From the NCBI GenBank assembly GCA_013178155.1, contig JABLXH010000015.1:4233-68232 (forward strand): a DNA stretch of 64,000 nucleotides, given 5' to 3'. Source of the DNA: Armatimonadota bacterium. Its GTDB lineage: Bacteria; Armatimonadota; Zipacnadia; Zipacnadales; UBA11051. The notes below the pieces were generated by a model that was not told the DNA's origin, ran no database searches, and saw only the letters and a list, made by a program, of their open reading frames with translations. Shown here piece by piece: positions 1-64,000 of the stretch (the stretch's first letter is position 1; every line of letters starts with the position of its first letter). The translations under genes were made by a program, and so were the position numbers.

Positions 1-1707
1 GCCGGCCATCTCCCGGACCCACGGGGCAGGCGCGACCACCTCGTTCCACAGTTCCCACGACAGAATCTGCGGGTCCCAGGCGTAACGGGCGATGTAATAG
101 CGCAGGCGCTGCTGGTATAGCTTGCGGGCCTCCGGGTTGGTCCAGAAGTCGGCGGGCCTGGCGCAGGGGCCGCCATTGGCCTGGTTGTAGGGATTCTCGT
201 CCCAGCAGTTCTCACCGAAGTAGCCTCGGGTATCCATGAGTTCGCCGTGGTAGCCCAGACAGAGCATGGGGTGGATGCCATTAGCCCGGGCCTGGTCCAG
301 GACCCAGTCCAGGCGGTAGGCATTGTCCAGGCTGTACTTGCCCAGGCCATAGTACGTGCCACTGCCTCTGCCGGGCAGCCATTCCAGCCCCATGTTCCAG
401 CGGACCAACCAGATGCGGCAATAGTTGCCGCCAGCCTGGCCGAGGGCCGTGAACCATTCCTTGTACTGTGCCGGAGTGCCCCAGCAGACGTTCTCGCCCA
501 CCGCGAAGTACGGGCGACCACTGTCGTACTGCAGGTAGTAGGGCGTGTCCGGGGCGCGGCGGATGAAGCCTGGAGAAGGGCTCGGGACGCAGGCAAAGCT
601 GGCCGGCGCGGAGGTGACGCGGCCCGTACGGTCGCGCACAGTGACGCGCACCGACCAGTCGCCCGTCTCGGTCGGCGCGAAGCGCACCTTCCACACCGGC
701 TCGCCAACGGTCCGCAACCGGCTGAAGGGTTCGGCGCCCCACCACTCATAGGCCTGGTAGAAGAAGCCGGGCACCCGCATCCGCCGCCCGTCTGGACCGG
801 CGAAGCTGGCGGTGACCTCGATGTCCTCGGGGTCAAAGGGGTTGTCGTAGGTGGCGTCGAGGTCGAGCGTCAACTCCAGCTTGCCGTACCGGGGCACGCG
901 GGCAGAGCTAAGCCGCACGGCACGCAGCGCCAGCGGCTCAGCCGAAGTGAGCGGCACCTCGAGGGACTTGGCGATGTCTACCACCCGCTTCCGTTCGGCC
1001 TCGTAATGAGCGGCGGTGAAGGGCCGTAGCGTCAAGCCGAACTCGTAGGTCTGCCCGGCCTTGAGGTTGCGTGTACCGCCGACCGCGAACTGGGCCTCGA
1101 AGACGTCGCCACCGAACTGGCGGTTGTCCTGGAAGGACACGCCGGACAGCCCCTGGCCGTCCGGTACCATCTGCAGCCCGACACCGCTCGGCAGATGCCA
1201 GGCGCACCAGTTCATCCGGGCCGTGCTCGTGATATGGTAAGGATCGGGCAGCGTTGCCGGCAGCCGTGTTTCGGAGATGGCATCCCCATCGTGGATCAAG
1301 AACGACCCCTCGCCGGCGTTGCCGGCCACGGGCAGGTCCACCATGACGACGATGAGCTCGGTCTCCAGGTCGGCGGTGGGGGTGAGGGCCCAGCGGAGGC
1401 GGATTTCCTGAGGTGTGGCCTCCAGGCGCTCGACGAAGGCCACCGGCTTACCTTCGGCGGCGAACTCACCGCGAAAGACGCGACCCCCGTCCTCACTGGT
1501 CTCCTTAACCATCAGGCCGCCGCCGGCATCCTGCACGCCCCAGGCGCCGTTCCAGGCGGGCTTGACCACTCGCACGTGCACACCCTGCCCCACCAGCTTG
1601 CCCCCGAGGGTGACCTGGTCCAGGCCGCCGTAGGGGTTGACCGTGGCCGCCAGTTGCGCGTGGGCAACGGTGGTGGCGAATGACAGCAACCACAGCGCGT
1701 GTCGCAT
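1..1707 (-). CDS. Secreted DUF5060-domain glycoside hydrolase (GH5-like TIM barrel), partial (runs off left edge)
   Basis: Read manually, absent from ORF track. ATG at 1707 overlaps the upstream TGA; begins MRHALWLLSFATTVAHAQ (signal peptide). Contains TYDNPFDPEDIEVTASFAGPDG..VPGFFYQ (DUF5060-like), YFAVGENVCW, GNYCRIW, RYYIARYAWDPQILSWELWNE. Confidence 0.75.
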   Translation of the reverse strand, partial: MRHALWLLSFATTVAHAQLAATVNPYGGLDQVTLGGKLVGQGVHVRVVKPAWNGAWGVQDAGGGLMVKETSEDGGRVFRGEFAAEGKPVAFVERLEATPQEIRLRWALTPTADLETELIVVMVDLPVAGNAGEGSFLIHDGDAISETRLPATLPDPYHITSTARMNWCAWHLPSGVGLQMVPDGQGLSGVSFQDNRQFGGDVFEAQFAVGGTRNLKAGQTYEFGLTLRPFTAAHYEAERKRVVDIAKSLEVPLTSAEPLALRAVRLSSARVPRYGKLELTLDLDATYDNPFDPEDIEVTASFAGPDGRRMRVPGFFYQAYEWWGAEPFSRLRTVGEPVWKVRFAPTETGDWSVRVTVRDRTGRVTSAPASFACVPSPSPGFIRRAPDTPYYLQYDSGRPYFAVGENVCWGTPAQYKEWFTALGQAGGNYCRIWLVRWNMGLEWLPGRGSGTYYGLGKYSLDNAYRLDWVLDQARANGIHPMLCLGYHGELMDTRGYFGENCWDENPYNQANGGPCARPADFWTNPEARKLYQQRLRYYIARYAWDPQILSWELWNEVVAPAPWVREMAG

Positions 1708-2654
1708 CAGGCTCTTCCTCCTTCTGTCGCCTCCCGCCGAACGCGGCGGGCGCGTGCCAGGTAGTCCACCCACGGTTCCAACTGGAACTCCGCGATGATG
1801 TGCTCCATGGTCACGTCATCCCTGAGCGACGCGATGGTGCAGTGGGCTTCCGGGTAGTGGCTCTCAATCTCCAGTCCGGGGCCGTACTTGGCTAGCATCT
1901 GCGGGAACTTGTCCTGGTTCTCCGCGAGATGGAAGAGCACCCGGTCGGTGTTGACGACGGCCGACACGATGGGCGGCAGGTGCCCCCAGCGCACCTGTTC
2001 ATCCTCCTGGCCCGTCGTCGCCAGCACCCCGCCGGCCATGTCCACGATGGTGCTGCGGTTGAGGTCACAGGCGATCAGGTAGAAGCCGTAGTCACGGACC
2101 CACTGCTGCAGCCGTGCACCCCCCATGTACTGCGAGGGCCAGACCACCACGCGGGCTCCGCTGTCAGCCAGCATCTGCCCGACCTCGGGGTAGTTCAGGT
2201 CGAAGCAGACGGCCGCACCGAGACGGCCGAAGTCGGTCTCGAAGGCCGGCGCTTCCGTGCCAGGCAGCACCCCGAGTTCCATCTCCAGGATGGTCGGGTA
2301 TACCTTGTGGTACTTGCCCAGCAGTTGCCCTGCACGATCGTAGAAGGCGACCGTGTTGCGCAGGTGGTCACCCTGGCGTTCCAGCAGCGGCACGCACAGG
2401 TAGGTGCGATGGCGGGCGGCCAGCTCCGCCATACGGTCAGCGGTGGGGCCGGGAATGGTCTCGGCCATGTCTGCCCATTGCTCCACCGGCAGACCGGTAA
2501 CATTGCAGACCTCAGGGAAGGTCACCAGGTCCGGCCGGGCCTGGGCCGCGGTCTCCAGCAATGCGGCCATTCGGTCACGGGTGCGCTCGATCCAGTCGGG
2601 CCCGGGCTCGACCGGGGGCATGGCGATGGCGGTAAGACGAGTTAGCCGGGCCAA
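1707..2654 (-). CDS. Carbon-nitrogen hydrolase (nitrilase/amidase) family protein
   Basis: Glu-Lys-Cys triad motifs FPEV, YHKVYP, VCFDLNYPE; TTG start. Confidence 0.9.
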   Translation of the reverse strand: MARLTRLTAIAMPPVEPGPDWIERTRDRMAALLETAAQARPDLVTFPEVCNVTGLPVEQWADMAETIPGPTADRMAELAARHRTYLCVPLLERQGDHLRNTVAFYDRAGQLLGKYHKVYPTILEMELGVLPGTEAPAFETDFGRLGAAVCFDLNYPEVGQMLADSGARVVVWPSQYMGGARLQQWVRDYGFYLIACDLNRSTIVDMAGGVLATTGQEDEQVRWGHLPPIVSAVVNTDRVLFHLAENQDKFPQMLAKYGPGLEIESHYPEAHCTIASLRDDVTMEHIIAEFQLEPWVDYLARARRVRREATEGGRA

Positions 2655-2765
2655 GGGCGGCTCCTTTGCGCTCGATGATCGGGTGTGTGCGTCCGGACGG
2701 AGGCCCTACGACCGGCATCAGCGACCGAAACCGCGCCCGGCGGGATGCGCCCCTAACGGCTGAGG

Positions 2766-2839
2766 TCGCGGTCTGGTGACCGCTCCTACCGATGCCTCTG
2801 TCCGTGACTCTGATCGCGGTCTGGTGACCGCTCCTACCG
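2766..2839 (-). repeat. Two identical 26-bp GTAG-type REP elements
   Basis: tcgcggtctggtgaccgctcctaccg at 2766-2791 and 2814-2839. Minus strand reads GTAG-GA-GCGGTC-ACCA-GACCGC-GA (GTAG head plus hairpin). One copy overlaps the araD stop codon. Confidence 0.75.
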
Positions 2840-3529
2840 GTTGCCTTGCCCGTAGTAGGCATCTTTGCCGTGTTTGCGGAGGAAGTGCCTGTCCAGTAAC
2901 GCCTGGCTGATCGGACCGGCGTTCGGGTCGAGGCTCTCTGTCGCCAGAGCCATCTGCGCCACCTGCTCCAGGATGATGCTATTCTCCACAGCCCTGGCGG
3001 GCGACGTCCCCCAGGTGAAGGGACCATGCCCGGCGACCAGGACAGCGGGGATCTGCAGCGGGTCCAAACCTGCGAAGGCCGCGACGATGGCCCGGCCCGT
3101 CTCCAGCTCGTAGTCCCCCGCCAGGGCCTCGGGGGTCAAGTCCGCTGTCACGGGCACCGACCCGTAGAAGCTGTCGGCATGAGTGGTCCCGTAGCAGGGC
3201 AAGGCACGCCGGGCCTGGGCCCAGGCAGTGGCGTAAGCCGAGTGGGTATGCGCCACGCCGCGGATGGCCGGAAAGGCACGATACAGCTCCAGATGGGTGG
3301 GCGTATCGGAGGAGGGGCGGAGGTCGCCCTCCACGATGTCGCCCTTCAGGTCCACGATGACCATCTGCTCGGGCTGCATGGCCTCGTAGCTGACCCCGCT
3401 GGGCTTGATGGCGACAAGGCCGTTCTCCGGGTCGAGCCCGCTGACATTGCCCCAGGTGAGGATGACCAGCCCGGAGTCGCGCAGGGCCAGGTTCGCGGCG
3501 CAGACGTCGGCTTTGAGTTGGTCGAGCAT
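2834..3529 (-). CDS. araD: L-ribulose-5-phosphate 4-epimerase
   Basis: TWGNVSG, IKPSG, PSSDTPTHLELY, HTHS, GTTHAD, HGPFTWG, HFLRKHG.DAYYGQ. Start placed at MLDQLK. Confidence 0.95.
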   Translation of the reverse strand: MLDQLKADVCAANLALRDSGLVILTWGNVSGLDPENGLVAIKPSGVSYEAMQPEQMVIVDLKGDIVEGDLRPSSDTPTHLELYRAFPAIRGVAHTHSAYATAWAQARRALPCYGTTHADSFYGSVPVTADLTPEALAGDYELETGRAIVAAFAGLDPLQIPAVLVAGHGPFTWGTSPARAVENSIILEQVAQMALATESLDPNAGPISQALLDRHFLRKHGKDAYYGQGNR

Positions 3530-3640
3530 AGGCAGTGACCTCAGGTTGGACGGCGGGCCGGACAGGTCCGGCCTCTCCACGAGCACGGTGCCATTCTCCC
3601 CCTCCCCGTCCAATAGAGAGAGCCGGGGGGGCGAGGTCTG

Positions 3641-4591
3641 TCAGTACGCGTTCAGGCGGTCCGCCTCGGCGTGCAGCTCAGCCAGCGTCGTGGGCGTCAA
3701 CTCCAGGCCCAGCTTCTCCGCCAGGGCGTAACCGACCTCGATGGTGGTCTCGACCGCACGCCGGCGGCCGCTGGTGCGGTCGGTCACGTCCCATGTGTTG
3801 TGCGTCGGGTTGTGCAGGTACAGCACCGGGTGGTCGCGACGTATCTGGTCGCGGACGCTGGCCTCACAGATGGCCATGGTCTCGTCAAAGCTCAGCTCCG
3901 CCTCGGCGCGGCAGTCGGTCACGGTCCAGGTGTCCGGCGCTCCGGCCGGGATGGGCTCCAGGCCCCGGGTGATGGGGAACTCATAGAGGTCGAGTTCGCC
4001 CGGTGCCAGACGGGACTTGCTGCTGCAGTGGCGCGTATGCGGGAAGGCGCCCCACCAGAGGTGACCGATCTCGTAGCTCGGGTTCCAGCGACCAGGCGCG
4101 GTCACGTAGCACTGCCGAACCCCCAGCTCCGCCAGAATGGGGAAGGTGTAGTCATTGGCCTGGGCACAGCACGCGCCGAAGCTGTCGGCAGCCATGCCCA
4201 TGGACTGCTCCCAGTCATCCTTGGCGAGGCGGATCGCCTCAAGCTGCTCGTCGTAATCATACCAGGTCATGGGCCGAACCCAGTCGTAGTCCTCGGTCGC
4301 TCCCGGCGGCCGGTAGCCGCGCACCTGGAAGTGCAGCGCCTGCCAGCAGCCGTTACGCTCCATCTCCTGCAGGAGCGCTGACTGCCGTCGGGCGACCTCC
4401 GGCTCTGAGCAGAAGCCGAGGCAGTGCTCCAGTCCGCGCTCAGCGAACAGCTCGTACAACCCGCGTACGGCCCGCTCCGCCACGTCCCAGGTCTGGTCCG
4501 GGGAGCCACCGGGCTTCTGCGGTGTCTGGCAGTCCATGAAGTAGAGGAAGAAGAGCTGTCGCCGGTTCTGCTGAGTCTGGGTGGGGCGCAC
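3641..4591 (-). CDS. Polysaccharide deacetylase-like (NodB-type barrel) protein
   Basis: FMDCQ, ALHFQ, LYEFP, PTHNTW motifs; GTG start with GGAG RBS; resembles 8858..9733. Confidence 0.6.
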   Translation of the reverse strand: MRPTQTQQNRRQLFFLYFMDCQTPQKPGGSPDQTWDVAERAVRGLYELFAERGLEHCLGFCSEPEVARRQSALLQEMERNGCWQALHFQVRGYRPPGATEDYDWVRPMTWYDYDEQLEAIRLAKDDWEQSMGMAADSFGACCAQANDYTFPILAELGVRQCYVTAPGRWNPSYEIGHLWWGAFPHTRHCSSKSRLAPGELDLYEFPITRGLEPIPAGAPDTWTVTDCRAEAELSFDETMAICEASVRDQIRRDHPVLYLHNPTHNTWDVTDRTSGRRRAVETTIEVGYALAEKLGLELTPTTLAELHAEADRLNAY

Positions 4592-4686
4592 GTTGCGTCT
4601 CCGTTCGTTTGCGATGGGACCCCTCCGCCTCGCCGCTCTGAGTTCGCTCGCAAGCTCCGTCGCGGGGGGCCCGGGGTGAGGGCGGT

Positions 4687-5802
4687 CTACCACGTCCATT
4701 GCGGGCTGGCATAGGCCACAACCACGCGGATGGGGGGACCGACGCGGTTGCAGACGTTGACCCCATGGGCCTCCAGCACGTTCAGGCCCTCCAGCATCGG
4801 CCAGGTGAAGCCCGCTTCGGTGCGCTGCCACGGGCCCCCATCCAGTCGGTATTCAACATGACTGAAAAAGGGCATGCAGTGCTCGAAGGCCACTTCCAGT
4901 CGTGCCCCATGGTCGTCCCATGATGGGCGCATCGTCGGACGAATAAGGTTGACGGTGGGGTAGAGGTCGGCCTGGTGGGAGCTCAACCTCTGCGCCGCCG
5001 TCGGCTGGAAGTGCGCGATGAAGCTGGGAGGGCAACGCTGATCGAGCCACGTCCAGCCGTTGATGCTCAGACGGGCGTAGTAGTCCATGGCCTGGTGGCG
5101 GCCGAAACGGGTCAAGTTGCGGCCGATGCGCTCCTCGGTCCACGTCTGGTCGCCGGTGAAATCGCGCAGATTCTGGATGGTCTCGCCCCTGGGCAACACG
5201 AAGTGCGGCTCCTCCTGGACCACGTCCACCTCATCGGCGACCCCTGACATCCATGCCTCGTGGATCTCCAGGGCGCTCAGCGGCTCCCCTTCCCACTCGT
5301 AATGACAGTTGAGATCCGGGTCCAGAACGACCCACTTACCGAAGTCGTTGGACCAGGCCTCGGGCAGGGCGTGGCCGACATTCCAGAAGGTGTAGTCGCG
5401 GGGAAAGCCACTGTCGCGAAGCCCAATCCCGATGCGCCGTGCCGGCAGGCCCAGGGCGGTGCAGCACTCGGCGAACACCTGGCCGTAGAACCCGCAGGTG
5501 AAGGGCTCGCCATCGGCCGCCAGACGCAGGATGTCCAGGGCGTCCTTGACCTCGCCCCACCGCTTCCCCCAGCCATGATCCCAGCGCCCCCGCACCCAGC
5601 GTTTGAGCGCCAGGAGCTGTTCCCATTCGCTGTCATAGTCCGCTACCACGCTGTCGAGATGGAACTCCTGGCGCAGGGTGGTCAGCCGCTCGCTCAGGGG
5701 ATCGCCGTAGTCCTCAGGGCTGAAGCGGCCCTCGAAGTCGCGGACATGGTACTCGACAACGCAAAACTCGCCCGGCGTGCGGCGGATGGTGTCCAGGTCC
5801 AT
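4687..5802 (-). CDS. Transglutaminase-like domain protein
   Basis: FTCGFY..ALGLPARRI, GHALPEAWSNDFGKWVVLDPD give a Cys-His-Asp triad. Confidence 0.8.
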   Translation of the reverse strand: MDLDTIRRTPGEFCVVEYHVRDFEGRFSPEDYGDPLSERLTTLRQEFHLDSVVADYDSEWEQLLALKRWVRGRWDHGWGKRWGEVKDALDILRLAADGEPFTCGFYGQVFAECCTALGLPARRIGIGLRDSGFPRDYTFWNVGHALPEAWSNDFGKWVVLDPDLNCHYEWEGEPLSALEIHEAWMSGVADEVDVVQEEPHFVLPRGETIQNLRDFTGDQTWTEERIGRNLTRFGRHQAMDYYARLSINGWTWLDQRCPPSFIAHFQPTAAQRLSSHQADLYPTVNLIRPTMRPSWDDHGARLEVAFEHCMPFFSHVEYRLDGGPWQRTEAGFTWPMLEGLNVLEAHGVNVCNRVGPPIRVVVAYASPQWTW

Positions 5803-5807
5803 GGAGT

Positions 5808-7574
5808 TCAGTCCTTCGGTCTGCCAGAGTACGAGACGGTTAAGGAAAGCGGCTCACCAGCGGACACGTCAACGGTCAGCGCAGTCCAGCCGCCGTCCTC
5901 GTATGACACCGACGCCATCGCTACGGTCTTGCCGCCTGCGGTTGCGGCCTGCGGGGGACGGCCGCAGCAGGGGGGGAGCAGCACGGTCAGTCCCGTGAGG
6001 TCGTCGGGCGCGGTGAGGCTGAAGGTCAGCGTTTCGGTCTCCGCCTCCCAGGCATAGTCACTGATCTGTGTCGCCGCCCGGCTCTCGGTGAACTGGAGCC
6101 ATTCGCGGGCACTGACGCTGGTGAGACCCAGGTCCCGGGCATGGGCCAGGACGCCCCGGAACCAGTCCAGGCAGGGCACCGCGCCGCGGCCGGCCAGGTT
6201 GATGGGGTGGAAGTACGGATGGAAAACGCCGTGGTACTTGCCGGCCAGGTCGTCCATGAGGCGGCGCGACAGCGCCAGGGCCTGCTCCTGGGTCTGCACG
6301 GGCAGCAGCACCTTGGGCGTGCCCGCGCCGTCCTCCATCTGCACCGTGCTTTGCTCGTAGCAGTCCAGTGGCAGGCCCTGGCGGTCGAAGAAGCGAGCCG
6401 GCAGGGCGCTGCCGTTGAGGTAACCGCTCTGGTACCGGTAGCCGTTGCAGAAGTTGGTGTCCAGTCGCAGACCGAGGCCGCTCAGGACGCGGGGGCTCTC
6501 GTCCCAACCGGGGAAGATGATGCAGTGGGTGCGCAGAGCGACCGGCGCGAAGCCGAACTTCCGACGGAAGCGCCCGGTGACGGCACCTACCTCTGCCGCC
6601 CACGCTTCCGGCGTGGGTTGAGAGCCCGTCCACGGGTGGGGTCCGAAGTCATGTCCACGGGCTCGCAGGGCCGCGATGGCCGACGGGTCGAAGGCCTCGA
6701 TCTCGGCTGTCATCATGTAGAGCGTGTACCTGGCTCCGAACTCCTCGACCGTGCTGATGACCAGCTCCAGGTCTTCCCAGGTCATGGCGTCGCCGTCACC
6801 ATCCAGGAAGAGGAGGGCCGGGGCAGCATGGGGGAAGTGCCATAGCCGGGGCAGCGGCGGGCCGTCGGCGGTCAGGCCGCGGATGACGCGCACCAGCAGG
6901 TCACGATGCACATCGGCCTGCGGCACATGGCGCAGGGAGAAGCAGCGCTGGCCCTCGAAGAGGTCGTCCGCGCAGAACTTGCCATCACGGTTGGCGTCCG
7001 GGTCCGTACGATTGGTGGCGAGTTCCGGACGCCCTTGCTGCAGGCGCACCAGCACATCAGCCAGATCATAGGTGAAGACCGCCGCGTTGCCATTCACGGC
7101 CACGGCCGGATAAGCGCTGCGCTCGCCCGCTTGCCCGGCGGTCCAGGCGAGCACCTGTGCCGTCTGATTCGCCCAGACGTGGTTGTGACCGGGGCATTGC
7201 AGGTCGAGCCAGGGAAAGTCGGTCGTCCAGGGATGGCCCGGCTCCACGGCGATGAAGGCATCGCGGGCCACGGCGTAGTTGCCTTGCAGGCGCTGCATCC
7301 CCAGCAGTGGACCCCAGTCACCAGGTGGCTGGAAGACGACGAGCTTGCCACCGCTGGCGAGGCAGTCGGCGGCACGCTGCGACGGTAGCCTCGCGGCCGC
7401 ACCAGCGGAGACGATGGTCACGGCATAGGCCGCGAGTTCAGCATCCGCCACCCGGCTGTCGCAGTAGTGATGGCAATGATACCCCTCGGTAATCAGTGCT
7501 TCCCGTAAGGCCCGATCAAAGACGTGGGCCTCGTCAGGAGCAGTCAGCAGCAGGACCGGCGAGGCAACTGACAT
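5808..7574 (-). CDS. Two-domain protein with C-terminal polysaccharide deacetylase-like barrel
   Basis: DGDGD, GHDFGPHP, LRTHC, LDTNF, YFHP motifs; N-terminal alpha/beta domain; FTYDLA..PQAD..PLPRLWHFP block. Confidence 0.6.
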   Translation of the reverse strand: MSVASPVLLLTAPDEAHVFDRALREALITEGYHCHHYCDSRVADAELAAYAVTIVSAGAAARLPSQRAADCLASGGKLVVFQPPGDWGPLLGMQRLQGNYAVARDAFIAVEPGHPWTTDFPWLDLQCPGHNHVWANQTAQVLAWTAGQAGERSAYPAVAVNGNAAVFTYDLADVLVRLQQGRPELATNRTDPDANRDGKFCADDLFEGQRCFSLRHVPQADVHRDLLVRVIRGLTADGPPLPRLWHFPHAAPALLFLDGDGDAMTWEDLELVISTVEEFGARYTLYMMTAEIEAFDPSAIAALRARGHDFGPHPWTGSQPTPEAWAAEVGAVTGRFRRKFGFAPVALRTHCIIFPGWDESPRVLSGLGLRLDTNFCNGYRYQSGYLNGSALPARFFDRQGLPLDCYEQSTVQMEDGAGTPKVLLPVQTQEQALALSRRLMDDLAGKYHGVFHPYFHPINLAGRGAVPCLDWFRGVLAHARDLGLTSVSAREWLQFTESRAATQISDYAWEAETETLTFSLTAPDDLTGLTVLLPPCCGRPPQAATAGGKTVAMASVSYEDGGWTALTVDVSAGEPLSLTVSYSGRPKD

Positions 7575-7576
7575 GC

Positions 7577-8740
7577 CTAACCTCTGATCAGCGCGACGCC
7601 CTCGCGCACCGCGCCAGTGATGTACTCCAGATCGTCGTCAGTCATCAGCGGATGGATGCTCAGGCAAAACAGACGCTCGCCCGTGAGTTCGCTGACGGGG
7701 ATGGAAGCGGGGTCAAAGCCTAGGGTGGCCAGGTAGGCGTTGTGCTTGTACGTCGGGTTGTTCATGACCACCGTGCCCACGCCGCGCTCGTTTTGCAGCC
7801 AGTCCATCAACTGCTGCCGCTTGCCGGTGGCCCAGTCCTCGGGCACCATGATGGTGTAGCCGTAGTAGACGTGATAGTAGCCTCCGGGCTCCGAGGGAAG
7901 GGTAAGCTCCGGGATGTCGGAGAGGAGTTCCGTCATCTTGTGGGCGCGGTCGCGGCGACGAGCGTTCATCTCATCCAGCCGGCGGAGCTGGATCAGACCC
8001 ACCGCGCCCTGCAGGCGAATCATACGGTAGTTAGTGCCCCATAGCGCTTCCCCGGCCCCGAAGGAGCGATAGGCCCGGCAACGGCGAGCCACCTCATCGT
8101 CATCGGTGGTTACCATGCCCCCCTCGCCCAGTGTGGTCATGTTCTTGCTGGTCTGAAAGGAGAAGATATTCATCCAGCCTGCCTTGCCCACTTTGGTGCC
8201 CTTGTAGCCGCCGCCACAGGCCCGAGCGGCGTCACCGATGACCTTGGCCGGACCGTGTCGCGGGTTGGGGTGAGCCTCGGCCACCGCCTGTAGAGCGTCC
8301 ATGTCGGCGGACAAACCGTTGTTATGCACCGCCAGGATGGCCCGGGTGCGGTCGGTCATGCGCTTCTCGACATCTGCCGGGTCAATGTTCATGGTTGCCG
8401 GGTCTATCTCCGCCATGACCAGCTTGGCGCCCTGGCCGAGGATCGCCAGGTGGGTTGCCGCGTAAGTGATGGCCGGGCTAATGACCTCATCGCCGGGCTC
8501 CAGGTCCAGACACATCATGGAGGCATCCAGGCCGGTGCCGCAGGAGTTGAAGGCGATGGCGTGCTTGACACCACAGTAAGCCGCAAAGGCCTCCTCGAAC
8601 TGGCCAATCTCCGGTCCACCAAAGCCCTTGCGCCAGTCCATGGAATCGCGCATGCAGGCGACAACGGCCTCGATCTCCTCCTCGGTGTACCAGCCGCCCA
8701 GCGGGGGCAGGCTGGGATAGTTGCGATCTGCAGTGGACAT
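7577..8740 (-). CDS. DegT/DnrJ/EryC1/StrS family PLP-dependent sugar aminotransferase
   Basis: FEEAFAAYCG, NSCGTGL, GDAARACG, FSFQTSKNMTTLGEGGMV (PLP Lys intact), GTNYRM. Confidence 0.93.
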   Translation of the reverse strand: MSTADRNYPSLPPLGGWYTEEEIEAVVACMRDSMDWRKGFGGPEIGQFEEAFAAYCGVKHAIAFNSCGTGLDASMMCLDLEPGDEVISPAITYAATHLAILGQGAKLVMAEIDPATMNIDPADVEKRMTDRTRAILAVHNNGLSADMDALQAVAEAHPNPRHGPAKVIGDAARACGGGYKGTKVGKAGWMNIFSFQTSKNMTTLGEGGMVTTDDDEVARRCRAYRSFGAGEALWGTNYRMIRLQGAVGLIQLRRLDEMNARRRDRAHKMTELLSDIPELTLPSEPGGYYHVYYGYTIMVPEDWATGKRQQLMDWLQNERGVGTVVMNNPTYKHNAYLATLGFDPASIPVSELTGERLFCLSIHPLMTDDDLEYITGAVREGVALIRG

Positions 8741-8857
8741 GGTTACCCTCCTGTCGGGCGTGCGTGCGAGACTATACGCCGGTCTGTACCGCGCCGGTGG
8801 GTCGCTGTGGTTGGGAAAGGCACGGCGGCGGGTTCCAGGCCCCTGCTTTAGAGGGCA

Positions 8858-9733
8858 TCACGGCTCCACGGCCGTTCGCACCTCGGCCAACGTGGCCGGC
8901 ACCAGCTCCAGCCCAAGCTCGCTCGCCGTGGCCTCAATGGCGTCGGCGATGAGCTCCAGGTTCTGGCGAAACCGATCGGCCGGATCGTCATAGCGCCGCG
9001 TGTCATGGGTCATGACTACCACGGACTTCAGCCACCAGTCGTGCTCCACCTGCCAGCGCACGTAGTCATGGATGAGCTCGGGCCCCCAGTCCGCGATGCC
9101 GCCAAGCTCCAGGCGCAGGTGCCGCGGGTCACAGGGGGCCTCGCGGTGCGGGCCGACCTCGCCAAGAGCGGCAGCCGTGGGCATATCCAGGAAGCGCTGG
9201 TCCGGCCGGCCCTGGCGCCAGTGTGCGAAAGGCACCTCATTGGCCCACACGGCGCCGACTGACGGGGAGTTGCGACCTGGGAGCATGACGCTCCCCTGCG
9301 TGAAGCCCAGGTCCAGCAGGATGGGGAAGGTCTCCCACGTCGCAGAGAAGCAGCCCGAGCGGTAGCTGGTGGGGACCTGGCCCGTCACCGCCGCAACCCG
9401 CTCCTGGCCCTGGGCGAGCAGTTCGCGCTGCGTCGCTGCCGGCAACTGCCCCAGGTGACGGTCATAGCCTAGATCGGTAGTCTGCGGGTGCATGTGCAGA
9501 CCCAGGTCCGCCCCGGCGGCGCCCAACTCGCGCACCACTTCGGGCAGCCCCTCCGCCAGGCGCGGAATCAGGAACAGGGTGGCCCGGTGCCTTCGGGCTC
9601 CCAGGGCCTGGACATAGCCGCGCATGGAACGTTCGGCCATCGCCCAGCTCTCGGCCCCACCACTGACGGGCGACTCCTCCTGCACGGTCTCGCAGTCCAT
9701 GGTCCAGGTCACGAAGAGGCGGTTGTCCGTCAT
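8858..9733 (-). CDS. Polysaccharide deacetylase family protein
   Basis: WTMDCE, ATLFL, GLHMHP, SYRSG, MTHDT; start at MTDNRLF. Confidence 0.75.
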   Translation of the reverse strand: MTDNRLFVTWTMDCETVQEESPVSGGAESWAMAERSMRGYVQALGARRHRATLFLIPRLAEGLPEVVRELGAAGADLGLHMHPQTTDLGYDRHLGQLPAATQRELLAQGQERVAAVTGQVPTSYRSGCFSATWETFPILLDLGFTQGSVMLPGRNSPSVGAVWANEVPFAHWRQGRPDQRFLDMPTAAALGEVGPHREAPCDPRHLRLELGGIADWGPELIHDYVRWQVEHDWWLKSVVVMTHDTRRYDDPADRFRQNLELIADAIEATASELGLELVPATLAEVRTAVEP

Positions 9734-9854
9734 GGGCCTTTCCCCGTCAGGTATTGCCACCACCCCGGCAGCCGAGGGTTCGGCAGCGGTCAGGCGGGCA
9801 CCTGCCGCCCAATGCCAACGAGGAGTCGCTGACTGGCGAGGGAATAGAGCTGAC

Positions 9855-10457
9855 ATGGCCTTCCTCGAGCTTGCCCGCAAGCGCCGCAGTGTCCGTCACT
9901 ACCGCCCCGACCCCGTACCGCCGGAGCTCATTGAGCAGGTGCTCGAGGCTGGCCGCTGGGCCCCCAGCGCCTGTAACAGCCAGCCCTGGGAGTTCATTGT
10001 CGTCACGGACCCGCAGGTGCGCGAGGCCATCTACCAACTGGCCAACGTGGTGGGACTGAAGTGGCCCCACCTGCGCTCAGCCCCGGTGACTATCGTCGTC
10101 TGCGCCCGGCGCCTGACGCCCTACTCCCGCGACGACGCCATCTTCGCCGCCCAGAACATGTTGCTGTGCGCCACCGACCTGGGCCTGGGGACCTGCTGGA
10201 TCGGGGGCTTTAATGAAAGCAAGATGAAGCGCCTGCTGTCGGTGCCAGAGAGTTACCTGCTGCCAGGGATGTTCACCCTGGGCTATCCTGCCACTGAGCC
10301 GGCGCCACCGCCCCGCCGCGAACTGACAGAGATGACTCACACTGAGACCTACCAGCGGCGGGGTCTGGACTTGACCAGGCCGCGGTTCGTCTGGTCGGTT
10401 CTCAAGAAGCTCTTCCGACTGCAAGTCCGCAAGCCCCGCCCACCGACATCCCCGTGA
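9855..10457 (+). CDS. Nitroreductase family protein
   Basis: RRSVRHY, WAPSACNSQPWEFIVV, AQNMLLCATDLGLGTCWIG, LGYP. Confidence 0.93.
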   Translation: MAFLELARKRRSVRHYRPDPVPPELIEQVLEAGRWAPSACNSQPWEFIVVTDPQVREAIYQLANVVGLKWPHLRSAPVTIVVCARRLTPYSRDDAIFAAQNMLLCATDLGLGTCWIGGFNESKMKRLLSVPESYLLPGMFTLGYPATEPAPPPRRELTEMTHTETYQRRGLDLTRPRFVWSVLKKLFRLQVRKPRPPTSP

Positions 10458-10458
10458 T

Positions 10459-13209
10459 TCAGGGCAGCAAAGTTCCCTCCACCAGTGCCCCCAGAGCCTC
10501 GGCTGACAGCGGAGCCACATTGGCGCCTTCGGCCGACAGCAGATAGTCGCAAAACTGTCGCAGCAAGTAGCGGGCCTCCGGCCAGGACTGGTTCAGGTCC
10601 AGCGCCGAGATCAGGAGCCGCCCCTCGCCCACCGAGCCCTCGTAGAGGTAACCCAGCGAGCGTCCAACCGGGTAGGAGTGCAGGACACGGATGATGGGTT
10701 CTACGGCCGTCAGACCCAGGGGCTCCAGGTCCAGGGGCGGCGCCTGTGCCATCAGGCGGAAGAACTGCAAGTCTGCCCACCCTTCGTGAGGGAAGTCGCC
10801 GAGGGCGCGGTGGTCGGCGATGATTGTGCCGTCATGTCCGTCCTCGTAGGGAGGATAGTTGGCCGGGGGGGTGAAGTAATAGCGCCCGTCGGTGAGGCCG
10901 AGCTTGCCGTCGAAAGGCCTGAGCAGACCCTCGGAGGCTGCCAGCAGAACCCGTCCCCCCCGATGCAGATGAGACATGAGTGCGTCGTCGAGGCACTCGG
11001 TAAGCACCACGACATCCAGCGGCAAGCTCTCCGACACCGCCTTTGAGACCTCGGTAAGGCTCGCAAGCCAGGTATGCTGCGGCTCGCCGTAACGGGTCGC
11101 CCCCAGCGGCCCGGCGTCGGACGGCAGGAGCCACAGCGCCCACTCATTGCGATAGATCCGCTCGCCCTCGGTGAGGGAGACGCTCAGCGAAGCCCTTGTT
11201 GGCTGCGAGACCGTGGGAACTGCAAGGCTAAGGCGGCCTGCGGCGCAGGTCAGGAAAGGCTCGTGCCCATAGGTCAGTTCACCCTGGGCCAACACCTGGC
11301 CGGATGCCCGAAGCTCCCAGCGGAGACAGGGCTCTCGCAAGGGAGGGTGGCTGAAGTCGGAAACCCAGAAGTCAAGGCCCAGCTCGTCCCCTGGCATCAG
11401 CACGCGGTCTGCGAAGCCAAGACTGCTCAGAATGACTGTGTCGCCGTTCGTCTGCCGCCAGGTAGCCGCGTCCACCACCTTTGGTTCATAGAACTCATTG
11501 ATGATCCCCTGTGGTGACGGATTGGTGTCCATGGCATTGAAGTGACAAATGCCGGCCAGACGCGGGTAGTCGCGGCGACAAGCCTCCATCTTGGCCTTGG
11601 CCTCGGCAAACTGCAGGTGCTGGCTGGTCTCAGCGGCCCGTGGCAGCAGGTGCGCCAGACCGTGTCGAGCTGCGGCGGCCCACGCAGTCTCAGCGCCGTA
11701 AGGTCTCACGGCCCCGTCATAGCGGGACATGAGCCGGACATCAGGGAGTGAACTCCACCAGCGGTACTCGTGCTGGATCAGCGGCTTCTCACACTCGGCT
11801 TCCACACTCGCCTCTGCATTGACGAAATCCTCGGGCAGGGAGTCGTTGTGCCCGCCATCCGTCCAGATGATGAAGGCCGTGGGCTTCAGAGCCTTGGTGT
11901 CGTGGTAGCACTGCCAGGCGATGCGGGGGAAATGAGTGGAGGATCCCAGCTCGTTGCTCATGCAGTAGAGGTTCGCTGAGGGGTGATGGACATCACGCGC
12001 GACGACGAGGTTCCACTGCTCCCGCAGCAGGCGGCGATAGGCGGGCGTCGGGGGCGGCCAGGCATAGACATGCCACTGGGTATGTCCGCCCCAGCCACCG
12101 AGCATGCCCATCTCGCTTTGCACCAACAGGCCCACCTCGTCGGCAACATCGTAGTACTCGGGGCCGTAGACGTAAGACTGGCAGCGGACATAGTTGTAGC
12201 CGTAGTCGCGCAGTGTCCGGAGCTTGCGCCGCCACCGGTCGCGATCGGTGTCGGGGCAGCCCGTCTCGGGGCAGGAGAGGAAATCGCCGGTGCCACGCAT
12301 GTAGTAAGGGTCACCGTTAATGAGGAAGCGCTTATCCGCCGTTGCCAGCTGCACAAAGCCCACTCTCTCGACCATTGCGTCCTGCACCCGTTCGCGGGCC
12401 ACGAGCGCCACCTCCAGCCGGTAGAGGTTGGGACAGTCCGGCGACCAGAGGTGAGGGCCCTGAACACGCAGCCGGACCTCGTTCTCGCCCGGCGCCACCG
12501 GAAACTCGTCGGCAACTACGACCGATCCCGGCTCCGGGCCCAGCGCCAGCCGCAGCCGCAAGGGGGCGTGTGCCGTTCCCTCGATGGTGGCTCTGACAGT
12601 GAGCTCGCCGGTCTTGGCGTCGGCGTGAGTCCAGAGGCGGGCGAGGGTTGCCGTGCCGGTGCCCCGCAGTTCGACCGGCCGGTAGAGCCCCGACCAGTTG
12701 CCCTGCCAGGAGTAAGCAAAGCCCAGTTCCCGGTTGGCCTCGTAGACCCGGACGACCACATCCGCGTCTCTGCCCGGCTGTACCAGGTCCGTCACCTCGA
12801 AAGAGAACGGCACGAAGGGCAGGTCATTGCCGCCTATGCGGTGACCATTGACCCAGACCTCTGCCGACGGGTGGGCTCCCCCGAAGTTGAGCCAAAGGCG
12901 CTCACCGCACCAGTCAGACGGCGGCCGAACCGTCATGGCATACCAGCCGGTGCCGGTGTACGTGGCGCGAAAGGTGCGGGCCTCCAGGCGGAAGTCCCAC
13001 ACCATGTCTTTGCTCTCGTTGCCAAACCCCTGGCCCTGCCAGCAGCCGGGTACGGCAATCGGTTCGGCGATCATGTCCGGACACCGGTACCAGTGCTGAG
13101 CCAGGCCGACCTCGTCCGGGTCCAGGCGGAAGCGCCAGTTTGAGTCCAGGGGGCACCGGGTCTCGGAGTCATGCGCTAACACCGGGTTCACGCGGGCAGG
13201 ACGGATCAA
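10459..13209 (-). CDS. Glycoside hydrolase family 2 protein
   Basis: WRFRLDP, VPGCW, YTGTGWY, LNFGG, LWSPDCPNLY, FLING, GYNYVR, DEVGLLV, HPSANLYCMSNE. Confidence 0.85.
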   Translation of the reverse strand: MIRPARVNPVLAHDSETRCPLDSNWRFRLDPDEVGLAQHWYRCPDMIAEPIAVPGCWQGQGFGNESKDMVWDFRLEARTFRATYTGTGWYAMTVRPPSDWCGERLWLNFGGAHPSAEVWVNGHRIGGNDLPFVPFSFEVTDLVQPGRDADVVVRVYEANRELGFAYSWQGNWSGLYRPVELRGTGTATLARLWTHADAKTGELTVRATIEGTAHAPLRLRLALGPEPGSVVVADEFPVAPGENEVRLRVQGPHLWSPDCPNLYRLEVALVARERVQDAMVERVGFVQLATADKRFLINGDPYYMRGTGDFLSCPETGCPDTDRDRWRRKLRTLRDYGYNYVRCQSYVYGPEYYDVADEVGLLVQSEMGMLGGWGGHTQWHVYAWPPPTPAYRRLLREQWNLVVARDVHHPSANLYCMSNELGSSTHFPRIAWQCYHDTKALKPTAFIIWTDGGHNDSLPEDFVNAEASVEAECEKPLIQHEYRWWSSLPDVRLMSRYDGAVRPYGAETAWAAAARHGLAHLLPRAAETSQHLQFAEAKAKMEACRRDYPRLAGICHFNAMDTNPSPQGIINEFYEPKVVDAATWRQTNGDTVILSSLGFADRVLMPGDELGLDFWVSDFSHPPLREPCLRWELRASGQVLAQGELTYGHEPFLTCAAGRLSLAVPTVSQPTRASLSVSLTEGERIYRNEWALWLLPSDAGPLGATRYGEPQHTWLASLTEVSKAVSESLPLDVVVLTECLDDALMSHLHRGGRVLLAASEGLLRPFDGKLGLTDGRYYFTPPANYPPYEDGHDGTIIADHRALGDFPHEGWADLQFFRLMAQAPPLDLEPLGLTAVEPIIRVLHSYPVGRSLGYLYEGSVGEGRLLISALDLNQSWPEARYLLRQFCDYLLSAEGANVAPLSAEALGALVEGTLLP

Positions 13210-13359
13210 TGCTGCTCACTTCTTTCGCTTTGCAGTATGGGGCGCCAATGCCTTCTTCCACAGGTTCCCGATACCTCTCGGTCCATCTGGTTGGAGGTCT
13301 GAAGCTGGCGTTCCCCGAATGTCCCGGCGCATCCATCCCCATAGCCACGAGGTCTGAAC

Positions 13360-14763
13360 ATGACGCGACGCTTGGCGTTTGGGCTGTTGCTTCTACTCCT
13401 TCTCGTCTCCATCGCGGGAAGCCAGGACACCGCGGTTTCCTGGCCCATTGCCCCCAGCGTGTCCTATACGCAGGAGCGGCTGGCGGAGGGGCCGTGGGAG
13501 GTGCGCGTGGTGCGTGTGGCCCGCGGACAACCGCTGGTCCGGCTGGACATGGCCCTGGGCCAGGGGCAACTGCGCGGGGTCGAACCGTTGTCTCGCCTGG
13601 TGGCTCGCGAGACCACTGAAAGCGACTACGTGATCGCCGGGTTCAACGGGGATTTCTTCGTCATGGCCGGGAACCCCAACGCCGGGCTGTGCAGTGGGCT
13701 CTGCATCCGGGGCAACGAACTGATAATGACCGCCCGCGGTAACCCCGCCTTCGCGGTCATGGCCGACGGCACCCCACAGATCGGGGTGTTTGACACGACC
13801 GGCACCGTGCGGACGCCGACCGGTGAACTGCCGATCGGTGGTCTCAACCAGCCGCCGGTCGAGGGCGGGATCACCGTCTACACTGCCATCCATGGCTGGC
13901 CGCAAACCGAGGGGGGCGTCGTAGTCGCGGCGACGGGCCTGCCGCTGACACCCAGCGGCACATGGGAAGGGCACGTGACCGGGGTTGTCCCCAACGGTAC
14001 GGAACGGACGGTCGGTGCCGGCGAAGTGTTCCTGCGGGGAGCCGGGGTGAATGAACTCAAGGTCGGCGATGCCGTGACCCTCGAACTGCGGACGCCCGGT
14101 CTGCCGGGCCCGGTCGCCATGGCTGTAGGGGGCAACCGGGTGCTCATGCGCGACGGTCAGGTGCTGACCAGTCCGGCCGACGAAGACCCGCGCCACCCGC
14201 GCACCCTGGTGGGCTACAACGGGAAAGAGATTATCCTGGTGACCGTGGATGGCCGCCAGCCCGGGTGGAGCGTGGGTATGCGGTACCACGAGCTGGCTCT
14301 GCTCATGCAACGCCTGGGTTGCACCGATGCCCTCAACCTGGATGGTGGGGGGTCAACTACCGCCTGGGTGCGCGGGGAAGTGCGTAACCGCCCCTCGGGC
14401 GGCATCGAGCGCTGGATCGCCAACGCGGTGTTGGTCCGCTGCAGTGCTCCCCGGGGGCCGCTGGCCCGGTGGATCATCCGTCCCGAACGTCTCGACGGCC
14501 CGTCTCCCCTGCGGGAGCCGCTGACCATCATCGCCACCGACCGCTGGTACAACCCGGTGCCGCTGGACCTGTCCGGTCTGCAGGTCCGGGCCGAAAGACG
14601 CAGCGGCTGGGGTCTGGTCACCGCGAGGATTGCTGACGGAGTGTTGCGAGTGTCCGGCGGACCGGGGGAGGCAGTGCTGCATCTGAGCCTCCCAGGCGGT
14701 CGTGAGATCGGGGCCATACCGGTGCGGCTGCGACCTGCGCCTGGGGGGCCGAGGCATGAGTGA
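13360..14763 (+). CDS. Phosphodiester glycosidase (NAGPA/DUF2233) family, secreted
   Basis: Signal peptide; AGFNGDFF, RHPRTLVG, VTVDGRQ, ALNLDGGGST. Confidence 0.9.
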   Translation: MTRRLAFGLLLLLLLVSIAGSQDTAVSWPIAPSVSYTQERLAEGPWEVRVVRVARGQPLVRLDMALGQGQLRGVEPLSRLVARETTESDYVIAGFNGDFFVMAGNPNAGLCSGLCIRGNELIMTARGNPAFAVMADGTPQIGVFDTTGTVRTPTGELPIGGLNQPPVEGGITVYTAIHGWPQTEGGVVVAATGLPLTPSGTWEGHVTGVVPNGTERTVGAGEVFLRGAGVNELKVGDAVTLELRTPGLPGPVAMAVGGNRVLMRDGQVLTSPADEDPRHPRTLVGYNGKEIILVTVDGRQPGWSVGMRYHELALLMQRLGCTDALNLDGGGSTTAWVRGEVRNRPSGGIERWIANAVLVRCSAPRGPLARWIIRPERLDGPSPLREPLTIIATDRWYNPVPLDLSGLQVRAERRSGWGLVTARIADGVLRVSGGPGEAVLHLSLPGGREIGAIPVRLRPAPGGPRHE

Positions 14764-15811
14764 TACGATCTACCGTGCCGCGGTCATCGGCCTGGGGTTC
14801 ATCGGCGCCGGCGACGAGGTGCGCGCCGAGGAAATCGGCCAGCGCGTCGTGGACCTGTGCGGCTCGGTGCACAGCGACGTGCTGCAGGCACACCCCCGCA
14901 CGATGCTGGTGGCCGGAGCCAGCCGCGATGCAGGCCGCCGTGAACGCTTTGCACGACGCTTCCCCGCCACCAGGGCCTATGCCGACTACCGCGAGATGCT
15001 GCGGGCTGAGCATCTCGATGTGGTCAGCGTGGCCGCCAACACGCCGGCTCACGCTGAGCTCACTGTGGCCTGCGCCGAGGCCGGCGTGCGCTGCGTCTTT
15101 TGCGAGAAGCCGCTGGCCACCTCGCTGGCCGACGCAGATCGGATGCTTGCCACCTGCGCGGCCCACGGCACGATGCTGGTCGTGAACCACAACCGGCGCT
15201 GGCATCCAACTTATCACGCCGCGCGCCAGGCGCTGGCCGACGGCGCAATTGGCGACGTGGTCTGCGTCTACGCCCACTGGCCCAGCGGGCGGCTCGGAAA
15301 CGTGGGAACCCATGTCTTCGACGCGCTGCACCTGGTGATGCGAGAGCGTATCATCGCCGTCAGCGGCACTCTGGACCGGACGGGTCGGCCCGACTGTCGC
15401 GGGGCGCAGTACCACGATCCCGGCGGCTGGGGGATCGTGCGCTTCGCCGGTGGCACGCACGGCTTTGTCGAGGCCTCCGAGACGCTCCCGGCGCAGGTTG
15501 GCCTCGGGCTAAGGTTCGTGGGGAACACCGGTGAAATGGCGCTCAGCGACCGGGGCTGCCTTGTCACGGTCCATCGCGGCGAGACCGTGCAGGTCGCCGG
15601 CCCGGCTGATGACGTGGTCACGATGCGGCTGGCAGTGGACGAGATCGTGAACGCACTGGACATGGGAACACCACCGACGTCCACCGGGGAGGACGGCCGC
15701 GCCGCGCTGGAAGTCATCATCGGCTTCCACGCCTCCGACCGGCGACAGGGGCAGTGGGTGGACCTGCCGCTCACGGGGCAGGATCGGCAGATAGAGGTCC
15801 AGATTGGTTAG
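14756..15811 (+). CDS. Gfo/Idh/MocA family oxidoreductase
   Basis: IGLGFIG, CEKPLA, NHNRRW, GTHVFD; start overlaps upstream stop. Confidence 0.9.
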   Translation: MSDTIYRAAVIGLGFIGAGDEVRAEEIGQRVVDLCGSVHSDVLQAHPRTMLVAGASRDAGRRERFARRFPATRAYADYREMLRAEHLDVVSVAANTPAHAELTVACAEAGVRCVFCEKPLATSLADADRMLATCAAHGTMLVVNHNRRWHPTYHAARQALADGAIGDVVCVYAHWPSGRLGNVGTHVFDALHLVMRERIIAVSGTLDRTGRPDCRGAQYHDPGGWGIVRFAGGTHGFVEASETLPAQVGLGLRFVGNTGEMALSDRGCLVTVHRGETVQVAGPADDVVTMRLAVDEIVNALDMGTPPTSTGEDGRAALEVIIGFHASDRRQGQWVDLPLTGQDRQIEVQIG

Positions 15812-18561
15812 CGCTCGAGCCTCAGCTCCACGGGCTTCCAGATGCCCGCCGCCCAGTTGTCCTTCTTCACCTTGACCGTTAGCCGCTGAGTCCGCCCCGG
15901 CTTGAGCAGCGGCGTCACCTCCAGGGCGAAGGGCTTGTCCCACATCAGCCCCACGTCCTGCGTCTGCGCGCCCACCCGCTGCCCATCCAGCCACACCCAG
16001 CAGTTACCATCCACCGCCCCGAAGAGCAGCCAGGCCTTTCGTCCCGCCGGGACCGCTGGTGTCTGCAACTCGGTCGTGTACCAGGCCACGCCGTGGTAGT
16101 TGTGGCCCTGGTCCACCCAGGAGGCATCGGTGCGGATGTCGGTCCAGTTGCCGTCCGGCACGGCGGACGCCCAGCCCGCCGCCTCGCCTGCGTCCTCGGG
16201 GTCGGTGCGGAACTTCCAGACCAGCGGCAGCGTGACCAGCAGGTCGCCGGTCATGACGCTTAGCGGCGGGCGGTAATCGCGCCCCAGGCGGTCGTAATAC
16301 CCTACCACCGGCTCGATCTTGTGCTGGTCCACCAGCGCCCAGATGCGGTCCTGCAGCTCCGCCTGGCGCAGGTAGAGGGAGGGGTCCTTCTCGGCGGCCG
16401 CAGTCACCTGGTCCAGCTCGGCGAAGAGCAATGAGTAGCGGAGACGCGCCAGTCGGCCGCGCACGGCGTCATCGTCGGCCAGCGCCTCGGCGCGGTCGAG
16501 GCAGGCGTGGCCGTAGCGCAGAACAGCGGGAGTGAAGCGCGTCATGTCGTTGAAGGAGACGTGGGCGGACGCGGCGTCGCGCACCGACCGCTCCAGCCGT
16601 CGCCAGTACCGCTCCACCTCGGGGCCGGCCTTCCCGTAGACCCGGCGGCAGAAGTCGCTGATGTAGGCGTCCACGTCGGTGTTGACGTCCCACTCCAGCC
16701 TGGCTCGCAGGTTCAGCAGCAGCGGTGAGGCGGTGAAGGTGGTGTCCCACTCGTCGCTCAGCCAGCGGCAGCCGCCGGCGTGGGCCGTGCGCAGGATGTC
16801 GGCCTCGGCTTGGAAGAACGGGCCGGGCGACTCCATGTGGTGATAGTCCAGATAGCGGTACAGCGCCACCGGCGCCAGGCGGCTCCAGCCCTGGAAGCGC
16901 TCCATGCCCTTGGCGTTTGTCGGGCACGAGCGGTCCCTCATGCCATGCCTGAAGCACTGGTCCCACCAGGTCAGCTCGATCATCACATTCCGGCGCGGGA
17001 GCACCCGGTACGGCAACTCACGCGTCGAACCATAGGCGAAGGTCGCGATCCAGCGATCCGGGTACTGCTCCTCAACCAGCTCGGCCACCCGGTTAATGAA
17101 GGTCAGCCAGCGGTCGGTCAGGTGCAGACACTCCAGTCCGTTCTTGCTCCAGTCCTGCGGCACCGGGTCGAGGGCTTTGCAGGCCTCACATTCGCACCAG
17201 TAGTCCGGCTCGTCCTCGGCATTGATGCAGTAGCGCAGGGCCTGCGGGTGGCTGGCGAAGAAGTCACAGATCGCCTCGGCGAAGATGTGCGGCAGGTCGG
17301 GGTTGGAGACGCAGATCTCCGCCGCGCGGCCACTGGAGTGCAGGTGGGTACGCCGGCCCTGCACCAGCGGATAGTACTCGGGATGGCTGGCAAACCACTT
17401 CTCCGGAGGGAGGATGTGGTACAGCGAGTGCCCCGCCACCTCGTCCCGGCTGCCTCCGCGGATGGCGCCGTAGTCCCAGGTGGTGGCATAGGACGCCTTG
17501 AGGCGATTCATGCGGTTGCGTGCCGCCCAATCTATCCACTCCTCCTCGTTGCAGTGCTTCACCGTCCAGTCCGGAGGCGTATGGAAGGCCTGGATGATGT
17601 GGCCACCGCGCAGCTCAAAGCTGGGGCGGTGGACGATGAGTGTCGGAGGCAAGGACAGCTTCTCCACCTTGGGGATGACCTCGCCCAGCGGACCGGGCCA
17701 GCACCAGCGGCAACCCAGGACATGGAAAAGCTCCTGCACCGCGTAGTAAACGCCGCGGGGGCTGTTGCCCAGGCAGACCACGGCCTCCGGGCCGATGTCC
17801 AGGACAATGCCCTCCTCGCCCGCCTCACGAAGCTGCGGACTGTAGTTGCGGCCGGGCGGCACGACGCCCACCCAGACGTAGCGTCCGAAGGTGCCTGATG
17901 GAGCCGCAGACGCCGCCAGAACCGGCGGGGTCTGTCCGGTCATGGCCTGAAAGACGCGCTGCAGTTCCTGGGCCAGGTAACCGTGGTGGGCCAGGGCACC
18001 ATCGGGGATCACGATGCCGCTGATGGGCGGACCGTCGGTCGGGACCTGCCATACGGTGGCGGGCGGCGGCGCCTGGGCCAACTCGACGCTGATGTCGTCG
18101 TAGTAGACGGTGCCCCCGCCCCGGTTCTGCAGGTAGAGGCCGTGTCGCCCGGTGCGGCTGACCGTGAAGTCACGCTCAAAGAGGGTCCATTCGGGCAAGT
18201 CCGACAGGCCTTGGCTGAAGCCCCGGTCGTCGCTGGGCACCCATAGCTGGGCAATGCCCCCACCCTCGGTTCGGACCCAGGCCCGCAGGCGGTAGACCGC
18301 CCCCTCCAGCAGATACAGGTCCGTGGTGTACCAGCGCGCCCAGCCCTCGGTCACGCCCTCCCTGGCACGGATGGCGAGACAACGCTTACCCGAGTGGGCC
18401 TGGTCGCTGATCAGGAATTCGTAGTCGCCCTCCGCGATGTGGTTCTGCCAGCCCAGCGGGCTTTGCCTGCCGCCTGTTTCGATGTCACCGTTGGCGATGA
18501 TGTTCTGGGCCCAGGCGGAGACGGCGCACGCCAGGCCGAGCATGACCGCGACTGCACGCAT
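15808..18561 (-). CDS. Secreted DUF4838-domain protein with N-terminal CBM4/9-like and C-terminal GH2-type sugar-binding domains
   Basis: Signal peptide, NIIANGDIE; LGCRWCWPG, HPEYYPL..R, ICVSNP, WCECEACKALD, TFAY; C-terminal WKFRTDP..YHGVAWY..FGAVD..AGIWKPV. Confidence 0.8.
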   Translation of the reverse strand: MRAVAVMLGLACAVSAWAQNIIANGDIETGGRQSPLGWQNHIAEGDYEFLISDQAHSGKRCLAIRAREGVTEGWARWYTTDLYLLEGAVYRLRAWVRTEGGGIAQLWVPSDDRGFSQGLSDLPEWTLFERDFTVSRTGRHGLYLQNRGGGTVYYDDISVELAQAPPPATVWQVPTDGPPISGIVIPDGALAHHGYLAQELQRVFQAMTGQTPPVLAASAAPSGTFGRYVWVGVVPPGRNYSPQLREAGEEGIVLDIGPEAVVCLGNSPRGVYYAVQELFHVLGCRWCWPGPLGEVIPKVEKLSLPPTLIVHRPSFELRGGHIIQAFHTPPDWTVKHCNEEEWIDWAARNRMNRLKASYATTWDYGAIRGGSRDEVAGHSLYHILPPEKWFASHPEYYPLVQGRRTHLHSSGRAAEICVSNPDLPHIFAEAICDFFASHPQALRYCINAEDEPDYWCECEACKALDPVPQDWSKNGLECLHLTDRWLTFINRVAELVEEQYPDRWIATFAYGSTRELPYRVLPRRNVMIELTWWDQCFRHGMRDRSCPTNAKGMERFQGWSRLAPVALYRYLDYHHMESPGPFFQAEADILRTAHAGGCRWLSDEWDTTFTASPLLLNLRARLEWDVNTDVDAYISDFCRRVYGKAGPEVERYWRRLERSVRDAASAHVSFNDMTRFTPAVLRYGHACLDRAEALADDDAVRGRLARLRYSLLFAELDQVTAAAEKDPSLYLRQAELQDRIWALVDQHKIEPVVGYYDRLGRDYRPPLSVMTGDLLVTLPLVWKFRTDPEDAGEAAGWASAVPDGNWTDIRTDASWVDQGHNYHGVAWYTTELQTPAVPAGRKAWLLFGAVDGNCWVWLDGQRVGAQTQDVGLMWDKPFALEVTPLLKPGRTQRLTVKVKKDNWAAGIWKPVELRLER

Positions 18562-18583
18562 GGTGGCTCTCCTCGATTGTCTG

Positions 18584-20929
18584 TCATTGCCCTGCAATGG
18601 GCGCGAAGGTGATGCTGATCTCTTCGTCGTGGTCGCCGAAGACGAAAGGCTGGCGGATGATCAGGGAGCTGTCATTGGCGTCCCTGGCGATGTAGAGGCC
18701 TCGGGGATTCGTAACGCACAGGCCCGGCGGAGCAGCGATGAACACACTACCCGTCTCGCCAGCCGGGCGCCTGGCGCGGCCGGCGAGGGTCATGCTGGCC
18801 GCGTCCCAGGTGATGCCACTGAGCTCCACCGCCCCCTGCCAGACGTGCATGTCCGTCCCCACGACCCACGGATGGTCAGTATACGCGCTGACGCGGTACA
18901 GTCTCGCCGATCGCGGCGGGACCACCGCCCGCAGCTCACCGGTGATGACGCCCAGGTACTGCTCGTTCCAAAACTCCCAGAGGCGGTACTGCCCGGCGAG
19001 GTCCAGACCCAGTCGCGCCAGAGCGACTGGCAGCACCAGCGGGTCATCGCCGTAGTTCAGGACGCCGAGCAACTCCCACTGGCCCCAGTCGGTGGCGACG
19101 TGTTGCCAAAAGAGCTTCGGGTAGTCGTTGGGGGCAAGCGATTCGAAGAGGTCCAGCGGCTTTGCGCAGTCCGTAGTGCGCGGAAACACCTTCCGGATCA
19201 GCGCCAGGCGCTCTTCCGAAATGGTGTCGAAGTCATCGCCCAGCATCACTGGTCCGCCGCCCAGGCCGAAGATGGTGGCCACGATCTGGGCCTCGCAGAC
19301 CGGGATGGGCTGGTCGAGGGTTAGCACGTTGCCCGAATCGTTAACATACAGCTTGCGGTGGGTAAAGTAGCTGCCGGCCATGTTGCTGGAAGCGTACTTG
19401 TGGGAGGTCCAGAAGTTGGCCGAGTTGATGACGAAGGTCGCCGGGTAGAAGTACGAGTTGGGATACAGCGCCCGGCCCTCGCCGTAATCGTTGCCCACTC
19501 GCGCGGCATTGATATAGCCCGTGTTCTGGAAGGTGGGACCACTGCTGGAAAGCAGATACGTGTCAGCCCCGGCCGCTTCGCGCACCACGGCGAGGCCCCG
19601 TCGCAGCACCGCCGGCCCCGGCGGTACGGACCGGTCATGGTACCCGTCATAGGGGAAGCCCTCGCACGACCCCGAGACCGCGTTCAGGAAGTCCACCATA
19701 TAGTAGCGGATGCCCCACTCGCGGTACGTGGCAAAGACGTTGGCCACAAACTCCTTGGTCCGCGGGTGGGTGGGGTCCAGCGAGTAGAGCTTCGGGCGCT
19801 GCCCGGGCGGCAGTTCGCCCGACTTGCCATATTGCCATTCGCCCCGGGAGACCACCGGCTCGCCACCGTAAGTCAGGAACATCTCCCGCATGGCGGCGAA
19901 GCGCTCCGGGTCGGCGTCGGTCAGCCAGAACGGGGCACACCAGAAGCCGAGCTTGAAGCCCAGCTTGCCGAGTTCGCTGACCAGATACCCGGGTCCACCG
20001 GGGAAGTTGCTGTAATCCCATTCCAGCCAGTTGCCGGGAAGTCCGTCCCGGATGTTACCGATGCTCACCCAGACGTACTCGATGTCATGCCCCGGCAGTC
20101 GCCGGCGAATGGCTCGGCAGTTGCGCAGGACGACATCCTCATACCGCTCGCAGTTGAAGGCATCCACCCAGGCCCAGCCCAGCCAGCCCCCCGTGCTCTT
20201 GGGCCAGACCGGCGGCCTGTAATGCGCCTGGACCCGGTCGGCCCAGCGTTCCAGCCCCATGAAGAAGTCGTCAGCGACCTCGATGGTCAGCGTCTCCGTG
20301 GCCACCCACTCGCCCGGGGGGAGCTTCCAGTCCTCGAAATCACAGACGCACTCAAGAGACGCGAAGCCGTCGGGGCCATAGCTGAAACGGTGCACCGTGG
20401 TCTGGCGGTCGAAGGTGGCAAACGCCAGGGTCAGGGCGCGCCGAGCCTCGTGGCTGACGACATGCAGGATCGTGCGGGCGAAGCCCTCACCGTCGTTACA
20501 GCGGTGCACCAACGCTGGGCCCGTGGCGCCCATGGACTTCAGGTACACGGCCTGCCCCACATCGCCCTGCAACGCGATTTCACCACGGTGCGCGGCGATG
20601 TGCAGCAGACGACAGGCGCCCAGCGCAATCGGCTGCGTCCCCCGGTTGGTGATGCTGGACGTCACGGTCACTGTCCGCGCGTCGGCGGAGCGAGTGACGC
20701 TCAGTTGCCAGTCCAACTCGGCCATCCAGTAGTGGATGTGCAGTTCGCCTCCGTCAGGCCCAATGGCGCCGTCAACCGAGGCTTGCTCCAGGGACAGGTC
20801 ACGGCCGTCGGCCTGCAAAGAGACCTGGGCCGCGAGAGACACGCGACCATCGGCAGAGGCGATCCGCAGAAGACGCTTCACCGCGTCGAGTTCCAGTGGG
20901 GCCCAGGTGTCAGCGGCGACTTCAGTCAT
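18584..20929 (-). CDS. Alpha-galactosidase-like glycoside hydrolase (GH36/GH27 clan D)
   Basis: FPGG, GFKLGFWCAPF, LDPTHP, WGIRYYMVDF, ARVGND, YVNDSG, GGPVMLGDD; start MTEVAAD overlaps upstream stop (ATGA). Confidence 0.75.
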   Translation of the reverse strand: MTEVAADTWAPLELDAVKRLLRIASADGRVSLAAQVSLQADGRDLSLEQASVDGAIGPDGGELHIHYWMAELDWQLSVTRSADARTVTVTSSITNRGTQPIALGACRLLHIAAHRGEIALQGDVGQAVYLKSMGATGPALVHRCNDGEGFARTILHVVSHEARRALTLAFATFDRQTTVHRFSYGPDGFASLECVCDFEDWKLPPGEWVATETLTIEVADDFFMGLERWADRVQAHYRPPVWPKSTGGWLGWAWVDAFNCERYEDVVLRNCRAIRRRLPGHDIEYVWVSIGNIRDGLPGNWLEWDYSNFPGGPGYLVSELGKLGFKLGFWCAPFWLTDADPERFAAMREMFLTYGGEPVVSRGEWQYGKSGELPPGQRPKLYSLDPTHPRTKEFVANVFATYREWGIRYYMVDFLNAVSGSCEGFPYDGYHDRSVPPGPAVLRRGLAVVREAAGADTYLLSSSGPTFQNTGYINAARVGNDYGEGRALYPNSYFYPATFVINSANFWTSHKYASSNMAGSYFTHRKLYVNDSGNVLTLDQPIPVCEAQIVATIFGLGGGPVMLGDDFDTISEERLALIRKVFPRTTDCAKPLDLFESLAPNDYPKLFWQHVATDWGQWELLGVLNYGDDPLVLPVALARLGLDLAGQYRLWEFWNEQYLGVITGELRAVVPPRSARLYRVSAYTDHPWVVGTDMHVWQGAVELSGITWDAASMTLAGRARRPAGETGSVFIAAPPGLCVTNPRGLYIARDANDSSLIIRQPFVFGDHDEEISITFAPIAGQ

Positions 20930-21513
20930 CGGTTTGGCTCCTCGCTGCCGGCGGGCGGACGGTCTGCCCTGACCCAGTTCCGCCGCTGCCAGAGGTAACG
21001 CGTGTCCTCGTCCACGCGCGGCGCCGCCGCCAGCAGCACGATTCCTTCGAGCAGGGCGTAGGTCAGCGTGCCGAAGGTGATCCACATGGCGACCACCTTC
21101 ACCCCGAAGGTGAAGGTGTAGAGCAAGAAGGCCGCCAGGATCCAGGCCGTGGCCTTGTTCGCATACGTGTGCAGCGGTGCGCGGCGACGATACTGCAAGA
21201 TCATTGAGACGGCAAACAGCGCGAACAGCAGCGCGATGAGGTACCAGTAGTGGGTGTAGAGCTCGCGCCGGAGCAGATACACCCACCCCAACATCGAGAC
21301 CTGCACCGAGTTGTCGGCGACGCTGTCCAGCTTGGCACCGAACTTGCTCTCGCCGCCGAACCTGCGGGCGATGGCCCCATCAATGGCGTCAGTGAACCAG
21401 GTGAAGGCCAGCGCGCCCGCAAACCACGCGTGGCTGCCCATGAGGGCGATGACCCACAAGGCCGGGATCATCGCGATGCGGATCACACACAGGGCGTTCG
21501 GTACGTGCTTCAT
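20926..21513 (-). CDS. CDP-alcohol phosphatidyltransferase family protein
   Basis: PNALCVIR and TDAIDGAIARRFGGESKFGAKLDSVAD signature; hydrophobic. Confidence 0.92.
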   Translation of the reverse strand: MKHVPNALCVIRIAMIPALWVIALMGSHAWFAGALAFTWFTDAIDGAIARRFGGESKFGAKLDSVADNSVQVSMLGWVYLLRRELYTHYWYLIALLFALFAVSMILQYRRRAPLHTYANKATAWILAAFLLYTFTFGVKVVAMWITFGTLTYALLEGIVLLAAAPRVDEDTRYLWQRRNWVRADRPPAGSEEPNR

Positions 21514-21638
21514 GACGCACCTCGGCTGCGTGACGCCCAGGACTGTCCAGCAATCGCCACTGCACGGCGGGTGCCACAGCCAGCTTCGCTGGCAGTGCGG
21601 CCGTCACGTCCAGGAGGCCTGGCCGTGTCACCCCCTCC

Positions 21639-22769
21639 TCAGGGCCGGGGGCGGCTGGTGCGCAGAATCACAGCGTTCAGCGGCGGGTGGCGGTTGGCAG
21701 CCAGCAGAAAGAGCTCGCCACCCACTTCCAGCAGGTAATCGCACATGAACTCCTCCCCGGACCGGGCGGGAATGTCCAGGCGCGAGAAGGCCCGACGGCG
21801 CGGGTCAAAGACCGTGAGGGTGCCCAGGAAATGGTGTGGCTGGCCGTCAATGGAGTCCGTCCCGCCGATCCAGGTGGAGTGCACAAAGTAGAACAGTCCC
21901 CGGTAGTACCAGCCGCCGCTGACGTAGCCGAACCACTCGCCATACCCCGGCACCGGGATAGGCTCCTCCCAGACGCCGTCGGCGACCCGAAAGGGGATGA
22001 TGCGGCCATTGAGGTGGTCGGCCACATACAACCGCCCATCTACCACCTCGTTCGAGGGGGTCGGGGTGGTGTTGGGGTAAGGGCACTTCCAGTGGCCGGT
22101 CCACTGCCGGGCCTTGACGTCGAACCGCACCAGGTCGTTGCCCGTGTAGGTGCTGCCCCAGACCTCTCCCCGGCCATCGTCCAGGAAGGTCATGTACAGG
22201 TCGCCGGACAGCGTGTAAGGGCAGACGAAGGCCTCGCCCTGATGTCGCGCCGGGTCCCACTCAATGACCGCCCCGCCCTGACCCTCCTTGCCACAGGTAT
22301 ACAGGTAGACGCGCGCGCGCCGGGGTGAGGCGAAGCCGCCGTAGATGTGCTCAGCCCGTGCCGGGGCAGCGTACCTGGCGATGGTCCGTGTGTCCTGGTC
22401 ATAGACCAGCAGGTAGTCCTTGTCAGGCACGCAGAGATAGACCTCGCTGCCGTACGCTACCGGCCACAGGTGCCCGCTCCATGGCTCGTCCGGTTCCAGT
22501 TCCCTGAGCTGGAGGCGCTCCAGCTCGCCGGTGGCGGTGGCATAGCGCCAGAGGGTCCAGTCCACGATGGGCGTGGTCCAGATGTTCCCGCGCGTGTCGG
22601 CCGACGGCTCATGAAGGCGTCCAGGGGTCGGCCCGACATCGTGCCGAAAGAAGACTGGCCCGCGCACCTCGCCGCGCGGGGTGGCGGTCAGCAGTCCCTC
22701 GTTGGCCATAGCGGTTACCCCGAGCGAGAGCACGCCAAGCATCGCGAAAGCGGCACGCAGAATGTGCAC
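21639..22769 (-). CDS. Secreted hypothetical beta-propeller protein
   Basis: Signal peptide; repeated beta-blade units (GNIW..LWRY, LLVYD, VWGSTY..LVRFD, LYVAD, LTVFD). Confidence 0.55.
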   Translation of the reverse strand: MHILRAAFAMLGVLSLGVTAMANEGLLTATPRGEVRGPVFFRHDVGPTPGRLHEPSADTRGNIWTTPIVDWTLWRYATATGELERLQLRELEPDEPWSGHLWPVAYGSEVYLCVPDKDYLLVYDQDTRTIARYAAPARAEHIYGGFASPRRARVYLYTCGKEGQGGAVIEWDPARHQGEAFVCPYTLSGDLYMTFLDDGRGEVWGSTYTGNDLVRFDVKARQWTGHWKCPYPNTTPTPSNEVVDGRLYVADHLNGRIIPFRVADGVWEEPIPVPGYGEWFGYVSGGWYYRGLFYFVHSTWIGGTDSIDGQPHHFLGTLTVFDPRRRAFSRLDIPARSGEEFMCDYLLEVGGELFLLAANRHPPLNAVILRTSRPRP

Positions 22770-22770
22770 C

Positions 22771-23712
22771 TCAGAAATGGATCTTCCCGATCTTCAGGCG
22801 GGCCGAGCGGGTCATGTTGACCATCAGGGCCGCCGTGGCGATGGAGTAGAGCTTGGCCTGGGCCGAATCGGCTCGCGAGGTCAGCACCACCGGCGCCAGC
22901 GCCCCGACCAGTACGCCCGCCACATTGCCACCGGCCAGGAAGGCAAAGGACTTGGCCAGGATGTTGCCGCTCTCGATGTCGGGGCAGACCAGGATGTCGC
23001 ACTTCCCGCCAATCTCGCTCTTAATGCCCTTGACCTGGGCCGCCAGCTCATCCACGGCGTTGTCGAGGGCAAAGGGTCCGTCCACGGTGCAGTTGGGGAA
23101 CTGCCCGCGCGTCTCCATGGTCGCCAGAGCCGCGGCGTCCAGCGTCGCCGGCATCTTCGGGTCCACCAGCTCCACCGCTGCCAGAATGCCCACCGCCGGG
23201 CACTCCAGCCCGAACACGTTGGCCAGGTAGACCGCGTTCATGATGATGTCAGCCTTGGTCACGAGGTCCGGGGCAATGTTCATGGCCCCGTCCGTGACGA
23301 AAGTGAACTTGCCCCTTGCGGTAGTCTCCAGGATGAAGACATGGCTCATGATGCTGCCCGTGCGCAGGCCCTTCTCCTTGTCCAGGATGGCGCGCAGGAA
23401 GTCGTCGGTGTGGATGTGGCCCTTCATGAGGATGTCTGCGCGCCCCTCACGCACCGCCAGGACGGCGCTCGCGGCGGCCTTCAGGTCGTCGGCCTCATCA
23501 TGGATTTCGGCAGTACTGAGGTCCAGGCCCACCTTTGCTGCCTTGGCCTCGATCTCCGCCCCGCAGCCAAAGAGCAGCGGCCGGGCGATGTTGGCTGCCA
23601 CGGCATCCCGCACCGATTCCAGTACACTCTCCTTCTCGGCGACCGCCACGGCGACCGTCCGCACCGGCTCCTGGCGCGTGGCCGCAATGACCTGCTCGAA
23701 AGTCGTCAGCAT
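22771..23712 (-). CDS. ptb: Phosphate butyryltransferase / phosphate acyltransferase (PTA/PTB family)
   Basis: ADILMKG, TDGAMNIAP, DGPFALDNA, CPDIESGNILAK, PVVLTSRADS. Confidence 0.85.
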   Translation of the reverse strand: MLTTFEQVIAATRQEPVRTVAVAVAEKESVLESVRDAVAANIARPLLFGCGAEIEAKAAKVGLDLSTAEIHDEADDLKAAASAVLAVREGRADILMKGHIHTDDFLRAILDKEKGLRTGSIMSHVFILETTARGKFTFVTDGAMNIAPDLVTKADIIMNAVYLANVFGLECPAVGILAAVELVDPKMPATLDAAALATMETRGQFPNCTVDGPFALDNAVDELAAQVKGIKSEIGGKCDILVCPDIESGNILAKSFAFLAGGNVAGVLVGALAPVVLTSRADSAQAKLYSIATAALMVNMTRSARLKIGKIHF

Positions 23713-23728
23713 GTGTGCCTCCGGTATC

Positions 23729-24835
23729 TCAGGTGTTCCGTCCGCGCGCCGCGATGCGCCAGACATCGCGCACCACCCCGTCCTGCGCGACTACCATCCA
23801 GTCATACAGGTTCAGGCAGGTGCAGATCCGTGGCGGGATGATGCGGACCTTGTCGGCGACCCGCAGCGACCCGGCGCGCGCGTCCAGATAGCCGTGTTCA
23901 TCATTGATCTTCACCACGCTGGCCTCGGGCGGGTCCACCAGCCAGCCATAGCCCTCCGTCAGTTTCCCCACCTGCTGGTCCAGGGCCTTGGTCCCAGCGT
24001 CCAGGATCGCGCGATCGGGGGCAGGGCGGCTGATGACCGTGGCCAGCACCGTCGCCGCCACCTGCTCACGGGTACAGGTGCCCAGGTCCACCTGGTTGTG
24101 GTCGTTGAGACAATACGTCCCGGAGCGGATCTCCGTGAGGCCGCAGCCCGGCTCATAGCACGGCCCGGACGGCGTCGAGCCGCCGCTGACTCGCGCAATG
24201 TCATGGCCGTCAGCCCGCAGCTCCTGGGCGAGGGCGGCCAGCTCCGCGGCTTCCTGGCGGCAGAAGGCCCGACGCTGCTCCAGGTCCCCTACGTACGACC
24301 GCGCCGCATAGGCCATCAGGCCCACGAGACGCAGCCCGGGCAGGACGGCCAGTTCGCGGGCGAAGGGCACGACACGCTCTGGAAGCACGCCGCAGCGGGC
24401 TGCGCCGGTGTCCACCTCGATGAGCACATCAAGGGTCAGCCCCGCCGCCGCGCAGGCGGCACCGATGGGCCGGGCGACCTCCAGGCTGTCTACCGCCACC
24501 GACAGCTTCGGCACGCGCCGCGCCAGGGCCACCAGCCGCCGCACCTTCGTCTCGCCCACGATCTGGTTAGCGATGAAGATGTCCTCGATGCCCGCGGTCG
24601 CCATGACCTCGGCCTCGCCGAGCTTGGCACAGGTTACCCCGACGGCCCCCAGGCGAAGCTGCAGGTGGGCGATCTCCGGCGTCTTGTGGGCCTTGATGTG
24701 GGGCCGAAGCTGCAGCCCCGCGGCATCTGCCGCCCTCTGCAGTCGCGTCAGGTTGTCCAGGAGGATGTCGTAGTCCACCACCAGCGCCGGGGTGTCTACG
24801 GCGTCAAGGGGTTGACCGGGAAGGGGTAGCAGCAT
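23729..24835 (-). CDS. D-threonine aldolase / DSD1-like fold-type III PLP enzyme
   Basis: DTPALVVD, LRPHIKAHK, CAKLGEAE, EVDTG..RCG, GGSTP, EIRSGTY, DAGTK, DEHG; GGAGG RBS. Confidence 0.88.
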   Translation of the reverse strand: MLLPLPGQPLDAVDTPALVVDYDILLDNLTRLQRAADAAGLQLRPHIKAHKTPEIAHLQLRLGAVGVTCAKLGEAEVMATAGIEDIFIANQIVGETKVRRLVALARRVPKLSVAVDSLEVARPIGAACAAAGLTLDVLIEVDTGAARCGVLPERVVPFARELAVLPGLRLVGLMAYAARSYVGDLEQRRAFCRQEAAELAALAQELRADGHDIARVSGGSTPSGPCYEPGCGLTEIRSGTYCLNDHNQVDLGTCTREQVAATVLATVISRPAPDRAILDAGTKALDQQVGKLTEGYGWLVDPPEASVVKINDEHGYLDARAGSLRVADKVRIIPPRICTCLNLYDWMVVAQDGVVRDVWRIAARGRNT

Positions 24836-24870
24836 CCGTAGCCTCCGGTAGCCGTTTCGGCAGGGCAGCA

Positions 24871-24902
24871 CAGGCCCACCTCGGCGAACCGAGGTGGGCC
24901 TG
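24871..24902. terminator. Perfect 14-bp hairpin (terminator or mRNA-stabilising stem)
   Basis: caggcccacctcgg-cgaa-ccgaggtgggcctg (TTCG loop on minus strand) between two minus-strand genes; no U-tract. Confidence 0.55.
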
Positions 24903-24928
24903 CAAGGCGGGCAAGCTCTGCGGCCTCC

Positions 24929-25560
24929 CTAGCGGTTGGTGGCAGCCTGAATCAGCCAGCTCACGACGTTCAGAGCGATGCTGACCAGGAAGATGATCAG
25001 GCCCCACAGGTTCCAGGCCTTCATGGTCTCCTGGAACTGCTGGAGGCTGTCAAAGCGACGGTTCTGCCAGGCCAGTTTGTGCCCGCTGATGCCCAGCCAG
25101 ATGGCGATGAAGATGTTCACGCAGGGGATCAGCGCCAGCAGGCCGATCCAGGTCTTGTTGGCAATGGCCCAGATCCAGTTGAGGCCAAAGCCGCCCCAAC
25201 TCCAGCCCATTGCCTCGACCTCGGGCGGTACGGCGGCCGCCGGCCCCCCGCCGGAGGTGTTGCCAACGGCGTAGCCGGGTGTGGCGGCCGGAGGGCCGTA
25301 GGTCGGAGGAGCGGTGACTGGCTGGGTCGGGGGGCGTAGGCGGGAGGCTGGGCTGGTTGGGCGGCTGGTGGCGTCGCTGGCATGGCGGCGGGCGGGGCGG
25401 CGGGTGCGGGCTCACCAAAGACCTCCGGCAGCATCTGGTCTACCATGGCGGCATCCCAGCCCCCGCTGATAAGGCCCTCCCGCACCTGCTCATAGGACAT
25501 CCCGGCAGCTTTGGCTTTCTCGACGTAGTCGGTCAGCGCGGCGCGATGCTCGTCGCTCAT
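24929..25560 (-). pseudogene. Pro-rich-linker membrane protein split by a 1-nt frameshift (real or sequencing error)
   Basis: ORFs 25129..25560 and 24929..25210 join if the G6 run at 25329-25334 gains one base, giving ..PPAYAPPTQPVTAPPTYGPPAATPGYAVGNTSGGG..VPPEVEAMGWSWGGFGLNWIW.. Confidence 0.7.
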
Positions 25561-25616
25561 CTGCCATCTCCTTTCATGCGGGCCCGCAGGCCTGCCTTGG
25601 GGAATGCGACCTCGTC

Positions 25617-26897
25617 TCAGCTCTGTCTGATGTCCGACTGTTGCTCTCCACCCCCTGCCTCCCCCGGCGGCAGGTGCACGAACTCTAACTTCGCCACGAG
25701 CACCGTAGTCGCCTGCTCACTGACCGGCAGGCGCTTCAGCCGCAGGCACGGTCGCTGGCTCTCGTGCTCGCTGGGAAGCAGGTCTACCGCCCACTGGACC
25801 GGCTCCCCTGTGTTCAGCATTATAGCAGACTTCGGTTCGATTGCCAGAGGCTTGAGCTTGACGGCGTCACAGACCGGATCGCCCACCAGGTGCACATAGA
25901 GCGTGTTGCCCCTTCGCGTCAGCAGCACGTCCCGGTTGTCCGTCAGATGAGAGCACGGCTCGACGTCCACCAGGGCCTCCCTCACTCGCGCGTACCAGTC
26001 TCCGAGTCGCCGCAGCACCGCCCGTGCCCTGGTCGGGATGAGGCCCTGGGCTGTGGGCCCCACGTTCAGCAGGTAGTTGGCTCCCCGGGCCAGGTACCTG
26101 GTCATGCTGCGCTGCAGGTGCCGGTCCGTGTAGTAATCCTCGTCCTCACGATACCCCCAGCTCTCCACGCCCACTGACTGGCAGGCTTCGGTGGGTCGGT
26201 CGAAGGGCTGGGCTGGGTCGCCCTCCGTACCTGACTCGCGCTCGGGCGTGCCGAAGTCGCCCTCGTCAAAGCCCCGGTTATTGATGACCGCCGCCGGCTG
26301 CAACTCGCGGATCATGGCGTTGACCGAGGGGTCCCCGTGCTCGGGCACATTCATGTCCCACCAGAAGGCATGGATGGGCCCGTAGTTGGTGCACAGCTCT
26401 CGCACCTGCCCGCGCAAGAAATCCATGTAGGCGTCCCAGTCGGGTTGGTCGCCGGGCTTGGGACGGGGCAGTTCGTGGTGGCGGCCCTGGTTGGGGTAGT
26501 TCGGGTGGTGCCAGTCAACGATGGAGTAGTACAGTCCGAGCGGGAAGTCCCTGCGGTGGCAAGCCTCGGCCAGCATCCCCACGATGTCGCGCCCGTAGGG
26601 TGTGTGCATCGTGTTGTAGTCGGTCAGCTTCGTGTCCCACAGGCAGAAGCCGTCGTGGTGCTTGGTGGTGAAGACGAGGTACTCCATCCCCACCTCCTCC
26701 GCGAGGTCCAGCCACTCTTCCGGATCGAAGGCCGTGGGATTCCACTGCTCGCGCAGGTTCTGGTACTCCACGGCGGGCACCCGCCGGCGCCACTGCTCCT
26801 GCTCGTGCCAGCCGTGCAGAGCATACAGCCCCCAGTGAATGAAGAGCCCAAAGCGCTTCCGGAAGAACCAGTCGCGGGCATCACCGAAGCGACGCAT
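25617..26897 (-). CDS. Alpha-L-fucosidase (GH29)
   Basis: RFGLFIHWGLY, FDPEEW, TTKHHDGFCLWDT, LYYSIVDWHHP, WWD, INNR, NYLLNVGP. Confidence 0.93.
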   Translation of the reverse strand: MRRFGDARDWFFRKRFGLFIHWGLYALHGWHEQEQWRRRVPAVEYQNLREQWNPTAFDPEEWLDLAEEVGMEYLVFTTKHHDGFCLWDTKLTDYNTMHTPYGRDIVGMLAEACHRRDFPLGLYYSIVDWHHPNYPNQGRHHELPRPKPGDQPDWDAYMDFLRGQVRELCTNYGPIHAFWWDMNVPEHGDPSVNAMIRELQPAAVINNRGFDEGDFGTPERESGTEGDPAQPFDRPTEACQSVGVESWGYREDEDYYTDRHLQRSMTRYLARGANYLLNVGPTAQGLIPTRARAVLRRLGDWYARVREALVDVEPCSHLTDNRDVLLTRRGNTLYVHLVGDPVCDAVKLKPLAIEPKSAIMLNTGEPVQWAVDLLPSEHESQRPCLRLKRLPVSEQATTVLVAKLEFVHLPPGEAGGGEQQSDIRQS

Positions 26898-27090
26898 CTT
26901 GTCACCTCGCAAGCAGGGGGCACAGCATATCGCCCTAGGGAGGGGCGTCACCATTTCATTGCCCCCGCACTCTGCACCTGCCCGGTATTCCGCAGGAACA
27001 AAGGAGGAAGAACAGGCGTCGATGAGGAAGAAACCAACCGTGATCGTGACCGCGGACCTTGACAATAGCTGAAAGGAGTGACGTACAGGC

Positions 27091-27744
27091 ATGAGTCGCA
27101 GAGGCTTCACTTTGATCGAGCTTCTGGTAGTGATCGCCATCATCGCCATTCTCGCGGCCATCTTGTTCCCAGTGTTCGCGAAGGCTCGCGAGAAGGCAAG
27201 GCAGGCATCCTGTGCCTCCAACGTCAAGCAGATCTCACTCGGCTTGCTCATGTACGCGCAAGACTACGACGACCGCTTCATGAACGTTCGCCAGGGACCA
27301 GGGGGTTGGGTGCAAAACGTCCAGCCCTACACCAAGAACTGGCAGCTATTCACCTGTCCCAGCATTGACGCCTACCTGCGGACCTGTGGCCCGGCCACGA
27401 GCCACGGCAACGCCGCCGCGGCGCCGGCCTCCAATCCGTTGGGAGTGGGGGTCTTTGAGGGCGGTTACATGATGTGTGGCTGGGAGATCTGCTGCTGGCC
27501 CGGCCCCAAGCTCTCGGTGTTCTCTCGTCCGGCCGAGACCTATCTGATTGTCGAGGGGGACTGCATGGGAGCCTACTGGGGCGCCTTTGTCACCGATGGC
27601 GCGCCGTGGAGCCACCACAAGTACCGCCACAACGACGGCCTGAATGTGGGCTATGTTGACGGGCACGTCAAGTGGACCAACAAGACCAAGGCCGAGTACA
27701 ACACGACGAATGGTGTCGTGAACTACTCGCTGCCAGGGTACTAG
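27091..27744 (+). CDS. Prepilin-type N-terminal cleavage/methylation protein, DUF1559 with H-X9-DG motif
   Basis: [43 protein letters not shown]; C-terminal [17 protein letters not shown]; AAGGAG RBS. Confidence 0.93.
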
Positions 27745-27795
27745 TCAGACTTAAGACGTATGCCGACTGCCGTGACGACACGCGGGCACGATCAC

Positions 27796-27828
27796 CAACG
27801 CCGCGAGGGAGCTACCCTCGCGGCGTTG
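27796..27828. terminator. Hairpin between convergent genes (putative bidirectional terminator)
   Basis: caacgccgcgaggg-agcta-ccctcgcggcgttg, perfect 14-bp stem. Confidence 0.65.
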
Positions 27829-27849
27829 TACTTCGCCCCGAACTATGCC

Positions 27850-28800
27850 CTAACGTACCAGGCCGCGCAGATACCGCGCATAGCCTTCGTACAGCTCGCG
27901 TTGCGCTGGACCGCGCTGCGGGCTCATGTAGTGGCTGAACTCAAAGATGACAAAGCGCTGCACATGCGGCTGCTGCCCGCGTAGTTGCTCGATGACCTCG
28001 GCGATAGGTGCGGGTGACCACTGGCGGGGGATGCGGAAGACCTCCAGGTCCGACCAGAAACGCGTGTTGCTGGCCCGGCAGGCCTCGGCCATGGCTGCGA
28101 AGTAGGGCACCACGTTCTCCGGCGTGAGGTCGCGGTCGCAGCCGACGCCGTCCTGCAGCATCAGGATGTCCACCTTGACCTTCGCCAGGATCTTGGTCCA
28201 GGCCTCGCGGAAGGCCTCCGGAGTCGGCTGCAGGCCGAAGTAGGGGGCGATGCCCACGGGCTTGCCGGGCGTGCGGGCATGGCACCAGGCGGCCGTGGCG
28301 GCGTAGGTCTTGACCACCGGGCTGGTGATATGGGGGCAGTTGGAGGCCTCCTGGGGAATGTACCAACCGTAGAAGGCCGGGCAGTCACCGTACCGCGCCA
28401 GTAGCTCCTCGGCCATGCGGAGGTTGGCCTCGGTCATCTTCTCGGCCGTGCCCCAACCGCTATGTAGCCCCAGAAAGACCCGCATCCGCCGCTGCGCCGC
28501 CTGGTCCAGGACGGTCCGCACGGCATCGGTCTCCGCTGCGCCGGGGAAAGGCTCGAAGGCCTGCGAGGGGTAGAAGGCCTTCCCATCAGCTCCACAGTAC
28601 TGGATGAGGATGATCTCCAGCCCCACGTCCCGCATGGAGTTGAGTTCCTGGCTCCACTGCTCCTCCGTCCATGCCAGCATGGCGCCATTCAGTTGCAGAA
28701 ACGTCCCCTCAAAGCGCGGCGGCGCGGCAGCGGCTTGCGAGGTCAAGGCAATCACCCCGAGGGAGAGGAGGAGTAGGATGGTTCTGTGATGGGTGGGCAT
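27850..28800 (-). CDS. Secreted DUF4434-domain protein (putative glycoside hydrolase)
   Basis: Signal peptide; GTFLQ, W..EL..M..VG...IILQ, FYGWYIPQE, LMLQDGVG, WSDLEVF, FEFSHYMSP. Confidence 0.8.
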   Translation of the reverse strand: MPTHHRTILLLLSLGVIALTSQAAAAPPRFEGTFLQLNGAMLAWTEEQWSQELNSMRDVGLEIILIQYCGADGKAFYPSQAFEPFPGAAETDAVRTVLDQAAQRRMRVFLGLHSGWGTAEKMTEANLRMAEELLARYGDCPAFYGWYIPQEASNCPHITSPVVKTYAATAAWCHARTPGKPVGIAPYFGLQPTPEAFREAWTKILAKVKVDILMLQDGVGCDRDLTPENVVPYFAAMAEACRASNTRFWSDLEVFRIPRQWSPAPIAEVIEQLRGQQPHVQRFVIFEFSHYMSPQRGPAQRELYEGYARYLRGLVR

Positions 28801-28872
28801 GGTGCAGAGCCTTGGGCTGACGAACGCGGGACGACCCGTCCCTGCCAACGGCGTCCGCAGTGGCTGGAGGTA

Positions 28873-30015
28873 TCACCAATCGATCTCCGGCACTTCCACC
28901 AGCCCCCCGCCCGACCTCATGCTTTCGGCCCCCGCGCAGCCGGCGGCGACACTCATGCGGCCCGCAATGGGGGTCGCCAGGGGCTCCTTGCCCTCGATGA
29001 CCATGTCCAGGAAGTCCTCGGTGATGACCGGGTCGGCGCCGCCGTGGCCGCCCATGGCCGGACGGATCTCGTAGGTGCGGTCGGCCAGCTCTTTCCAGGT
29101 GTGCGCCCGGCGCATCTTCACCCAGACCTTGTTCTCCGGCTCGGAGTTCTCCACCCGCCCCTCGGTGCCGATGACCACGTAGTTGCGGTGGTAATCCGGG
29201 GTGAAGTGGCACTGCAGGTAGCTGGCCTTGATACCGCCGTCCAGCTCCATGATCATCACATTGTTGTCCTCGACATCCACCTCCTGACGGAAGCAGCACT
29301 GGTTGCGCGGGCAATCGGGGTCAGCCGCTTCCCAGCAGGTGTCCTGGAGTTCGCAGTCGGGACAGCGCAAGTCGTTGGGCCTGTCGCCACCGAACATGTC
29401 GAGGCTGCCGAAGGCTGCGACCTTCCTGGTGTACTGCCCGGTCAGCCAATGGATCATGTCCAGGTCATGGCTGCCCTTCTGGAGCAGCAGGGAGTAGCTG
29501 CCCCGGCGGGTGGCGTGCCAGTCTTGGTAGTAGAAGGTGCGCCCATACCCCACGAAGTGCCGGCACCAGACGGCCTTCGGCTCGCCGATGGTCCCGGTGT
29601 CAATGATCTCCTTCATCACCCGGAAGATGTTCATATACCGCATGTTGAAGCCGACCATCAGGTGCTTGCCCGAGGCTTTCCAGGTACGCAGGATGTGGTC
29701 ACATCCGGCGGTGGAGATGGCCAGGGGCTTCTCGCAGAATACGTGCTTGCCGGCCTCCAGCGCCGCACACGCGTGCTCCTCGTGGACGAAGTCCGGCGAG
29801 GTGACGGCGATGGCGTCCACGTCGTCGCGGTCCAGCAGTTCGCGGTACTCCTTGGTGACAAACACGTCGTCGCCCATGCGGCGGCGGAAGTCCGCCAGGG
29901 CCGCATCGCTGACATCCGCTCCTCCGACGACCATGGCGCGCTTGTTGTCGCGCCAGTTGTTGGCGATGCCTCCGCGTCCGCAGACGCCGATCACCCCGAT
30001 GCGTAGCTTGCCCAA
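28873..30015 (-). CDS. Gfo/Idh/MocA family oxidoreductase
   Basis: IGVIGVCGRG, CEKPLA, GFNMRY, LLQKGSHDLD, GGHGGAD; TTG start after AGGAGG. Confidence 0.92.
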   Translation of the reverse strand: MGKLRIGVIGVCGRGGIANNWRDNKRAMVVGGADVSDAALADFRRRMGDDVFVTKEYRELLDRDDVDAIAVTSPDFVHEEHACAALEAGKHVFCEKPLAISTAGCDHILRTWKASGKHLMVGFNMRYMNIFRVMKEIIDTGTIGEPKAVWCRHFVGYGRTFYYQDWHATRRGSYSLLLQKGSHDLDMIHWLTGQYTRKVAAFGSLDMFGGDRPNDLRCPDCELQDTCWEAADPDCPRNQCCFRQEVDVEDNNVMIMELDGGIKASYLQCHFTPDYHRNYVVIGTEGRVENSEPENKVWVKMRRAHTWKELADRTYEIRPAMGGHGGADPVITEDFLDMVIEGKEPLATPIAGRMSVAAGCAGAESMRSGGGLVEVPEIDW

Positions 30016-30150
30016 GTGCAGCAACCTCCTTACGTACGGCTCGACATGATGCCGGGCAGTTCGCTGCCAGTGCCGCCGGACCTGCCCGGAGTATTGCCTC
30101 TTGCCTGCGGTTAGTGTATCCTCCGCCCACAAGGGGTGCCACTAGCCGCA

Positions 30151-32403
30151 ATGACCACACTCTCGCGCCAGCAGACTGCTCACGCCCTGCGCCACTTCAA
30201 CATTTGTGGGAGCCTCTGGGCTATCTATGGGCCCAACGCGACCGCCGCTGGAGCCATCTTCTCGGGTCTGGCGCTCCACATGGGCCTCACCGAGGCGCAA
30301 ATCGCGTTCCTCGTCAGTCTTTCGAGCCTGGCCGGGGCCTGGCAGCTCTTCAGCTTCTACGTCACCCGTGGCGTGCGCAGCAAGGCCCGCTTCATGATGG
30401 TCTTTGGGGCCCTGGAGATCACCTTCGCCAGTGCGGTCGTGCTCGTCTACTACCTGCCGCCGGCCTGGCGCTTTCCCCTGACGGCAGTGTTGCTCATCGG
30501 CGCCTATGTCCTGGGGAACACCAACAGCCCGCTGTTTGCCAACTGGTTCTCCAACGTGCTGCCGGAGGACACGCGCGCCAGTTTCCTCGGACGCCGCTGG
30601 TTCATCATCACCCTGGTGAGCATGGTGTACCTGTATGCGGCCAGCCGCTGGCTGGACTTCATGGGCAAGACCCACGAGGCCTTCATGACGGTCTTTTTCG
30701 TGGGCTGGATCACCGGCATCATGGGCTATGGGATGCTCATGCTCACGCCTCATCCCGAACTGGCCGAGGCCGAACGCCGCGGCTTTGCCCGCAGCCTGCT
30801 GGCGCCCTTCCGCAACCGGGCCTTCGTCCGGCTTTCGGTGTATCAGTTCACGCGCACCATGTCCTACATGCTTGCTGGCGCCTTCTATGGCGTCTACATG
30901 ATCAAGTACCTGGAGCTAAGCTACAGCCAGATCGCCATCTACACTAACATCACGCTGTTCATGATGGTGGTCGGGTACCTGGCCGTCGGCAACCTGGCCC
31001 AACGGTACGGCAGCAAGCCCATCTTGCAGTTGCTCATTGTCCCGGCGCTGGCCGTGCCCGCCCTCTTCGCCCTGACCACCGGCGACAACTACCGGCTGCT
31101 CCTGCCCATTGCCTCCTTCATCAACGGCCTGTGCATCGCGGGGCTGGACATCGCAGTGAGCACCCTGCTGTACAAGACCCTCCCCGGCGGTGAGGAGAAC
31201 AGCGTCTACTTCGCCAACTGGAACAGCATCATCTCGGCCGCTGCGGCCTTCGGCCCCTTTGTGGGCGGCCTGCTCAAAACCTACCTGCCCGCCACTATGG
31301 TCGTGGCCGGGGTGGAGCTCAGCAACCTGCGGGTCATCTTCGCTCTGGCGACCGCCGTCTCGCTGATCCCTCTGGTGCTGTCGGCCTTCCTCCAGGAGGG
31401 CGAGGCCATCTCGCCCATCTACGTGCTTGGGCAGTTCCGTGGCAATCTGTTGTCGCTGGCCTACAACTACGGCCTGTTCACGATGGCCCGCAGCCATGAA
31501 CTGCGGGCCGAGGCGCTGCTGCGCCTGGGGCGCACGCGGTCCCCACTGGCCGTGGATCGGCTCCTGCGCGGCCTCAACGATGTCAGCCACGAGGTACGCG
31601 CCAAGGCCGCCCGCGCTCTTGGTGAAGGCCGCTTTGCCGAGGCGGTCGAGCCGTTGACCCGGGAACTACTGGACAAGGAGTCTGACATCCGCCCCGAGGC
31701 CGCCGAGGCGCTTGGCAAGATTGGGGCCGCTCCGGCGGTGCTGCTGGAGGCCCTGCGCGATGAGGACAACCGTGTCCGCGTCAGCGCCGCTGTCGCCCTG
31801 GGCGAGCTGCACACACCGGAGGCCCAGGAGGCGCTGCTGGAGGCCCTGCGCGGCGAGTTCGACCGGAACCTGTTCCCCACCCTGGTGGATGCCGCGAGTC
31901 GCGACGGCGACCTGCGGCTGCTGTTGCCGGCCCTGGAGGGGTTGACCAAACTGCATGCGCCTATCGTCCGCCTGCAGGTGATCAACGGGATCTGTCGTGT
32001 GCTGGGCGAAAAGAACCACTACTATCGGCTGGCGACAGCCGATGAGCTGACGCAGGGGCGCATGCGCGAGAAGATGATGGAGCGCATCCGCCGGCTGCTG
32101 AGCCGCTCGCGCTACGGCAACGAGGAGCAGAAGCAAGCCCTGGCGGACCTTGGTGTGCGTCTGGAGGCAGCGCTTGACCGCGATGACCTGGACACCTTCG
32201 CCGGGCTGGCCCTGGAGGTGGCGGGGATCGTGCGGCAACTGGACCTTGACCGCCCCATTCCGCACCACGCCGCCCTGGCGATCCAGCACTACCTGGCGCA
32301 CATCGCGGACGACACGCCGCCTGATGAGGTGATCGTCTTCCTGGTCACGCTGCTGACAGCCCTGGCCCGCGGCGTGGCCGAACCCACCCCGGCGCGGACC
32401 TGA
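30151..32403 (+). CDS. MFS transporter fused to C-terminal HEAT repeats
   Basis: About 12 hydrophobic helices in the first ~420 aa, then HEAT units (LNDVSHEVRAKAARALG, LDKESDIRPEAAEALG, LRDEDNRVRVSAAVALG). Alternative GTG start at 30136. Confidence 0.85.
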   Translation: MTTLSRQQTAHALRHFNICGSLWAIYGPNATAAGAIFSGLALHMGLTEAQIAFLVSLSSLAGAWQLFSFYVTRGVRSKARFMMVFGALEITFASAVVLVYYLPPAWRFPLTAVLLIGAYVLGNTNSPLFANWFSNVLPEDTRASFLGRRWFIITLVSMVYLYAASRWLDFMGKTHEAFMTVFFVGWITGIMGYGMLMLTPHPELAEAERRGFARSLLAPFRNRAFVRLSVYQFTRTMSYMLAGAFYGVYMIKYLELSYSQIAIYTNITLFMMVVGYLAVGNLAQRYGSKPILQLLIVPALAVPALFALTTGDNYRLLLPIASFINGLCIAGLDIAVSTLLYKTLPGGEENSVYFANWNSIISAAAAFGPFVGGLLKTYLPATMVVAGVELSNLRVIFALATAVSLIPLVLSAFLQEGEAISPIYVLGQFRGNLLSLAYNYGLFTMARSHELRAEALLRLGRTRSPLAVDRLLRGLNDVSHEVRAKAARALGEGRFAEAVEPLTRELLDKESDIRPEAAEALGKIGAAPAVLLEALRDEDNRVRVSAAVALGELHTPEAQEALLEALRGEFDRNLFPTLVDAASRDGDLRLLLPALEGLTKLHAPIVRLQVINGICRVLGEKNHYYRLATADELTQGRMREKMMERIRRLLSRSRYGNEEQKQALADLGVRLEAALDRDDLDTFAGLALEVAGIVRQLDLDRPIPHHAALAIQHYLAHIADDTPPDEVIVFLVTLLTALARGVAEPTPART

Positions 32404-32424
32404 CGTACCGGGTCCCGACAATGC

Positions 32425-32453
32425 TTTACACCGGCGCGCGGGTCTGCTATACT
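32425..32453 (+). promoter_or_regulatory. Sigma70-type promoter of tRNA-Val
   Basis: TTTACA-17 bp-TATACT, 14 bp upstream of the tRNA. Confidence 0.7.
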
Positions 32454-32467
32454 TCCTGCCCCGGAGT

Positions 32468-32543
32468 GCGCGCTTAGTTCAGTGGCTAGAACGCTACCTT
32501 GACACGGTAGAGGCCGGTGGTTCAATTCCACCAGCGCGCACCA
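32468..32543 (+). tRNA. tRNA-Val(GAC)
   Basis: Acceptor GCGCGCT/AGCGCGC, anticodon arm CTACC-TTGACAC-GGTAG, T arm GGTGG-TTCAATT-CCACC, encoded CCA; 76 nt. Confidence 0.97.
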
Positions 32544-32666
32544 TCCAGAGACTACCGCCGGCAGGAGGCAGACGGTGTCCGCACATTCAGGAGCCGTTGT
32601 GCGCTGCACTACGCCGGTCGCATAGCGCGGCCGCCTTCCCAAGGCGTCTCATACCTGGTCGTAACC

Positions 32667-32699
32667 CGCCGCGTCGGAAGCATCACGACGCGGCGTTTT
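32667..32699 (+). terminator. Intrinsic terminator between tRNA-Val and thrS
   Basis: cgccgcgtcg-9 nt loop-cgacgcggcg followed by TTTT. Confidence 0.65.
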
Positions 32700-32732
32700 G
32701 CTGTGTAAGGTCATCGCGAAGGAGAGCTCACC

Positions 32733-34727
32733 ATGAGCGACGAGATCACCTTGACACTCCCGGACGGGTCAGAGAAGCGGGTCGCGGCGGGCACGACTCC
32801 CCTGCAGGTGGCCGAGCAGATCGGCCCGCGCCTGGCCCAGGCGGCCGTGGCGGCCAAGCTCAACGGAGCGGTGATCGGACTGGGCACTCCGCTGCAGCAG
32901 GGCGGCGAGTTCTCCATCCTGACCTTCAAGGACCCCGAAGGGCGGGACGTCTATTGGCACTCAGCGGCCCATGTCATGGCTGACGCCGTCGTGCGCCTTT
33001 TCCCGCAGGCCAAGCCCACCATCGGCCCCGCCATCGAGGAGGGCTTCTATTACGATTTCCACATGGACCGACCCTTCACCGACGATGACCTGGCGCGCAT
33101 TGAGGCCGAGATGCAGCGCATTGTCGCTGCCGATGAGCCCTTCACCTGCGCCTATCTGAGCGCTGCCGAGGCCCGGCGGCGGTACGAGGCCCTGGGCAAT
33201 GAGTACAAGACCGAACTGGTGGCCGACATCGTGGCTCTGGAGAACGGCCTGGAGCCCCCCCGGGGGCGAGAAGCTATCGAACGGTTCGAGGCGGAGCACG
33301 AACGCGAGTACGAGCAGGTTCGGGTCAGCATCTACGACCACGGCCAGTTCAGCGACCTCTGCCGCGGCCCCCATATCCCTTCCACCGGCCGCCTGAAAGC
33401 GTTCAAGCTTACCTCCACCTCGGGGGCCTACTGGCGCGGGTCAGAGATGAACCCAATGCTGCAGCGCATCTATGGCATTGCTTACCCCGACCAGAAGCTT
33501 CTCGACGAGTACCTGGAAAGACTGGAGCAGGCCAGACAGCGCGACCACCGCAAGCTCGGGCGCGAACTGGATCTGTTCTCCTTCCACGAGGAGGCCGGCG
33601 CGGGGCTGCCCTACTATCATCCCAAGGGCGCCATGCTGCGCTACCTGGTGACCGAGTTCGCAACCCGTGAACACCTCAAGCGAGGGTACCAGCTCCTGCG
33701 CACCCCCCACCTCATCAAATCAGACATCTGGTACATCTCCGGCCATGCCCAGCAGGGCTATCCGATGTACTATACCGAGATTGAGGGCCAGTCTTACGGC
33801 ATCAAGCCCATGAACTGCCCGGGCCACATTCTCATCTACAAGACCCACAAGCGCTCCTACCGCGAACTGCCGCTGCGGTACTTCGAGCTGGGCACGGTCT
33901 ACCGCCACGAGCGCAGCGGTGTGCTGCACGGTCTGCTGCGGGTGCGGGGGTTCACGCAGGACGACGCCCACATCTTCTGCACGCCTGGCCAGCTCAATGC
34001 CGAGATCATCGGGGTCATCGACTTCGCTGACTTCATGCTGCGGACGTTTGGCTTTGAGCACTTCCAGGTCTATCTGTCCACGCGGCCGGAGAAGTCCGTC
34101 GGCAGCGACGAGCAGTGGGAGATGGCCACTAACGCCCTCATCTCGGCGCTCAATGAGAAGGGCCTGGAGTTTGACATTGACGAGGGCGGCGGCGCCTTCT
34201 ATGGGCCAAAGATCGACGTCAAGGTCCGCGACGCCATCGGCCGCATGTGGCAATGCGCCACCATCCAGTGCGACTTCACCCAGCCCGAGCGCTTTGATGT
34301 GACCTACGTCGGCGAGGACGGCCAGGAGCACCGCCCGGTGATGATCCACCGCGTCGTGCTGGCCGGCATCGAGCGGTTCCTGGGTATCATGATCGAGAAC
34401 TACGGCGGGGCCTTCCCCGTGTGGCTGGCGCCGGTGCAGGCCCGAGTGCTGCCCATCACCGACAAGCAACTCGACTACGCCGCTGAGGTCACGCGCACCC
34501 TCCGTGATGCGGGCTTTCGGGTAGAGTTGGACGAGAGCAGCAGCACCCTCGGCGCCAAGATCCGCGACGCCGAGCTGCAGAAGCTGCCCTACAGCCTCAT
34601 CGTTGGCGCCAAGGAAGCCGAGGCCGGCACGGTGGCCGTGCGCCATCGCGAACAGGGCGACCTCGGCCCGGTACCCCTGGCGGACTTCATGGCGCGACTG
34701 GCCGAGGAGAACGCGCCGGGGAAGTAG
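32733..34727 (+). CDS. thrS: Threonine--tRNA ligase
   Basis: TGS domain, HSAAH, DLCRGPH, GAYWRG, RDHRKLG, KPMNCPGH, LLRVRGFTQDDAH, AFYGPKID, PVMIHR, FPVWLAPVQ. Confidence 0.98.
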   Translation: MSDEITLTLPDGSEKRVAAGTTPLQVAEQIGPRLAQAAVAAKLNGAVIGLGTPLQQGGEFSILTFKDPEGRDVYWHSAAHVMADAVVRLFPQAKPTIGPAIEEGFYYDFHMDRPFTDDDLARIEAEMQRIVAADEPFTCAYLSAAEARRRYEALGNEYKTELVADIVALENGLEPPRGREAIERFEAEHEREYEQVRVSIYDHGQFSDLCRGPHIPSTGRLKAFKLTSTSGAYWRGSEMNPMLQRIYGIAYPDQKLLDEYLERLEQARQRDHRKLGRELDLFSFHEEAGAGLPYYHPKGAMLRYLVTEFATREHLKRGYQLLRTPHLIKSDIWYISGHAQQGYPMYYTEIEGQSYGIKPMNCPGHILIYKTHKRSYRELPLRYFELGTVYRHERSGVLHGLLRVRGFTQDDAHIFCTPGQLNAEIIGVIDFADFMLRTFGFEHFQVYLSTRPEKSVGSDEQWEMATNALISALNEKGLEFDIDEGGGAFYGPKIDVKVRDAIGRMWQCATIQCDFTQPERFDVTYVGEDGQEHRPVMIHRVVLAGIERFLGIMIENYGGAFPVWLAPVQARVLPITDKQLDYAAEVTRTLRDAGFRVELDESSSTLGAKIRDAELQKLPYSLIVGAKEAEAGTVAVRHREQGDLGPVPLADFMARLAEENAPGK

Positions 34728-34748
34728 AAGTCCAAGCACCTCCGAATG

Positions 34749-34782
34749 GCAGCAGGGCGGCTAATTTACACCGCCCCGCTGC
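34749..34782. terminator. Hairpin between convergent thrS and AIPR genes
   Basis: gcagcagggcgg-ctaatttaca-ccgccccgctgc (one mismatch). Confidence 0.5.
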
Positions 34783-34819
34783 TTCGTCGACGGACGAGCG
34801 CGTAGAAGTGTTCTGCCTA

Positions 34820-36010
34820 CTACCTCCGCTTCTTGAGTTCGTCCTCAAGATACCACCGACGCACTTCGGAGTATACGGCCGCGTACACCGACTCATCGCG
34901 GCCCACCAAGTGAGGGTCACCGTTCCTATTATCACTAGCGGTCATCACAGTGTCTACAAGGCGCTTGCCATGAGCGTCGAAGAACAGCCGCGGGTCGGTC
35001 GTCCATTGGAAGCTGTCGTCAGGTCCCGGAATGAGCAGAGCTCTGAACCCAGCGAGAACCGGGAAAGCTAGCCCCTTCTCCACTGGGTACCTGCCCTCCT
35101 TACCGATGAAGTGGTACGTCGCCACCGACTTACGCCCACGCTTCCGTCGATTGGCCTCTATAGTCTTGCCATACTTACCACGCTCACCGGTCTCATCCGG
35201 CGCGTTGTAGAGATCGGGCCACCTATACCTTATGTAGTCATAGAGTTCACACACGTCGACCGCGACACGCGCGAGTTTTCGGTATCCCCAGCGATCTCCC
35301 GGCTCTAGCGACCAGTCCAAGCACTTGGCTGCGTTCCTATAGGCGTCAACGGGATGATCATTGTCGCTGAACCGCGTGGGATTGACACAAGTCAGCATTT
35401 GCAGGATCTCTAGGACCAGAACGGGTTCGGGGTCGTTCTCGCTAAACCGGACAAGCTTTGCCTTGTCGCCGAGCGCCTTTATCAGCCACTCGAAGCTTCC
35501 CTTCTTGTTCTCCAAGCTGAACGTCTTGAGACTCATTGAGTAGTTGCGTGCCTGAGCAATATCGAGCAGGTGTTCCTCGACACCAAGCATGATTTCCAGG
35601 CGCACGCGCTGGTCAGCCTCGTCGCGTGCAGGCATCGATTCGCTGTCCTCAACTACCACGCTCTTGATGGAGTGAAAGGTATGTCCTCCGTCGATTATCC
35701 CATAGCGAGGATCGTCGTTAGGGATGTCAAGAACCAGCTTTGCGGTCTTGGGGTCGTAGTCCACAGACCGCGCCGAGATCGTTATTCCCCGGTTCAGCAA
35801 ATGGAAGCGCCCATCCCAACGCCGCAGCGACTCCTGTATACGCTTGACGACCGGCGTCTTCGGCTTGGGGATACGTGGGTCCGGCCCCATGTCTAGGTCA
35901 TGCGGCACATCGCGGACGGATAGCAGGACGTAGTAAGTCTTGGAACCCCTAGTAAAGGGATCGGGAATGGAGCGGACCGAATCGCTGGGAACGGAGAGGG
36001 TGTACTGCAT
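34820..36010 (-). CDS. AIPR family protein (abortive infection phage resistance; ParB-like fold)
   Basis: DPR, FHLLNRGITISA, GIIDGGHT, IAQARN motifs; visibly lower GC than flanks. Confidence 0.8.
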   Translation of the reverse strand: MQYTLSVPSDSVRSIPDPFTRGSKTYYVLLSVRDVPHDLDMGPDPRIPKPKTPVVKRIQESLRRWDGRFHLLNRGITISARSVDYDPKTAKLVLDIPNDDPRYGIIDGGHTFHSIKSVVVEDSESMPARDEADQRVRLEIMLGVEEHLLDIAQARNYSMSLKTFSLENKKGSFEWLIKALGDKAKLVRFSENDPEPVLVLEILQMLTCVNPTRFSDNDHPVDAYRNAAKCLDWSLEPGDRWGYRKLARVAVDVCELYDYIRYRWPDLYNAPDETGERGKYGKTIEANRRKRGRKSVATYHFIGKEGRYPVEKGLAFPVLAGFRALLIPGPDDSFQWTTDPRLFFDAHGKRLVDTVMTASDNRNGDPHLVGRDESVYAAVYSEVRRWYLEDELKKRR

Positions 36011-36100
36011 GGCTATATCATCCTTTCGGGCCGCAACGCCGCTGCGATTGCGCCCACATTCATTGATAGCTGCGAGGGTCGCCCGCTCGAGCTGCCGAAG

Positions 36101-36130
36101 ATACTACACTGTGGGGGAACTGTCTGTCAA
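36101..36130 (-). promoter_or_regulatory. Sigma70-type promoter for the AIPR gene
   Basis: Minus strand TTGACA-18 bp-TAGTAT, about 90 bp upstream of the ATG, which has an AAAGGA RBS. Confidence 0.6.
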
Positions 36131-36418
36131 GCCCCGAGCCTATCTTCAAAATGCGCGCTTCGTCTTGAGTCCCGCCTTGCTGGGACGAAGTCTTTGTGAC
36201 TCGGTCGCCGAAGCGAGAACTACGGTCGTGCACGCGACTTACACAGTTACACTTGGAGACAGGATGGGGTTCCGGTCGAAGGGCGGGGGTAGCGGCAACG
36301 GCGTAACTTCGTCAAGACCGAAGATGGGACTGATGACCCGGGCCAAGGCTGCTCCCCCTGTAAGCTGGTACTGTGCTCCCCAGCGCGATGCCTGGGCATA
36401 CAGGATAGGATGGATGGC

Positions 36419-37393
36419 TCAAGGTCCAAGGGGTACATTGCTCAAGCTGCGTCCATGGTCCCGCCGCGGTCTCGCTGGCCGGGTGAGATACCTGTCTACC
36501 GTTGCCCATTTGGCGCAGCGCGCTAGCGCATACAGTGCCCGCCCGTAGCTCAAGTGGGTGGCTCGTCTCACCGGTCGGTCTCCCGGCGAGTTCTGCTCTC
36601 CGGCGCTGAGCTGCCGCTGGGGCACACGGCGTCCCAGCCAGCCGAGACAGTAGCGGCACGCCTCCAGTGGCTGGCGGGCAAACAGGTACTCGCGCACCCG
36701 CGCCAACAGATCCCCCGGAGCATGCAGGTCCACCCCATCGGCGGACGGGGTATAGCCGTCAAGCCCCAGTCGGTCCAGGTATCCCGGCAGGTTCACCGGC
36801 ATGCTGCACTTGTACAGCCACCCGTCACTGAACATGTGGCAGTGCTGCCGGTGCGCGACCCCGCAAGTGGAGTAGATGATCCGCGTCCAGAGGTCCATCG
36901 GATGGGGAGAGGTGACAGCGGCCGTGCGGAACTCGCGAACCTGCTCCACGATGAGGCGTACACGATGAGTGCGGGCCTGCGCCGCGGCGGCCTCCAGGAC
37001 CGCCTCGCTCGGCGGCGTCTGTGGGTAGAGACTGACCCGGACAACGTCTACATAGCGCCAGAGATCGTCAGTCACTGTGGGCAGCAGCAGACCGTTGGTG
37101 GTCACGGTGACCGTCCTGGCGATGCCCGATTCACGGGCCAGCCGCGCCATCGCGGGAAGCTCCGGGTTCAGCAACGGTTCGCCACCCAGCAGCACGAGGG
37201 TCCGCGCCCGGATCACCGTGGCAAGCTGCTGGAGATGGGCCGCAAAGCTTTTGGCGGAGGGCAACCGCCGGGGGACGTAGGGCGACAGATGGGAGCAGTG
37301 GGCACAGCGCAGATTGCAGTGGTGCGCGGCAGAAAACTGAATGGCTACGGTGTGTATCCGGCCATCTCTGAACTCGTAGAGCACTCCCCGCAT
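36419..37393 (-). CDS. Radical SAM protein with C-terminal Cys-rich (twitch/SPASM-like) region
   Basis: CNLRCAHC, LGGEPLL, TTNG, C..HC......LYKC, ACRYC. Confidence 0.88.
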   Translation of the reverse strand: MRGVLYEFRDGRIHTVAIQFSAAHHCNLRCAHCSHLSPYVPRRLPSAKSFAAHLQQLATVIRARTLVLLGGEPLLNPELPAMARLARESGIARTVTVTTNGLLLPTVTDDLWRYVDVVRVSLYPQTPPSEAVLEAAAAQARTHRVRLIVEQVREFRTAAVTSPHPMDLWTRIIYSTCGVAHRQHCHMFSDGWLYKCSMPVNLPGYLDRLGLDGYTPSADGVDLHAPGDLLARVREYLFARQPLEACRYCLGWLGRRVPQRQLSAGEQNSPGDRPVRRATHLSYGRALYALARCAKWATVDRYLTRPARPRRDHGRSLSNVPLGP

Positions 37394-38445
37394 GTCACCC
37401 CCTTGGCCCGCGACGAAGCTACGCCGCCCAAGCCTCCCCGGAGCCGCCAGGTCTGTCGGCGGAGCGACTGAACCGAACGCATGCAGGAGCGGACAACGTG
37501 CGGTGGCAGCAGAAGCGAGGCGCACGCGACATGGGCGGTGAGGGACCGTGGCTCTACGTCCAGAGCCGCGTCGAAGGCAGCCCCGGCTTCCTGTCGCTGC
37601 CCGGCGCCAAGGTAGAGAAGCCCCCGGGTACAGTGATATGCGACCACCTTGGAGCGAGCCCGACGTTGCAGCTGCGGATCACTGGACAGTCGCTCAAGGG
37701 CCGTCTGGAGGTCAAACTCGCCGCCGTTGCCATCGGCCTGGGCACGCTCCCAGGCCAGCGCCGAGTAGATCACCTGATCGTGGCGACGAGCGTAAGTGAG
37801 TTGCGCGCAGTGCACGCGATGATGCACCAGCGGTGTCTGAAGGTAGCCGAAGCGCGCTCGTGCGGCCGCGAGGCGCACAAACAGGTCGTAGTCACAGGAG
37901 ACCGGGAAGAACGGATCGTAGCCGCCAATGCCGCGCAGGGCCTCGGTGCGGATCATGGTAGAGGAGTGCACCAGCGGCAGTGACTGTCGCGCCAGGGTCT
38001 GCCGCAAGGGGGCCTTCGCCAGGCCACAGGCCCGTCCCCAGATGACCTCCCCCTGGTCATTGATGAGAGCCGCTCCGCTGCCGACCACGCTCAGGCCGGG
38101 GTCGGCGGCGAAGGCCCGCAGACTGAACTCCAGGCGAGTGGGCACCGACACGTCGTCGCAGTCGTGGATCGCCACAAAGTCTCCGCTTGCCGCGGCCAGG
38201 CCCCGGTTCAGCGCTCCGCCCGGCCCCATCCGGGTGGTGTTACGCAGCAGCCGTATTCGCTTGTCGCTTGCTGCCAGCCCTGCTACCACCGCCGCCGTGG
38301 CGTCTTCCGAGGCATCGTCTATGCAGATGAGTTCCCAGTGCTGGTAGGTCTGCGCCTGGACGCTACGGAGGGCGGCCTCCAGGAAGCGGACACCGTTGCG
38401 AGCGGGCATCAGCACCGACACGAGTGGGGTCCTCAGTTCGGGCAC
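37345..38445 (-). CDS. Glycosyltransferase family 2 protein (start uncertain)
   Basis: PLVSVLMPARN, IDDASED, ALNRG, HDCDD, GGYD, CDYDL; TPR-like C-terminal helices. Confidence 0.88.
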   Translation of the reverse strand: MPELRTPLVSVLMPARNGVRFLEAALRSVQAQTYQHWELICIDDASEDATAAVVAGLAASDKRIRLLRNTTRMGPGGALNRGLAAASGDFVAIHDCDDVSVPTRLEFSLRAFAADPGLSVVGSGAALINDQGEVIWGRACGLAKAPLRQTLARQSLPLVHSSTMIRTEALRGIGGYDPFFPVSCDYDLFVRLAAARARFGYLQTPLVHHRVHCAQLTYARRHDQVIYSALAWERAQADGNGGEFDLQTALERLSSDPQLQRRARSKVVAYHCTRGLLYLGAGQRQEAGAAFDAALDVEPRSLTAHVACASLLLPPHVVRSCMRSVQSLRRQTWRLRGGLGGVASSRAKGVTCGECSTSSEMAGYTP

Positions 38446-38763
38446 AGGGATGGTTTCGCCAGACTGTGTGACCACCCCTGCCGAACACTCGTAACTGCAG
38501 GCAGGTCCACAGCTCCCAGTATGCCGGCGGCTGACGCCGACCAGACACTCCCGGCCAGGCTCTGAGGGCAGCCGAGGGCGGTCCGGAGCCCGCGAGGCTG
38601 CGCCGGGGGAGTTGGGATCGCCACGGCCGCTGGAGCGCGCGTTGGCGAGTAACCGTCTCTCTGCTGTGGCCCGCTCGCCCTTGACCACGTCCGTCCGCGC
38701 CTGCTAAGGTGTATCCTGCGGGCGGGTCGGGGGCCACCCGCGGACGTCACAGGAGATGCCCCA

Positions 38764-40425
38764 ATGCCCTCTAACCCCAGGCTCGCGGCCCGCTTTGCCG
38801 GCATGAGTCCGTATCTTTTCCGGGACGTTCTCATCGGCCATGCGCGACTGACCCGCGGACAGGACGCACCGCTGCTGGACGCCACCCGCGAGGCACCAAA
38901 CTGGCAGCAACGCGACGTACAGCTGGCCTGGCATGTGCTGGGGCTTTACTGCGACTACGTCTACGGCGTAGTGGGCGATCCCGGGAACGTTCGGCTGCTG
39001 CCCAGGGCTGCGCCGCTGGACCATACCGCCGCCTTTGGCCGGTTCGCCGACGGCCTGATGGACCTCCGTGAGAGCCTGGCTGTCGGCATAGACTTCCTGT
39101 CGGAGCTGTGGCCCTATCTGGCCCAGAAGGTGCTCCCTGACCGCACGGAAAGCGAGATCATTGACGCCTTCACTCAGGCCATGAGCGGGGGCATCTACCC
39201 TTCGCCGCCCACCCTGGAGTTCGTCACACCCATCGTCCGGCGGTACCTGGCTGGCAAGCTCTTCCGCGGCGATACCAGCCTGGCCGACGAGTTCAGCGTC
39301 CACCTCACAGCGGGCGCCAGCGCTGGCTGGGTCCAGATTGCCCAGACGCTGACGGCCAACCACCTGCTCACCCCGGGCGACAAAGTTGCCCTCTTCTTGC
39401 CCACCTATCAGCCGCTCGCGGAGCTGTTCGCCCGCCAACTTGGCTGTGAGATCGTCGGCCTGGTCAGCGACCCTGGGGGGAGCTCTGCGCCGGATGCGGA
39501 GGACCTGGCGAAGCTGTCTGACCCCGCGGTGAAGCTGCTGGCGTTCATGTCGCCAAATGACCCGACCTCGGTCGCCATGGCCCCCGAGACTCTGGCCCGT
39601 CTGGAGCCCCTGGTGCGCAGCCGCCCCGACCTGCTGGTAGTCGCCGACTATTCGGGCGCCAATCTCCTGTCCAGCCCCCGGTTGACCGCCCTGCAGCGCT
39701 GGCCACGACAGACCATCGGGCTCTACGGCTTTGCTCACGACTTCGGCCTGGCCGGGGCGCGTCTGGGGGCCGTGGTCATACATCGTGAATGCGCTGCCGA
39801 CCGCTTGCTCGCCAACCTGCCGGCCGAAACGCAGGCCCGGGTCAGCGCCCGTTACGCCGGCCGACTCGTACAGCCCACGACGGCCTCCTTCCAGGCGCGC
39901 CTCACCGAGGAATCCGCCGGAGTGGCCTTCGGACATCTGGCGGGGCTTGCCCCTGCCCTGCAGGTGCTGCTTTGTCTCTGCGCTTCCTACGAGGCTATCG
40001 CGGAGCCGGCCGGAGCCACCTACCACGAATGGGTGCGACAGGAGCTCAGTCGGCGTCGCGCCGCCCTCTACCGGGGACTGGGAGGATCGCCGCCGGACCT
40101 GGGGCCCGCGGCCGCAAATCATTGCGTGCTGCTGGACCTGCAGACTTTGGCCCTGGGCGTGGACCCTGCGCTCGCCATCGGCTTGGAGCATACTGACATC
40201 TGGACCGCGCTGCTGCACCTCGCGCACGCCACCGGTGTCATCGTCATGCCCGCCCTGCCTTGCGGAGCGGGGCTGTGGTCTGTGCGGATACCCCTGGTGG
40301 GCCTGGGCGAGAGCGACTGCCTGGCCACGGGCAAGGCCATCCGGTCTTGTCTGCAGGCGCTGGGCACCGACACGCCGTGCCCGGCTTGCGATGATCTGAA
40401 CCGCCTGGGGGCTTCAGAGGACTGA
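38764..40425 (+). CDS. Aspartate 4-decarboxylase-like fold-type I protein lacking the PLP lysine
   Basis: MSPY, APNW, GIYPSP, LLTPGDKVAL, VAFGHLAGL, ATGVIVMP..WSVRI match the family; YSFSKYFG.TGWRLG appears as YGFAHDFGLAGARLG. Confidence 0.75.
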   Translation: MPSNPRLAARFAGMSPYLFRDVLIGHARLTRGQDAPLLDATREAPNWQQRDVQLAWHVLGLYCDYVYGVVGDPGNVRLLPRAAPLDHTAAFGRFADGLMDLRESLAVGIDFLSELWPYLAQKVLPDRTESEIIDAFTQAMSGGIYPSPPTLEFVTPIVRRYLAGKLFRGDTSLADEFSVHLTAGASAGWVQIAQTLTANHLLTPGDKVALFLPTYQPLAELFARQLGCEIVGLVSDPGGSSAPDAEDLAKLSDPAVKLLAFMSPNDPTSVAMAPETLARLEPLVRSRPDLLVVADYSGANLLSSPRLTALQRWPRQTIGLYGFAHDFGLAGARLGAVVIHRECAADRLLANLPAETQARVSARYAGRLVQPTTASFQARLTEESAGVAFGHLAGLAPALQVLLCLCASYEAIAEPAGATYHEWVRQELSRRRAALYRGLGGSPPDLGPAAANHCVLLDLQTLALGVDPALAIGLEHTDIWTALLHLAHATGVIVMPALPCGAGLWSVRIPLVGLGESDCLATGKAIRSCLQALGTDTPCPACDDLNRLGASED

Positions 40426-40523
40426 GTCTCTGCGGGCCCGACGTGCAACTACGGCGGCATTTTCTCATAACTAAGCTATAGAAGAAATGACTCAAAAAGC
40501 CCACAAGAACCGGTCGAAGGGGG

Positions 40524-40551
40524 TTGACAGGCAGGCGGCGTTTGCTATTAT
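40524..40551 (+). promoter_or_regulatory. Sigma70 promoter with extended -10
   Basis: TTGACA-16 bp-TATTAT preceded by TGn; AT-rich upstream region. Confidence 0.65.
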
Positions 40552-40556
40552 GCACA

Positions 40557-40657
40557 CGGACAGAGCCTAAATACAGGCATGAACGGTCCTTGCGACCGTT
40601 TTGTGCCGGGCCAGCCACATGCGGCCACCCCCCGGGACGCGCGCTGGCCCGTTTTTT
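40557..40657 (+). ncRNA. Candidate small RNA or cis-regulatory leader
   Basis: Promoter, then hairpin GGCAT-GAACGGTC-CTTGC-GACCGTTTT-GTGCC, then CGGGCCAGC...GCTGGCCCG followed by T6. Confidence 0.4.
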
Positions 40658-40784
40658 GTTAGCGTCATGCATCTGTATAACTCCACTATTATATAACCCA
40701 CGTCCAGAGCCTTGGCTCCGCCCTCTCCGGAAGGTATCCATCACCTCGGTGCCGAAGTCTGTATGGCCCAAGGGAGGGTTAGCC

Positions 40785-43031
40785 ATGGCGCAGCCAATCG
40801 ACCCGCTGACCTATCTGGAACGCCAGGACAAGTGGTACCTCGGCGGCGGCCGGGCCACTTGCTTCGCGCCGCCTTTCCCACTGCATCTCGATGCTCTTGG
40901 CTTTTGGGACGAGGCCCACTTCTGCGAAGTCCCGCTCCCGCGCCTTTTCACCTGCTTCGTGGTTGGGCCCACTGGTTCCCCTCTGCGTCTGCGCCGCCTC
41001 TCACGCTCATGGCGGCCGGACCGTCTGCGGCAGACGTTCGAGTGCGAGGGTGACGTCGAGCTGCAGGTGCGAGAGCAGAAAGTAGTACTGCAGGATGATG
41101 TGTTTGCCAGCCAGCTCACCTTCCTCAACCGCAGCGAAGAGCCGCGGGAGCTGGATGTGCTGGTGTGGAGCCTTCGCACACGGTTCTGTGGCGAAGACGG
41201 CGGCACCGGTCTGTTGACTTGCGAGTGCGAGGATGGGTGCGTCCATTTTGACGAAGTGGTGGCCGGAGGCGGTAGGCTGTACCTCTGCCTGGGCGCCAAC
41301 CAGGCTCCAGTGTCCATGGCGGTCAACCTCTGCGAGCCCAGCGCGCAACTGCCCTGGTACGCTATCTCCACTCTCCCGGAGAAGTTCCGCAACGGTCACC
41401 TGGCCGAGAACCGCAAGCTTGAGGTGGGCTCCACCCCGGCTGGCGATGTCCACATTGCCCTGCACTACCACATCGTGGTCCCCCCCCATGAGCGACGGGA
41501 GCTGGCGGTGGCCTGCGCCGTGGCCGCCACGCAGGAGCAGGCCCGTGCCTGTCACAGCAGCGCGGTGCAGATGGATGTGGTGGCCGCAGCCGTCAGCCAG
41601 TGGCGTCAGTTCTTTGAAGGCATCCCTTACTTCTCTTGCAGCGATCCCTTCCTGACCCGGTACTACTGGTACCGATGGTTTGGCCTCAGGCTGTGCATGG
41701 TGGACGCGGGCGCTGGATTCCTGCCCTGGCCCTGCGTCTTTGAGGGAATCGGCGGCTTCCGACAGCACATCTCGTATTCCGCCCAGTGCCACATGCTGGA
41801 GTGCGCCTGGATGCACGACCCGTCCTATGCCCAGGGCAGCCTGTTGGGCTTTCTGGACAGTCAGCTGGACTCCGGCCAGCTACGGGGACACCTGGGGTTA
41901 TTTCAGGCCGACGAAGGCTTCTACCACGCCAACTGGGGCGCCCATGCCCTGGACCTGCTGGCCATCCATCCCGACGCGGACTTTGCCGCCCGTATCTACG
42001 AACCACTCTGTCGCTATGCGCAGTATTTTGACCGGGAGCGAGACCCGGAGCAGTCGGGCCTCTACGATGTGCTGAATCAGGGTGAGACCGGGCAGGAGTA
42101 CATGCCCCGCTATCTGGCTGTGGACCCCGAGGCCGACCAGTGGAAGCCCATCCGTCTGAAGGGCGTGGATGCCACGGTCTACATGTACCAGCTCAAGCGG
42201 GCGCTGGCCAAGCTCGCCGCCGACCTGGGCCGGCCGGATGAGGCCAGGGAATGGTCGCGCCAGGCCGATCTTGTGGGCCAGGCGATTCTGCAGCACATGT
42301 GGGATCCCGACCGTGAGATGTTCTATGACTGCGATCCTGAGACCCTCAAGCCCACGGGGGCTGCGGCGGCAGTGGGGTTCTACCCCTTCCTGACCGACCT
42401 CTGCAACGAAGCGCACCGCGGGGCGTTGCGCCACCGTCTGCTCAACCCGCGCGAGTTCTGGCTGCCGTGTGGACCACCGTCCACCAGCGCCGACGATGGT
42501 CTGTATTCGGCCCAGGCTGAATGGAAGGGCAAACGGATGAACTGCCCGTGGAACGGGCGCATGTGGCCCATGACGGCCAGTCATCTCTGTGCCGCGCTGG
42601 CACGGGCCGCCAAGACCCACTCGCCCTTGCTGCGCCTGCAGGCAGCCGAGCTTATCCGCCGCTTCGTCCACACCATGTTCTTTGAGCAGGACCCGGAGCG
42701 GCCCAACTGCTTTGAGCATTACAACCCGGTCACCGGCGAACCCTCCGCCTACCGGGGCATTGATGATTACCAGCACTCCTGGGTCGTGGACCTCATCATC
42801 CGCCACGTCGCCGGCCTGGAACCACGCCACGACGACCTGTTGGTGGTAGACCCGCTGGACTTCGACCTCCGGGAGTTCGAGCTGCGCCGGGTCCACTATC
42901 GGGGCCATGTCGTGGACATCGTGTACGGTCCTGTAGACCCGGAACGGGCACCGATGCTGCAGGTCTTTGTGGACGGTGCGGAGCGCGCCTCGCGCGAGGG
43001 CCTGGGTCGTATCGAGATACAGCTACCCTAG
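40785..43031 (+). CDS. MGH1/GH63-like (alpha/alpha)6 glycoside hydrolase
   Basis: YYWYRW, ETGQE..PRY, VDATVYMY, MWDPD..FYD, WNGRMWP, CFEHYNP.TG; GGGAGG RBS. Confidence 0.75.
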   Translation: MAQPIDPLTYLERQDKWYLGGGRATCFAPPFPLHLDALGFWDEAHFCEVPLPRLFTCFVVGPTGSPLRLRRLSRSWRPDRLRQTFECEGDVELQVREQKVVLQDDVFASQLTFLNRSEEPRELDVLVWSLRTRFCGEDGGTGLLTCECEDGCVHFDEVVAGGGRLYLCLGANQAPVSMAVNLCEPSAQLPWYAISTLPEKFRNGHLAENRKLEVGSTPAGDVHIALHYHIVVPPHERRELAVACAVAATQEQARACHSSAVQMDVVAAAVSQWRQFFEGIPYFSCSDPFLTRYYWYRWFGLRLCMVDAGAGFLPWPCVFEGIGGFRQHISYSAQCHMLECAWMHDPSYAQGSLLGFLDSQLDSGQLRGHLGLFQADEGFYHANWGAHALDLLAIHPDADFAARIYEPLCRYAQYFDRERDPEQSGLYDVLNQGETGQEYMPRYLAVDPEADQWKPIRLKGVDATVYMYQLKRALAKLAADLGRPDEAREWSRQADLVGQAILQHMWDPDREMFYDCDPETLKPTGAAAAVGFYPFLTDLCNEAHRGALRHRLLNPREFWLPCGPPSTSADDGLYSAQAEWKGKRMNCPWNGRMWPMTASHLCAALARAAKTHSPLLRLQAAELIRRFVHTMFFEQDPERPNCFEHYNPVTGEPSAYRGIDDYQHSWVVDLIIRHVAGLEPRHDDLLVVDPLDFDLREFELRRVHYRGHVVDIVYGPVDPERAPMLQVFVDGAERASREGLGRIEIQLP

Positions 43032-43068
43032 GCTGACACTTGCCACATCTGTCAGACTGCCAGAGACC

Positions 43069-44025
43069 ATGCCAGCCGCCACGCCGCCAACTACCACCGC
43101 CTCGCACCGCCGCCGCCTGGACTGGAGCGGCTACCTGTTCCTGCTGCCCAACGCCGCCGGGTTCCTGACCTTTACGCTGCTGCCCGTCCTGGCCGCCTTC
43201 TTGCTGTCCTTCACTCGGTGGGACGCAGTGGAGTCGTGGCGCGGTATCCATTTCGTCGGTCTGGACAACTATGTGGATATCCTGGGTTTCACCCGCGACG
43301 CCAACGGTGTGACGCCGCGGGACGTGTACTTCTGGCGCTACATGTACAACACCGTCTTCCTGATGCTGGGCATTCCCATCGGCATGGCGCTGTCGTTCTT
43401 CTGCGCTTTGCTGATGAACCAGAACCTGCGCGGCATCACGTTCTATCGGGTCATCTACTTCCTGCCGACGGTCTGCTCGACGGTGGCGGTGGCTGTGGTG
43501 TGGCGGTGGATCTATGACGCCGACTGGGGCCTGCTGAACCAGGGCCTGCAGTTGCTGGGTGTTGACAACCCGCCCCGGTGGCTGCAAGACCCGTCGTGGG
43601 CGAAGCCAGCCCTCATTCTGATGGGGCTGTGGATGGGCGTTGGCGGCTACAACTGCGTCCTCTACCTGGCCGGCCTGCAAAACATCCCCCAGGAGCTGTA
43701 TGAGGCTGCCGAGCTGGATGGCGCCAACTGGTGGCACCGCGTACGGAGTATCACTTGGCCCATGCTGGCGCCGACCACGTTCTTCATCCTGGTGATGTCG
43801 CTGATCTCGGGCTTCCAGGGGCATTTCGTGGCCATCCACATCCTCACCGCCGGCGGACCGGCGGGAGCGACGACCAACCTGCTTTACTACATCTACCAAT
43901 CCGCCTTCAACCACCAGAAAATGGGCTATGCCTGCGCCCTGGCCATGGTCCTGTTCGCGCTCATCTTCGCCTGCACCATGGTGCAATGGCGCCTGGGCAA
44001 GCGGTCCACGGAAGTATCGCTGTGA
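43069..44025 (+). CDS. Carbohydrate ABC transporter permease (MalF-like)
   Basis: GYLFLLP, FVGLDNY, YLAGLQNIPQELYEAAELDGA (EAA motif), MGYACA. Confidence 0.93.
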   Translation: MPAATPPTTTASHRRRLDWSGYLFLLPNAAGFLTFTLLPVLAAFLLSFTRWDAVESWRGIHFVGLDNYVDILGFTRDANGVTPRDVYFWRYMYNTVFLMLGIPIGMALSFFCALLMNQNLRGITFYRVIYFLPTVCSTVAVAVVWRWIYDADWGLLNQGLQLLGVDNPPRWLQDPSWAKPALILMGLWMGVGGYNCVLYLAGLQNIPQELYEAAELDGANWWHRVRSITWPMLAPTTFFILVMSLISGFQGHFVAIHILTAGGPAGATTNLLYYIYQSAFNHQKMGYACALAMVLFALIFACTMVQWRLGKRSTEVSL

Positions 44026-44040
44026 GGAGGCTCGCCACCC

Positions 44041-44760
44041 ATGTCCGAGGACTTGACCAGCTATCCGGAGCCGCAGCAGTACTACCGTGTCAACATGACC
44101 GCGTTGACCTGGGCTGAGATCTACCGGGCTTCGGGCAACCCGCTCAGCTTCATCCTGGCGCTGCCGTTCCTCGGTGTCATCAAGCTGCTGAACCTCACCG
44201 TGGCGACGACAGTGATGCCCAAGGAGGTGACTTTCCGACCGCTGAGCCAGGCCCTGGCGCCCGGCACTGCGCGGCGCTTGCAGGCCATCGTGGACGGCCT
44301 GGAGAGTCTGGGCTTCCAGCCCTTCAGCACCTTCGAGTTGCCCGAGATGCCCTACCGCGCGGCGATCTTCGCGCTGGTGCACGAGTCGGGCACCGCCTAC
44401 GCCGATGTCACCTACCTGCAGGCGCGCGACCTCCACTACTTTGAGTTTGTGAGCCGCTTTCCCGACGGCGCCTCCCTGACCACCGTCAACCGCCGGGACG
44501 GCGTGGCGATCGAGACTCCGCCGGGAAAGGTGCACCAGTACGTGGGTACCCAGGATGCCCGCGTGCTCTGGGAGCAGCACCAGGCCAAAGTGCAGGAGAT
44601 GGCCGCCCTGCACGGGCCGCCGCTCTCCAACCTCAGCGCCGACAGCTTCTTTGGTCACTTCCGGCAGGCACTCCGCGAGATGGCTCTCTTCCAGGCCCAG
44701 CGCGGCGTCTTTCAGCCGACGCCGCCACCCATTTCCGCACCGGGGTCCTGGCAGAAATGA
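44041..44760 (+). CDS. Hypothetical protein with one N-proximal hydrophobic segment
   Basis: GAGGAGG RBS, typical codon usage, ATGA overlap with next gene. Confidence 0.7.
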   Translation: MSEDLTSYPEPQQYYRVNMTALTWAEIYRASGNPLSFILALPFLGVIKLLNLTVATTVMPKEVTFRPLSQALAPGTARRLQAIVDGLESLGFQPFSTFELPEMPYRAAIFALVHESGTAYADVTYLQARDLHYFEFVSRFPDGASLTTVNRRDGVAIETPPGKVHQYVGTQDARVLWEQHQAKVQEMAALHGPPLSNLSADSFFGHFRQALREMALFQAQRGVFQPTPPPISAPGSWQK

Positions 44761-45923
44761 GCGTTCCTCGCCGGGCGCGTCGCGTGCCTCTGTCGGCGGT
44801 ACTGACCCACGTGGCCCTGGGCCTCGGCGGGGCGACGATGCTGCTGCCGCTGCTGTGGATGATCAGCACCTCTCTCAAGGAACCGGGAGAGGCCATGACC
44901 TTTCCGCCCGAGTTCCTGCCCCGCGCGCCCGTGACCTGGACCGACCCAAAGACAGGGCGAGAGCTACCGGTCTTCCGGTGCAACATTCAGGGCACGCCCT
45001 GTCAGGTGGCGCGTCTGGGCACCCGTGAGGGTCAAGCGGAGGTCATTGTGCTGGCGCCCCAGGTTATGGCCGGGCAGCGGGTGGGCGTGCCGTTGACCAT
45101 CACGGTGGACGGCCGTCCGCGCCGGGCGCTGGAGCCGGTCAAGCGCCTGGCCTTCCGCTGGCAGAACTTCCCCGATGCCTGGAACGCCCTGAAGCTGCAG
45201 CGTAACTGGATGGCCTGGGAGTGGCCCTATCGTCTGCAGCTCGGTCCCTTGCGCCTCGGCCCGTTCCGGTCTTCGGGGCTACCCCTTCGCAACGCCTTCC
45301 TGGCGTTCTACCTGAACTCTCTGATCGTCACCTGCGTGGTCACCGTCGGAGCGGTGTTCACCTCCAGCCTCGCGGCCTTTGCCTTCGCGCGGCTGCGCTT
45401 TCCGGGGCGTGACAAGCTGTTCGTCGGTTACCTGGGCACCATGATGGTCCCGGCTGTGGTCACCATGATCCCGGTCTTCGTTCTGACCAAGCTGCTGGGC
45501 ATCCACGACACCTACCTGGCACTCATCCTGCCGCCGATGTTCACGGCTTATGGTACGTTCCTGCTGCGCCAGTTCTTCCTGAGCATCCCCGGCGAGCTAG
45601 AGGACGCAGCCCGCATGGACGGTTGCGGCCTCTGGGGCATCTACCGCCACGTCATCCTGCCGCTCTCCCGTCCGGCCCTGGCGACCCTGACCACCTTCGA
45701 GTTCCTGTCCACCTGGAACAGCTTCATGTGGCCGCTCATCGTCATTGACAGCATGGAGAAGAAGCCGCTGATGGTCGGCCTGTATGCCTTCATGGGCCAG
45801 TACAACACCGAATGGACACTGCTGATGGCGGCCTCGCTGATGGTCATGGCCCCGGTGGTCATCGTCTTCATCCTGGGCCAGCGGTACTTCGTCAAGGGGA
45901 TCGTGCTGAGCGGCATGAAGTAG
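44757..45923 (+). CDS. Carbohydrate ABC transporter permease (MalG-like) with large extracytoplasmic insertion
   Basis: PLLWMISTSLK, NSLIV, AAFAFARL.FPGR, FLLRQFF.SIP.ELEDAARMDG, WNSFMWPL. Confidence 0.92.
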   Translation: MSVPRRARRVPLSAVLTHVALGLGGATMLLPLLWMISTSLKEPGEAMTFPPEFLPRAPVTWTDPKTGRELPVFRCNIQGTPCQVARLGTREGQAEVIVLAPQVMAGQRVGVPLTITVDGRPRRALEPVKRLAFRWQNFPDAWNALKLQRNWMAWEWPYRLQLGPLRLGPFRSSGLPLRNAFLAFYLNSLIVTCVVTVGAVFTSSLAAFAFARLRFPGRDKLFVGYLGTMMVPAVVTMIPVFVLTKLLGIHDTYLALILPPMFTAYGTFLLRQFFLSIPGELEDAARMDGCGLWGIYRHVILPLSRPALATLTTFEFLSTWNSFMWPLIVIDSMEKKPLMVGLYAFMGQYNTEWTLLMAASLMVMAPVVIVFILGQRYFVKGIVLSGMK

Positions 45924-45945
45924 CGATACCTACAGGAGAAGAGAT

Positions 45946-46512
45946 ATGCCCAAGGACCTTCTGCTCTTCGATACGCCGGGCCCAACCAACACGGCGCAGA
46001 CCCTGGCGGCGGCCGTAGCTCGCGCCGAGGAACTGGGGCTTCGTTATCTGGTCGTGGCCTCCACGACCGGCGACACGGCCGAGGCCCTCCGCCGCGAAGT
46101 TGGCGAACGCGACATGCAGGTCGTCTGCGTCAGCTACCATGCCGAGTTCAGGGGCGGTGATGAGGTGATGCCCAGGGAACGCCGGGTTGAGCTCCGGGAA
46201 CAGGGGATCGAGGTCGTCATCGGCTCACACGCGCTAAGCGGCGTCGAGCGCGCCATCTACAACAAGTTTGGCACCATCGGGCCCGTGGAGCTGATGGCCC
46301 ACTGCCTGCGCTGCTTCGGGCAGGGCATCAAGGTCGCCGTTGAGGTGGCGGTGATGGCGGCCGACAGCGCCGCTGCCCCCACCTCAGAGGACATTGTCGC
46401 CATCGGCGGCTCGGGGAAGGGCGCGGACGCCGCGGTGGTCATCCGGGCCGCGCACCAGAACAACTTCTTCGACCTGCGGGTCCGCGAGATCATCGCCATG
46501 GTGCGCGGCTAA
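45946..46512 (+). CDS. Pyruvate kinase C-terminal-like alpha/beta domain protein (MTH1675-like)
   Basis: PGP.NT..TL, VVASTTG.TA, HALSGVER, FGQGIKVAVEVAVMAAD, AIGG.G.GAD. Confidence 0.82.
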   Translation: MPKDLLLFDTPGPTNTAQTLAAAVARAEELGLRYLVVASTTGDTAEALRREVGERDMQVVCVSYHAEFRGGDEVMPRERRVELREQGIEVVIGSHALSGVERAIYNKFGTIGPVELMAHCLRCFGQGIKVAVEVAVMAADSAAAPTSEDIVAIGGSGKGADAAVVIRAAHQNNFFDLRVREIIAMVRG

Positions 46513-47630
46513 CGGCCGATGGGGTATGTCCCCACCTTCCGCAGTTCGTCTATCGCCGCCAGGTAGTTCTCTGCCTTGGCGCTGACGGTCACCGAGTGCG
46601 AAGTCCCCAGAATGAGGCCACCGCCCGGGGCGCAGCCGTAGATCGTCTCCCGCACTTGCTGGCGGATCTCCTCCGGGGTTCCTACTACCATCGTATGGGT
46701 CGAGAACCCGCCCCACAAGGCCAGCCGATGGCCCCAGGTGCGGCGCAGGCCCACGATGTCCTCCTCGGGCTGGATGGCCTGGTAGCAGTCAATGCCCGCC
46801 TCAATCATCTGATCAATGAGCAAGCGGTTGTCACCACAGGCATGCCATAACACGGGCACGCCGTGGCGGTGCACTCGCTCGCACAGAATCCTGATCGAAG
46901 GCATGTGGACTTCGCGGAAGGTCTTCGGCGACATGAAGGGGCCGTGGTTGTGGCCAAAATCCTCACCGATGGCGACGTTGTCGCAGCCCCGCTCAAAGTA
47001 CATGCTGAAGTCGGTAGCCTCTGCGCCGCGCAAGCGCTCCTCGCGCACCTTGTCTGGCTCCTCAGCCAGTCGCAGCATCATCGGCTCCCAGTCCAGCGCT
47101 GAGGGGTAGCCACAGGCCAGCCGCCGGCCGGGACGCGCCACGACGTAGTGGGTCGCCCCTAGCTCCTGCAGCGCGTAGTCAATGATCTCCCATTCGGACT
47201 CGTCCACCTCCGCCGGCGGCTCCCACAGGTCCGGGGCCGGCTGGGGGTCCAGGCCCCCGAGCTGGAAGAGCATCAGGTCATGGGTCAGGGCGCTGTAGCG
47301 ATACAGGTTGCCGCGCCAGTCGCGCCAGGTCTCGTGGTCCAGTTGCTGCAGCTTCTCGGGCTGGAAGCCCTTCGGGTAGGCCAGGTTGACGGCCAGGCCG
47401 TCCTGGTTGAACTCGCGGGCGAAGTCCACGATGTCGCGCTTCTGGCTGGCCACGACCTCGTCGCGCCCGCCGTCCCATAGCGCCTGCAGCTCCTTGAGCT
47501 TGGCCCGCCAGAAGGTCGGCCGACCCAGCAGGTCCTCGATCATGGTGTAGTCTATGGCGAACTCCATCATCGGAACGATGTCGGGTTCCTCGTGCCGCAG
47601 GGCCGCTGCCACTCGATCCTTGGATGTCAT
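46509..47630 (-). CDS. Uroporphyrinogen decarboxylase / MtaA-CmuA family protein
   Basis: MTSKDRV.AAL.HEEPD.VP, EDFG....PFMSP..F, WHACG, LWGG, GGGLIL..SHS. Confidence 0.85.
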   Translation of the reverse strand: MTSKDRVAAALRHEEPDIVPMMEFAIDYTMIEDLLGRPTFWRAKLKELQALWDGGRDEVVASQKRDIVDFAREFNQDGLAVNLAYPKGFQPEKLQQLDHETWRDWRGNLYRYSALTHDLMLFQLGGLDPQPAPDLWEPPAEVDESEWEIIDYALQELGATHYVVARPGRRLACGYPSALDWEPMMLRLAEEPDKVREERLRGAEATDFSMYFERGCDNVAIGEDFGHNHGPFMSPKTFREVHMPSIRILCERVHRHGVPVLWHACGDNRLLIDQMIEAGIDCYQAIQPEEDIVGLRRTWGHRLALWGGFSTHTMVVGTPEEIRQQVRETIYGCAPGGGLILGTSHSVTVSAKAENYLAAIDELRKVGTYPIGR

Positions 47631-47638
47631 GGTGCAGG

Positions 47639-49117
47639 TCACCTCAGCCGGGTTGTGACGATACGGTCATCGCCATGGTGGTCGAGGACGCAGGTCTGCA
47701 CCCAGAGCTCCTCGCCGGGGATCTCAGTCATCTGCAAGGTCACGTCAGCACTGCTCAGTCCACGCACCGGCGCGATGGCATGACCCAGTTGGCGGGTCAA
47801 GAGCGTCACCGGCCGGTCGAAGGTCGCTCGCGGAGCGGCGGCGCGTTCCGGGTTGCCGTTGTAGACCACCACCAGTGCGCGCTCGATGTCGAAGACGCCG
47901 CGGTTCCGCAGCCGGACCCGAAGCGCCGGCTGGGGACTCCGAGTCCCTGCCTGGCGTTCCGCCAGGAGGTGGCATCCTGCCACCTCGACGCGCAGGCTCT
48001 GGGCGAGTTCGGTGGGGCGCAGCTTCACGGCTGCTGCCGCGTCCAGTATGCCCCAGCCCAGCTTGCTGTCCCACTCCTGGCTCAGGCCCGTAGGGAAAGA
48101 CTTCGGTCGGTCTGTGCGTTCCGCGCTGGACCGGCTGGAACCAGTCGCTCGCGTACCATCGCGCCCTCCGGCGCGGCCGGAAGCCATGCCTGCCGGACCA
48201 TGCCGTGCAGCGGTGTTCCGGAGCACCTGCCGTAGCTGGTCGTTGGTCAGCTTCGGGAAACGCGACCACACCAGCGCCGCGACACCGCCGGCGAAGCCTG
48301 CAGCCATGCAACCGCCCTCCGAGGCCACGTACTTGCCGTTGCCGCCGGTGGACCACACGCGGTCCAGTTCGTCGCCAGTGCCCCTGTCACCAGCCGGAGC
48401 CGCCACCTCAACGTAGTCGGCATCGGGGGCGATATCGGCAGGGCCCCCGTGGCGGCTGCTGGAGCCCACCGCCACCACGCAGTCCAGGGCTGTGGTGGCG
48501 AAAGCCGCGCGCCGGCCACGGTTGTCTATGACCCCGCAGCAGATGAGGCAGCCCGCGTCATAGGCCGCCTCCAGCGCCTGCCGCAAGCGAGGGTTGTCCA
48601 CCGGGGCGCCGAAGTCCGTCCCACGGTAGAAGAGCGGCACCGGCGAAGCGGTCCGTCCATGGCTGATGAAGCCATGCGGCATGACCAGCACCTGTGCCCC
48701 GTGCTCGACTGCGTACTCGATGCCTCGCGCCCAGTTGTCCTTGGGCGCACGGTAGCCCACCCGCACCGCCATGACGCGGCACTCCGGCGCACAGGCGATG
48801 ACTTCGCCGACGATGAAGGAGTGGTGGTCGCGGTAGTAGGGGGTGTCTGCTCCCGGCCCCGCAGGCTCCAGGGTGGCATCGTCGTCCGCGCAGTCCCAGC
48901 CGTGCAAGTCGCCCCGGCGCGGCCGCGGGTTCACCCACAGGTGCCCGGCATGGTGTGGGTGCGGGTTGTAGCCCAGGTCAATGACCGCGACGACCACATC
49001 GGGGTTGCCCCGGATGACCCTATGGGCCTGCGGCACCCGCAGCTGCCGCAGGGGCCAGCCATAGGGCGTGCGGTGGAGAGTATCCAGGTGCAGGCTGGGG
49101 CTCAACTTGCCGCCCAT
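47639..49117 (-). CDS. Subtilisin-fold (S8) protein with Cys at the nucleophile position
   Basis: VVVAVIDLG, HGWD, DHHSFIVG, VVAVGS, VAAPAG, EGGCMAAGFAGGVAALVWS, LRQVLRNTA, GWGILDA.AAV. Confidence 0.78.
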   Translation of the reverse strand: MGGKLSPSLHLDTLHRTPYGWPLRQLRVPQAHRVIRGNPDVVVAVIDLGYNPHPHHAGHLWVNPRPRRGDLHGWDCADDDATLEPAGPGADTPYYRDHHSFIVGEVIACAPECRVMAVRVGYRAPKDNWARGIEYAVEHGAQVLVMPHGFISHGRTASPVPLFYRGTDFGAPVDNPRLRQALEAAYDAGCLICCGVIDNRGRRAAFATTALDCVVAVGSSSRHGGPADIAPDADYVEVAAPAGDRGTGDELDRVWSTGGNGKYVASEGGCMAAGFAGGVAALVWSRFPKLTNDQLRQVLRNTAARHGPAGMASGRAGGRDGTRATGSSRSSAERTDRPKSFPTGLSQEWDSKLGWGILDAAAAVKLRPTELAQSLRVEVAGCHLLAERQAGTRSPQPALRVRLRNRGVFDIERALVVVYNGNPERAAAPRATFDRPVTLLTRQLGHAIAPVRGLSSADVTLQMTEIPGEELWVQTCVLDHHGDDRIVTTRLR

Positions 49118-50142
49118 CAGCCGTACACCCCAAACTCGGCGATGGCGTCCGCCATCGCGCGGACGTTCTCGTCCTTCATGTCGGCGGTCAGGCTGTTGGA
49201 GGAGGAGATGATGTAGCCACCTCCTGCGCCGATGTGCTCGATGCGGTCGCGGACCTGCTCCCGGATGTCATGGGGCTGCTTGTGCACGAGATCATCCATG
49301 AAGATGTTGCCCACCAGGCAAAGGCGGTCGCCATACCGGGCCTTGACCGCGTTGATGTCCATTACGTCGGGCTGGAGGGGATGAATGGCGGCCTGTCCCA
49401 GTTGCAGCCAGTCCTCCAGGATGGGCGTCATGTCTCCGTCGCTGTGGGTGATCAGCGGCAGCTCCAGCGCCGCCGCGGCGCGTTGCTGTACCGGCAGCAC
49501 GACCTCCCGGTAGAAGGCTGGCGAGAACATGGGGCCGTTGTTGAAGGCCACGTCATCGAAAGCCCAGAAGACATCGAAGCCGATCTCGGCCAGCCGCGGC
49601 CCCAGGCGGATGGTCCAGTCGGCGTAACGTTCCATGATTTCGACAATCAGCTCCGGGTCATCCGCCATGGCGTAGGAGAAAGCTTCCAGGCCCATGCTCA
49701 TCAGTGTGGCGCCGATGCCCAGGCGGATGCAGGCAATGGCGCAGAAGTCCTCCTTGTGGGCGATGAACTCCCGCGCGCTGTCCAGGAAGCCCGGGGCGTC
49801 CATATCCGGAAACTGCATCTTCGCCAGGTCGTCGCGGGTGTGGATAAGCCCCTCACCGACGACCACGACGCCCTGCAGGCTGGTGCGACCCGCGTAGACG
49901 GGCGCGAAGGCATTGTAGTTGATGTTGTCCTTGCCGAGCGCCCGGCAGACCTTCTTCTGCTGCTCGGCCAGGAACGCGCCCGAGGCCACGGGCGTGCCGT
50001 CCGGAGCGATGTCCCAGTTCACCTCAATCTTCTCTCCGCACAGCCGGGTCGCCAGCTCGTCGCTGACGATGCCCTCAATCCAGGGCACGCGGTCCGGGAT
50101 CTCACGCCGCAAGGCAGCCAACACGCGCTCTCGTGAGGTCAT
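49117..50142 (-). CDS. Uroporphyrinogen decarboxylase / MtaA-CmuA family protein
   Basis: MTSRERV.AAL.REIPDRVP, DDVA....PMFSP..Y, HSDG, HPLQP, LVGNI, GGGYIISSSNS. Confidence 0.87.
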   Translation of the reverse strand: MTSRERVLAALRREIPDRVPWIEGIVSDELATRLCGEKIEVNWDIAPDGTPVASGAFLAEQQKKVCRALGKDNINYNAFAPVYAGRTSLQGVVVVGEGLIHTRDDLAKMQFPDMDAPGFLDSAREFIAHKEDFCAIACIRLGIGATLMSMGLEAFSYAMADDPELIVEIMERYADWTIRLGPRLAEIGFDVFWAFDDVAFNNGPMFSPAFYREVVLPVQQRAAAALELPLITHSDGDMTPILEDWLQLGQAAIHPLQPDVMDINAVKARYGDRLCLVGNIFMDDLVHKQPHDIREQVRDRIEHIGAGGGYIISSSNSLTADMKDENVRAMADAIAEFGVYG

Positions 50143-50179
50143 CGGTGGCTTCTCTCCGTTCGTGTAACGTCGGGCGCCG

Positions 50180-51136
50180 CTAGCGGCACTCCACGCGCTG
50201 ACCCGTAGCTGCCGCCTCCGTGGCCCACAAGGCCAGCCGATTGGCTCGCAGCGACGCTTCCTGCGGGATCAGGTCGCCCCCGGCCAGCCAGTCGGCGACC
50301 ACGGACGTCGCCGGTGGCAGCGTCTCGAGTACCTGGCCCTCACCGCTCGGGTCCGTGACGGTGACGCGGCTGGCGGTCATATCGAGGTCGGCAAAGCCCC
50401 GCGTACCGGCCACAGTGACGCGGTAGTCCGATCCCCGGGTGTCTGGCAACATGCGCTGGCCCTCGCAGACCGCAGCGGCACCCTCCAGCTCACAGAAGAC
50501 ACTGGCATGATCGCGCAGGTGCCGCTCGTCGGGGTAGCCCAGGTTGCCGGTGACGGCCGATACGGCGACCGTCTTCTGACCCGTAAGCCATTCGACGTAG
50601 TCCAGGCCGTGGATCAGCAGGTCCAGGAAGAGCCCGCCAGAACGCCGCACATCGAGAAACCAGGGGGGTCGCGCGGCGCGCTTGAGCTGAACAGCCATGC
50701 GCACATGGACGAACGCCGGCGTACCGAGACGCCCTGACTGCACCACGCCTCGCAACCCGGCCCAGAGGGGATGGCCACGGAGGGTCAGGAGATTCAGTAG
50801 CTTGCGACCGGAAGCGGCGACTGCCTCCTCCACGGCTCGCTGCTGGTCCCAGGTGACGGCCAGGGGCTTGTCGCAGACGACGTCACAGCCGGCGTGCAGG
50901 GCGGCCACGATCGTCTCGGCTCGCAGGTCGTTTTCATTGGCGACGGCCACCAGGTCGGGCTGGAAACGTTGTAAGAGTTCCTGGTAGCCCACCACCACCG
51001 GGCAGCCGAACTGCTCGGCGGCTTGAGCGGCCTGGTCGGCACGCACCGCGGCGCCCACGATCTCCAGTTGTTGCCCGCGGAGGGCGGTGATCTCGCTGAT
51101 GTGGGTCTCGCCGCCGACGATCCCGACCCGTCGCAT
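50180..51136 (-). CDS. Gfo/Idh/MocA family oxidoreductase
   Basis: VGIVGG..H, CDKPLA, SGGLFLDLLIHGLD; GGAGG RBS before MRRVG. Confidence 0.85.
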   Translation of the reverse strand: MRRVGIVGGETHISEITALRGQQLEIVGAAVRADQAAQAAEQFGCPVVVGYQELLQRFQPDLVAVANENDLRAETIVAALHAGCDVVCDKPLAVTWDQQRAVEEAVAASGRKLLNLLTLRGHPLWAGLRGVVQSGRLGTPAFVHVRMAVQLKRAARPPWFLDVRRSGGLFLDLLIHGLDYVEWLTGQKTVAVSAVTGNLGYPDERHLRDHASVFCELEGAAAVCEGQRMLPDTRGSDYRVTVAGTRGFADLDMTASRVTVTDPSGEGQVLETLPPATSVVADWLAGGDLIPQEASLRANRLALWATEAAATGQRVECR

Positions 51137-51278
51137 GGGCTTCCTCCGGTGCTGGTCTGAGACCGGAATATAGACCGGGGCGACGTTGTTCTCCTTCCCG
51201 AGATAACCCGCCACGCAGGTCGACCGGGGCTGCAGACGGAAGCACGCGGCCAACCATTGCCGGGAGGTGGCCGGGGCC

Positions 51279-52361
51279 ATGCGACCCGCAACCAGGCTGC
51301 GACAGGCCATGTCACGGGCGATCCGCGAGGGGCAGACGCCGGGCGTAGTGGTGCTGGTGGGAAAGGGTGACGACGTGCTCTTCCATGAGGCGGTCGGCGA
51401 GCGGATGGCCGTTCCCGACCACCGACCGATGGAGCTGGACACCGTCTTCGACCTGGCCTCACTGACCAAGCCGGTCGCCACGGCCACGGTCGTGATGCAG
51501 CTTATCGAACGAGGGGTGCTGGGACTGCGAGACCCGGTGCGACAATGGCTGCCCGAGTACACGGGCTCCGGACGCGACCACACCACGCTTTGGCACCTGC
51601 TGACCCACTGCTCGGGCCTCCCCGCCTACAAGCAGTACGCCGACGCCCTGGGGCCCCGCGTGCCCAGGGCCCGGCGGCGGCCGGAGGTCGTCGCCGACAT
51701 TTGCCGGCTGCCGCTGCAGCACGCCCCGGGCAAAGGGTTCATCTACTCGTGCCTGGGCTACATCCTGCTGGCCTCGGTCGTGGAGCGGGCCACCGGGCAG
51801 CCGCTGGACCGCTGCTTCCGCGACCAGGTGGCGCGGCCGCTGGGGTTGTATGACACGATGTTCTGCCCGTCGCCGGCGCGAGTGGCTCGCTGCGCCGCCA
51901 CCGAGCAGCTCCCCTCGGGGGTGCTCCTGGGCGTGGTCCATGATGAGAACGCCCGGTACCTGAACGGGGTCGGCGGCAACGCCGGGCTTTTCAGTACGGC
52001 CCCGGACCTGTCGCGGTTCATGCGGATGCTGCTGGGCGGCGGGATGCTGGGGGGCGTGCGCATCCTGGAGCGCAGGACCGTGAAGGCGATGCTGTCGCCC
52101 CAACTCAGGCTCCCGGGTTGCGTGCGCGGACTGGGATGGGACGTAGACTCCGACTACTCGCCCTCCCTGCGTGGCGACCGCTTTCCGAAGGGCGCCAGCA
52201 TCGGCCACAGTGGCTACACGGGCACCTCGATCTGGGCTGACCCGGCGCAGCGCCTGTATGTCATCATCCTGACCAACCGGGTGCACTACGGGCGGGACAA
52301 GGATGTGCAGAAACTGCGGCGACAGGTGGCGGATGCGGCGTGGGAGTTGGCGCTAGACTGA
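51279..52361 (+). CDS. Serine hydrolase, beta-lactamase/AmiE-like family
   Basis: FDLASLTK (SxxK), LLTH.SG, YSCLGY, GVVHDENA, GNAGLFS, GHSGYTGT, LTNRVH. Confidence 0.9.
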   Translation: MRPATRLRQAMSRAIREGQTPGVVVLVGKGDDVLFHEAVGERMAVPDHRPMELDTVFDLASLTKPVATATVVMQLIERGVLGLRDPVRQWLPEYTGSGRDHTTLWHLLTHCSGLPAYKQYADALGPRVPRARRRPEVVADICRLPLQHAPGKGFIYSCLGYILLASVVERATGQPLDRCFRDQVARPLGLYDTMFCPSPARVARCAATEQLPSGVLLGVVHDENARYLNGVGGNAGLFSTAPDLSRFMRMLLGGGMLGGVRILERRTVKAMLSPQLRLPGCVRGLGWDVDSDYSPSLRGDRFPKGASIGHSGYTGTSIWADPAQRLYVIILTNRVHYGRDKDVQKLRRQVADAAWELALD

Positions 52362-52363
52362 CC

Positions 52364-53641
52364 TCACCCTTGGCCGATGCAGAACAGGTGCTTCTCACCC
52401 CGCACGAACATGCGGCCTGCGGCGAAGGCCGGGGTGGAGTAGACCGCCTCGCCCAGGCGCCCCGACCCCAACTGCCGGAACTCGCGAGCCGCGGCCACCA
52501 CGAAGGCGTCGCCGGTCTCGCTGAACAGGACAAGCTTGTCCCCGGCCAGGGCTGGGGATGACCGGAACCTCCCCTCCAGGTTCTCTGTCCAGAGCAGTTC
52601 GCCCTGTGCGGCATCGTAACAGCTCAACAGACCGTCCGAGGCGAGGGTGAAGACAAGCTTGCCGTCGCTGAGCGGGCTGCAGATGTCCGGCAGCTGCCCT
52701 CTCACCGACCAGGCCACGTGGCTGTCGGTGACGTCTCCCTGACCGTCGGGCCGAATGGCAGTTAGCTCCGCGTAGATGTTGGCGACGATGACCAGGCCAT
52801 TGGCGAAGATGGGCGAGGGCGCGGAGTCCCCCTCGATGCAGTTCACCCGCCAGTACTCCTCGCCGCTGACCGGGTTGTAGGCGATGACCCAGGGCTTGGC
52901 GCTGGTGATGAGTTCCTCGCGCTGGCCGGTGTTGATGACAATCGGGGTGGTCCATGAGCCCTGCACCGGGCGGGGGATGTCCCAGACGGTCTGCCCGGTG
53001 AGCCGATCGAGGGCCACCAGATGGGACTTGCCGATGTCGGGCTTGCCCAGGTCGATCTGGACATAGAGCAGATCGCCATGCACCACGGGCGAGGATGCAT
53101 GTCCGTAGATGTCCTCGTGCATGGGAAAGTGGCGCTGCCAGACCAGGGCGCCGGAGAAGTCCAGTGCGACCACATGGCCGGTGGGGAAGACGGCGTAGAA
53201 ACGCTCACCGTCGGTGGCTCCCGTGGGCGCCGCGTAGCCGGTCATCTCGTGAAGGCGCAGGGGCGGGTCGGTCGCCTCGCCGGGCGCGACAGCGGTTGTC
53301 CACAGGCGGCGACCGCTGCCGGTGTCGAGGCAGTAGACTTCCCGGGCGTTCGCGTCAGCCCCGGTCGCAAAGAGATGATCGCCCCAGATGACCGGGGAGT
53401 TGGCGCCCGGCAGCGGCAGCGCGGCCTGCCAAAGGATACCTTCGCCCGACGCTGCGTCCCAGTCTGGCGGGAGGCTGACGTCCGGAGCGATGCCGGAGCC
53501 GTCGGCGCCGCGGAACCGTGGCCAGTAGTCTGCCGGGGGCTGCGCGGGAGCCAGAACCACGAAAGCTAGCAGTCCGAGCACGAAGCTGCAGGCCGCAGCG
53601 AAGCCGCGGCCCGACCAGTGGCACCGAGTGGTTCTTGCCAT
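52364..53641 (-). CDS. PQQ-binding-like beta-propeller repeat protein, secreted
   Basis: Signal peptide, WPRFRG..G.G, SPVIWGD, repeated LD..TG...W and SP blades. Confidence 0.88.
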   Translation of the reverse strand: MARTTRCHWSGRGFAAACSFVLGLLAFVVLAPAQPPADYWPRFRGADGSGIAPDVSLPPDWDAASGEGILWQAALPLPGANSPVIWGDHLFATGADANAREVYCLDTGSGRRLWTTAVAPGEATDPPLRLHEMTGYAAPTGATDGERFYAVFPTGHVVALDFSGALVWQRHFPMHEDIYGHASSPVVHGDLLYVQIDLGKPDIGKSHLVALDRLTGQTVWDIPRPVQGSWTTPIVINTGQREELITSAKPWVIAYNPVSGEEYWRVNCIEGDSAPSPIFANGLVIVANIYAELTAIRPDGQGDVTDSHVAWSVRGQLPDICSPLSDGKLVFTLASDGLLSCYDAAQGELLWTENLEGRFRSSPALAGDKLVLFSETGDAFVVAAAREFRQLGSGRLGEAVYSTPAFAAGRMFVRGEKHLFCIGQG

Positions 53642-53695
53642 CTCACCACCTCCAGAGTGGGTCCCCTGACCGCTGCCAGCACTCGACCTGTGGCC

Positions 53696-55663
53696 TTAGG
53701 GCCAGGGGAAAAACGGCGCGGGGACGCGCCAGATGCTGGCAATGGCGGCCCAGATGACGGCCAGCAGGAACTCCCCGAGAATCAGACCCAGGAAGAAGGG
53801 CCGCAGGTTCAGATAGACCTTCATGCCTCCGTAGCGGAGGATGACCGACTTGACGATCCAGGCAACGAGGATCGGCCACCAGAAGACGATCATGCTCCAG
53901 GAGCCCGAGAGCGCGAAACCCAGGGGCGAGAACGGCCACCAGACGTGCTGGGTGCGCATGTAGGCCAGGAAGGTCGCAAACCCGATGCCGGCCAGGAAGA
54001 AGATGGGTAGCCGGAAGTCGTACTTGTCAGGCGTCTCCATGACCGGCTGGAAGTAGGTGAAGCCGGCGAAGGCATTCCACTTGTAGGAGTAACCGTAGAG
54101 TGTCACCGCGCCCTTGTGGTAGGGCAGGACGAGCTGGATGATGCCTCCCGCTATCAGCGCGACGCCGAAGGCAGCCGCCACCGACCAGAAGAGCTGACGC
54201 CGGTCCAGCTTCGTCAGGTCAGCCATCTTCAGGCCGTCAAGGAACGTGGACAGCAGATTGCCGCGCAGATCGCGGGTGAAGACAGCATCTACCATGGCCA
54301 GCGCCGTCAGGGTGCTGCCACCGAGGGCGCGCTGGGTGGTGAACACGCGGATCAGGTCCACGGGCCGGAAGCTGGTCTCGGTCATCAGCATCCCGGCTTC
54401 CGAGACACTGCGGGCCATGACCAGCACGACGAGGAACAGAAAGACCCCGATCTCCACTGCGGCCATCCACAGGCTCATGCCCAGCAGATGGCACCAGTAC
54501 ACCGCGGTGATGACGGAGATGATCAGCCCGAAGACTGCGGTGCGCGGCGAAAGGAACTCCGAGCGCCCCTCGGCGGGCTGGTTGCTCACGGCGCGCCGCC
54601 AGAAGTCTCGCAGGTGCGGCAGGGCTGACTTCACCAGGTACGCGCTCAGAACCACGTAGGCTCCGGTGACGTGGTAGCCATTCCAGAGGCTGGTGGGGTA
54701 CAGCGACATGGGCTGCAGGCTCTGACCAAACAGGGAGAAGACGATGTTTTCGGCCCGGCAGAGCAGGAACATGGACCACAGCGAGACCAGAACCTGAGAG
54801 GGAAGGAAGTAGCTGAAGCCGACGGCCGCCAAGGAGCAGTAGGCCACCGTGTAGTCCAGGTCAGTCCACGGCTTGGCGTGCATGTACTGGTTCAGCGGAT
54901 ACTGCAGCGGGATCATGGGAATGGCGGGATACAGGCCGTGCAGACCGTTGAGCGTGAAGACGAAGGCCGGGATGGAAAAGCCCAGCCAGGTGAGACGGTT
55001 GCGGAGGAAGGAGTCCGGCACCGACTGGTCGCGCGAAAGCTCGACCGGGAGCTGCACCAGCGGAAAACTGAGTTTCTCGTTATCCACCCACTGCCGGCGC
55101 AGGATGGCCGCCAGGCAGGCGTAGGCAAAGGTAAGGGCCAGGATGACCACGAGCCAGGCGGCGATAGGGCCCAGCCAGGGCCTCCAGGGGATGCTGCCAT
55201 ACGGCGGCAGGCCCTCGTAGAAGTCCACGACCAGCTTCTGACGACCCACCCCCTTGACGTCGAAGGGGACCGCCCACTGCGGAATATGCTGGTAGTAAGT
55301 CTTCTCCCAGTGATTGGCCTCAGTGGTGTGATAGTTGACCGCGACGAGGGTGGGGAGCCAGCGCTCCATCAGCCCCCGGGAGGTGGTCAGCGCGGCCACC
55401 AGGACCATCATGTAGATGACGATGATCTCATGGGCCGCCAGGCCAAGCCGACTTGGGACGGCCCGCACGGCCATGTTCAGCAAGACCAACAGGAAGAACA
55501 GCCCGATGGCGGCAGGCGCGAACTGGCAGATGGCGATCTGGATGGAGGTGACCACCAGTTCGGCCCAACTGACAACAAAACACACCGCCGCCGCGCCGAT
55601 GAGCCCGATCACGATGGCGACCGGGCGAACGCGGTAGAGGGTCAGCGTGGTGCTCTCCGCCAT
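53696..55663 (-). CDS. DUF6785/DUF6784-like polytopic membrane protein (putative transporter)
   Basis: IPWRPWLGP, RRQWVDNEKLSFPLVQLP, WWPFSPLGF, LRYGG...Y...RPFFLGLILGE; many TM helices. Confidence 0.75.
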   Translation of the reverse strand: MAESTTLTLYRVRPVAIVIGLIGAAAVCFVVSWAELVVTSIQIAICQFAPAAIGLFFLLVLLNMAVRAVPSRLGLAAHEIIVIYMMVLVAALTTSRGLMERWLPTLVAVNYHTTEANHWEKTYYQHIPQWAVPFDVKGVGRQKLVVDFYEGLPPYGSIPWRPWLGPIAAWLVVILALTFAYACLAAILRRQWVDNEKLSFPLVQLPVELSRDQSVPDSFLRNRLTWLGFSIPAFVFTLNGLHGLYPAIPMIPLQYPLNQYMHAKPWTDLDYTVAYCSLAAVGFSYFLPSQVLVSLWSMFLLCRAENIVFSLFGQSLQPMSLYPTSLWNGYHVTGAYVVLSAYLVKSALPHLRDFWRRAVSNQPAEGRSEFLSPRTAVFGLIISVITAVYWCHLLGMSLWMAAVEIGVFLFLVVLVMARSVSEAGMLMTETSFRPVDLIRVFTTQRALGGSTLTALAMVDAVFTRDLRGNLLSTFLDGLKMADLTKLDRRQLFWSVAAAFGVALIAGGIIQLVLPYHKGAVTLYGYSYKWNAFAGFTYFQPVMETPDKYDFRLPIFFLAGIGFATFLAYMRTQHVWWPFSPLGFALSGSWSMIVFWWPILVAWIVKSVILRYGGMKVYLNLRPFFLGLILGEFLLAVIWAAIASIWRVPAPFFPWP

Positions 55664-55681
55664 GCCTTGGCTGCTCCAGCG

Positions 55682-57181
55682 TTAGTCCGTGAATCGGAAG
55701 GCGTAGAGGTCGGCGTCGCAGAGCTCAAAGCGCAGGCGCACCGGCTTGCCGGCCAACGCCGCCAGCGCCGCCGGGTCCCTGAACGGCACGACCCGCGCCA
55801 GGTCATCACCGAAGACCTCCGGGCAATCCGCCAGCGTCAGCCCCGGCAGAGGCTGCCCGGCCTCGTCCTGCACCTCTACCCGGATACGACCGGCCGCGCC
55901 GGTGGAGAAGTTCAGCACCAGCTTGCCCCCGCTGAACACCAGCGGCTTTGTAACCAGTTCCCCACCACTCAGGGGCGCCTGCACCGACACAAAACCATCT
56001 GTCCGCAGTGTGTACCGCCGCAGCCAGCACTTGTCGCCCTGCAGGGTTCCTTCGGTCACATAGATGGACAACTCGTCCGGGGCGCCGACGATGGTGGACG
56101 GTGTCTCGACCAGTCCCCAGTTCTGATAGTTGTCGCCGTAGAACCAGCTGTACTCGGTGCGTAGGCCCGGCCGGATGAACGATTCGGGCCAGATGCGGAA
56201 GTGCAATCCATCGCGGCTGGCCATGAACATGCCGTCGGTGATAGCCGTTCCCTCGCGCTGGGAGATAGCAGCGCGCAACTGGCGGTACTCAAGCTGCGGC
56301 AGGGCCTCCGTCGAGGGCGACCAGCCGCGGTCGAGGTAGCGTGTCGGGAAGCCCAGGAACAGGTGCGGCGCGCGGTGGTAGGGCGTGATCTGGTTGGTGT
56401 ACAACTCGCTGGTGCGGCCGGGCGTGTACTCCAGGAAGACCGGGGCGGTCCAGTTGACGAAGTCCTTCGACGTGCAGGTCATGATATCGCGACCGTCGCG
56501 GAAGCTGCGATGGTACTCCCGGTATTCGCCCCGCAGCGAGTCCCAGAAGGCCAGGTTCTGAGAGTCAAACGCACCCTCCGTGATGACCGGCTTGTCGTGG
56601 AGAAGGGACCAGTGCACGCCGTCGGGCGACTTGAAGACCCATAAACCTCCGCCCTCGCCTCCCAAACCTCCGAGAGCCTTATAACGCGCCTCCGGCGGGC
56701 AAGCTGGGTTCGTGTCTCTGAAGGGCGTGAAGTTGTGAGATGCATGCCTGGTGGTCTCGTTGCCCATCCACACGATGTTGTTGTCGCGCGAGCCCGCGAA
56801 CTCAAAGAGCCCCAACCGGGGCTTGACCCAGTGGATGCCGTCGGCGCTGACAGCCATGCAGGTCACTTCAGGGTTAGGCGAAGTGATGCTGTCACGAGCG
56901 TAGGTGACCTGCACGCCGCGATAGTACATCCGGTACAGTTCGCCGTCGCGGAAAACGGTCACATAGTTGGTCGCATTGCCCTCCCAGGGCTCGTCGCAGA
57001 CAAGGGCCACATCCTGTGGCGCCGGGTGGTGCAGAACCTGTCGCGCGCCGCCGCTAAGGGTATCAATCAGGGCATCGTCCACCAGCAGCTCCAGGCGCGA
57101 GCCGATGTTGAGCGGCTCCTGCGCTTGCGCCCCCAGACCGGTGAGACCAATGGCCAGCAGAATGGACATGAGACCCATCAC
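55682..57181 (-). CDS. Secreted five-bladed beta-propeller glycosidase-like protein
   Basis: Signal peptide, ELLVDD, PWEG, YRMYY, S.DGIHW.KP, FDSQN, LR.DGFVS, DLYAF.F. Confidence 0.65.
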   Translation of the reverse strand: MMGLMSILLAIGLTGLGAQAQEPLNIGSRLELLVDDALIDTLSGGARQVLHHPAPQDVALVCDEPWEGNATNYVTVFRDGELYRMYYRGVQVTYARDSITSPNPEVTCMAVSADGIHWVKPRLGLFEFAGSRDNNIVWMGNETTRHASHNFTPFRDTNPACPPEARYKALGGLGGEGGGLWVFKSPDGVHWSLLHDKPVITEGAFDSQNLAFWDSLRGEYREYHRSFRDGRDIMTCTSKDFVNWTAPVFLEYTPGRTSELYTNQITPYHRAPHLFLGFPTRYLDRGWSPSTEALPQLEYRQLRAAISQREGTAITDGMFMASRDGLHFRIWPESFIRPGLRTEYSWFYGDNYQNWGLVETPSTIVGAPDELSIYVTEGTLQGDKCWLRRYTLRTDGFVSVQAPLSGGELVTKPLVFSGGKLVLNFSTGAAGRIRVEVQDEAGQPLPGLTLADCPEVFGDDLARVVPFRDPAALAALAGKPVRLRFELCDADLYAFRFTD

Positions 57182-57209
57182 TCACTTCCTCCTGGGATTC
57201 CCCGGCCCG

Positions 57210-58493
57210 TCAACCCTCTGACCGGGCGGACCGGAACTTGAAGAAGTAGACCCTGGGCGGGTTACTCCACTGGTCGGTGCAACTGCCGATGACATGGCCG
57301 TCGGGGGTAACCTCGGGGCAGCCGCCGATGGCGTAGAGGCTGCCGAAGGTGTGTCGCGACTGGGCATAGTCGTGCCAGGTGGCGCCGTTGTCGTAGCTGA
57401 TGATGGCGGTGACGCGGTTCGAGGTCGAGGAGGAGTTGCCGATGCAGTACAACGGGCTTCCCGGGTCGCGGTCATCCGAGGCGAAGAAGCCGTCCAGGCG
57501 GCACATCGGCAGGGCCTCGCCCCCGAAGCGGGGGGCGATGTCCAGGTCCGGTCGGGCGGTCCGCAGGTCGTAACGCACATAGCGCTGCGTAGCCTCGGGC
57601 CGTCCCTGGATCTGATAGGTGAAGTGCAGCTTCCCGGCCTTGGCCAGCAGGCTCCATAGCCAGGAGTGGACCTCGAACTCCTCCGGGCGGCTGATGAGGT
57701 CCGTCGGGCCGCTATCGTCGGCGGCGAAGGGCGGCGTGAGCGGGGTGCCGTCGAGCCTGAGCCAGGTCCGCCCGCCATCCACGGACTTCATGCAGTGGAT
57801 ATCCCAGTACAGGTAGACGTCCTTCTTCTGGGTCGTCCAGGCGGCGTACAGCGTGCCATCGGTATCCAGGTCCAGGTAGGTGTACTGCAGCCAGGCGTGC
57901 TCCCCTGGTTGCATGAGCCGCGCCTGATGCCGGACCTTGCCATCGAGGCCGATGACGAAGAACCACTCGTTGGCGCTGAAGAAGTAGAGCTGTCCCCGGC
58001 GCTCGTCTATCTCCAGGGCGTACTTGCCGTGCACGCTGCCCGGGACCTCGGTGATGATCGGGTCGCGGTAGTCGCGTTCCGCCAGGAAGCGGTAGAGATA
58101 CGACATGTTATTGCTCCACTGGGCATCGCCCCAGTCCGGCCGCATCAGGTAGACGTTGTCCCGGGAGTCCGTCTCCAGCACCGCCGGGTTGGTGGCATTG
58201 GTGGCCTCGTGCAGGACGGTCCAGTTGCGCCCACCATCCTGGCTCCAGATCAGCCGCCACTGCTGGGCGGTATACGCCTCGTTGCGCGAACGGATGTAGG
58301 CCATGAAGTACCCGCGCCGGTTGCTGACCACCTTCTGGTTGTTGCTCTGGAAGGTGGCGTAGCCGGTGGCGTTCTCGTCCACGCACCGGGTCCAGATTGT
58401 CTTTAGCTTCGGGGCCTCTGCCATGGCGAAGCCACTCCCCGTCAGCGCAGTGAGTATCAGCAGGGCCAGTCCTCGGCGCAGCCAGTGGTTCAC
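57210..58493 (-). CDS. BNR/Asp-box beta-propeller protein (secreted)
   Basis: Signal peptide; SQDGGRNW, SVDGGRTW, SYDNGATW Asp-boxes. Confidence 0.75.
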   Translation of the reverse strand: MNHWLRRGLALLILTALTGSGFAMAEAPKLKTIWTRCVDENATGYATFQSNNQKVVSNRRGYFMAYIRSRNEAYTAQQWRLIWSQDGGRNWTVLHEATNATNPAVLETDSRDNVYLMRPDWGDAQWSNNMSYLYRFLAERDYRDPIITEVPGSVHGKYALEIDERRGQLYFFSANEWFFVIGLDGKVRHQARLMQPGEHAWLQYTYLDLDTDGTLYAAWTTQKKDVYLYWDIHCMKSVDGGRTWLRLDGTPLTPPFAADDSGPTDLISRPEEFEVHSWLWSLLAKAGKLHFTYQIQGRPEATQRYVRYDLRTARPDLDIAPRFGGEALPMCRLDGFFASDDRDPGSPLYCIGNSSSTSNRVTAIISYDNGATWHDYAQSRHTFGSLYAIGGCPEVTPDGHVIGSCTDQWSNPPRVYFFKFRSARSEG

Positions 58494-58507
58494 AGGTCAC
58501 TCTCCTG

Positions 58508-59716
58508 TCAGCCGTCACGGCGGCGCGCGCCGGGGATGCGAATGAAATGGACGTGGGCCGGGTCCACACCCCGGTCGGTGAGGGACCCGATGACATCGCC
58601 TTCGGGTGTCAGTTCGCGGCAGCCGCCAATGGCATAGGGCTCGACGATGGGAGAGCGGCTCACCGCATGGTCGTGCCAGGTCGCGCCGTTGTCGTGGCTG
58701 ACCAGACAGACCAGTTGGGAGCCATTGGCCCCCACGTAGTACAGCGGGCTTTCAGGCTGCTCCGCAGCGGCGGCGAAGAAGCCGTCGAACCAGGTAGCCT
58801 CCAGCTTTTCGCCCCCAAAGCGTGGCGTCAGGTCCATGTCCCGCGCCCCGGTCGCGAGGTCGTACCGCATGTAGTGGAACCGCGGCGGGTCGGTGTTGGC
58901 CCGGTACGCGAAGTGCAGCTTGCCGCCCTTGGCCACGAAGCTGTGCAGCCAGGTGTGCACCTCCAACTCGTCGTCCAGACTGATGCGGTCGGCGGTGCTG
59001 GCGTCATCGGCGACGACGGGCAGCTCCAGCGGTGTGCCATCCAGCTTATGCCAGTGGACACCGCCGTCCGGCGACTTGGCTACATGAATGTCCCAGTACA
59101 GGTAGCGGTCGTGATAGGAGGTCGTCCAGGCCGCATAGAGCGTGCCAGCGGCGTCAAGGCAGAGGTGTGGGTACTGCGTGATGGCATTCGCTCCCGCCGT
59201 CGTAAGGCGACAGGTGCGCAGGAGATGGCCCTCGAGGTCAAGCGTGAAGAGGCTGTCCTTGTTGTGGGAGAAGTAGTGCAACTCCCGCCGTCCGGCGTCA
59301 AAGAGCGCGCAGAACTTGCCAGCCATGCTGTGCGGGGTGACGGAGATGACCGGCGGGGCCTCGAGGTCGCCGGCAGCGAAACGGTAGAGATACGAGTGGT
59401 CGTCCACAAAGTCCGGCCGAATCAGATAGACAGTGCCAGCCTCGTCTGCCTCCAGCACCGGCGGGTTGGTGGCATTGGTCTCCTCGTGCAGGACGCGCCA
59501 CGTCTCGCCGCCATCGGCGCTGTGCATGAGCCGCCACTGCTGGGCCGTGTACTCCTCGTTGCGGCTGCGCAGATAGGTCATGAACAGCCCGCCGGGGGTG
59601 TGGATGACCTTCTGGTTGTGGCTCTGGAAGGTCCCGTAGTAGGTGGCCTTCGCATCCACGCAACGCATCGCAATGGCCTGAATCCCGTCGCCAGGCGTCC
59701 GGGGCGGGGTCGGCAT
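58508..59716 (-). CDS. BNR/Asp-box beta-propeller protein (no signal peptide), paralog of 57210..58493
   Basis: SADGGETW, SPDGGVHW, SHDNGATW; GGAGGAGG RBS before MPTPP. Confidence 0.75.
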   Translation of the reverse strand: MPTPPRTPGDGIQAIAMRCVDAKATYYGTFQSHNQKVIHTPGGLFMTYLRSRNEEYTAQQWRLMHSADGGETWRVLHEETNATNPPVLEADEAGTVYLIRPDFVDDHSYLYRFAAGDLEAPPVISVTPHSMAGKFCALFDAGRRELHYFSHNKDSLFTLDLEGHLLRTCRLTTAGANAITQYPHLCLDAAGTLYAAWTTSYHDRYLYWDIHVAKSPDGGVHWHKLDGTPLELPVVADDASTADRISLDDELEVHTWLHSFVAKGGKLHFAYRANTDPPRFHYMRYDLATGARDMDLTPRFGGEKLEATWFDGFFAAAAEQPESPLYYVGANGSQLVCLVSHDNGATWHDHAVSRSPIVEPYAIGGCRELTPEGDVIGSLTDRGVDPAHVHFIRIPGARRRDG

Positions 59717-59928
59717 CGGGCGCCTCCTCCGGTGAATGGGCACGCCGGCGAAGACTTCGCGTCGCTCAGCCCTGGCACCTCTCGGCGACCCGCACCTCCC
59801 ATTGGCGCGCGGTATTCATCCTTCGCCACAGGCCCAGAGGTGCCCGAGGGCACAGGAGACCTCAGCTCAGGCGACGAACCACCTGCAGCGCTGGCCGCAA
59901 CGCACACGCGGCGCCGGAGGTGAACCTG

Positions 59929-62900
59929 ATGGAGAGAATCGGACTGATCTTGATCGCTGTGGCCCTGTGCGGACTTGGACATGCCGTCGAACAACGTACA
60001 GCGCGGGCGCTCTGGCGTGCCGTGCCGGCCTTCAAAGAGGCCACGGTAACCAACTGCCTCTCATCTGACGCCATCAGCGCCTCGCAGTTGGGCGAGGTCA
60101 GCCTGCCGGCCATCTTCCTGCACCCGCGGAACCGCGACCTCTCGCTGCTGACCTATCCGGCTGTCACGCTGCAGGTCGAGCCCGGCCAGCGCGCGTTCCT
60201 GCTGTCAGCCTTCGGCATCCGCACCGGCTTCGACTGGAACGACCCCGAACGCAGGCCGGACGGCGTACGCTTCTATGTGATGGACGGTGACCGCGACCTG
60301 CTGTCGTATCACCTGCGGGAAAGCAAGTGGATGGCCGCAGGGGTGCCGCTGGAAGCTTCCGGCGGCAAACTGCGCCTGCACCCGGTGCTGGCTACCGATC
60401 CCGGCCCCGAAGGCAACACCAACTTCGACTGGGCGCTGCTCGGCGACCCCATGGTGGTGGTCGTGGACGAGGCCCCGGTACCGCAGCGCACAGCGGTCAG
60501 CGGGGCTGTGGGCATCCTGGTCGTGCAGTTGCCAGAGGGTGAGGCGAAGGTCATCGTGGAGGGCCTGGATGCCGCCGGGCAGCCGGTGGCAGGGGCCATC
60601 GCGGAGAGCCTGCCCGGCGCCACGGGCGTGAGCTTCGCGCGCTTCGACTTCAGCAGCCATCCCGAATGCGTGGCCTGGCAGTGGCGGCTGGACGGCGCAG
60701 GTCAGGCGCAGGCTTGGGGCGGAAGCTGGCAGCCCGAACTCGCCATCGAGGCCGTGGGACTGAGCCGGGCGGTCATCTTCAGTGGGCAGGAGCGACAGGC
60801 CCGCGTGACCGTCCGCAACACCGGGCCGGGGGCGCTCCTGCCCGAACATCAGGCCCGCGTCGAGGTGGCGGGGGCCGCCCAGCCGCTGGAGCGCCTGGCG
60901 CCTGGCGAAACGGCTACTCTGCGGTATGAGCTGCCGCCGGCCGGGGGCCAGAGCGAGAGCCTGCCGGTGGCGGTCACCTGGCGAGGTGGCCGTCTGCAGT
61001 CCACGGCCAGCCTGCGGTCCTATGCGTGGCCGGCCCTGCCCGCTGTGCCGTATTCGCGGCCAACGGGCCCTGAGGTCCTCGACCTGGGGCCATATGTACT
61101 CGTGCAGAACCCGCAGGTGCGCTGGCTCATCTGCCGCGAGGCCCCGGGCCTGGGGGCACTGGTCTATGCCTGGACCGACCGGGGTTGGGAGCTGGCCGGG
61201 TCCGTGACGCCCTGGGTCGAGCTGGTCCTGCCGGGACGCGGGGAGAGTGCGCCCGGGCTGGCTACCCTCACCGCCAGCGCGGGCGCGGAGGACGCCCGGC
61301 TGAACGCCACGCTGGTGGACGAGAGCGGGCTGATCTGCCGCGTCCGCGCCATCTTGCCGGTGGACGACATCGCGCTGCGCTTCGACCTGACTGTCTCCAG
61401 CCGCGACGGGGCGCAGGTACTGGCGGTGCGCGGCCCGGCAGTTCATGCCGGCGACGGGAGCACCGGGGCCGACAAGGGCGTGGCCATCTTCCCCGGACTG
61501 GAGTACCTGGAGGGTGACGAACGTAGCTCCAGTACCCGCGATCTGGCCCTGCCCCACGCCGACCGGCGCGTGCCGCACAAGTTCAAGGTGACCGTCCCGA
61601 TGATGATGGTCGAGACACGCACCGGCGGCCCGGTCGTCGCCGTGGCCTGGGACGCGAAGCAGAAGTGGGATGGCGAGCACCTGGCGCCGGCGGCCTGTTT
61701 CGCTTCACCCGACTTCATCACCAACAGGGACAGCCACCTGATGCAGCTTCTGCTGCCCTCAGTGCCCGAGGGGCTGCCGGAGAACGCCCGGCAGGCGCAA
61801 GAGCCGCTGACCATCACGCCCGACCGCCCCTGGCGCCTCAAGCAGCGCATCGGTGTTGGAGTGCCCCGCCCGGACGCCACGGCGGCCCTACGCTGGTTTG
61901 ATGACTGGCTTGGCTACCCCGAGGCCGAGGCGCCGCCGCGTAGCTTCGCGGATGAGATGGCGCTTTGCCGCCACGGGTGGCTGGTCACCTGCTGGGACAA
62001 GGAGACCCGGAAGGGCCGCCACTGCGTGGGCTGGAGCCCGGCCAACTCGCCCGGCCACGCAACCCTGATGCTCATGGACGCCCGGGCGGTAGCCACCGGC
62101 GAGGCGAAACAGCAGCTCCTGGAGCGGGTAGACCTGGTGGGCAACCAGACCATCGAACAGGAGGGGCCGGGGGGGCTGGCCAGCGGCGCCAACTGCCACA
62201 TCATGGGCTGGGAGTTCCCCTACCACTGGGGCGGTCTGCCCGGGGCGCTGGCCGGCATGCGGGAGCAGGCGGAGGGGATCATGCGCAGCCAGGAGGCCAA
62301 CGGCGGCTGGGGGTTCTACCCCTCGGAGGACCGCAAGTCCCTGGGCGCGCCCGGTACCCAGACCATGGGCACCTGCGCCGGACCCGCCTACCGTCTCGCG
62401 AAATGGGCCGCCATCTCCGGCGACCCGGCGGTCACCGCAGCCATGCGGAAGGCCCTGGAGCGCCTGCGCGAGTTCCGGGTCCCCCGCGGGGCTCAGGGAT
62501 GGGAGTGTCCCATCCTGCAACCCGATGTACTCGCCTCGGCCTATGCCCTGCGCGCTGCGGTCTGGGCGTATCAGGCTACCGGCGAGGCGCAGTACCTGGA
62601 CGACGCCCGTTTCTACGCCCGCACTGGCCTGCCATTCCAGTACGTCTGGGACGATGGCGAGCATCCCGGCATGCGCTATGCCAGCATCCCTGTCTTCGGC
62701 AGCACCTTCTTCACCCACTCCTGGATCGGCCTGCCCGTGCAGTGGTGCGGGCTGGTACACGCCTATGGCCTGGTGGAGCTGATGCGCTTCGACAGTGACG
62801 ACCTGTGGCGGCGACAGGTCGAGGGCATGACCGTCAGCGCCATGCACCAGCAGTGGCCGCTGGACAACAAGGAGCTGGCTGGCAGCTACCCTGACAGCTA

Positions 62901-63312
62901 CGGCCAGTGGTTCACGGTGCGCAACGGGGCCTACATCAACCCGGAGGACATCCAGATCAACGCCCTGGCGCTGAAGGGCCTGGACCCGGGCTTGCGGTCG
63001 GTGGCGGCGCAGGTTGGCGGCAGAGTGGTGCATGTCACGGCGCCGGGGGACCTGCGGGTGAGCGCGGAGGGCGGGAGATTGGCGATCAGTCTGAAGTACC
63101 TGCCGGGCGAGACCTGCTACCTGACCCTGGCCGGCCTGGACGCGGCGGCGGGCACCAGCCTGACAGCCAACGGGCAGCCCTTGATGCAGCAGCCGGACCT
63201 GCCGCATGGCAGCACGGGCTGGGCATACGAGCCAAAGACCGGCCTGGTGGTGCTTGGTGCGACCTGCGATACCGAGGGACGACTGGAGGTGGTGGGGCCG
63301 CCGGCGCGCTAG
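59929..63312 (+). CDS. Large secreted multidomain protein (CARDB-like Ig domain, C-terminal alpha/alpha toroid-like region)
   Basis: GGAGGTG RBS, signal peptide, VTVRNTG..L.PGET, Q..NGGW and AYQATGE..YLD.A helical motifs. Confidence 0.65.
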   Translation: MERIGLILIAVALCGLGHAVEQRTARALWRAVPAFKEATVTNCLSSDAISASQLGEVSLPAIFLHPRNRDLSLLTYPAVTLQVEPGQRAFLLSAFGIRTGFDWNDPERRPDGVRFYVMDGDRDLLSYHLRESKWMAAGVPLEASGGKLRLHPVLATDPGPEGNTNFDWALLGDPMVVVVDEAPVPQRTAVSGAVGILVVQLPEGEAKVIVEGLDAAGQPVAGAIAESLPGATGVSFARFDFSSHPECVAWQWRLDGAGQAQAWGGSWQPELAIEAVGLSRAVIFSGQERQARVTVRNTGPGALLPEHQARVEVAGAAQPLERLAPGETATLRYELPPAGGQSESLPVAVTWRGGRLQSTASLRSYAWPALPAVPYSRPTGPEVLDLGPYVLVQNPQVRWLICREAPGLGALVYAWTDRGWELAGSVTPWVELVLPGRGESAPGLATLTASAGAEDARLNATLVDESGLICRVRAILPVDDIALRFDLTVSSRDGAQVLAVRGPAVHAGDGSTGADKGVAIFPGLEYLEGDERSSSTRDLALPHADRRVPHKFKVTVPMMMVETRTGGPVVAVAWDAKQKWDGEHLAPAACFASPDFITNRDSHLMQLLLPSVPEGLPENARQAQEPLTITPDRPWRLKQRIGVGVPRPDATAALRWFDDWLGYPEAEAPPRSFADEMALCRHGWLVTCWDKETRKGRHCVGWSPANSPGHATLMLMDARAVATGEAKQQLLERVDLVGNQTIEQEGPGGLASGANCHIMGWEFPYHWGGLPGALAGMREQAEGIMRSQEANGGWGFYPSEDRKSLGAPGTQTMGTCAGPAYRLAKWAAISGDPAVTAAMRKALERLREFRVPRGAQGWECPILQPDVLASAYALRAAVWAYQATGEAQYLDDARFYARTGLPFQYVWDDGEHPGMRYASIPVFGSTFFTHSWIGLPVQWCGLVHAYGLVELMRFDSDDLWRRQVEGMTVSAMHQQWPLDNKELAGSYPDSYGQWFTVRNGAYINPEDIQINALALKGLDPGLRSVAAQVGGRVVHVTAPGDLRVSAEGGRLAISLKYLPGETCYLTLAGLDAAAGTSLTANGQPLMQQPDLPHGSTGWAYEPKTGLVVLGATCDTEGRLEVVGPPAR

Positions 63313-64000
63313 CGATCGCTCGCCTGCAGCCCCACCACGTACGCGGCGGCGCGGGCGCGGATGGTGTCATAGTCTGCCGGTGCCAGGCCCGGATGGACGA
63401 GGTGCTCGTAGATGCGGGCCGTCTGCGTGGCCGGAAGGTGCTGTTGGGGGCGGCGGGTGAGCCGCCGCACCGCCCGCAGGAAGCTCTGGGCCTCGCGGGC
63501 CAGGGCCCGGCGTTCCGGGTCCGGGGAGCGGGCGGCGACCTCCGCCGCGTCGCGGACCGCCTGCAGGTAGCGGTAGTCGTCTATACCCTCGCGACGACCC
63601 TCCCAGCCCAGCGTCGGCACATTACCCGTTGGTGTGGGCAGGACATAGCTGTAGCGGTGCGGGTCCTCGTAGTACGTCACATCGCCGAAGTCCAGGCTGC
63701 CGTCGTCGGTGACCCGCCCCCCGGTCGCCTCGGTGTAGCACCACTGCCAGTTGCCGGTCAGGCCTGCGGTCCAGGTGAAGTAGCCAGTGAAGTAGCGGTC
63801 ATTGCGTGGCTGGCAGCCGTTCCAGTTGCAGTTGTAGGTCCACGCCTCCTTCCCCGCCGCCCGCGCCTGGGCGACCGTGCGCTCCATGGGGTCCACGCTG
63901 TCGGACAGGATCCAGACGTCATAGTACTGGCCCAACTCCCCCGGCTCGCCGATGGCGGTGGTGGTGCGCACGCCCGGCACACGGTGGACCACATCGGCCA
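63309..64000 (-). CDS. DUF4091/GH123-like C-terminal region, partial (starts beyond right edge)
   Basis: GKEAWTYN, GYFTW...G..QW, PTLGWEG.REGIDDYRYL. Confidence 0.65.
   Translation of the reverse strand, partial: ADVVHRVPGVRTTTAIGEPGELGQYYDVWILSDSVDPMERTVAQARAAGKEAWTYNCNWNGCQPRNDRYFTGYFTWTAGLTGNWQWCYTEATGGRVTDDGSLDFGDVTYYEDPHRYSYVLPTPTGNVPTLGWEGRREGIDDYRYLQAVRDAAEVAARSPDPERRALAREAQSFLRAVRRLTRRPQQHLPATQTARIYEHLVHPGLAPADYDTIRARAAAYVVGLQASDR

Follow-up and report, generated by a model that had tools for sequence, protein, structure and literature searches.

A widespread subtilisin-fold (S8) family with cysteine at the nucleophile position: a candidate natural thiol-subtilisin from an Armatimonadota genome

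The window, meaning the whole stretch of DNA analysed, covers 64,000 nucleotides of contig JABLXH010000015.1 from an Armatimonadota bacterium (assembly GCA_013178155.1, positions 4,233 to 68,232). At 47639..49117 on the minus strand, stop codon included, it contains the gene for a 492-aa S8 protein (P0001) with a subtilisin-like fold and a cysteine in the nucleophile position, as assigned from the ORF, which is open over 492 codons, and from PF00082, AlphaFold2 and Foldseek results. Long antisense ORFs across the gene were set aside as by-products of the high G+C content. The stop of an upstream URO-D-like gene (341 aa; 49117..50142, minus strand; PF01208, E 5.6e-25) overlaps the S8 start by one base, and 37 bases upstream of it is a gene for a Gfo/Idh/MocA oxidoreductase (50180..51136, minus strand; recognised by Pfam, start at MRRVG). 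A second URO-D-like gene is located downstream (46509..47642, minus strand; PF01208, E 2.9e-21); its GTG at 47642 overlaps the S8 stop (GTGA), and its likely start is the ATG at 47630. A PDB sequence search with the URO-D-like neighbour gave weak UroD and MtaA matches only. The promoter and terminator scan of 45800-52500 showed nothing above the shuffled expectation, no island was seen in the GC content, and no RNA sequencing run holding the S8 gene was found among the matches listed.

The S8 protein matched the Pfam Peptidase_S8 profile (PF00082) with 53.8 bits (gathering score 21.8), and the same profile was matched by all 41 members of the family alignment (A1). Its AlphaFold2 model (mean pLDDT 87.8, pTM 0.89) retrieved subtilisins in Foldseek at TMt 0.80-0.84 and E 1e-17, so that the predicted structure has the subtilisin alpha/beta fold. 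A low-complexity insert at residues 308-346 (48080..48196, minus strand), predicted to be disordered (pLDDT below 50), is private to this protein and missing in the 40 other members of the alignment; relatives of 441-452 aa are among the forms that lack it. The contigs of two metagenome runs (X3 and X5) carry 150 other letters in place of 47939-48210. The strands of the model delimit a C-terminal all-beta domain at residues about 373-492 (47642..48001, minus strand) with near-invariant Gln443, His446, Gly453 and Asp479, for which no Pfam family was found in the 41 family members scanned. CARDB is present in 15-86% of the members of related Atlas clusters, which is a lead only for this domain.

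The active-site positions were located by phmmer alignment to subtilisin BPN'. Asp47 (codon GAC, 48977..48979, minus strand), in the VIDLG motif, corresponds to Asp32. His98 (codon CAC, 48824..48826, minus strand) is at the position of His64, with RDHHSFIVGE aligned to NSHGTHVAGT. DNRGRR aligned to GNEGTS, placing Asn199, the Asn of the GVIDN segment, at the oxyanion position Asn155; it begins the stretch Asn199-Arg-Gly-Arg-Arg (48509..48523, minus strand), whose Arg-rich loop occupies the positions of Glu156-Ser159. The serine nucleophile of G-T-S-M-A-x-P was not found, as the motif reads G-G-C-M-A-A-G in the context S-E-G-G-C-M-A-A-G-F-A-G-G. GGCMAA aligned to G-T-(S/C)-M-A-S of BPN' chains, so Cys270 (codon TGC, 48308..48310, minus strand) takes the position of Ser221, and Gly274 (codon GGC, 48296..48298, minus strand) that of Pro225. 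The substrate-binding strand S-L-G-G (125-128 of BPN') is replaced by P-H-G-F/Y in the family, here M-P-H-G-F with His148 (48674..48676, minus strand), and alignment and conservation show that the S1 region is shortened and Arg-rich relative to BPN'. Among the 120 proteins listed by the homologue search, D47, H98, H148, N199, G268, G269, C270 and M271 are each present in 120/120, and within the oxyanion loop G201 and R202 are in all 120, R203 in 118 and R200 in 115. The sequence-only reading had described a natural Asp-His-Cys subfamily of S8, with cysteine replacing the catalytic serine and with recognisable Asp, His and oxyanion motifs, and these results bear it out.

That reading had also argued against a single base error at the cysteine. 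The GGCM motif is conserved in all 120 listed homologues and in 46 of 48 family loci on genome contigs, where the other two contigs end before the motif and where one of the three search patterns used for retrieval was GGCM itself. The cysteine codon in the 46 loci is TGC in 37 and TGT in nine. Contigs from three other metagenome runs, 90-99% alike, span the Cys270 codon; they differ at the third codon positions 48299, 48302, 48311 and 48320, and at 48308-48310 there is no change among the differences listed. Since it is shared by the homologues and both Cys codons are used, Cys270 is no error. The chance of a sequencing or assembly error, or of a decaying gene, is practically negligible: apart from the odd motif nothing points to it, and it is opposed by a cysteine in every relative, by the use of both synonymous codons, and by an intact frame in which the surrounding variation is of the third-position type. 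Selenocysteine or other recoding at Cys270 was set aside, TGC being an ordinary Cys codon.

In an S8 tree from which the nucleophile columns were excluded, the 30 Cys-bearing rows all fell within one group of 33 (UFboot 99, SH-aLRT 94), the core Cys family was supported at 100/100, and the minimum number of Ser/Cys changes was two. The Cys clade comprises several subfamilies. The position preceding the nucleophile (Thr220 of BPN') is Gly in 38/40 Cys rows, in contrast to Thr in 104/107 Ser rows. At the +4 position (Pro225 of BPN') the 120 family proteins have G (107), S (seven), A (five) or E (one) and never Pro, which is present in 99/107 Ser-type relatives. According to PMC7921005, subtilisin is crippled by S221C alone, and activity is restored when residue 225 is small (Ala or Gly) and leaves room for Cys221; the protein of the window has this thiol-subtilisin/subtiligase pairing in the form of Cys270 and Gly274. 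The earlier statement that engineered Ser-to-Cys subtilisin loses most peptidase activity and catalyses ester cleavage and acyl transfer agrees with this source.

The N-terminus consists of just 20 residues ahead of the conserved Trp21, which belongs to the N-terminal part of the mature domain. There is no hydrophobic stretch, no signal peptide was found in the protein of the window, and there is no room for a prodomain, the I9 propeptide being absent. Intracellular subtilisin proteases (ISP) have a short inhibitory N-terminal extension. The protein shares with ISP the absence of a signal peptide, but its nucleophile is Cys and the 20 residues before Trp21 show no evident extension motif, so an ISP identity was rejected. 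Signal-like N-termini were found in 13/120 homologues, and the family is thus not tied to one compartment. The absence of signal peptide and propeptide noted in the sequence-only reading holds for the protein of the window, but the lack of a signal peptide does not extend to the whole family, and the description as a cytoplasmic subfamily was too general, since a minority of members look exported.

The homologous family consists of stand-alone proteins of 440-500 aa across many phyla; no fused, longer forms were found at E <= 1e-30, which is weak evidence. NCBIfam and Pfam hold no curated model for this family or for other Cys-bearing S8 groups, and its proteins are currently annotated as 'S8 family serine peptidase' or 'hypothetical protein'. 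The label 'serine peptidase' is wrong on the chemistry of the family. A 2007 survey reportedly dealt with prokaryotic subtilases that have variant catalytic residues. In a full-text literature search no description was found of a natural S8 enzyme with a Cys nucleophile, or of the gene module around it. One preprint (bioRxiv 2025.11.14.688446), in which the terms 'subtilisin-like' and 'catalytic cysteine' occur together in connection with defence, deals with caspase-like proteases and is unrelated.

Orthologues of the Gfo/Idh/MocA gene (46-68% identity) are located beside the S8 gene in 12 loci, and those of the upstream URO-D-like gene (55-81% identity) near it in eight (L004, L011, L012, L013, L039, L040, L043 and L044). 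Elsewhere, the gene that recurs most constantly as a neighbour encodes a CE4-type deacetylase, in many cases accompanied by a DegT aminotransferase. Among the 37 loci flanked by 4 kb or more on each side, CE4 was found in 23, a count that includes many closely related Chloroflexota genomes and hence loci that are not independent, DUF3604 in 16, and GFO and DegT in nine each. Pfam names assigned to 129 neighbour ORFs of 18 loci also included AraC regulators, ABC permeases, transporters and glycoside hydrolases. The Chloroflexota loci have CE4, M24 and DUF3604 as partners, without GFO, URO-D or DegT, and several Planctomycetota loci have none of these. The CE4 partner keeps the metal motifs and fold of CE4, and no PDB sequence match was found for it. 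In the genome of the window, CE4 and DegT orthologues are on other contigs. Complex prediction for the S8 protein and the CE4-like partner returned a score of 0.00, which is no answer and has no bearing either way. Overall, the neighbourhood fits a catabolic role and does not indicate the substrate. An acyl hydrolase, transferase or ligase in small-molecule metabolism, as proposed in the sequence-only reading, stands as a candidate function.

The explanation we favour, with a probability of roughly 0.6, is that the protein is a natural thiol-subtilisin that functions as a hydrolase by way of a thiol acyl-enzyme (as an amidase, peptidase or esterase) and belongs to a module for the catabolism of an N-acylated or aminated substrate. 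It would consist of an S8 (clan SB) catalytic domain and a C-terminal beta-sandwich, with Asp47-His98-Cys270 as the putative active site and Asn199 in the oxyanion hole. A subtilisin-like mechanism is most likely, in which Cys270, activated by the histidine, would attack a carbonyl and form a thioester acyl-enzyme that is released by water, hence the proposed amidase, peptidase or esterase activity. The replacements of Thr220 and Pro225 by Gly could represent a nucleophile helix rebuilt around the larger sulfur. The cleft residues His148, Arg200, Arg202 and Arg203, which are specific to the family, suggest an anionic, non-standard substrate. The protein of the window is predicted to be cytoplasmic and co-transcribed with the Gfo/Idh/MocA oxidoreductase and two URO-D-like proteins, and across phyla its usual partners are AraC regulators and enzymes of the CE4 deacetylase and DegT aminotransferase types. 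These partner genes point to a pathway that degrades an amine-bearing, N-acylated compound, which may be an amino sugar or a fragment of a glycopeptide, with the S8 protein cleaving an amide or ester bond at one step. Variation of the neighbourhood among the loci counts against this explanation. Furthermore, engineered thiol-subtilisin is a poor amide hydrolase (PMC7921005), and amide hydrolysis is thus not the default expectation for the chemistry of a Cys-bearing S8 enzyme.

If the thioester acyl-enzyme were resolved by an amine, the protein would be a natural 'subtiligase', that is, a transpeptidase, ligase/cyclase or acyl-transferase that builds or exchanges amide bonds. PMC7921005 states that aminolysis is favoured by the thioester intermediate in S221C subtilisin and that a ligase results when S221C is combined with a small residue 225, which is exactly the pair found in the family; engineered ligases are also among its top structural and sequence matches. 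The neighbours argue the other way, being typical of a catabolic cluster for regulated uptake and degradation (AraC, ABC permeases, deacetylase, aminotransferase, glycoside hydrolases), and the scan of 18 loci revealed no biosynthetic genes such as those for precursor peptides or ATP-grasp enzymes. Since papain-type Cys-His enzymes in nature are good at hydrolysing amides, the presence of a Cys nucleophile alone does not imply a ligase, and we consider amide-bond formation unlikely as the function. A bolder proposal extends to the whole clade: clan SB would be a mixed-nucleophile clan in which an old, probably single Ser-to-Cys switch founded a thiol-subtilase clade with Asp-His-Cys, Glu-His-Cys and secreted multidomain forms, and this family would be natural 'subtiligases' whose reaction on an anionic substrate other than protein is acyl transfer (by transamidation, ligation or thioester chemistry) and not plain proteolysis. 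We put this forward tentatively, as a possibility that falls on the improbable side.

Two further explanations retain the fold and change the task. As S8 enzymes are usually proteases, and this gene is tightly coupled to its neighbours and constantly adjacent to a CE4-like gene, the protein could be a processing or regulatory protease that cleaves a specific partner, for example a neighbouring enzyme, and not a metabolite. The neighbours have no conserved extension or prodomain, and P-H-G-F/Y in place of S-L-G-G, together with the shortened Arg-rich S1 region, is unlike a standard peptide-binding cleft, making a dedicated protease quite unlikely. Very improbable, in our view, is a pseudo-enzyme that keeps the fold for binding or scaffolding and in which the cysteine is no nucleophile. 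S8 pseudoproteases are usually recognised by the loss of their serine, and the Pfam match is weak (53.8 bits), but Asp, His, Asn, Cys and the Gly-Gly before the Cys are each invariant in the 120 proteins, and the compensating loss of Pro225 is sensible only if the cysteine must reach a substrate. Decay looks different in the degenerate relative P0140, which has LLEDG, no His and GCGLAA.

Subtilisin is the textbook serine protease, and for sixty years its Ser-to-Cys form has been the standard example of a crippling nucleophile swap, as well as the starting point for engineered peptide ligases. Judged by its sequences, the family described here is a widespread, unnamed S8 family with a putative Cys nucleophile and a second change like the one introduced by engineers. 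If this is true, a natural, conserved and phylum-spanning swap to Cys would place clan SB next to clan PA as a mixed Ser/Cys clan, and would supply the engineering of ligases and acyl transferases with natural scaffolds that are already adapted to a Cys nucleophile. It would also flag an uncharacterised step in a conserved catabolic module (CE4, DegT, Gfo/Idh/MocA and URO-D-like), which occurs in glycan-degrading and scavenging bacteria.

Among known systems, S8A subtilisins of the BPN'/Savinase type (PDB 1c9j, 1gns and 1st3) share the fold, at the Foldseek scores given above, and the order and sequence context of Asp, His, oxyanion Asn and nucleophile position, at about 20% identity. The protein differs from them in its Cys nucleophile, in Gly at positions 220 and 225, in P-H-G-F for S-L-G-G, in the Arg-rich loop after the oxyanion Asn, in the added C-terminal beta domain, and in lacking the signal peptide and I9 propeptide. 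The best-scoring NCBIfam model was the type VII secretion mycosin (TIGR03921), with 97 bits, far below its equivalog cutoff of 278.75; this identity was rejected, and unlike mycosin the protein has no Ser nucleophile, no membrane anchor and no ESX context. Engineered thiol-subtilisin, subtiligase, peptiligase and omniligase (S221C with P225A/N; PDB 7am3-7am8 and 5ox2) have Cys221 and a small non-Pro residue 225 in common with the family, and the best matches to the S8 protein in sequence and in fold include chains of thiol-subtilisin, peptiligase and omniligase. These enzymes are laboratory products of a secreted protease that act on ester substrates, whereas the present family is natural, known from sequence, and has cleft residues of its own and the further Thr220Gly change. 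Clan SB, as far as we know, is listed as having no nucleophile other than serine. Clan PA, whose fold differs from that of S8, includes both chymotrypsin-fold Ser proteases and viral 3C-type Cys proteases, and is the precedent for one protease fold with either Ser or Cys as the nucleophile.

The open reading frame at 47639..49117 (minus strand) runs for 492 codons without interruption, and its product matches Peptidase_S8 (PF00082) in Pfam with 53.8 bits (gathering score 21.8). In NCBIfam every match was below threshold, the top one being mycosin (97 bits vs 278.75). The top PDB match obtained with phmmer was 1gns, a subtilisin BPN' variant, in which SEGGCMAAGFAGG of the window protein aligned to KSGTCMASPHVAG, RDHHSFIVGE lay opposite NSHGTHVAGT, and IDNRGRR opposite AGNEGTS. 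This alignment places Cys270 (codon TGC at 48308-48310, minus strand) at the Ser221 position, His98 at that of His64 and Asn199 at that of the oxyanion Asn155 (BPN' numbering); Asp47 lies within VIDLG. All the elements from which the sequence-only reading had proposed a natural thiol-subtilisin (the TGC codon, VIDLG, DHHSFIVG and GVIDN) were found in the gene. Overlapping open reading frames at 47624-48235 (+), 48449-49216 (+) and 47745-48356 (-), of 203-255 aa, were rejected as non-genes, being expected by-products of 67-70% G+C.

Searching 5.8 billion proteins through a word index returned 135 relatives, named at source 'S8 family serine peptidase' or 'hypothetical protein'. The best 120 of the 135 (BLASTP, 42-79% identity) all contain GGCM at the nucleophile, as GGCMA in 110 and GGCMS in 10, and the following residues are also invariant among them: A44, D47, Y50, L60, G73, D80, L83, H98, G104, P111, M116, A136, H148, G166, D168, N199, G201, R202, P241, G243, G268, G269, C270, M271 and L282. 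Scanning one genome per species confirmed 248 stretches, and 80 loci were kept (L002-L081). Members of this GGCM-bearing core family occupy L002-L049 (36-67% identity), in bins labelled Armatimonadota, Planctomycetota, Chloroflexota, Verrucomicrobiota, Kiritimatiellota, Lentisphaerota, Gemmatimonadota, Spirochaetales, Clostridia and Bathyarchaeota. GGCM is present in 46 of these 48 loci, the remaining two ending before the motif, and the canonical G-T-S in all of L050-L081 (25-29% identity). The scanned set as a whole is biased to GGCM, which was one of its three retrieval patterns; the 120-protein search is free of this bias. Occurrence of the gene is patchy within the order to which the window belongs (5/41 genomes searched, including the window's genome).

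Of the 46 GGCM loci, 37 encode the Cys as TGC and nine as TGT, which, with the homologue counts, strengthens the earlier argument against a single base error. Contigs from three other metagenome runs, 90-99% alike, span the Cys270 codon, and the differences listed for them fall at 48299, 48302, 48311 and 48320, all third codon positions; none of those listed changes 48308-48310, and there are 64 more differences beyond those listed. Judged from these comparisons, Cys270 is neither an error nor an isolated case.

A profile was built from 41 of the 120 listed relatives, chosen across the identity range, and run against 1.84 billion cluster representatives, yielding 61 proteins at E <= 1e-30. Other S8 groups score below the core family yet also have G-G-C at the nucleophile. 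P0134 combines it with retained Asp, His and Asn. Four Cys-bearing proteins of 572-1210 aa (P0135, P0141, P0142 and P0144) have signal-like N-termini, Laminin_G domains in one case, and a retained Pro225, and look like exported thiol-subtilases. Another five (P0146, P0153, P0160, P0161 and P0185) carry Glu in place of the catalytic Asp (VIE.G) and G-G-C or G-H-C at the nucleophile; they lack signal peptides, their first residues being the mature-domain N-terminus, and are a sister subfamily with a putative Glu-His-Cys triad. Neither Pfam nor NCBIfam has a dedicated model for these other groups.

A catalytic-domain tree was made from 78 of 138 rows at least 75% filled, namely every non-Ser row and the 45 Ser rows that came first in the file, excluding the columns around the nucleophile. 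In the careful run (IQ-TREE, LG+G4), all 30 Cys rows fell within one 33-row group (UFboot 99, SH-aLRT 94) on an unrooted tree with an incompletely converged bootstrap (correlation 0.934) and rows selected by score against a Cys-family profile. The other three rows were a truncated sequence, the Ser row P0131 (G-Q-S) and the degenerate P0140. The core family had 100/100 support, the minimum number of Ser/Cys changes was two, and the closest Ser-type rows came from Bipolaricaulota, Thermotogota and Heimdallarchaeota bins.

The AlphaFold2 model made with the 41-member alignment had a mean pLDDT of 87.8 and a pTM of 0.89, with pLDDT < 50 solely at residues 1-3 and 308-346. The latter stretch (48080-48196, minus strand) is a low-complexity insert of ~40 residues, Gly/Arg/Ser/Thr-rich and predicted to be disordered, which is missing from the other 40 aligned members; in near relatives on contigs of two other metagenome runs it is replaced by something shorter. 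Foldseek against PDB retrieved subtilisins (1c9j, E 1e-17, TMt 0.81), the peptiligase 7am3 (TMt 0.83) and, over two domains, furin (TMq about 0.5). Residues 373-492 are predicted to form a beta-sandwich and have no Pfam match; CARDB occurs in 15-86% of members of Atlas clusters of related proteins, and Gln443, His446, Gly453 and Asp479 of this C-terminal domain are near-invariant in the best 120 of the 135 relatives.

Only 20 residues precede the conserved Trp21 in the window protein, too few for an I9-type propeptide, and they include no hydrophobic segment. The proposed absence of signal peptide and propeptide thus holds for this protein, but absence of a signal peptide does not hold family-wide: the N-terminal length has a median of 19 residues in the best 120 of the 135 relatives, and in 13 of these (P0065, P0087, P0088, P0091, P0092, P0094-P0100 and P0111) the 26-57 residues that precede Trp21 are hydrophobic and signal-like. 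Most of the core family is therefore probably cytoplasmic, and a branch probably exported.

The S8 gene is the third of four close-packed minus-strand genes. The first encodes a Gfo/Idh/MocA oxidoreductase (50180..51136), separated by 37 bases from a URO-D-like gene upstream of S8 (49117..50142), whose stop overlaps the S8 start by one base; the start of a second, downstream URO-D-like gene (46509-47642) either overlaps the S8 stop or lies 8 bases past it. The two URO-D-like genes are diverged URO-D / MtaA-like paralogues; the downstream protein has a W-H-A-C-G stretch, which resembles the zinc motif His-x-Cys found in MtaA-type methyltransferases, and the upstream one T-H-S-D-G at the same place. 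Searching with the window neighbours (tblastn) found oxidoreductase orthologues in 12 family loci (46-68% identity) and upstream URO-D-like orthologues in eight (55-81%), from several phyla; the upstream URO-D-like type, at this identity, exceeds the S8 protein in conservation. Other genes in the surroundings encode two ABC permeases, an MGH1-like glycoside hydrolase, a serine beta-lactamase-fold protein, a PQQ-like beta-propeller and, at a distance of 8-10 kb, two adjoining BNR/Asp-box repeat proteins whose sialidase-like matches are weak (57210-59743, minus strand). A DUF6785/DUF6784 membrane protein, which may be the module's transporter, is encoded a few kb away (53696-55663, minus strand) and also in the closest scanned locus, L002 (10456-12381, minus strand). 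Unrelated to the S8 gene, an AIPR-family protein (abortive-infection type) occurs beside a radical SAM protein and a family-2 glycosyltransferase (34820-36010 and 36419-37525, both minus strand).

A Pfam scan of neighbours (129 of 132 ORFs, 18 loci) revealed a recurrent CE4-type Polysacc_deac_1 protein of ~340 aa directly adjoining the S8 gene, together with DegT/DnrJ/EryC1 aminotransferases, AraC regulators, DUF3604 metallohydrolase-like and isochorismatase-like proteins, and M24 peptidase-fold proteins in Chloroflexota. In the 37 family loci flanked by 4 kb or more on each side, the counts were CE4 23, M24 18 (Chloroflexota only), DUF3604 16, oxidoreductase 9, DegT 9 and upstream URO-D 6, which are non-independent events because many Chloroflexota loci are closely related. 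In the window's genome a CE4 orthologue (71% identity to the L002 gene) adjoins an isochorismatase-like gene on a different contig, and a DegT orthologue (64%) is on a third. The CE4 partner retains the Asp/His-His metal motifs, and its model comprises a CE4-like barrel and a beta-sandwich, closest to the putative deacetylase 4dwe. In a Clostridia locus (L042) the S8-CE4 pair is linked with DHDPS-family and YhcH-family genes, families that include sialic-acid catabolic enzymes. Taken as a set, the deacetylase, aminotransferase, sugar-type oxidoreductase, regulators and transporters resemble a pathway for breaking down an amine-bearing compound that is N-acylated.

We favor the reading, with a probability of about 0.6, that the S8 protein belongs to such a module and is active as a thiol acyl-enzyme hydrolase. 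The most interesting alternative is a natural subtiligase, a true ligase or transferase; the chemistry is in its favor, but the catabolic gene context is not, and we consider it unlikely. In the core family, His148 lies in M-P-H-G-F/Y at the site of the subtilisin substrate-binding strand S-L-G-G; Arg200, Arg202 and Arg203 come after the oxyanion Asn, a place taken in BPN' by Glu156-Gly-Thr-Ser at the S1 pocket rim, and the loop beyond is four residues shorter than in BPN'. These features suggest an anionic substrate and not an ordinary peptide, and a protease that processes a partner seems quite improbable. With the nucleophile conserved throughout the listed relatives, an artefactual Cys motif deserves practically no credence; a pseudo-enzyme is very improbable, given the residues that accompany Cys270.

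The full-text literature searched, which covers few subscription journals and may miss an earlier mention, contained no account of natural S8 enzymes with a Cys nucleophile, and curated libraries have no model for them. In the profile alignment, the Thr220 position is Gly in 38/40 Cys rows and Thr in 104/107 Ser rows, and the Pro225 position (nucleophile +4) is Pro in 99/107 Ser rows. At 225 the core family has Gly 107, Ser 7, Ala 5, Glu 1 and no Pro (best 120 of 135), and the 40 Cys rows as a whole Gly 22, Pro 10 and Ala 8, with Pro or Ala in the other Cys subfamilies. According to PMC7921005, S221C alone drastically reduces activity, P225A relieves crowding by the larger thiol and restores it (S221C plus P225A being subtiligase), and a small residue at 225 (Gly or Ala) shortens the helix and displaces Cys221 by ~0.5 A. 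The core family, with Cys and a non-Pro residue at 225, therefore carries the engineers' pair naturally, and this is, in our view, the strongest sign that Cys270 is a working nucleophile.
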